From a virus, in the IMG/VR virus record IMGVR_UViG_3300050821_012719, positions 60,936 to 92,935 of that record: a stretch of DNA of 32,000 nt. The stretch is one strand, 5' to 3'. The number at the start of each line of letters is the position of its first letter. The stretch's first letter is position 1. The position numbers and the translations under genes were made by a program. The notes under the pieces were generated by a model. The model saw nothing but the letters and a program-made list of their open reading frames with translations. It searched no databases and had not been told where the DNA came from. Shown one piece after another: positions 1 through 32,000 of this stretch.

Positions 1-600
1 GTACTCGCCCGGGATGGGCTCGTAGACCTTGGGGATGATGGCCTGGAGCGCCACCTTCGTGTCGCAGACGTAGCCCTCGAAAGGCAGCGCGCCGACCTCA
101 GCGCAGACGCGGGCGAAGGCATCGACGAGAGGACGGGAGTCCAGGCGACGGTACCGGTCGGAGAGAAAGCCGCGGACCTCGGTGCCGACGGACCGGAGCA
201 GGGCCTTCTCGTCCACGTGATGGAAGATCTCGGTGAAGTTCTCTGCGAGGAGCTCACGACCCCAGTCGGTTCCCATGAGCTTGTCGGCGAAGGCCATCGG
301 GATGCCGGCCTTCGTCGCCGCCTGCTGGAGCGCGTTGCGGTGCAGGAGTTCGTACGTCGTCTCGCGTTTGTCCTTGGTGCCGGGCAGCTTCACGACGAGA
401 CGTTGCTGCTGCTCGTCGACCTTGAAGACCAGCTTGGGGATCTTCACGATGCGGTCGACCGGCTGAAGCGACTGCACGTACTCGACCACCTGCTTCGCAC
501 GCAGGCGACCGTAATTGATGAGCTCCTCGATCCTCGCCTTGGCGTATGCTTCCACGTTCGGGAAGTCGGTGATTCTCAGCCTAGATCTGAATGGATCCAT
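1..600 (-). CDS. hypothetical protein, N-terminal 200 aa only (gene runs off left edge); weak resemblance to DUF932-type phage/plasmid proteins
   Basis: Absent from the supplied track because it has no stop inside the window. Hand translation of the minus strand from ATG 600..598 is open all the way to position 1: MDPFRSRLRITDFPNVEAYAKARIEELINYGRL...LHRNALQQAATKAGIPMAFADKL...VRGFLSDRYRRLDSRPLVDAFARVCAEVGALPFEGYVCDTKVALQAIIPKVYEPIPGEY. GGAGG lies 5 nt upstream of the ATG. The ATG follows the stop of the upstream gene by 2 nt. Composition is normal and third positions are G/C-rich. The family guess rests only on the LSDRYrrLD-type block. Confidence 0.6.
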   Translation of the reverse strand, partial: MDPFRSRLRITDFPNVEAYAKARIEELINYGRLRAKQVVEYVQSLQPVDRIVKIPKLVFKVDEQQQRLVVKLPGTKDKRETTYELLHRNALQQAATKAGIPMAFADKLMGTDWGRELLAENFTEIFHHVDEKALLRSVGTEVRGFLSDRYRRLDSRPLVDAFARVCAEVGALPFEGYVCDTKVALQAIIPKVYEPIPGEY

Positions 601-602
601 GT

Positions 603-1397
603 CTACCTCCTGCCCGTGATGGGCGTGAGCACTCGTGTCTGTCGTTCGACGGGTGGATTGCAAGTCCACGCGTACTGGCACCACTGGCAGCTCATGCTGA
701 CCTCTGGATCGGGCAGCTTTCCCTGCTCAGCGAAGTCAAGAGACATCCGAGCTCTCGCCTCCAAGCGAGCCCAGATGGTGTGATCGAAGCGAACGAGGTA
801 AGGCTTGAGCGACGGCGTGAACTGCTCCTTGCCCTTGTTCCAATAGAGGAACCAGACCAAGGGCAGGTCAAGTGCCGCCATGTACAAGTGTGCTTGCTGG
901 ACGTGCTTCTCTTCTGGAGCCTTGAGCTTGGCGTACTCCTCCGGGCTCTTGCTCTTGAGCTCTACTCCAACGCGCACGAGAGGAAGCTGGTTCTCCCAGA
1001 AGGTGAAGGTGCCGTCGCAGCTCGAGGCCAGGCAGAGCTCACGTCCGAGAGGAGTGTCCTGGACGCGGACCTCCTTCTCGAACGTGAGCCGCCCGTTGCT
1101 CCTGGCTGCCATCATGGCGAAGTGGGTCTGGAGCATGTCGTGAAGGGCGTGACCCACCTGGAACTTCTTGCGCCACATTCGATCTACCAGCCCCCTCTTC
1201 GGGGTCTGCCAGAGCGTGTAGACGACTTGGCGCATGCAGGTGTTGAGCTCAGTGGCGTGAACACCAGGCTCTCGATCCTCCCCGTTTTCGGGGAAGTCAT
1301 CGAGGAAGGAGTCGTAGAGCTTCGAGAGTTCCTGAGCTAGGCCCTCAAGCGCCAGAGCTCCCTGTACTTCCAGATCCGCGATTGACGTTAGCTTCAT
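603..1397 (-). CDS. Cas4/RecB-family PD-(D/E)XK exonuclease with 4-Cys cluster (264 aa)
   Basis: Track ORF 603..1817 trimmed to the internal ATG at 1397 (GGAG 6 nt upstream). The discarded 140 N-terminal residues are Arg/Ser/Pro-rich and overlap the better ORF 1345..1878. Motifs: N-terminal Cys (ELNTCMRQ), SSCDGTF ... VGVELKS (D...ExK), QQAHLYM (QxxxY), C-terminal CQWCQYAWTC (CxxCx5C). Confidence 0.75.
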   Translation of the reverse strand: MKLTSIADLEVQGALALEGLAQELSKLYDSFLDDFPENGEDREPGVHATELNTCMRQVVYTLWQTPKRGLVDRMWRKKFQVGHALHDMLQTHFAMMAARSNGRLTFEKEVRVQDTPLGRELCLASSCDGTFTFWENQLPLVRVGVELKSKSPEEYAKLKAPEEKHVQQAHLYMAALDLPLVWFLYWNKGKEQFTPSLKPYLVRFDHTIWARLEARARMSLDFAEQGKLPDPEVSMSCQWCQYAWTCNPPVERQTRVLTPITGRR

Positions 1398-1878
1398 GCC
1401 AGTCTCCGTACGGTTGGAGAACCCACTTGTCCTCCTCCCGGAGTGTGGCTGGGTTGACGAACGTGATGATGAACGCGGGCTTCTCTTGGAACGAACACTC
1501 GCCGCGGATCTTGTCCAGTTCCTTGCGAGTGACGTGGTACGACTTCGTCTTGGTGGTCTTGGCCTCGATGCGGTGCTCGCCTCTCTTGCGAACGTCACCC
1601 TTGGCCCATGGCAAGGCACCGGAGTTCTTCTGCGCCTTGCCTCCGATGTCCTCGGCGATCTGAATCTCCGTCCTCCGAGCCCTCTTGCGCATCTGCTGTG
1701 AAGGTGGTCGAGCTCCAGGCTTCGGAGGTTCGTAGCTGAGAATCGCTTGGTAGGTCTTCTCAGAAGCGTTCCCATCGAGCTCGATGGGACCGATGGTGTC
1801 GTTGGCCTCTCCCCCAAAGACGTCGAGGAAGAGCTGTCCGTCCTGGAACCTGGGCACGAACGTCAGCGATAGGTGCAC
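1345..1878 (-). CDS. small nuclease-like protein (possible Hjc/VRR-NUC-type PD-(D/E)XK fold)
   Basis: 177-aa ORF of normal composition. WAKGDVRKRGEHRIEAKTTKTKSYHVTRKELDKIRGECSFQEKPAFIITF reads as a D...ExK core followed by a hydrophobic strand, as in small resolvase-type nucleases. It overlaps the RecA-like gene by 16 nt and the Cas4-like gene by 53 nt. Its low-complexity tail (GSGSTGSSGA) lies in the second overlap. The function call is tentative. Confidence 0.5.
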   Translation of the reverse strand: MHLSLTFVPRFQDGQLFLDVFGGEANDTIGPIELDGNASEKTYQAILSYEPPKPGARPPSQQMRKRARRTEIQIAEDIGGKAQKNSGALPWAKGDVRKRGEHRIEAKTTKTKSYHVTRKELDKIRGECSFQEKPAFIITFVNPATLREEDKWVLQPYGDWHEANVNRGSGSTGSSGA

Positions 1879-3062
1879 ATCTTCCCCGCTGCGGCCAAGA
1901 TCTCCATTCGGAGCGAGAGCTCGAACTCGATGTCCTGCATGCGTTCGACGAACTTGTCCCGCCCGGCGATGCCCGCCTCGAGGACATCACCGTTCTCCGG
2001 ACGCAAGATGGAGAAGACCCCCTTCTCCTCCTTCAACACGCCGAGACGAAGTCCTTCCTGGATGACTGTGGCCGGGGAGTCCAAGAGGTTCTCGTATGTG
2101 AACTCCGTCTCACCACGGATGCCGTCGTGGGTGCCCGCCTTGCCCTTGAGGGTCTCCCAGTTCAGCATGCGGCCGATCTGCTTGCCCTTGGCCTCACCCT
2201 TCGTCTCCTTGAGCTTCTCGGTCGGCCAGAGCGTCAAGCCGATCAAGCGCGCGTGCCGCATCGCCCAAGGCAGCGTCTCGGCATACGGCTTGAGGTACTT
2301 CTGCATCGGACCAGGTGCGTTGGCGCGCTCGCGGTTCGCACGAACCTGACCCGTCGCGATGAGCGCCGTCGGATTCAATCCATCCATGCCCATCGTGAGC
2401 GGATGGAACTTGTGGCAGAACTTCGTGAGCACCGTCGCCTGCTGTCCCTGCTGGAAGCTGTCGCCGATGCTGTCGGTCTCGGCTTCCGCGTCGGAGATGA
2501 AGGAGTTGATGCCGTCCACTCCGATGATGCCGAAGGCCTTCGAGGCGTAGCACTCCAGGACCGCGTCGAAGAGCTTCTCACCCGTGTCTCCACGGATGAT
2601 GACGAACTCGCCGACCTGCGTCTTGAACCCGCGAATCTCCTCCTTCGTGTAGAGGGGCATCCCGCGGTTCTCACGAATCTCCTGCGCCTTGTCGATCATC
2701 TCGTCGGGGATGGCGATCTGCATGCCGCAGTGACGCATGAAGAAGTAGTCCGGAAGAAACTCGGCCGCCGCGAAGCCTATCGTCGAGTAGTTCCCGAAGA
2801 TGCGCTGGTGCATCCCCATCGTCAGGTACATCAACGCCGTCTTGCCGGCGCCGTCGGGACCTGTGATGGTGCTCATTCCCCCAGCCGGGAAGCCACCGCC
2901 AATGTCGATGTCCAAGGACATGCACCCGGTCGGGTACCGCATGAAGTACGGGTTCGGGACCGCCGACCCATGCTGGATGACCGGCCTGCCAGCGTCACTG
3001 TTGATCTTGTTCATCAACGCCTGGAGAATCTTCTTCTTGTCGGCGAGATCTGCTTTGGCCAT
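1863..3062 (-). CDS. RecA/UvsX-like recombination ATPase (399 aa)
   Basis: LDIDIGGGFPAGGMSTITGPDGAGKTAL (RecA-type L-D-x-x-L-G-GG plus Walker A) and IIGVDGINS (Walker B-like). The track start is 3092. I prefer ATG 3062 (MAKADLADKKK) because GAGGAA sits 5 nt upstream, whereas the ATG at 3092 lies inside a hairpin and has no SD. Confidence 0.8.
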   Translation of the reverse strand: MAKADLADKKKILQALMNKINSDAGRPVIQHGSAVPNPYFMRYPTGCMSLDIDIGGGFPAGGMSTITGPDGAGKTALMYLTMGMHQRIFGNYSTIGFAAAEFLPDYFFMRHCGMQIAIPDEMIDKAQEIRENRGMPLYTKEEIRGFKTQVGEFVIIRGDTGEKLFDAVLECYASKAFGIIGVDGINSFISDAEAETDSIGDSFQQGQQATVLTKFCHKFHPLTMGMDGLNPTALIATGQVRANRERANAPGPMQKYLKPYAETLPWAMRHARLIGLTLWPTEKLKETKGEAKGKQIGRMLNWETLKGKAGTHDGIRGETEFTYENLLDSPATVIQEGLRLGVLKEEKGVFSILRPENGDVLEAGIAGRDKFVERMQDIEFELSLRMEILAAAGKMCTYR

Positions 3063-3090
3063 AGATTCCTCAGAGGTAAAGAGAGCCGAC

Positions 3091-3111
3091 ATGCCTCACT
3101 TAGTGAGGCAT
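3091..3111 (-). other. 9-bp perfect hairpin ATGCCTCAC-tta-GTGAGGCAT in the leader of the RecA-like gene
   Basis: Read directly from the sequence. On the minus strand it is followed by GTCGGCTCTCTTTACC, a weak U-tract. It lies between conserved element copy D and the SD of the RecA-like gene. It could be an attenuator, a weak terminator or a protein-binding site. Confidence 0.35.
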
Positions 3112-3115
3112 GTGG

Positions 3116-3150
3116 CCCTGCGCTTTCTTGTTCCCGGAGAGGGAAGCTAC
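3116..3150 (-). promoter_or_regulatory. conserved leftward element, copy D (weakest copy)
   Basis: Minus strand 5'-GTAGCTTCCCTCTCCGGGAACAAGAAAGCGCAGGG-3'. It shares the CCGGGAA-AAGAA...C-CAGG core with copies at 9172..9205, 14483..14516 and 25029..25060. It sits 53 nt upstream of ATG 3062. Confidence 0.35.
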
Positions 3151-3524
3151 TTGCTCTTCTTCTCGAAGGGCTCGGTGCCACAGTTCGGACAGGTCAAGAT
3201 CTGACCGTGACGCTCGACCTTCGCTCCGCACTGAGGGCAACCCTCGCTCGCCGCCTTCTCCAGATCCTGCTGATTCACTCCCTCATCGACTCCGAGCTTC
3301 TCCATGGCAATCTCCTTGAGCAGTGAGTGTAGCCTGGGACTCTTGCGAAAACGTATCTTCAGCCCGTCTCGGGTGAACTCCCCAAGCCCATCCACGTAGA
3401 GGTGTCCGTACCGCGCGATGTGCCTTGCGGCCATGCGCAAGAAGGCGGTGGTGACCAAGGAGACCTGGCTCTGATGGATGCCTAGGATGGCGGCCACCTG
3501 GGCATCGATCGAGCGCTTGGTCAC
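3147..3524 (-). CDS. HU/IHF-like DNA-binding domain fused to a C-terminal zinc ribbon (125 aa)
   Basis: The N-terminus MTKRSIDAQVAAILGIHQSQVSLVTTAFLRMAARHIARYGHLYVDGLGEFTRDGLKIRFRKSP follows the HU/IHF pattern (MTK..l...ia......v..v...f...i...l..G..V.l.GlG.F). The C-terminus is CPQCGAKVERHGQILTCPNCG (CxxC-x11-CxxC). GTG start with GGAGG 8 nt upstream; it overlaps the polymerase stop by 1 nt. Confidence 0.6.
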   Translation of the reverse strand: MTKRSIDAQVAAILGIHQSQVSLVTTAFLRMAARHIARYGHLYVDGLGEFTRDGLKIRFRKSPRLHSLLKEIAMEKLGVDEGVNQQDLEKAASEGCPQCGAKVERHGQILTCPNCGTEPFEKKSK

Positions 3525-5491
3525 TACTTCGCCTCCATCCAGTTGTCGCCCTGACCGATGGCCGCGATGAGCGGCACAGCCAGGTCCCTGTCGAATGGAT
3601 GCTCCATCATGTCCTTGATGATGGGTATGCAGACGGGCACGGTCTCTTCGGCGCTCTCGAACACGAGCTCGTCGTGGACCTGGTTGAGCATGAAGCAGCC
3701 GTACTCGTCATCGAGGTTTGCAGCATCGATGTTGATCATGGCCACCTTCATGATGTCAGCCGCCGTGCCTTGGATCTCGTTGTTCACAGCCTTGCGCTCT
3801 GCTTCCCAGCGCTCGAGGTTGTTCATCGAGACGATCTCGGGATGGAAGCGACGTCGGCCGAGGATGGTGAAGGAGTAGCCGCACCCGCGTGCAGCTTCGA
3901 TGGCGCTCGCGTAGAAGTGCGAGACCGCCGGATACCGAGCCATGTACTGCTCGATGAGGAGCTTGGCTTCAGCCTTGGTCTTCTTGAGCTGACGGGCGAG
4001 CTTGCCCTCCTTCATGCCGTAGTTCAGACCGAAGCCGATGGCCTTGGCCCCATACCGAGCATCCAGGCAGCGCATGACGTATTCGGTGAGGGCGGACTCT
4101 GGAAGCTTGCCGTCCTTCACTTGCTTGTCGACCTTCTTGGCCTTCACCAGATCTTCGTACGGAATGTCGAAGACCAGGCTGGCGTTACCCATGTGGATGT
4201 CCTTGCCGTCGAGGAAGAGTTGGATCATATCCCTCTCCCCTTCAGGGTGCTCTCTGGACACCGTCGCCGCTGCGAGGAGCCGCATCTCTAGTTGTTCTTG
4301 GTCGGCCACGATGAGCTTGTTGCCTCGCTCATGGATGAACGACTTGCGGATCTTGAAGCGGTCCGTCTCCGGCTTGGGCAGGTTCTGGAACTGGATGTCG
4401 GACGTCGAGAGGCGGCCTGTGCGGGCCACGTCCTGGTTGAAGTGCGTGTGGACGCGGCCATCTTGGTCCAGACCCCCCAGGATGCCGTCGATGTACGTGC
4501 CCTTGAGTTTGTCGAGGTCACGTAGATCGATCATCAACAGAGCAACAGGGTCCTCGAACTCCTCCGCCAACCACTCGATGACCTCGACGTCTGTGGATTC
4601 CTTCTTGATGCCGCTCTTGCCTCCCTTCGTCATCTTCTTCGAGGGGTATCCCTTCTCCCTGAAGAAGTAGTCCCTGAGCTGGTCTGTGCTCTTGGGATTG
4701 ATGACGCGGCCAGCGATGTGGTTGATCTTGCGTAGGATGTCGTTGATCTCACTCGTTGCCGGCCCTTCGAGGGTACGAAGGTACGGCTCATCGATGTACA
4801 TCCCACGACGCTCGCACTTCCAGAGCACGCGCGTGAACGGCGACTCGAGTTTGAAGAAGTAGTCGGCAAGCGTGGAGTACTTCTCCGGGTAGAGGCTCCA
4901 GGTGTTGGCCTCCTCGAGCTCCTTCTTCAGCTTCTCGAAGAGGCAGATCGTGCCGTACGCGTCGTTCGACGCGTACTCGACAAGGCGGGGGAGCTCCTGC
5001 TTCTCGAGCCGTGTGAGGAACGCATGCGGACCTTCTTCCCTGAACCCCTTCTTGAAGTCGTCCTTCCAGGCCCACCCGAGGATGTGGTTGGCCATGTACT
5101 CGAGCTTGTGTGGCGCCTCCTCGTAGAGAAGGGCGTGCATGACTGAGCAGTCGTAGATGCGCCCACCGAGCGTGATGCCGGTGTTGAAGAGCATGTGCAT
5201 GTCGAACTTCGCGTTCACCAGCGCCCATCCTCGATCTGCATCCTCGAGCACGGACTTGAAGAATGGCAGGACGTCAGCACGCAGGCACGCACGGCGATGG
5301 AAGCCTGGCTTGTCCTTGTTCTCCCAGGACAGAGACCAGTACAGCGTGAAGTCCTTCATGTAGTTCAAGCCGGTGGTCTCCGTGTCGATGGAGACGGTCC
5401 GGTGATCTGCAACTTCTCGTATCAGACTCTCGATGCCAGGAGTGTCTCTCGTGAACCACTCTGCGTCTGGCATCTGAATGTTCCAGGACAT
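3524..5491 (-). CDS. family A DNA polymerase with 3'-5' exonuclease domain (655 aa)
   Basis: Exo I VSIDTETTGL; motif A LIVADQEQLEMRLLA; motif B RYGAKAIGFGLNYGM; motif C LNQVHDELVFE. ATG with GGAGG 4 nt upstream. Confidence 0.95.
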   Translation of the reverse strand: MSWNIQMPDAEWFTRDTPGIESLIREVADHRTVSIDTETTGLNYMKDFTLYWSLSWENKDKPGFHRRACLRADVLPFFKSVLEDADRGWALVNAKFDMHMLFNTGITLGGRIYDCSVMHALLYEEAPHKLEYMANHILGWAWKDDFKKGFREEGPHAFLTRLEKQELPRLVEYASNDAYGTICLFEKLKKELEEANTWSLYPEKYSTLADYFFKLESPFTRVLWKCERRGMYIDEPYLRTLEGPATSEINDILRKINHIAGRVINPKSTDQLRDYFFREKGYPSKKMTKGGKSGIKKESTDVEVIEWLAEEFEDPVALLMIDLRDLDKLKGTYIDGILGGLDQDGRVHTHFNQDVARTGRLSTSDIQFQNLPKPETDRFKIRKSFIHERGNKLIVADQEQLEMRLLAAATVSREHPEGERDMIQLFLDGKDIHMGNASLVFDIPYEDLVKAKKVDKQVKDGKLPESALTEYVMRCLDARYGAKAIGFGLNYGMKEGKLARQLKKTKAEAKLLIEQYMARYPAVSHFYASAIEAARGCGYSFTILGRRRFHPEIVSMNNLERWEAERKAVNNEIQGTAADIMKVAMINIDAANLDDEYGCFMLNQVHDELVFESAEETVPVCIPIIKDMMEHPFDRDLAVPLIAAIGQGDNWMEAK

Positions 5492-5498
5492 GATGCCT

Positions 5499-5540
5499 CC
5501 AAAGAAAAAGACCCTCCCGCCGAAGCGGGAGGGTCTTTCA
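5499..5540 (-). terminator. rho-independent terminator (minus strand)
   Basis: Perfect 14-bp stem, 5507..5520 aaagaccctcccgc pairing with 5525..5538 gcgggagggtcttt, and loop cgaa. On the minus strand it is followed by UUUUUCUUUGG. It lies 6 nt after the stop of ORF 5546..6787. Confidence 0.85.
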
Positions 5541-5545
5541 TGAGC

Positions 5546-6787
5546 TCAGCGACTCTGCTGTCCGCCGCCAGCCTGGTACTGCCGGAAGCCCGAGTTCGGA
5601 GTGACCGGAGTTCTCGTCAGGCCCTGCTGCGTGCCGGGGTTCACCTGCACCGGCTGACCCTGAGCAGGAGTGTTCTCCATGCCGAACTGGCGCTGCTGGT
5701 ACTCGATGGTCGACGGAGCGTAGATCTTGGGCAGGTCGAGAGGCTTGGCAATCTCCGCGAACCGCGGGTCGATGGCACAGGCCTCCGTCCAGTCCGAGAC
5801 GATGAGCTGCGTCTGCTTCGAGTCCCCGGCGCCGGATGCCACGCGCTTGACGTGCATGTTCACGTCGAAGATCGTGGCGCGTTCCGGCGTCCCGCAACCC
5901 GAGCACTGGAAGACCTCGTTGAGGAATCCGGACTGCTTGCAGTGCGGGCAGGTCACCGGGGCGCTGATGACCTTCATGATGTCCTCGTCCTTGAGCGTTG
6001 TATCGGCCATGTCGATGACGGCCTCACCGCACTCCGGGTTGGAGCAGACCCAGGCCAGGGATGCGATGCTGCTCTTCTGCTTGCAGACCCGGCAGCCGTT
6101 GCCGATGGCGGCGGCGTAGGCCGTCGTCATCGCCTTCCAGTGGGAGTAGCTCATCTCCCACTTGAGCACGCGAGCCTCCACCGTCTCCACCTTCTGAGGG
6201 CAGATCGGGCATCCACGTCCCTCACAGGGCACCCACTCGTGGTACGCCTCGCCCTTGTCGTTGGTGCGCACCTGGCCGGTCTGGCGGTCGATCTGCTGGA
6301 TCTTGTGGTACGGGTTGAAGTGCAGGGCGTTGAAGGCGTACTTGTCCTGCTTGCTCACGCGGCTCTTGCGACGGCCGTTCGCATCCTTCTGTTTGTCCAT
6401 CGTCGAGAAGAACAGATCGCAGCCCAGGCAGGGCTCACGGGCGTCTCGGAAGTTGTGGTAGACGCCGCCTGAGCAGAGGGCCGAACGTTCGTTGCGACCG
6501 TCGTAGTGCTCGATGTACGGCCAGTACTCGAGGATGTACTTGTACGGGTTCTTCTGCCCGTCGCAGCCCACGTACTCGTACGCGCCGGGAATCAGCCGCA
6601 CCAGGTCGAAGCTGGACGGCGACTGCGTCGGCTTGTAGACGTCCGAGAAGCGAGCACCACCACCTCCGCGGCGTTGGCGCTGCTCCCCCGAGTTGCGCAT
6701 GAGGAACGCGTTCCTCTGCTGGAACGACGTGTTGGCCCCGAACGGGCTGACGACGTTGAGCTTATCCGTGTCCTTGCCGAATGCCAT
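5546..6787 (-). CDS. putative ssDNA-binding protein, T4 gp32-like core with extra Cys-rich (Zn-ribbon) insertions (413 aa)
   Basis: It sits between primase and polymerase. FDLVRLIPG...YIEHY...LCSGGVYHNFRDAREPCLGCD...KQDKYAFNALHF parallels the gp32 order (IRFLPS...H...C...CPVC...KTSYWANIL). There are additional CxxC pairs (CPICPQ, CRVCKQ, CSNPEC, CPHCKQ, CSGCG) and a Q/G-rich tail. AAGGAG SD. The gene ends at a strong terminator. The function is inferred from pattern and position only. Confidence 0.5.
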   Translation of the reverse strand: MAFGKDTDKLNVVSPFGANTSFQQRNAFLMRNSGEQRQRRGGGGARFSDVYKPTQSPSSFDLVRLIPGAYEYVGCDGQKNPYKYILEYWPYIEHYDGRNERSALCSGGVYHNFRDAREPCLGCDLFFSTMDKQKDANGRRKSRVSKQDKYAFNALHFNPYHKIQQIDRQTGQVRTNDKGEAYHEWVPCEGRGCPICPQKVETVEARVLKWEMSYSHWKAMTTAYAAAIGNGCRVCKQKSSIASLAWVCSNPECGEAVIDMADTTLKDEDIMKVISAPVTCPHCKQSGFLNEVFQCSGCGTPERATIFDVNMHVKRVASGAGDSKQTQLIVSDWTEACAIDPRFAEIAKPLDLPKIYAPSTIEYQQRQFGMENTPAQGQPVQVNPGTQQGLTRTPVTPNSGFRQYQAGGGQQSR

Positions 6788-6789
6788 GA

Positions 6790-7767
6790 TCAGACTCCTT
6801 GGAGTATCCAGCGGTAGTAATCGACTGCGTTGTTGACAGCGGTGTGTAGTTCAGCGGTGGTTAGATCGGTTGGTTGATGGCCTTCATACCTGATGATGCG
6901 AACGCTAAGAGATGAGGCGAGGCTCTTGGAGACCCAGTGGTAGGCCTTGTGGCCCGCCTTGTCGTTGTCGAAGAAGAGGTACACAGTACCTCCGATCCGC
7001 TCGAGAATCATCTTCTGTCTGGGGGAAAGATACGACCCCATCAAGGCGATGGTCTCGTAGTAGCCGGCCTGCCAAAGCCACATCACGCTCTTGAAACCCT
7101 CGACCATGATGATCTCGGGCTCCTTGGTGAAGTAGGCCTTCGGATAGACCTTGTCGATGTTCCAGATGAGGTCAGCCTTGTCCGTGCTCTTGGACGGTAG
7201 CTCCCAAGCCTCGTACTCCTCCTTGGAGTAGATCTTGTACTTGGCTGGATGGTCGTCCGTGGCACGGCCGCTGAAGCCCACCAGCCTCCCCAGCATGTCG
7301 CGCAAGGGGTACGTGATGCGGGCATTCTTCCGGTCGAAGCCGATGTCGAAGTGGCGCAGCGTCTCTTCGGAGAACCCCTCCTCGAGCAAGCCCGTGGGGC
7401 AGTAGTCGAAGAGACCGAGCACGCTCTCCGGTATCGGCTCCTCTCTGGGGTTGACGAAGAGCCGGTTCTTCTTCCGGTTCTTCCAGGAGGTGTTGTCGAG
7501 TGTTTCGAGTAGCGGTTTGTAGAACGTGTCGATGAGCAGTGGGGACGCTCCGACGTTCCGGAGGAACGATCGAAGATTCCCACGCTCACCGCATGCGTGA
7601 CAGAACCAAAGTCCTGTCAGGGTGTTCATCGCGAATGAGCCTCTGCGCTCGGGTGCTCCTCCCTTGGTGTGGAAGGGGCAGATCGCCATGATGTTCTCTG
7701 GACCGCTGGGCCTCACCTTCTGGAGATACTTCTCCGCGAGGCTCCGGAGCTCCAGGTTGAAGTTCAT
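6790..7767 (-). CDS. DnaG-type primase (CHC2 zinc finger + TOPRIM, 325 aa)
   Basis: CPFHTKGGAPERRGSFAMNTLTGLWFCHACGERG (CHC2); TOPRIM IIMVEGFKS and LFFDNDKAG. ATGA overlap with the helicase gene. Confidence 0.9.
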   Translation of the reverse strand: MNFNLELRSLAEKYLQKVRPSGPENIMAICPFHTKGGAPERRGSFAMNTLTGLWFCHACGERGNLRSFLRNVGASPLLIDTFYKPLLETLDNTSWKNRKKNRLFVNPREEPIPESVLGLFDYCPTGLLEEGFSEETLRHFDIGFDRKNARITYPLRDMLGRLVGFSGRATDDHPAKYKIYSKEEYEAWELPSKSTDKADLIWNIDKVYPKAYFTKEPEIIMVEGFKSVMWLWQAGYYETIALMGSYLSPRQKMILERIGGTVYLFFDNDKAGHKAYHWVSKSLASSLSVRIIRYEGHQPTDLTTAELHTAVNNAVDYYRWILQGV

Positions 7768-9158
7768 GAGACGTTCTTCAATTGCTCCTTCAGCACCTTG
7801 TCGTTGTCCTTCGAGGTGACCGGCGTCCGGATCGGCTTGGGGCCGTCCTTCTGCTTCTTCTTTTCCTCGTCGTCATCCGCGTCCTTGGCCTTCGCCTTGG
7901 CGACCTCCTTGTCGGTCATCGCCTCCTTGAAGGACATGTCCGTGTAGGGGATGCCGCCGATGCGGATGCCGTTGAGCTGGAACTCGCGCGAACCGGCAAG
8001 AACCAGAGCGACGGTTGGAGGTGAGCCCTTCTCGTTGATGCTGCGGATGGCACAAGTCGCGTCCTGACCGATGGCGTCGGAGTACGCGATCTCGTCCAGC
8101 TCAGCGTCCCCGTTCTTCGACGCCTGCCTGTTGGCCTGCATCGTTGCGATGATGGGGATGTGCGTGTCCAGAACGGTCTGACGAGCGGCACGTGATATCT
8201 GCATCACACGCTCGTGGTCTTTGCCGATCTTGCGGTCGGCAGACATGAGGTACAGACCGTCGATGAAGACGGCGTCCGGCTTGTACTTCTCGATCTTGCC
8301 TCGGAGCCACATCATGTTGTCCTGCCCCGCAGGCGCGTCGCGCCCAGAGACAGCGATGATGTTGTGCCGGCCACTCGTTGCTTGCGCCCGTGCACGAATC
8401 GCCTGAGCGGCGTAGATGAAGTTCGCACGATGCTCGGGAGAGAGCTTGCCCAGGCGGTACTCATCGTACGGCAACATCGCGATGGCCGCGGTGACACGAC
8501 GGTAGATCTGCCAGGTCGGCATCTCCTTCGTGTAGACCATCACGCACTTGTCTTGGTTGTAGGTCGACGCGATGAAGTCACCCAAGACGAAGGTCTTCTT
8601 CGACTTTGGCCTGCCGTAGATGACGATGTAGTCGTCGTCTTGTACGCCCCCTGTTGCTTCGTTCAACGGTTCCCACGGCCAACGGAAGCAGCAGGTCAGC
8701 TCTCCGTTCTCGGCCATGACGTAGCGCCGCTCTTGTTCGTCGATGGCCGTCGAGAAGATGTCATCGTGTGACTTCATCCCGAGCGACCGGGTCATCATCA
8801 GCCGGTCCAGCAGTTGGGACACGGATGTGATGGGATCGATGTCCACAGACTCGTTGGCCTCGGCCATGGCCTCACGCGTCTCGAGGATGATGCGTTGCTT
8901 GCGCACCTCCGCACAGAGCGCGTCGAGTGTCATGGACGCATCGTCGCAGAACTCGAATGTGGGGTACTGGGACCTAAAAGACTCGGTGCCCGGTACTGCC
9001 CCACTCGTATCGGATGCCTTCCAGTATCCGATCAAGTGGGTGAACAACCCTCGACCCTCCGTGGTCCGAAAGTCATCCTCCTGCATCCCCCATTCGAGCA
9101 CGTCTGCGAGCTGTCCAGTACGAATGATCCTACTGAGTAGCTGCATCTCCACGTGCAT
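7764..9158 (-). CDS. DnaB-type replicative helicase (464 aa)
   Basis: Track ORF 7764..9260 trimmed to ATG 9158 (MHVEMQLLSRII), with GGGAG upstream; the 34 residues before it are Arg-rich leader sequence. DnaB-like N-domain, Walker A YGRPKSKKTF, Walker B AVFIDGLYLM, MQANRQ. Lys/Asp-rich C-terminal tail. Confidence 0.9.
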   Translation of the reverse strand: MHVEMQLLSRIIRTGQLADVLEWGMQEDDFRTTEGRGLFTHLIGYWKASDTSGAVPGTESFRSQYPTFEFCDDASMTLDALCAEVRKQRIILETREAMAEANESVDIDPITSVSQLLDRLMMTRSLGMKSHDDIFSTAIDEQERRYVMAENGELTCCFRWPWEPLNEATGGVQDDDYIVIYGRPKSKKTFVLGDFIASTYNQDKCVMVYTKEMPTWQIYRRVTAAIAMLPYDEYRLGKLSPEHRANFIYAAQAIRARAQATSGRHNIIAVSGRDAPAGQDNMMWLRGKIEKYKPDAVFIDGLYLMSADRKIGKDHERVMQISRAARQTVLDTHIPIIATMQANRQASKNGDAELDEIAYSDAIGQDATCAIRSINEKGSPPTVALVLAGSREFQLNGIRIGGIPYTDMSFKEAMTDKEVAKAKAKDADDDEEKKKQKDGPKPIRTPVTSKDNDKVLKEQLKNVS

Positions 9159-9171
9159 GGGTACTCCCTTT

Positions 9172-9205
9172 CCTCCAGTGCTACTTCCCCGGGCGATCCT
9201 TATAC
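9172..9205 (-). promoter_or_regulatory. conserved leftward element, copy C
   Basis: Minus strand 5'-GTATAAGGATCGCCCGGGGAAGTAGCACTGGAGG-3'. It ends 13 nt before the helicase ATG and lies just downstream of terminator 9228..9272. It contains a TATAAG -10-like hexamer. Confidence 0.45.
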
Positions 9206-9227
9206 CTCTCCAGGGGCGTGACTCTGC

Positions 9228-9272
9228 CTCCAAACGAAAGAGGGGCAACCTCAAGCACAAGAGGTCGCCCCT
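9228..9272 (-). terminator. rho-independent terminator (minus strand)
   Basis: Stem 9241..9252 pairs with 9261..9272. It is 12 bp with one position that is A.C on the plus strand but G.U on the minus strand. Loop is 8 nt. On the minus strand it is followed by CUUUCGUUUGG. Confidence 0.55.
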
Positions 9273-9408
9273 CCAACATCCGGGGGTACTACGTATAGTG
9301 GCCCGTCGTCAGGTTGCGTGCGCGAAGCCTTCCTCCCTGGTTGCGCACGTCCATGGCGGACCGTTGACGATGAACGAGCCCCCCGCCCCTGTCAATGTGT
9401 CCGGGTGT

Positions 9409-9756
9409 TCACACCTGCTGGGCGTCTTCTTCGCCAGTCCCGAGGTGTTCCCCCAGGCCGCCGACAGAAGCCCCGGTAGGGGACGCCGTTGAGACCGTGT
9501 CTCCTGCCACCTCGAGAGCGCTTCCTGTGAAGTGCAGTCGAGCGAGGTCCCTTTCCATGGAGGCTCTGAGCGTGTTCATCGCTTCCATGGTTTCTTTTGA
9601 CCAGATCGGCCCCTCACCGGTCGTCCAGCCATGCGTGTGACCACTCTTGCTATCCACGAAGGCAGCCTTCACCTTCAGTGACCCCCCCACTACGTGAAAG
9701 GCGAAGGTGCCTTCGTGAACAGCGATCCCGTCGAACTTCGGAGTTCCGGCTTGCAT
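9409..9756 (-). CDS. hypothetical protein (115 aa)
   Basis: Track ORF 9409..9783 (TTG start) trimmed to ATG 9756, which follows the upstream stop by 1 nt. Sequence MQAGTPKFDGIAVHEGTFAFHVVGGSLKVKAAFVDSKSGHTHGW... has normal composition. No recognisable domain. Confidence 0.5.
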   Translation of the reverse strand: MQAGTPKFDGIAVHEGTFAFHVVGGSLKVKAAFVDSKSGHTHGWTTGEGPIWSKETMEAMNTLRASMERDLARLHFTGSALEVAGDTVSTASPTGASVGGLGEHLGTGEEDAQQV

Positions 9757-9757
9757 G

Positions 9758-10015
9758 TCAGCCCGTAGTATAGCCAGAGGCAATCGAAGCGAGGGTCTTG
9801 TCCTTCTCCGGGATGGCGTGGCTCAGACCATCCTTCGTCAGCTCGAGCGACTTGAAGAAGGCCTGCTTGCCCGCCTCGTTGATGGTGGCCTCGTCCTGGT
9901 TGCACGTGATGCGCACGACGCTGGAGACCTTCACTGCACCGTAGTCGAGACCGAACTGCGTGCTCATCTCGACCTGGGCCAAACCGTTGCCCAGGAGATT
10001 CTCGAAGCTGTCCAT
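9758..10015 (-). CDS. hypothetical protein (85 aa)
   Basis: Track ORF 9758..10081 trimmed to ATG 10015 (MDSFENLLGNGLAQVEM...), with AGAGGG upstream. No recognisable domain. Confidence 0.5.
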   Translation of the reverse strand: MDSFENLLGNGLAQVEMSTQFGLDYGAVKVSSVVRITCNQDEATINEAGKQAFFKSLELTKDGLSHAIPEKDKTLASIASGYTTG

Positions 10016-10077
10016 GTAGCCCTCTTCTTCGTGGTACGTGCCGTCGGTTCTGCTGACCCTTCTCCACCAGCGCGCGT

Positions 10078-10512
10078 TCACGGCAGCAGGTAGGGGTCCG
10101 GCTTCTTGTAGCGTAGCTCGAGGCGGATGCAGGCCTTCGAAACCTCTGCGGGGATCATGCCCGATTCGTGGTAGGCGAGCACGCGTGTACGGTCGACCTT
10201 GTAATCGATGACCTTCTCCGTGTAGCCGCCGAGGTTCAGGAACTGCTCCTCGCCGAGCTCCTCGAAGAGCTTCTCCGCGTTGATCTTGGTGGACTCGCTG
10301 AGCTTGACGAAGGGCCCGCAGGTCACGCCCATGTTGCGCACGCGTTGCTCGGCTGAGATGAGAAGCTCGTTGCGTTGAATCGCGAGCTTGGAGAACTTCT
10401 CGTAGAACTCCGGGTTGGAGGCGATGAGCTCTCGCAGCTCTCGTTCGACGCTCAACAGCATCATGACTTCTTCGACACCGCTGGGGTCCACAGACACAGC
10501 CTTCTCAGTCAT
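10078..10512 (-). CDS. hypothetical protein (144 aa)
   Basis: Track ORF trimmed to ATG 10512 (MTEKAVSV...), with GGAGG 6 nt upstream and an 8-nt overlap with the UDG gene. Helical, charged N-terminal half. No domain recognised. Confidence 0.65.
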   Translation of the reverse strand: MTEKAVSVDPSGVEEVMMLLSVERELRELIASNPEFYEKFSKLAIQRNELLISAEQRVRNMGVTCGPFVKLSESTKINAEKLFEELGEEQFLNLGGYTEKVIDYKVDRTRVLAYHESGMIPAEVSKACIRLELRYKKPDPYLLP

Positions 10513-11380
10513 TGAACTCCTCCTCTCCAACTTCCAGTTCTGCGTGGTACTGATTCATCTCTTCCTCGGAGAGATCTTCCAGTTCTTTGCTCTCTTCCGA
10601 CTTGGCTCCGACTTCGAGTTGATAGCGTTCGAAGATCTTGGCTGCCTTCTTGATGTCTGCAAAGAACTGGCGGAAGGGACTGGTCGGCCCCTTGTCGCTC
10701 AGCTTCCTGTCGACATAGGCCGGATGCAGCGTAGGGATGAGCAGATAGCGGACCTCGTTCTGCTCGACCGGTGCCACCATCTGGCCATGTGCCTTGCGCA
10801 GCCAGATCCCCTTCTTCTCGGTCATCTTCGCTCGGGAAGTGACTCCGGGGATAGTGATCTCTCTCTCCCTGCCTCTCTCTGTGGTGATGGTGACCGAGCC
10901 ACCAGTCAGAGCCTCGGCAGCCTTGCCGCCTAGACTCACGATGATGACCGGGTCCACCAGGTAGATCTCCTCGTAGAGGCGAGGCAGGCACTCCTTGATG
11001 TGCAGGGGGGACGGAGGTTCGTCCTTGTAGACGATCTCCGGAAGCTTCGTGCGTCGGTTGTTCCGCATCATGGGGGTGTTCGTGTTCTGGTCGATGAGAG
11101 GGGAGCACGAACGACACGCCACCACGTTCGTGATGTACGCGTCGTTGATGCCAAGCTTCTCCATGACCCCGCGAAGGATCTTGCCCGACCGCCCTACGAA
11201 GGGGCGACCCTCCCTCTCCTCGTTCTTGCCAGGCCCTTCGCCAACGAAGAGGATGCTGCGAGTCACACCCTCTCCGAAGACGAAGTGCCCGTTCACGTCG
11301 CTCCGGCGCTTCCCAAGCTCGCACCGGACGCAGTCCTGCCACGCATCGCGCAGGACGTTCAGCCGCCTGACTTCGTCCAT
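10505..11380 (-). CDS. family-4-type uracil-DNA glycosylase with acidic C-terminal extension (291 aa)
   Basis: CVRCELGKRR...VFGEGVTRSILFVGEGPGKNEEREGRPFVGRSGKIL (CxxC plus the GE(A/G)PG...G-PF-G motif), VVACRSC, IPTLHPAYV (HP[AS] motif). About 60 C-terminal residues are Glu-rich. Confidence 0.85.
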   Translation of the reverse strand: MDEVRRLNVLRDAWQDCVRCELGKRRSDVNGHFVFGEGVTRSILFVGEGPGKNEEREGRPFVGRSGKILRGVMEKLGINDAYITNVVACRSCSPLIDQNTNTPMMRNNRRTKLPEIVYKDEPPSPLHIKECLPRLYEEIYLVDPVIIVSLGGKAAEALTGGSVTITTERGREREITIPGVTSRAKMTEKKGIWLRKAHGQMVAPVEQNEVRYLLIPTLHPAYVDRKLSDKGPTSPFRQFFADIKKAAKIFERYQLEVGAKSEESKELEDLSEEEMNQYHAELEVGEEEFND

Positions 11381-12001
11381 CTATCTCCTGAAGGGAACGC
11401 CCGGACCTCCGAACCCAGCCCTCTTCATCGCCGCAGCCTCCATGGCGTGCTGGTGGGGCGAGACGATGCGCGGACCGGCCGGCACAGATCCCTGGGGCTC
11501 GTCACGCTGCACCACCGTGGTGCTCCGCGTGACGATGATGCCGTTGCTCACGAGCCCCTTATGCATCTCCTTGTCTGGTCCTTGCAGGTCCTCGAAGAAC
11601 ACGAACCTCGGAGCATACATGTAGTGCGGTACGCCCTGGCCGGTCATCTCGATGGGAAGGATCATCGGATGCTTGCTGAAGTCACCCTCCACTTCGGGGT
11701 TCGGCTTGAGCGCGATGAGGTACTCCCAGACCGGATTGAGCTCGATGTAGGCCGGCATGCTCATGAGAACGTGGTACTTGTCCGTCGGCTGGACGAAGTT
11801 CCCCTTGTCGACGATCTTGCTCACCCGGCCGATGTAGCGAAGGTTCCCGTCCGAAGCGGAGACCCAGACCCCTTCGCTCAGCAGCTTGTCCGCCTCTGCG
11901 GAGAGCTCTGTGCGGATGCGCTGGATCTCGTCCTGCCGTCTCTGCACCTCGTTCTGCATGTGCTCGAGTTCCTTCTGCTCTTCTTCGTGGCTCTTGCTCA
12001 T
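11381..12001 (-). CDS. hypothetical protein with N-terminal coiled coil (206 aa)
   Basis: ATGA overlap with the upstream helicase gene; its stop abuts the UDG ATG. Normal composition. No domain recognised. Confidence 0.7.
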   Translation of the reverse strand: MSKSHEEEQKELEHMQNEVQRRQDEIQRIRTELSAEADKLLSEGVWVSASDGNLRYIGRVSKIVDKGNFVQPTDKYHVLMSMPAYIELNPVWEYLIALKPNPEVEGDFSKHPMILPIEMTGQGVPHYMYAPRFVFFEDLQGPDKEMHKGLVSNGIIVTRSTTVVQRDEPQGSVPAGPRIVSPHQHAMEAAAMKRAGFGGPGVPFRR

Positions 12002-13713
12002 CGGAATCTCCTCGCGTCATCGGGATAGTTCGAGAACTCGTAGGTGTACGGCCCTCCATCTTCGAGGGGCCACTTTCGAAGATGGTGCCGGATCTTCTTG
12101 CACATCTCGATGATGACCTTGATGTTGTCCTCGAAGATGTGGAAGAGAGGGCTCTGCTTGTGTTGCTTGTGCCTCAGGGCACGGCCCATGATCTGCTGAA
12201 CCGCGCCCTTGGAGCTCGTCGGTTCGCAGAGCATTACTGTATCGATGGAGGGCTCGTCCAGGCCTTCCTTGCCGTACTTCATGATGGCGAAGGTGACGGC
12301 ACGCTCTTGAAGCAGACGAGTTCGTTCTGCCGTCGACACCTTGTGGATCATGAGCCCGGCATCGCTAGGCATCTCCAAAAGCTTAGTCCGGTAATCCTTC
12401 TGCTCTTTGTGGATGATCTTCAGCATGCGCTTGGCAGTGTCATGCCCGGCGATGGCGAGCTCGAGGTCTTCGATCTTCTGCATCACCTCCAGGGTGGTAG
12501 CCTTCGAGAGCCTTCCGCCCTGAAGAAGCAGGCGGTTCACTTCGAGGCTCTTCTCCATCATGTCGCGGTCATCCGACTCGATGAAGAGCGGAGGGGCCTC
12601 TCCTGGGAGAAGGGGAGGAAGGGGGATGTCCGTGTAGAGCGACTGGGCTCCGTTCCAGATGGCGAGCAAGTTGACCAGCTCGTCCACGGACTTCGAGAGC
12701 ACAAGGACCTTGCGTCCCTCGCGATGATACTGACGGACCTTGGTGATGATCGTCTGAAGGCGGTCCACCCAACGGCCGAACCAGACTGAGAGCATGCTGA
12801 GGTGCACGTCCCCTGACAGGGTGCATGTGCCGGCCACCACTTTTGGGTCGGACATGTCGAGTTCGAACCCTGTCCACTCGAAGATGATACGAGGCACCAG
12901 GTCTTGCTTCAGGTTCCGGTAGAACGACTGGCCGAAGTGGAACTCGTGGATGACGTGAAGTCCGTCATCACGCTTCGGAGTCGCCGTCAACCCGTAGCGA
13001 CGCTCGTAGATCAAGTCAGCGCTACGAGAGAAGGTGGGAGCGTTGACGTGGTGAGCCTCGTCGTAGAAGCCGACGCCGAACCAACGGCGGAAGCTCTCCG
13101 GCAGCTCGTGTGACTTCATCGCCAGTGTCTGATAGGTGGCTAGAACAATGGATCGACCTTCCCAGTCGAACTCCCCATCGCCGACCTGTCCCACGCCTCC
13201 AGGGACTTCGAGGAAACGCTCGATGGCGCGTAGCCACTGAGATAGCAGTTGCATGTTGTCGACGACGACGAGGGTTGGGACCTGGAGATGGGCGATCGCC
13301 TCGAGAGCGATGACTGTCTTACCCTTGCCGCAAGCGAGCTCCAAGATGCCGCTGCGGCTGCTGAGTAGTGCTGCGAGAGCATCTCGCTGCACAGTCTCTC
13401 CAGTAGGGACGAGAACGTCGTTCATCTCCTTGTGGTCCAGCAAGATGCGGCTCTTGATATTCGTCTTCTTGTAGCGACGTGGTCGACAATCGACGACGTC
13501 GAAGCCGAACTGCCCCTTCTTCCAGAACTCTCGGGGCACCACGAGGTGATTCAGCTCCTCCCGATAGAGAGGCAGCTCCGCCATCTCGCGGTCCTTGCCT
13601 TCGAGATAGGTGAACGTGAGGGCCTTCTTCACGCCCTCCACGTTCACCATGCTCTTGGGGACCCAGAGGTTGTCCGTCAGGTAGCCCTTGCTGGGGTCCG
13701 TTCCGATCTGCAT
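11998..13713 (-). CDS. SF2 DEAH-box helicase (Res-subunit/XPB-like, 571 aa)
   Basis: Motif I ELACGKGKT, motif II FYDEAHH, motif III GLTATP, followed by a C-terminal helicase domain. Confidence 0.9.
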   Translation of the reverse strand: MQIGTDPSKGYLTDNLWVPKSMVNVEGVKKALTFTYLEGKDREMAELPLYREELNHLVVPREFWKKGQFGFDVVDCRPRRYKKTNIKSRILLDHKEMNDVLVPTGETVQRDALAALLSSRSGILELACGKGKTVIALEAIAHLQVPTLVVVDNMQLLSQWLRAIERFLEVPGGVGQVGDGEFDWEGRSIVLATYQTLAMKSHELPESFRRWFGVGFYDEAHHVNAPTFSRSADLIYERRYGLTATPKRDDGLHVIHEFHFGQSFYRNLKQDLVPRIIFEWTGFELDMSDPKVVAGTCTLSGDVHLSMLSVWFGRWVDRLQTIITKVRQYHREGRKVLVLSKSVDELVNLLAIWNGAQSLYTDIPLPPLLPGEAPPLFIESDDRDMMEKSLEVNRLLLQGGRLSKATTLEVMQKIEDLELAIAGHDTAKRMLKIIHKEQKDYRTKLLEMPSDAGLMIHKVSTAERTRLLQERAVTFAIMKYGKEGLDEPSIDTVMLCEPTSSKGAVQQIMGRALRHKQHKQSPLFHIFEDNIKVIIEMCKKIRHHLRKWPLEDGGPYTYEFSNYPDDARRFR

Positions 13714-13914
13714 CTACCCTGACTCCGTTTGCAGCTCGTCGAGCCGCGCTTTGCAGGCCTTGATGATTGCTTGGTGCTTCTTGATCTTGGCGGTCAAGTC
13801 CTTGACCTCCTCCGCCAGATGCTCCGCACACCGGTTGCTTCGAAGAACTCGAGTCCCGCAGTCGACGAAGTCCGTGTGGTCCGGGACTCGTACCGTGCAT
13901 CCCTCTTTGCTCAT
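13714..13914 (-). CDS. small hypothetical protein (66 aa)
   Basis: ATGA overlap with the upstream gene; its stop abuts the helicase ATG. 4 Cys followed by a coiled-coil tail (EEVKDLTAKIKKHQAIIKACKARLDELQ). Confidence 0.5.
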   Translation of the reverse strand: MSKEGCTVRVPDHTDFVDCGTRVLRSNRCAEHLAEEVKDLTAKIKKHQAIIKACKARLDELQTESG

Positions 13915-14459
13915 TGCGGCTTCCTGATGAAGGGGACGGTATCGAAGAAGTGCGCGAGGGAGTGGCCGGCGGCTTTGAGCATGCCGCGCGTGACTTCTCT
14001 GGCGAGCGGAGCCCAGTACGACTCACCCTCTTGACGATGCTCGGACTCGGACAAGTATGACGGCATGTGATGCGAGACTGGCATCATCTCGATAGGGCGG
14101 ATCTGCATCGGCGCGTGCGGGTACTGATACGACACCTGCCCTTGCGGCGCCATCACCGTAGGCGTTGAAAGTTGGGTCGGTCGACCCGGGACGAATCCAT
14201 GTTGCTGGTACGGTACTGCTGGCTGAGGCATCCCGTAGGGCGGTCGGATGATCGATTGCGGTGGGATGAGTACCGGACGCTCGTTTGCCTTCTTCAGCGC
14301 GACTCTCGACCGGCACATGTCGAACAGCTCGCACTTGGCTCGGACCTTACTGCCGCCGTTCGGGCTGACGTAGCCGGGATCGTAGCCGCCCTTGCATTCG
14401 ATTGCGTTCGCATCCCAGAGCTGGCCGAAGCACTCCGGCGCTCCATTCGGTATGGTCAT
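13911..14459 (-). CDS. hypothetical Cys-motif / Pro-Gln-rich protein, first gene of the leftward replication unit (182 aa)
   Basis: Track ORF 13911..14645 trimmed to ATG 14459 (MTIPNGAPECFGQLWDANAIECKGGYDPGY...KCELFDMC), with AAGGAG 5 nt upstream. The discarded 62 aa overlap the divergent gene start. Confidence 0.6.
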   Translation of the reverse strand: MTIPNGAPECFGQLWDANAIECKGGYDPGYVSPNGGSKVRAKCELFDMCRSRVALKKANERPVLIPPQSIIRPPYGMPQPAVPYQQHGFVPGRPTQLSTPTVMAPQGQVSYQYPHAPMQIRPIEMMPVSHHMPSYLSESEHRQEGESYWAPLAREVTRGMLKAAGHSLAHFFDTVPFIRKPQ

Positions 14460-14482
14460 GACTCTCCTTGGAGTAGGGGGGA

Positions 14483-14516
14483 CCTCAGTGTTCTTTTTCC
14501 CGGGTTCCGTGGTACC
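14483..14516 (-). promoter_or_regulatory. conserved leftward element, copy A, inside the 82-bp divergent control region 14460..14541
   Basis: Minus strand 5'-GGTACCACGGAACCCGGGAAAAAGAACACTGAGG-3'. It ends 23 nt before ATG 14459. The same 82 bp must also hold the signals for the rightward unit that starts at 14542. Confidence 0.45.
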
Positions 14517-14541
14517 TTGCAGGGAGGTTCTGGAGGACTGC

Positions 14542-15102
14542 ATGGAGAAGCTCAGCGGGCTCATTCTGGACCTGTACGATGATTCTCGCGGAGAGATCTT
14601 GAAAGGTCTCTTCCCCGACCAGGGACAGATCCCCGACATCATCAAGCAGGCCCACTACCTCACGCAGAACGAGCGAGAAGCTCTACCGGACGACGTCTTC
14701 GCCCTCGTGCTGAGGGATCGAGACGTCGTCCTTCGCAAGTTCGCCTGCACCGATGCTGGTAACACGCTGGCTTCGATGCTCTACCTCATGAAGACGGCCT
14801 CGAAACTCCCACTGCCGGCGATCGAGCGTGCCCTCGAGAACCTGAAGGTCGCTTCGCGCTGGTACTGGAACACGGCCGAAGAGCTCGAGAAGTCGGCTGG
14901 CATCGGAGGTGCGATGCTCGGAGGGCTCGCCGGTCTGGGCAAGAACGTGGCTGGCTGGGCTGCGAAGAACCCGATGAAGGCCCTGACGACTGGCATGGGC
15001 GTCGCGAGCGGCATCGGCGCCGCGAAGCAGATCGGCTCGAACCTTCGAGGTGTGAGTGCGGCCGAACAAGCCGGTGGCGGTTTCGGCACTATCGTTCCGT
15101 GA
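14542..15102 (+). CDS. hypothetical protein with Gly-zipper-like C-terminus (186 aa)
   Basis: Track ORF 14392..15102 trimmed to ATG 14542 (MEKLSGLILDLYDD), with GGAGG 5 nt upstream. C-terminus GIGGAMLGGLAGLGKNVAGWAAKNPMKALTTGMGVASGIGAAK. Confidence 0.65.
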   Translation: MEKLSGLILDLYDDSRGEILKGLFPDQGQIPDIIKQAHYLTQNEREALPDDVFALVLRDRDVVLRKFACTDAGNTLASMLYLMKTASKLPLPAIERALENLKVASRWYWNTAEELEKSAGIGGAMLGGLAGLGKNVAGWAAKNPMKALTTGMGVASGIGAAKQIGSNLRGVSAAEQAGGGFGTIVP

Positions 15103-15109
15103 GGAGACC

Positions 15110-16039
15110 ATGAGCAAGACCGCAGAGCTTTCGGGCACGCACACCATGCCGGCTGGTCAGGCTGTTCGGCCACAGCCGGAGACGAGCAAGATGGTGCTCA
15201 AGAAGACCGGGACCTTGAGCCCTCGAGTCGAAGGCAAGGACCATCACGGAGGGGAGAAGGGTGTCTGCCCCGAGGTCAACGAGACCACACCAGGCGAGCA
15301 GGCGAAGTCCTTGCCGCAGGCGAAGGTGATGAAGCCGCATGTGGACGTGAGCGGCTTCGACCCCCCCAAGATGGTCCAGGAGAAGAAGGCGCAGGTGACG
15401 GCTCTCGACGGGCGGTACCCGCTGGACGACTACGCGCAGGTGAAGACTGCCTGCGAGTACTTCAACGAGTGGGATGGCTCCTTCTCTCCGGCAGATCGCC
15501 ACGCCTACGCGGTCAACACGCTCAAGAGGGCCGAGGAGCTCGGCATCGAACCTTCGGAAGCCCTGCGCAAGCATGGTAGCGTGACCTACGCTCCGCTCGC
15601 CGAGGTGAAGGTCGCTCTCGAGGCGCGCAAGACCGTCGTGGACGAGACGCACCAGCAGGTCCTGGACAAGATCGCGGGCATCTACGGCACCGTCCAGCCG
15701 ATGACGTTCGCCATGCTCCTCGAGGCCTTCGACAAGGAGGCGGGCATCAACCACCTCTACGAGAACGACGAGGTGCCCGACCCCTACTATTCGACGTTCG
15801 GCTTCACCAAGAGGGCGGAGTTCAGCGAGACCATCGGCAACATGACCGTCAGCGAGATGGATCTCGAGTACCTCGCCAACAAGCGACTCTCGCTGGTCAA
15901 GAACGTCTTCACCGAGCCGTTCGCGGAAGAGTTCCGCAAGAACCCGGTGGACATCTACAAGTCGATGCCCGTCGACCAGCGCAAGATCCTCGCGAACATG
16001 GCTCGCGAGCAGCGCGCCGGAGCTCCGGGTAGCGGCTGA
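15110..16039 (+). CDS. hypothetical protein (309 aa)
   Basis: Track ORF trimmed to ATG 15110 (MSKTAELSG), with GAGGAG upstream. Normal composition. No domain recognised. Confidence 0.7.
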   Translation: MSKTAELSGTHTMPAGQAVRPQPETSKMVLKKTGTLSPRVEGKDHHGGEKGVCPEVNETTPGEQAKSLPQAKVMKPHVDVSGFDPPKMVQEKKAQVTALDGRYPLDDYAQVKTACEYFNEWDGSFSPADRHAYAVNTLKRAEELGIEPSEALRKHGSVTYAPLAEVKVALEARKTVVDETHQQVLDKIAGIYGTVQPMTFAMLLEAFDKEAGINHLYENDEVPDPYYSTFGFTKRAEFSETIGNMTVSEMDLEYLANKRLSLVKNVFTEPFAEEFRKNPVDIYKSMPVDQRKILANMAREQRAGAPGSG

Positions 16040-16749
16040 TGGTCTCCGAGCTCGAGACGTCGGGCGGAGGCAAGGAGCACGGGACGTACGACGGCAACAT
16101 CCCTGCTCCTCCAGCCGTCACGCTCAAGACGCTCTTCATCCATCCACTCACGCATCCGATTACGCTCGCGCTGACCGTGCTGAAGAAGTACGGGCCCGAG
16201 TGGCTCGAGTGGGAGCTCGAGACGTTGCACGACAGCATCCAGAAGGACTTCGGCAACGTCAGCGACTTGAACCTCTCGAAGTTGATGGCGATGAAGACGC
16301 TACACGTGGCGGACAGCCCGTGGCAGAAGTGGGAGATCTTCATCTGGTGCGCGATGCCGCTCAACGGCATCTTCCCGGACTTCGAGGTGATGCAGGTTCC
16401 GACGGTGGCGCAATGTGCTGTCGCAGTGGAGATCATGGACCACACGCGACGCGACGTCGTCTTCGGGGAAGAAGTCCGCAAGTACCTCGAGGTGGTGCAC
16501 GAGCATGACGGCGTCTTCGTTCCGCAGACGCCTCTCGAGATGCTCGTCAAGATCTCCTCCGGCTGGCCCTCGGATGTGCACCCCAGCGAGATTCGAGCCC
16601 GCTGGTCGGACGTCCGTCGTACCTTCCAGCCCCCAACGGGCAACACCGGAGACGACGAGCAGCTCCGTCGGATGTTCTCCATCTTCGAGCACCTCGAGGA
16701 GAGCAGGAGTAGGATGAGAACTCAGATACCTCTCATCCAGGACGCCTGA
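16039..16749 (+). CDS. hypothetical protein (236 aa)
   Basis: TGATG overlap with the neighbouring gene at both ends. Trp-rich, well-mixed composition. Confidence 0.75.
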   Translation: MVSELETSGGGKEHGTYDGNIPAPPAVTLKTLFIHPLTHPITLALTVLKKYGPEWLEWELETLHDSIQKDFGNVSDLNLSKLMAMKTLHVADSPWQKWEIFIWCAMPLNGIFPDFEVMQVPTVAQCAVAVEIMDHTRRDVVFGEEVRKYLEVVHEHDGVFVPQTPLEMLVKISSGWPSDVHPSEIRARWSDVRRTFQPPTGNTGDDEQLRRMFSIFEHLEESRSRMRTQIPLIQDA

Positions 16750-24216: not shown

Positions 24217-24794
24217 GTCACTCCTTGTCTCTCGTACCTCTTCCACCGGAGGTCAACGGTCTGGAGCCGAGTGTCGGGAGCGACACCCGTGTCTTGATCG
24301 AAGTCGAACAGTAGGACCAGGAACTCTCGGACATCAGCGTTCACCCGAATCATCCTGTCGATCTCGAACTCTGAGGGCAGAATCGGGGAGCCAGTCAACT
24401 GCTCTTGCTGGTACCGGAGCTCGGACTCTCGTGTGTACAGGTCATCTCGGAGGTCCTCTTCGTCCATGAAGAAGCCCATCCAGCCGCGATCGTAGGGGTC
24501 CACGTAGTCACTCCCCAACCACCGGCAGTACTCGCCGGGATTCGCGAAGCCGAGCAACAGCTCTAGGTCTCGCTGGTTGATGAACGAGTGGACCCCCTTC
24601 TGATCTACCACTCGAGCGCGGATACCTCCGAGCGCTCGCCCCCAGATGGGGGAGTAAAGTCCATCGATGGTCCACTCACGTCTGGTCTCGTGAGGGTCCC
24701 CCACCCTCACGCCGACCAAGCCGAATGTCTCGCCGAGAAGCCTACCCCCGATAACCCCCAAGCGCCCACGTTCCAGTGACGGGTGCACGATCAT
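24201..24794 (-). CDS. hypothetical protein (197 aa)
   Basis: ATG 24794 with AGGAG upstream (long spacer). Normal composition (…GVHSFINQRDLELLLGFANPGEYCRWLGSDYVDPYDRGWMGFFMDEEDL…). No domain recognised. Confidence 0.6.
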   Translation of the reverse strand: MIVHPSLERGRLGVIGGRLLGETFGLVGVRVGDPHETRREWTIDGLYSPIWGRALGGIRARVVDQKGVHSFINQRDLELLLGFANPGEYCRWLGSDYVDPYDRGWMGFFMDEEDLRDDLYTRESELRYQQEQLTGSPILPSEFEIDRMIRVNADVREFLVLLFDFDQDTGVAPDTRLQTVDLRWKRYERQGVTWHQL

Positions 24795-24869
24795 GTCGCA
24801 ATCGTTCTCCTAGCCAGGTCATGAAGCCCCGAATGATTCCTATGAGCACCGCCGAGAGAAAAAACTCGA

Positions 24870-24998
24870 TCATTCGCTGTCCTCGTCCTTCTTCTCGTCT
24901 TCTTCCTCGTCGGTTTGACCGCGATACATCCGGTCAACGTGCCGCTCGAACTCGCGTCCGCTGTTCTCGTCTTCGTCCTTGGTCTTCGGTCCAGGCAT
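24870..24998 (-). CDS. unlisted 42-aa highly acidic micro-ORF, first ORF of the leftward cassette
   Basis: Hand translation gives MPGPKTKDEDENSGREFERHVDRMYRGQTDEEEDEKKDEDSE*. GAGGAA lies 4 nt upstream of the ATG. Third codon positions are almost all G/C, like the confirmed genes. It is below the size cut-off of the supplied track. Confidence 0.4.
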   Translation of the reverse strand: MPGPKTKDEDENSGREFERHVDRMYRGQTDEEEDEKKDEDSE

Positions 24999-25028
24999 GT
25001 TTTCCTCTGATGCGGGACGTGTGCGTCT

Positions 25029-25060
25029 GCTCCAGTACTCTTTTCCCCGTCTTTAGGTAG
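25029..25060 (-). promoter_or_regulatory. conserved leftward element, copy B, inside the 94-bp divergent region 24999..25092
   Basis: Minus strand 5'-CTACCTAAAGACGGGGAAAAGAGTACTGGAGC-3'. It ends 30 nt before ATG 24998. The same region precedes the rightward RNAP gene. Confidence 0.45.
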
Positions 25061-25092
25061 GCTTTGCTAAGCTCTGCTGCTGAGATCTACCG

Positions 25093-28000
25093 ATGGCCTA
25101 CCTCGACCCGACCGATGCCTACCATCACCTCCGGGACCGGACGCTGGAGGGTCTCCACTACCTGTTCGAGTCGCCCATCAAGGGCAAGGCACGGTCCCTC
25201 TCGTTGACCAAGCTCGAGGTGGAAGATCCTCTGCGGGTGGACGACATCCGAGGACAGCAGCGCGCCAAGATGAACGGCGAGACCTGGGGAGCTCAGGTCT
25301 TCGGCACCCTCGAGATGAAGGACAACCTGACGGGCGCCGTCGTCGACACGAAGCGCATCCGCCTGACGGACATCCCCAAGACCACTCGACGTTACAGCTA
25401 CATCGTCAGCGGTCAGGAGTACCAGGTCGACAACCAGTGGCAGCTCAAGCCTGGCGTCTACGTTCGTCGCAAGGCGAACGGAGATCTCGAGGCCCGCTTC
25501 AACGTGACTGGTCGTGTCGGGCAGCTCAACGCCATCTTCGACCCCGCCAGCAAGCTGTTCAAGGTCGAGTACCGCAAGTCCAAGGGCTCTCCTCTCTACC
25601 CCTTCTTGAAGGCCATGGGAGTCGGAGACGACGAGCTCGAGAAGACCTGGGGCAAGGAGATCTTCGAAGCGAACAAGAACGCACCCCGCAGTGCCGGTGC
25701 CGTCGAGTCCTTCTACAAGACCAACACCGGTCAGGTCGCTCCCTCACATCAGGCGGCGGTTCAGCATCTGCACGAGATCTTCCTGGACGCCAAGATGCGC
25801 CCCGAGGTCAATGAGGTCACTCTCGGTAAGCCGGTCGAGCACATCAGCGGAGAGGCCCTGCATCTGGCCACCAAGAAGCTGCTCGATGTGCAGCGAGGCG
25901 CTCCCGAAGATGACCGAGACAACTTGGTCTTCAAGGACCTGCGGTCAGCCGGTGACTTCGCCTACGAGCGCCTGCGCGGGTCGAAGAGAACCATCATCCA
26001 GAAGCTCCAGCGGCAGCTCAACAGCACGAAGACGATGGGCGTTCGTGACGCTGTGCGCTTCGACTACTTCAACGAGCCGGTCAAGCAGCTCTTCACCAAG
26101 ACCTCTATCGCCAACCCGGCGACGCAGATCAACCCCCTTCAGATGGTCTCGACTGCTATGCAGACGACCATCATGGGGCCTGGTGGCATCAAGAGCGAGA
26201 GGAGCATCACCGAAGAGGCGAAGATGATCAATCCTTCGCATCTCGGATTCCTCGATCCCATCAACACGCCGGAGAGCGACAAGACCGGCGTGACGTTGCG
26301 TCTGCCGATGGGGATGAAGAAGAAGGGTACGGAGGCCACGATCGCGGCCTACAACCTGAAGACCGGCAAGTTCGACGACCTGTCTCCCAGCCTCTTTCTC
26401 AAGAGCAACGTGGTTCTTCCCGACCAGGTCGACTGGAAGTCTGGCAAGCCCGTACCCATCTCCGCGAAGGTGAAGATGGTGGCCGAACACAACCGCATCG
26501 AGGAACGGGGCTTCGGCGAGGCCGACTACGTTCTGCGTCACCCCAGTCAGCTCTTCAACGTCACGTCGAACCTCATCCCCTTCTTGCCCAACGACTCTGG
26601 TGGTCGCGCCGGCATGGCCAGCCGCCACATGGAGCAGGCTATCTCGCTGGTGCATCGCCAAGCACCGCTGGTCCAGGTGGCCGCCCCCACGGTTCCAGGT
26701 AGCGGCATCGACAGCTTCGAACAGCTCCTCGGCCACCAGACATCGCATCGAGCCCCGGCAGCCGGTACGGTCACCAAGATCAAGAAGGACGCCATCATCA
26801 TCGATGGCTCCGATGGCCAAGAGCACGAGGTGCAGATCTACCACAACTACCCGCTCAACGACGTCAAGAGCGTGATGCACTCTTCTCCACTCGTGAGGGT
26901 GGGTGACAAGGTCCATCGAGGCCAGGTCATCGCTGACACGAACTACTCGAAGGACGGCACGCTCGCTCTCGGTACGAACCTCCGTGTCGCCTACGTTCCC
27001 TTCAAGGGGTACAACTTCGAGGACGGCATCGTCATCAGCGACGAGGCAGCGAGGAAGCTCTCGAGCGTCCATCTGCACAAGCCATTGCTGAAGATCGAGG
27101 CCAACACCATCCTCGACCCCAGGAAGTTCTCGGTCCTCCATCCCGGGGTCTTCAAGTCCGACCAGTACGACAAGCTGGACGAGAACGGGGTCGTGCGCAT
27201 CGGTCAGAAGGTCAAGCCAGGTGATCCGCTCGTGGTCGCGATGCGTCCCTTCGAGCTCAAGGACCGCTCCGGTCTGACCGCGATGCGCAAGGCGCTCAAG
27301 GCACACCACAGCGACAACTCGGTCCGTTGGGACAGCGACTTCGAAGGCGAGGTCGTTGCTGTGCACAAGACGCCAGAGAAGGTCACCGTCCACGTCAAGA
27401 CGGTCGAGCCGATGCAGGTGGGCGACAAGCTCTCCGGCCGCCACGGCAACAAGGGCATCGTCACCAAGATCTTGTCGAACGACGAGATGCCCAGAAGCAA
27501 GACCGGCGGTCCCATCGATGTGCTGCTGAACCCGAGTGGTGTGCCAGGACGCATGAACGTGGGGCAGGTCCTCGAGACCGCTGCTGCGAAGATTGCTCAG
27601 AAGACAGGCAGGACGTATCTCGTCGACAACTTCGACCCCAAGATCACCGATGCGCTCACTCGAGTGAAGGACGAGCTCAAGAAGCACGGCATCTCTGACA
27701 CCGAGGAGCTCATCGACCCAGTGTCCCATCAGCCTCTCGGGCCGGCGCTCGTCGGACCGCAGTACATGCTGAAGCTTGTGCACCAGGTCGAGAAGAAGTT
27801 GTCGGTGCGCAGCGGCATGAGCTTGCCGGGTCTGCCCGATGCAGAGCCCTACGACACGAATCTCCAGCCTGGTGGTGGTGGGCACGCTGGAGGGCAGAGC
27901 CTGAGCCATCTGGCCCTCTACGCGATGCTGGCGCACGGCGCGAAGGCCAACGTGCGGGAGATGTCGACGTGGAAGGCTGAGGGCAGAGACCCCGAGCAGA

Positions 28001-31000
28001 ACGAGGCGAAGCGTTGGCCGTCGCAGCACATCGAGGTCTGGAAGGCCATTCAAGAGGGCACGCCTCTGCCTCCTCCGAAGACGACCTTCGCCTTCAAGAA
28101 GTTCACCGACATGCTCAAGGGGGCGGGCATCAACGTCGAGAAGCAGGGGCACCAGTTCGTGCTTGGTCCGCTCACAGACAAGCAGATCATCGACATGTCG
28201 AGTGGGGAACTCACTCAGGCGGATAAGTCGCCTGTGCGTGCCAAGACGGACAAGTCCGGCGAGTTCATCGTGATGCCTGGTGGTCTCTTCGACGAGAGGA
28301 TCACCGGTGGTCATGGTGGAACGAAGTGGGCGCATCTGCGTCTGGCCGAGCCAGTGCCGAACCCGGTCTTCGAAAGTGCCATCAAGAAGCTGACGGGTCT
28401 GAAGGAGCAGCAGTTCGACTCCATCATGACGGGAGACGTCGGAGTCGACCCAGGTACCGGCAAGATCGTGTCTTCGAAGTTGGGGGTCACAGGCGGCGCA
28501 GGCATCAAGGCGTTGCTCGACCGCATCGACGTGAAGCGTGACCTCGAGGCTGCGAAGAAAGAGCTCACGAAGACCCCTCTTTCGAAGGCGGACAAGGTCC
28601 TCAAGAGAGTGAAGTACCTCACTTCGCTCCAGCGTCTCGACCTGAAGCCGAGCGACGCGTACATCCTGCACAACATTCCGATCGTGCCTCCAGTCATCCG
28701 TCCGCTCACGATGATGGCGGATGGGGGTCTGAAGTACGAAGACATCAACGGGCTCTACAAGCAGTTCGAGACGATCAACAACCGCCTCAAGGACCCGGTC
28801 CTGTCCACCAACCTGACGGACCGCAAGAAGAAGGAGCTGCGCGATGCCTACTACGATGGCGTGAAGGCCATCATGGGTGTCGGGACGGTGAACAAGGACA
28901 AGAAGGAGAAGGGCCTGCTCGATCAGATTGCCGGCATCTCTCCCAAGGAAGGCTACTTCCAGAGCGTCCTGACCAACCGTCGTCAAGACCTCACGATGCG
29001 GTCGACGATCGTGCCCGAGCCCTCTCTCGGTCTCGACGAAGTCGGTCTGCCTCGTGATGCTGCGCTCACCCTCTTCCGCCCGTTCGTCATCCGCCAGCTC
29101 GTTCTTCAGGGTACGGCTCCTACGGCCATACAGGCCACCGCCGTCTTGTCGAAGGTGCACAAGGGGCAGGACGATCCCATGGTCTGGCGTGCGCTCGAGC
29201 ACGTGATGAACGAACGCCCCGTGCTGCTGAAGAGGGACCCGTCTCTGCACAAGTACTCGGTGCAAGCGTTCAAGCCCCGTGTCGTAATGGGCAACGCCAT
29301 CCAGATCCACCCGCTCGTGACCGGGGGATTCAACGCCGACTTCGACGGAGACACGATGGCCGTGTACGTGCCCATCAGCCATGAGGCCGTGCGCGAAGCC
29401 CAGAAGATGTTCCCCTCGAACAACGTCTTCAACGAGGCCTCAGGCCACGTGATGTACCAGCCCACCCTCGAGAGCGCCCTCGGCCTCTACAAGCTCTCGA
29501 TGGTGGGCAAGAAGACCAACGCCTCCTTCGCGACCGACCAAGAAGCCGTGGAAGCCCTGCATCAGGGCAAGGTCCATCACACCGACATCGTGAGCGTGGG
29601 AGGCAAGACCACTACGCCAGGACGTGTGCTGCTGGCCTCCGTCCTGCCTGATGACTTGCACAAGCAGGTCCTGCACGATCTGGACTTCCGAGTCGACAAG
29701 AACGGCCTCAAGTCCATTCTCACCCAGGTCGGCAAGAAGAACGCCGGTGCGTTTGGACGCATCGCTGACGACATCAAGAACCTCGGCTACGACGCCTCGT
29801 TCGGCGTCGTGAAGACGTCTCTCGCCAAGGGGGGCAACGTCGCCATCGGAACACACTCCCTCTCCCTCGATGACTTCACCACCGATCGCGGGACTCGTGA
29901 TGGGCTGCTTCGAACAGCACGCGAGAAGGTGAATGGCATCACCGCAAACCCTCGCCTGAGTCAGTCGGAGAAAGACCGCCAGTCGGTCAACGTCTGGGTC
30001 GATGCCTCCGACGAGATGATGAAGGAGCACCGTCGGAAGGCGGAGGATTCCCCGTCGAACCTCTACCTGATGGCTCGCGCTGGCGTGAAGCCGGACTGGA
30101 ACCAGTACAAGCAGATGGTGCTGGCCCCCATGATCTACAAGGACTCGTTCGACCGGGACATCCCGACAGCCGTCACCAAGAGCTACTCCGAAGGGCTCGA
30201 TCTTGGTGGATACTGGACGCAACTCTACGGCGCACGTCGAGGCGCCGTCATGAAGGTCCAAGAGGTTCAAGAGCCTGGCGCCCTCTCGAAGCTGCTCTTG
30301 AACACAACGATGAACATGCTCGTGGAGAAGCCCGACTGCGGAACCAAGAAGGGCGTGGCCCTGCTGGCTAGCGACCCGGATGTGCATGACAGACATCTGG
30401 CGCAGGCGTTCCACATCGGGCATCTGCATGTTCCTGAAGGCACGCTGCTGACGCCCGACATCGTCGGGCAGATCCGCTCGGCCGACAAGAACGCCAAGCT
30501 CCTGGTTCGCAGCCCACTCAAGTGTGAGGCGGAACACGGCCTCTGTCAGAAGTGCATCGGCCCATCTGTCGAAGGTCAGAACTACGAGCTCGGGACGAAC
30601 ATCGGCGTCATCTCCGCGCAGGCCGTCGGAGAGCGTGCGATGCAGCTCATGCTCAAGGGGTTCCACACCGGCGGTGTCCGTGAGGCTGGTGGCGGGTCGA
30701 AGATCGTGAACCAGTTCGACCGGTTCAAGCAGCTCACGACACTACCTACCAAGATCCCCAATGCAGCGACGGTGGCGATGACCAGTGGACGCATCGAGCG
30801 CATCGTGCCAACAGAGACCGGAGTGGACATCTGGATCAACGGCACCCGTCACTTCGTGGGAAGGGACCCGGCAGGTAACGCACTCCACATGCCGCTAACC
30901 GGTGCGAACCGAGATGCCCGTTCCATCCCCTTCTCGGCCTCAAAGATCGGAGACCACGTCGAAGCGGGTACGATGCTCAGCGACCCGAATCGCACGTCCG

Positions 31001-31488
31001 TCAACCCTCATGACCTGTACCGTGCGACGGGCAGCATCGACGAGGTCCAGAATCAGATCACCGGAGAGATGGACCGCATCTACAACTCCAGCGGACCGAC
31101 GGTGCGCAGGCGCATGCTCGAGACCCTCGTGAAGGCGATGAGCAACCTCACCAAGGTCGAAGACCCTGGAGACCACCAGTACATCATGCGCGGCGAGTTC
31201 CACCCGACGTCGGTGGTCAAGAAGCTCAACGAAACGGAGCTGAAGGGCAAGATGCCCATCCTCCACCGTCCGGTACTTCAAGGCGTGGACGTTCTTCCGC
31301 TATCCTTGCAAGAAGACTGGATGGCGAAGATGCAGCACGCCAAGCTCAAGGACACGCTCTACGAGGCCGCAGCGCAGGGTCTCGTCTCCAAGATCCACGG
31401 ACCACACCCCGTTCCCGGTGTCGCGTACGGCGCCGAGTTCGGGCTCCCTCCGCGAGAGGGCAAGAACGTCCAGCCCTTCCACTACTGA
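25093..31488 (+). CDS. single-chain multisubunit-type RNA polymerase: fused beta (about aa 1-1020) and beta-prime (about aa 1021-2131) modules
   Basis: Beta blocks: NPLQMVSTAMQTTIMGPGGIKSERS, HLGFLDPINTPESDKTGV, PFLPNDSGGRAGMASRHMEQA, LALGTNLRVAYVPFKGYNFEDGIVIS, GRHGNKG (27436..27456), LNPSGVPGRMNVGQVLE, YMLKLVHQVEKK. Beta-prime blocks: WAHLRLAEPVPNPVF, IVPPVIRPL, RRQDLTMRSTIVPEPSLGLDEVGLP, PVLLKRDPSLHKYSVQAFKP, NADFDGD (29332..29352), YGARRGAVMKVQEVQEPGALSKLL, and the Zn site DCGT...CEAEHGLCQKC. An in-frame TGA 12 nt upstream fixes the start. Confidence 0.93.
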   Translation: MAYLDPTDAYHHLRDRTLEGLHYLFESPIKGKARSLSLTKLEVEDPLRVDDIRGQQRAKMNGETWGAQVFGTLEMKDNLTGAVVDTKRIRLTDIPKTTRRYSYIVSGQEYQVDNQWQLKPGVYVRRKANGDLEARFNVTGRVGQLNAIFDPASKLFKVEYRKSKGSPLYPFLKAMGVGDDELEKTWGKEIFEANKNAPRSAGAVESFYKTNTGQVAPSHQAAVQHLHEIFLDAKMRPEVNEVTLGKPVEHISGEALHLATKKLLDVQRGAPEDDRDNLVFKDLRSAGDFAYERLRGSKRTIIQKLQRQLNSTKTMGVRDAVRFDYFNEPVKQLFTKTSIANPATQINPLQMVSTAMQTTIMGPGGIKSERSITEEAKMINPSHLGFLDPINTPESDKTGVTLRLPMGMKKKGTEATIAAYNLKTGKFDDLSPSLFLKSNVVLPDQVDWKSGKPVPISAKVKMVAEHNRIEERGFGEADYVLRHPSQLFNVTSNLIPFLPNDSGGRAGMASRHMEQAISLVHRQAPLVQVAAPTVPGSGIDSFEQLLGHQTSHRAPAAGTVTKIKKDAIIIDGSDGQEHEVQIYHNYPLNDVKSVMHSSPLVRVGDKVHRGQVIADTNYSKDGTLALGTNLRVAYVPFKGYNFEDGIVISDEAARKLSSVHLHKPLLKIEANTILDPRKFSVLHPGVFKSDQYDKLDENGVVRIGQKVKPGDPLVVAMRPFELKDRSGLTAMRKALKAHHSDNSVRWDSDFEGEVVAVHKTPEKVTVHVKTVEPMQVGDKLSGRHGNKGIVTKILSNDEMPRSKTGGPIDVLLNPSGVPGRMNVGQVLETAAAKIAQKTGRTYLVDNFDPKITDALTRVKDELKKHGISDTEELIDPVSHQPLGPALVGPQYMLKLVHQVEKKLSVRSGMSLPGLPDAEPYDTNLQPGGGGHAGGQSLSHLALYAMLAHGAKANVREMSTWKAEGRDPEQNEAKRWPSQHIEVWKAIQEGTPLPPPKTTFAFKKFTDMLKGAGINVEKQGHQFVLGPLTDKQIIDMSSGELTQADKSPVRAKTDKSGEFIVMPGGLFDERITGGHGGTKWAHLRLAEPVPNPVFESAIKKLTGLKEQQFDSIMTGDVGVDPGTGKIVSSKLGVTGGAGIKALLDRIDVKRDLEAAKKELTKTPLSKADKVLKRVKYLTSLQRLDLKPSDAYILHNIPIVPPVIRPLTMMADGGLKYEDINGLYKQFETINNRLKDPVLSTNLTDRKKKELRDAYYDGVKAIMGVGTVNKDKKEKGLLDQIAGISPKEGYFQSVLTNRRQDLTMRSTIVPEPSLGLDEVGLPRDAALTLFRPFVIRQLVLQGTAPTAIQATAVLSKVHKGQDDPMVWRALEHVMNERPVLLKRDPSLHKYSVQAFKPRVVMGNAIQIHPLVTGGFNADFDGDTMAVYVPISHEAVREAQKMFPSNNVFNEASGHVMYQPTLESALGLYKLSMVGKKTNASFATDQEAVEALHQGKVHHTDIVSVGGKTTTPGRVLLASVLPDDLHKQVLHDLDFRVDKNGLKSILTQVGKKNAGAFGRIADDIKNLGYDASFGVVKTSLAKGGNVAIGTHSLSLDDFTTDRGTRDGLLRTAREKVNGITANPRLSQSEKDRQSVNVWVDASDEMMKEHRRKAEDSPSNLYLMARAGVKPDWNQYKQMVLAPMIYKDSFDRDIPTAVTKSYSEGLDLGGYWTQLYGARRGAVMKVQEVQEPGALSKLLLNTTMNMLVEKPDCGTKKGVALLASDPDVHDRHLAQAFHIGHLHVPEGTLLTPDIVGQIRSADKNAKLLVRSPLKCEAEHGLCQKCIGPSVEGQNYELGTNIGVISAQAVGERAMQLMLKGFHTGGVREAGGGSKIVNQFDRFKQLTTLPTKIPNAATVAMTSGRIERIVPTETGVDIWINGTRHFVGRDPAGNALHMPLTGANRDARSIPFSASKIGDHVEAGTMLSDPNRTSVNPHDLYRATGSIDEVQNQITGEMDRIYNSSGPTVRRRMLETLVKAMSNLTKVEDPGDHQYIMRGEFHPTSVVKKLNETELKGKMPILHRPVLQGVDVLPLSLQEDWMAKMQHAKLKDTLYEAAAQGLVSKIHGPHPVPGVAYGAEFGLPPREGKNVQPFHY

Positions 31489-31497
31489 GGCAAAGCG

Positions 31498-32000: not shown

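What the first reader, a model, noticed from the sequence alone, without database searches (positions are those of the whole stretch)
25093..31488. One 2131-aa phage ORF fuses complete RNA polymerase beta and beta-prime modules
Seen: a single uninterrupted frame runs from ATG 25093 to the stop at 31486..31488, and an in-frame TGA lies at 25081. It carries the beta signature blocks in their canonical order, including GRHGNKG at 27436..27456. Around 28140..28200 (…GAGINVEKQGHQFVLGPLTDKQIIDMSSGEL…) it continues with no stop or frame change into the beta-prime blocks. These include the catalytic NADFDGD at 29332..29352, a bridge-helix-like YGARRGAVMKV…, the second Zn site (C1749, C1811, C1818, C1821) and the C-terminal LSLQEDW…EAAAQG block. 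Established: bacteria normally encode rpoB and rpoC separately, with natural fusions known in Helicobacter and Wolbachia. Jumbo phages such as phiKZ and AR9 carry beta/beta-prime split into more pieces. YonO and the crAss-like virion RNAPs are far more divergent single-chain two-barrel enzymes. E. coli beta plus beta-prime total 1342 + 1407 aa, so this enzyme is much more compact. Inference: this looks like a minimal, canonical-motif, single-polypeptide msRNAP in a small or medium phage replication context. No alpha, omega or sigma gene is visible in this window.
Basis: partly seen in the sequence, partly recalled or inferred. Interest (0 to 1): 0.92.

Follow-up and report, generated by a model that had tools for sequence, protein, structure and literature searches.

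The report
Single-chain bacterial-type RNA polymerase of large phages
One 2131-residue phage gene encodes both large subunits of a bacterial-type RNA polymerase joined end to end; this layout is real, shared by hundreds of uncultured ~190-kb phages, and I found no paper that describes it.

Summary
ORF 25093..31488 (+) encodes 2131 aa with a near-complete beta module (residues 1-1016) running straight into a beta-prime module (1022-2131).

It is not an assembly artefact:
- More than 250 homologue clusters (39-100% identity) and 71 IMG/VR loci keep the same single frame.
- The junction sequence is conserved.
- The junction is modelled with high confidence as a tight beta-hairpin.

The interpretation needs correcting:
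- The phage is not small or medium. Relatives sit on 185-199 kb contigs.
- The gene lies in the head/packaging block (portal upstream, terminase and capsid genes downstream), not the replication module.
- "Compactness" mostly reflects absence of E. coli-specific insertions, plus loss of the beta-prime N-terminal zinc ribbon.
- The beta/beta-prime junction is not unique. Cultured relatives (Salmonella phage Arash, Vibrio phages D69/D148/D181) share it but split the enzyme into 2-3 pieces further downstream.

Most likely function is the phage's own transcriptase. It is possibly virion-packaged, because the Arash homologue dominated virion proteomics. It is probably sigma-directed, because relatives encode a sigma70-family protein and I found clade-specific -35/-10 type promoter motifs. 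Neither point is shown for this phage.

The parts
25093..31488 (+). Fused beta/beta-prime RNA polymerase gene (2131 aa plus stop)
   Evidence: ORF and translation. Pfam Rpb2 and Rpb1 domains. Bacterial beta-prime and beta are the best PDB matches. GC3 = 0.82.
25093..28140 (+). Beta module, residues 1-1016. Collinear with bacterial beta, without E. coli insertions beta-i4 and beta-i9.
   Evidence: Query 56-256, 258-740 and 764-1016 align to Eco beta 83-297, 427-907 and 1050-1338. Query 57-972 aligns to cyanobacterial beta 70-1021. The module ends with GINVE, matching Eco GINIE 1334-1338.
27436..27456 (+). Beta catalytic-barrel motif GRHGNKG
   Evidence: Conserved as GR.GNKG across the fused family. 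It is an intein hot-spot in homologues.
28141..28155 (+). Fusion junction, five residues KQGHQ (1017-1021) between the last beta strand and the first beta-prime strand
   Evidence: In the family alignment with E. coli, the chain is about 18 residues shorter than the concatenated Eco termini, so no linker was added. AlphaFold2 models a beta-hairpin with block pLDDT 86-94.
28156..31485 (+). Beta-prime module, residues 1022-2131. Collinear with short bacterial beta-prime, without SI3.
   Evidence: Query 1134-2097 aligns to C. difficile beta-prime 171-1125. Query 1133-1895 and 1952-2103 align to Eco 180-974 and 1200-1346. The N-terminal strand FVLGPLTDKQ aligns to Eco beta-prime at about residue 20.
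28306..28323 (+). GGHGGT turn that replaces the beta-prime N-terminal zinc ribbon (Eco about 65-99, C70/C72/C85/C88)
   Evidence: Alignment: the ribbon is deleted in all aligned fused homologues shown and in Arash and D69. The protein has no cysteines outside the Zn2 site.
28684..28950 (+). Beta-prime lid, clamp helices and rudder region (residues 1198-1286). Present but divergent. In bacteria this is the sigma region-2 docking surface.
   Evidence: Alignment to Eco beta-prime 245-335.
29332..29352 (+). Catalytic Mg-binding loop NADFDGD
   Evidence: Invariant in the fused family. Arash and D69 have AADYDGD, which keeps the Asp triad.
30211..30303 (+). Bridge helix (residues 1707-1737)
   Evidence: Alignment to Eco beta-prime 769-805 and family conservation.
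30337..30555 (+). Second zinc site (C1749, C1811, C1818, C1821)
   Evidence: Aligns with Eco C814/C888/C895/C898.
30592..30747 (+). Trigger loop, both halves contiguous (no SI3 insertion)
   Evidence: It is an intein hot-spot at FHTGG in homologues.
25033..25067 (-). Clade-conserved bipartite promoter-like element facing away from the RNAP gene (GCAAAG, 16 nt, GAAAAGAGT). It heads the leftward block 20260..24998. The region is back-to-back with the RNAP start.
17453..19555 (+). Portal protein gene, same strand, 5.5 kb upstream. Portal-RNAP linkage is conserved across the lineage.
   Evidence: 30% identity to Arash gp204, E = 7e-86. Found upstream of the RNAP in nearly all loci.

Best explanation
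The ORF encodes the catalytic core of a bacterial-type (two-barrel, multisubunit-class) DNA-dependent RNA polymerase as one polypeptide. A near-complete beta module is fused head-to-tail, without a linker, to a beta-prime module that has lost only its N-terminal zinc ribbon.

It is the transcriptase of an uncultured tailed phage with a genome of about 185-200 kb. That phage belongs to a large clade whose nearest cultured relatives are Salmonella phage Arash and Vibrio phages D69/D148/D181.

Shown:
- One real gene, with an intact catalytic kit.
- A single ancestral beta/beta-prime junction shared by the whole lineage.
- A location inside the head/packaging gene block.

Inferred, about 0.5 each:
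(a) The enzyme is made late, packaged into the capsid and injected with the DNA. This would make early transcription independent of host RNAP, as proposed for Arash.
(b) Promoter choice comes from a phage sigma70-family factor docking on the retained clamp helices. It would read clade-specific bipartite promoters such as TGCAAR-N16/17-GATAAGA, two copies of which head the leftward operons of this window.

Fusion would replace the assembly role that the alpha dimer plays in bacteria.
For: One real gene:
- Same single frame in 120 of the 120 best protein clusters, 150 of the 150 best 50%-identity representatives spanning the junction and 71 IMG/VR loci.
- Conserved junction. High-pLDDT hairpin. 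Codon-position GC.

Enzyme identity and integrity:
- Pfam, PDB sequence matches, E. coli mapping, motif conservation, Foldseek top hits all bacterial beta-prime.

Phage and lineage:
- Portal, terminase and capsid homology to Arash.
- Contig sizes. Absent from GTDB genomes except one 2-kb fragment.

Virion hypothesis:
- In Arash virion mass spectrometry the beta+beta-prime-N protein gp206 had the most spectra (3516). Beta-prime-C gp216 (1210) and sigma gp10 (467) were also detected (PMC10585845).
- The gene lies between portal and terminase/capsid genes on the same strand.

Sigma hypothesis:
- Arash gp10 matches Sigma70_r3 above threshold and is conserved at 44% identity and the same map position in three Vibrio phages.
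- Clamp helices are retained.
- Two promoter-like classes show fixed sigma70-type spacing. Leftward composite: 66 hits against 7 in shuffles, 41 of 66 at one spacing. Rightward TTGC-N18-TACNCT upstream of the RNAP gene: 18 of 52 loci against 1.4 expected.
- Matches to the host sigma70 consensus are at chance level.
Against: - No sigma-like gene was found in the window, within 10 kb of the RNAP in 71 loci, or in about 45 kb walked downstream on a 195.6-kb relative. Sigma use by the fully fused branch is therefore unproven.
- The Arash virion preparation yielded 116 proteins, including ribonucleotide reductases and ligases. Its authors themselves allow carry-over of abundant non-structural proteins.
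- The beta flap tip, which docks sigma region 4 in bacteria, is shortened and poorly conserved.
- The promoter motif is not enriched in the sampled Arash regions, so motif, sigma and RNAP are not yet tied together.
- Nothing here tests activity. Alpha and omega equivalents could be encoded outside the window.
Confidence: 0.75

Rival explanations
1. Assembly or sequencing artefact: two adjacent genes (rpoB-like and rpoC-like) were merged by a frameshift or a lost stop codon.
For: None was found. It is only the generic prior that bacteria and most phages encode beta and beta-prime separately (for example all mReC entries listed).
Against: Independent assemblies from JGI, ENA, NCBI and Logan give the same fused frame in more than 250 clusters down to 39% identity and in 71 IMG/VR loci. 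The junction is shorter than two separate termini and is conserved. Cultured, finished genomes (Arash, D69) have the same junction inside one annotated CDS.
Confidence: 0.01
2. A non-virion polymerase. Host RNAP transcribes early genes, including this gene. The fused enzyme then takes over middle and late transcription, like T7 RNAP or the phiKZ non-virion RNAP, and is not packaged.
For: The RNAP gene has its own sigma70-geometry promoter-like element in 18 of 52 loci. The Arash authors note that abundant infection-phase enzymes may contaminate virion preparations. Only one RNAP set per genome is seen in Arash and the Vibrio phages, whereas phiKZ-type phages with a virion RNAP carry a second, non-virion set (PMC7598289).
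Against: The Arash homologue was the top protein by spectral count in virions, and the sigma was detected too. The gene is embedded among portal, terminase and capsid genes. The window has no excess of host-consensus promoters.
Confidence: 0.3
3. A recently captured bacterial rpoB-rpoC, possibly from a host with a natural fusion, carried as an auxiliary or decoy gene rather than as the phage's own transcription engine.
For: Its closest solved relatives are bacterial, not phiKZ/AR9 enzymes.
Against: It is only 26-30% identical to every bacterial lineage tested, and no lineage stands out: Thermus, Clostridia, Actinobacteria, Proteobacteria and Cyanobacteria. The clade is deep (39% internal identity) and monophyletic with Arash and Vibrio phages relative to E. 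coli. It is absent from 185,579 GTDB species genomes except a 2-kb MAG fragment. The zinc-ribbon loss is shared across the lineage.
Confidence: 0.03
4. A catalytically dead, structural or regulatory derivative of RNAP.
For: None.
Against: The Asp triad, GR(H)GNKG, bridge helix, trigger loop and Zn2 site are all conserved across the family. Inteins target exactly these motifs, as expected for essential active sites.
Confidence: 0.02

Closest known systems
Bacterial RNA polymerase core subunits beta (RpoB) and beta-prime (RpoC)
   Same: Collinear over almost the full length of both subunits. Same catalytic motifs, bridge helix, trigger loop, Zn2 site, clamp helices and flap.
   Different: One chain instead of two. 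Only 26-30% identity. Lacks the beta-prime N-terminal zinc ribbon and all E. coli lineage-specific insertions. The flap tip is shortened. No alpha or omega gene was seen in the window.
RNAP of Salmonella phage Arash (gp206 + gp216) and Vibrio phages D69/D148/D181
   Same: Same lineage (portal, terminase and capsid are homologous). Same beta/beta-prime-N junction sequence and the same zinc-ribbon deletion. 34% identity.
   Different: There the enzyme is in 2 pieces, split at about query residue 1508, or in 3 pieces in D181, with a homing endonuclease gene in the extra gap. The catalytic loop is AADYDGD rather than NADFDGD. These records annotate the genes as 'subunit beta' or 'hypothetical protein'. 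The Arash paper does not mention a fusion in the passages retrieved.
Natural RpoB-RpoC fusions of Helicobacter and Wolbachia, and engineered E. coli beta-beta-prime fusions (own knowledge, not tested here)
   Same: Same order, beta then beta-prime. This exploits the proximity of the beta C-terminus and the beta-prime N-terminus in the clamp.
   Different: Those are cellular enzymes that still assemble with alpha2 and omega and keep the zinc ribbon. No specific relationship to them was seen among the best matches, but it was not tested directly.
Split multisubunit RNAPs of jumbo phages (phiKZ, AR9)
   Same: Phage-encoded members of the two-barrel superfamily. A virion-packaged form exists (PMC7598289, PMC7824862).
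   Different: Those are split into 4-5 polypeptides and are sigma-independent with a phage-specific extra subunit. They are far more divergent: the AR9 chain 7s00_C matches at only E = 4.7e-17 over about 65 residues, against 1.5e-79 for bacterial beta.
mReC: multisubunit-RNAP-encoding Caudovirales (Weinheimer and Aylward 2020, PMC7481178)
   Same: Metagenomic tailed phages with bacterial-like, deep-branching beta and beta-prime that are recognisable by standard profiles.
   Different: All listed mReC entries have separate beta and beta-prime genes of about 900-1400 aa. They have T4-type capsid (PF07068) and terminase (PF03237) genes. Here the terminase is GpA_ATPase type. None of the six IMG metagenome IDs I searched for gave a shared contig; the one shared ID (3300017963) lists a different contig with separate beta and beta-prime genes.
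Single-chain two-barrel RNAPs: YonO, crAss-like virion RNAP, P23-45 tape-measure-fused RNAP
   Same: Both barrels in one polypeptide, phage-encoded, and some are virion-delivered (PMC10770324, PMC7481178).
   Different: Those are so divergent that standard beta and beta-prime profiles do not detect them. This enzyme matches Pfam Rpb1 and Rpb2 domains and bacterial subunits end to end.

Membership tests
Two-barrel multisubunit-class RNAP, bacterial beta/beta-prime type | Beta-type double-psi barrel region with the conserved GxxGxKG lysine motif | tested here: met
   Rpb2_6 1.2e-59. GRHGNKG at residues 782-788, conserved in the family.
Two-barrel multisubunit-class RNAP, bacterial beta/beta-prime type | Beta-prime barrel with the NADFDGD Mg-binding triad | tested here: met
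   Rpb1_2 4e-30. NADFDGD at residues 1414-1420, invariant in the fused family.
Two-barrel multisubunit-class RNAP, bacterial beta/beta-prime type | Bridge helix, trigger loop and second zinc site | tested here: met
   Alignment to E. coli and family conservation. Rpb1_5 2.1e-15.
Two-barrel multisubunit-class RNAP, bacterial beta/beta-prime type | Beta-prime N-terminal zinc ribbon (Cys4) | tested here: not met
   Replaced by GGHGGT. There are no cysteines outside Zn2.
Two-barrel multisubunit-class RNAP, bacterial beta/beta-prime type | Assembly with an alpha dimer and omega; initiation with sigma | tested here: inconclusive
   No alpha, omega or sigma was found in the window or nearby. A sigma70-family gene is present in the cultured relatives. 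Whole genomes of the fused clade could not be read.
Two-barrel multisubunit-class RNAP, bacterial beta/beta-prime type | Template-dependent RNA synthesis | not testable with these tools
   Requires biochemistry.
Arash-like phage RNAP lineage | Shared beta/beta-prime-N junction and zinc-ribbon deletion, with homologous portal, terminase and capsid genes | tested here: met
Arash-like phage RNAP lineage | Beta-prime C-terminal third encoded by a separate gene | tested here: not met
   It is continuous here. Arash gp216 aligns from nt 29614, about residue 1508, within the same frame.
phiKZ/AR9-type jumbo-phage RNAP | Beta and beta-prime each split into two or more polypeptides, with closest similarity to other jumbo-phage subunits | tested here: not met
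   Single chain. The AR9 subunit is a weak, partial match (E = 4.7e-17) compared with bacterial beta. PHROG matches to annotated phage 'RNA polymerase beta subunit' families are weak (1e-27 or worse), against 4e-98 and 3e-77 for two unannotated PHROG families.
mReC (PMC7481178) | Separate beta and beta-prime genes, T4-type MCP (PF07068) and Terminase_6 (PF03237) | tested here: not met
   The gene is fused. The terminase is GpA_ATPase PF05876. The capsid protein matches phrog_2522 and Arash gp226; it was not scanned against Pfam. All mReC entries listed have two genes.
crAss-like / YonO single-chain RNAPs | No detectable similarity to standard beta and beta-prime profiles | tested here: not met
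   Strong Pfam and PDB sequence matches.
Helicobacter/Wolbachia-type RpoBC fusion | Beta C-terminus joined to beta-prime N-terminus in one ORF | tested here: met
Helicobacter/Wolbachia-type RpoBC fusion | Common descent with those cellular fusions | not tested
   No Helicobacter or Wolbachia sequence was compared. The best bacterial matches come from many phyla with similar scores.

The most novel reading that the evidence does not exclude
This clade carries a self-contained, capsid-delivered transcription machine. In this reading a single 2131-residue chain does the work of bacterial alpha2-beta-beta-prime-omega, is injected with the genome, and initiates at clade-specific bipartite promoters (TGCAAR-N16/17-GATAAGA) with at most one small phage factor. 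The one-, two- and three-piece versions seen in relatives would then show live how homing endonucleases and inteins fragment RNAP genes, which would be a plausible route to the highly split jumbo-phage polymerases.
Probability: 0.3. Interest if true: 0.85.

Novelty: new variant of a known kind. Interest (0 to 1): 0.68.

Why it matters
A canonical, bacterial-like RNAP core that folds from one gene would be the simplest natural form of a multisubunit-class polymerase.
- It would be attractive for structural work, for asking what alpha and omega are really needed for, and as an orthogonal single-gene transcription module.
- The clade is large: at least 150 clusters at 50% identity, on ~190-kb genomes from many metagenomes. 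It has cultured cousins in Salmonella and Vibrio, so the predictions are testable now.
- The side-by-side fused, 2-piece and 3-piece versions, plus intein hot-spots on every catalytic motif, give a natural series for studying fission and fusion of RNAP genes.
- The newly seen promoter motifs give concrete templates for in-vitro tests.

Tried and rejected
1. Near-identical DNA in GenBank phages: none.
2. Look-up of the exact protein's contig: not on record, so I used the 79% and 60% relatives instead.
3. Membership in the published mReC set: rejected. All listed entries have separate genes and a different head module.
4. 'Moraphages' (PMC12619734): they lack RNAP genes and are irrelevant. Vibrio-phage papers: irrelevant.
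5. Literature searches for a described phage beta-beta-prime fusion: nothing found. This is absence of evidence within the held library only.
6. Finding a sigma in the fully fused clade failed by every route tried:
- tblastn and custom HMMs on all loci.
- Word-indexed search with Arash gp10, which reached only close relatives.
- A profile search that found 333 sigma-like proteins on 150-182 kb contigs, with no demonstrable co-occurrence. An apparent contig-length match (13,666 bp) was a coincidence.
- Three walking steps (about 45 kb) along a 195.6-kb contig.
7. Using the promoter motif to link sigma-bearing contigs or Arash to the clade: no enrichment.
8. My first reading of the conserved boxes as a tripartite promoter of the RNAP gene was wrong. 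Boxes A and B are the -10 and -35 of a leftward promoter-like element.
9. ORF 24776..25060 (+), upstream of the RNAP: spurious. The real gene there is a 42-aa ORF on the other strand.
10. Polarity of the second junction (fusion or fission): not resolvable from a sister-group NJ topology.

Full report
**Observation.** The window contains a single ORF, 25093..31488 on the + strand, 2131 codons, ATG start, with an in-frame TGA 12 nt upstream. Those four are the only cysteines in the protein. Pfam finds Rpb2 domains 3 and 6 in the first half and Rpb1 domains 2 and 5 in the second, plus a sub-threshold Rpb1 domain 1 match. The best solved-structure matches are bacterial beta-prime (E = 8e-101) and bacterial beta (E = 1.5e-79), each covered almost end to end.

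**A real single gene.**
- The frame has GC3 = 0.82, like most of the window's other genes checked. The 1145-aa antisense ORF inside it is a mirror-image shadow.
- In a 5.8-billion-protein database, the 120 best clusters (54-100% identity; sources JGI, ENA, NCBI, Logan) are almost all full-length at about 2120-2170 aa, or longer through insertions.
- In an exhaustive HMMER scan with a junction-spanning segment, all 150 best 50%-identity representatives cover the junction, down to 39% identity.
- IMG/VR holds 71 distinct loci. At least 52 of the loci I hold (IMG/VR plus two ENA/NCBI relatives) have one open frame of 2060-2220 aa.
- The junction is conserved in sequence.
- An AlphaFold2 model of residues 560-1530 (mean pLDDT 77.6, pTM 0.60) places the junction in one of its most confident regions as a beta-hairpin. 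Foldseek returns bacterial beta-prime chains as top hits.

An assembly frameshift is excluded for practical purposes.

**Anatomy.**
- Against E. coli, query 56-256, 258-740 and 764-1016 align to beta 83-297, 427-907 and 1050-1338. Query 1133-1895 and 1952-2103 align to beta-prime 180-974 and 1200-1346.
- The 'missing' residues are therefore the proteobacterial insertions beta-i4, beta-i9 and SI3.
- Compared with the smallest solved bacterial subunits (beta 1100 aa, beta-prime 1161 aa), the enzyme is only about 130 aa shorter.
- The beta module ends with GINVE (Eco GINIE 1334-1338). Five residues (KQGHQ) later the chain is already in the first beta-prime strand (FVLGPLTDKQIIDMSSGE, against Eco IKIALASPDMIRSWSFGE). 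That is about 18 residues shorter than the two E. coli termini laid end to end, so there is no linker.
- The beta-prime zinc ribbon (Eco about 65-99) is replaced by GGHGGT in every aligned member shown.
- GR(H)GNKG, NADFDGD, the F-loop and bridge helix, the Zn2 site and an SI3-less trigger loop are conserved across the family.
- The clamp helices are present but divergent. The flap tip is shortened and poorly conserved.

**Genome and lineage.**
- The left part of the window (603..14459, minus strand) is a replication operon: Cas4-like nuclease, UvsX/RecA-like protein, family A polymerase, primase, DnaB, an exonuclease-like ORF and a helicase.
- ORF 17453..19555 is the portal protein (30% identity to Arash gp204, E = 7e-86). 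A portal gene lies upstream of the RNAP gene in nearly all loci.
- In relatives at 79% and 60% identity, the RNAP gene is followed by unannotated genes, a GpA-type large terminase about 6 kb on, and a major head protein about 15-16 kb beyond the RNAP gene's end.
- Many contigs carrying the gene cluster at 185-199 kb. The identical protein is on a 148-kb contig. This is a large phage, not a small or medium one.
- GTDB species genomes hold only one 2-kb MAG fragment. It is neither a bacterial gene nor a common prophage gene.

**Fusion states.**
- The nearest records in GenBank phages are Vibrio phages D69/D148/D181 (187 kb) and Salmonella phage Arash (181 kb), at 31-34% identity.
- Arash gp206 (1525 aa) and D69_0261 (1527 aa) contain beta plus beta-prime up to about query residue 1508. 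The rest is a separate gene: gp216, or D69_0264 at 609 aa.
- D181 is nearly identical to D69 in this region but has three pieces (514, 1006 and 609 aa), with a homing endonuclease gene exactly in the extra gap.
- These phages share the junction sequence and the zinc-ribbon deletion. In an NJ tree rooted on E. coli they form the sister group of the fully fused clade.
- The beta/beta-prime-N fusion therefore predates the whole lineage. Whether the second junction was ancestrally fused cannot be decided. The D69/D181 contrast shows that fission by mobile endonucleases is ongoing.
- 85 of about 270 retrieved homologue sequences carry in-frame insertions of 140-765 aa at a few hot-spots on catalytic motifs: after NADFDGD (n = 50), trigger loop FHTGG (25), GRHGNKG (18), DPINTPES (13). 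The junctions resemble intein splice sites...(H/S)N|T, with several starting in Cys or Ser. The window's copy is intein-free.

**How it probably works.** That it is a DNA-dependent RNAP follows from the intact catalytic kit and established knowledge of the family. Three further points are inference.

1. *Virion delivery.*
- In Arash, gp206 gave the most spectra of any protein in purified virions (3516). gp216 (1210) and the sigma-like gp10 (467) were also present. The authors note the alternative of carry-over (PMC10585845).
- The position of the gene among portal, terminase and capsid genes fits late expression and packaging.

2. *Sigma dependence.*
- Arash gp10 is a sigma70-family protein (Sigma70_r3 35.7 bits against a cut-off of 25.3). 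It is conserved at 44% identity and the same map position in the three Vibrio phages.
- For the fully fused branch I could not find a sigma despite several approaches. This remains open.

3. *Promoters.*
- Upstream of the RNAP gene, intergenic DNA is unexpectedly conserved across relatives.
- It resolves into a leftward bipartite element: (T)GCAA(A/G), 16-17 nt, G(G/T/C)ATAAGA(A), nnnTG, followed by an SD and the start codon of a leftward gene.
- PWM hits number 89 against 18 in shuffles, with an 83:6 strand bias. Composite hits number 66 against 7, with 41 of 66 at one spacing.
- The window has two copies: 25067->25033 and 14521->14486. Each heads one of the two leftward gene blocks.
- A second, rightward class (TTG[CT]NN-N18-TAC(G/C/T)CT) lies 5-30 nt before the RNAP start codon in 18 of 52 loci, against 1.4 expected.
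- Both classes have sigma70-type geometry but non-consensus boxes. Host-consensus matches in the window are at chance.
- Conservation of these boxes across phages with 40-60% protein identity suggests a co-inherited specificity factor. The polymerase that reads them has not been identified.

**Comparison with known systems.**
- It works like, and by sequence belongs to, the bacterial-type beta/beta-prime superfamily, minus the zinc ribbon.
- It is not a phiKZ/AR9-type enzyme (weak partial matches only).
- It is not in the published mReC set (separate genes and a different head module).
- It is not a crAss/YonO-type divergent single-chain enzyme, because those escape standard profiles.
- Its beta-then-beta-prime order is that of Helicobacter and Wolbachia RpoBC (own knowledge). 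Relatedness to those was not tested.

**Novelty.**
[quoted passage not shown] A cultured cousin has been published.
- I found no paper in the searchable library that notes or analyses a fused canonical phage RNAP. I checked reviews of jumbo-phage RNAPs up to 2026.
- I therefore rate it a new variant of a known kind.

**Limits.**
- No activity, virion or transcript data exist for this clade.
- The sigma question is open.
- The tree is a simple NJ tree with one outgroup.
- The promoter elements are statistical, not mapped transcription start sites.

Noticed in passing
window 25033-25067 (-) and 14486-14521 (-); 89 sites in loci L003-L075: A clade-conserved bipartite promoter-like element: (T)GCAA(A/G), 16-17 nt, GGATAAGA(A), nnnTG, followed by an SD and ATG of a leftward gene. 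PWM hits are 89 against 18 in shuffles, with an 83:6 strand bias. The window and its 79% relative L003 share the -10 variant AAAAGA. The two window copies head the replication operon and the MoxR/VWA block.
   Followed up: yes
upstream of the RNAP start in 18 of 52 loci (e.g. L009 9930-9975, L041 9950-9995); window 25065-25073 TGCTAAGCT: A second, rightward promoter-like class, TTG[CT]NN-N18-TAC(G/C/T)CT, lies 5-30 nt before the RNAP start codon (18 loci against 1.4 expected; spacer 18 in 15 of 18). The window itself lacks the -35 box and has only an extended -10-like TGCTAAGCT.
   Followed up: partly
homologues P0041, P0063-65, P0073, P0102, P0104 and others (sites given in query residues): 85 of about 270 retrieved homologue sequences carry in-frame intein-like insertions (140-765 aa). 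The hot-spots are residues 394, 632, 784 (GRHGNKG), 1421 (after NADFDGD, n = 50) and 1858 (trigger loop, n = 25), with a few at 967, 1071, 1284 and 1823. Inserts after NADFDGD end in (H/S)N followed by Thr. Some carry LAGLIDADG_3. Proteins reach 4739 aa.
   Followed up: partly
L077 (Vibrio phage D181) 2878-10860 versus L002 (D69) 3878-10929: The same RNAP is in 3 pieces in D181 (514, 1006 and 609 aa), with a homing endonuclease gene (205 aa) exactly in the extra gap. It is in 2 pieces in the close relative D69. This is ongoing gene fission by a mobile endonuclease.
   Followed up: partly
window 19556-19630 (-) and 19719-19786 (-): Two tRNA genes just downstream of the portal gene, both above Rfam's tRNA threshold (49.3 and 43.9 bits). 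ARAGORN's anticodon calls are odd (ATA 'Tyr' and a 2-base anticodon). The first could be read as CAT.
   Followed up: partly
window 24870-24998 (-): A 42-aa highly acidic ORF (MPGPKTKDEDENSGREFERHVDRMYRGQTDEEEDEKKDEDSE) with a GAGG ribosome-binding site. It is the first gene after the leftward promoter element, and a 45-aa gene is called at the same place in L003. The overlapping 94-aa + ORF 24776..25060 is spurious.
   Followed up: partly
window 13911-14459 (-) and 14542-15102 (+): Gene starts need correcting. The leftward ORF listed as 13911..14645 (TTG) most likely starts at ATG 14459 (SD AAGGAGAG, 182 aa), downstream of the promoter element. A rightward 186-aa gene starts at ATG 14542 (RBS GGAGG) and heads the block that contains the portal gene.
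   Followed up: yes
window 21075-22274 (-) and 22271-23851 (-): A DUF2201 (metallopeptidase-like plus VWA-like) protein lies next to a 525-aa ATPase (PHROG 'ATPase' family 1.2e-38; a weak, sub-threshold Pfam AAA_5 match here, with AAA_5 also called on the counterpart genes in relatives). The pair is inserted on the opposite strand between the portal and RNAP genes and is conserved in relatives L003 and L004.
   Followed up: no
window 3524-5491 (-) and 10505-11380 (-): The family A DNA polymerase appears to be in two genes 5 kb apart. The 655-aa ORF matches the polymerase part of phrog_17 (positions 651-1233). A 291-aa ORF matches positions 480-653, an exonuclease-like region.
   Followed up: no
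L003 70-3474; also L020, L039, L044-L048, L060, L063-L065, L067, L073: In several relatives the portal gene is interrupted: the tblastn match comes in two blocks about 1.2-1.3 kb apart. In L003 it is called as a 1134-aa product with a faint LAGLIDADG_3 hit, suggesting inteins or intervening elements in the portal gene too.
   Followed up: no
L085-L089 (contigs of 170-182 kb): A large family (333 hits) of 230-295-aa sigma70-like proteins lies directly after a protein of about 445-990 aa and a few genes upstream of a Baseplate_J gene, similar to Arash gp8-gp10. A sigma gene embedded among virion structural genes is unusual. Linkage to the fused-RNAP clade is not shown.
   Followed up: partly
window 25945-29382 (-) and 16733-19780 (-): Very long antisense 'ORFs' (1145 and 1015 aa) lie opposite the RNAP and portal genes. 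Their codon-position GC (GC1 above GC3) marks them as shadows of high-GC3 genes.
   Followed up: yes
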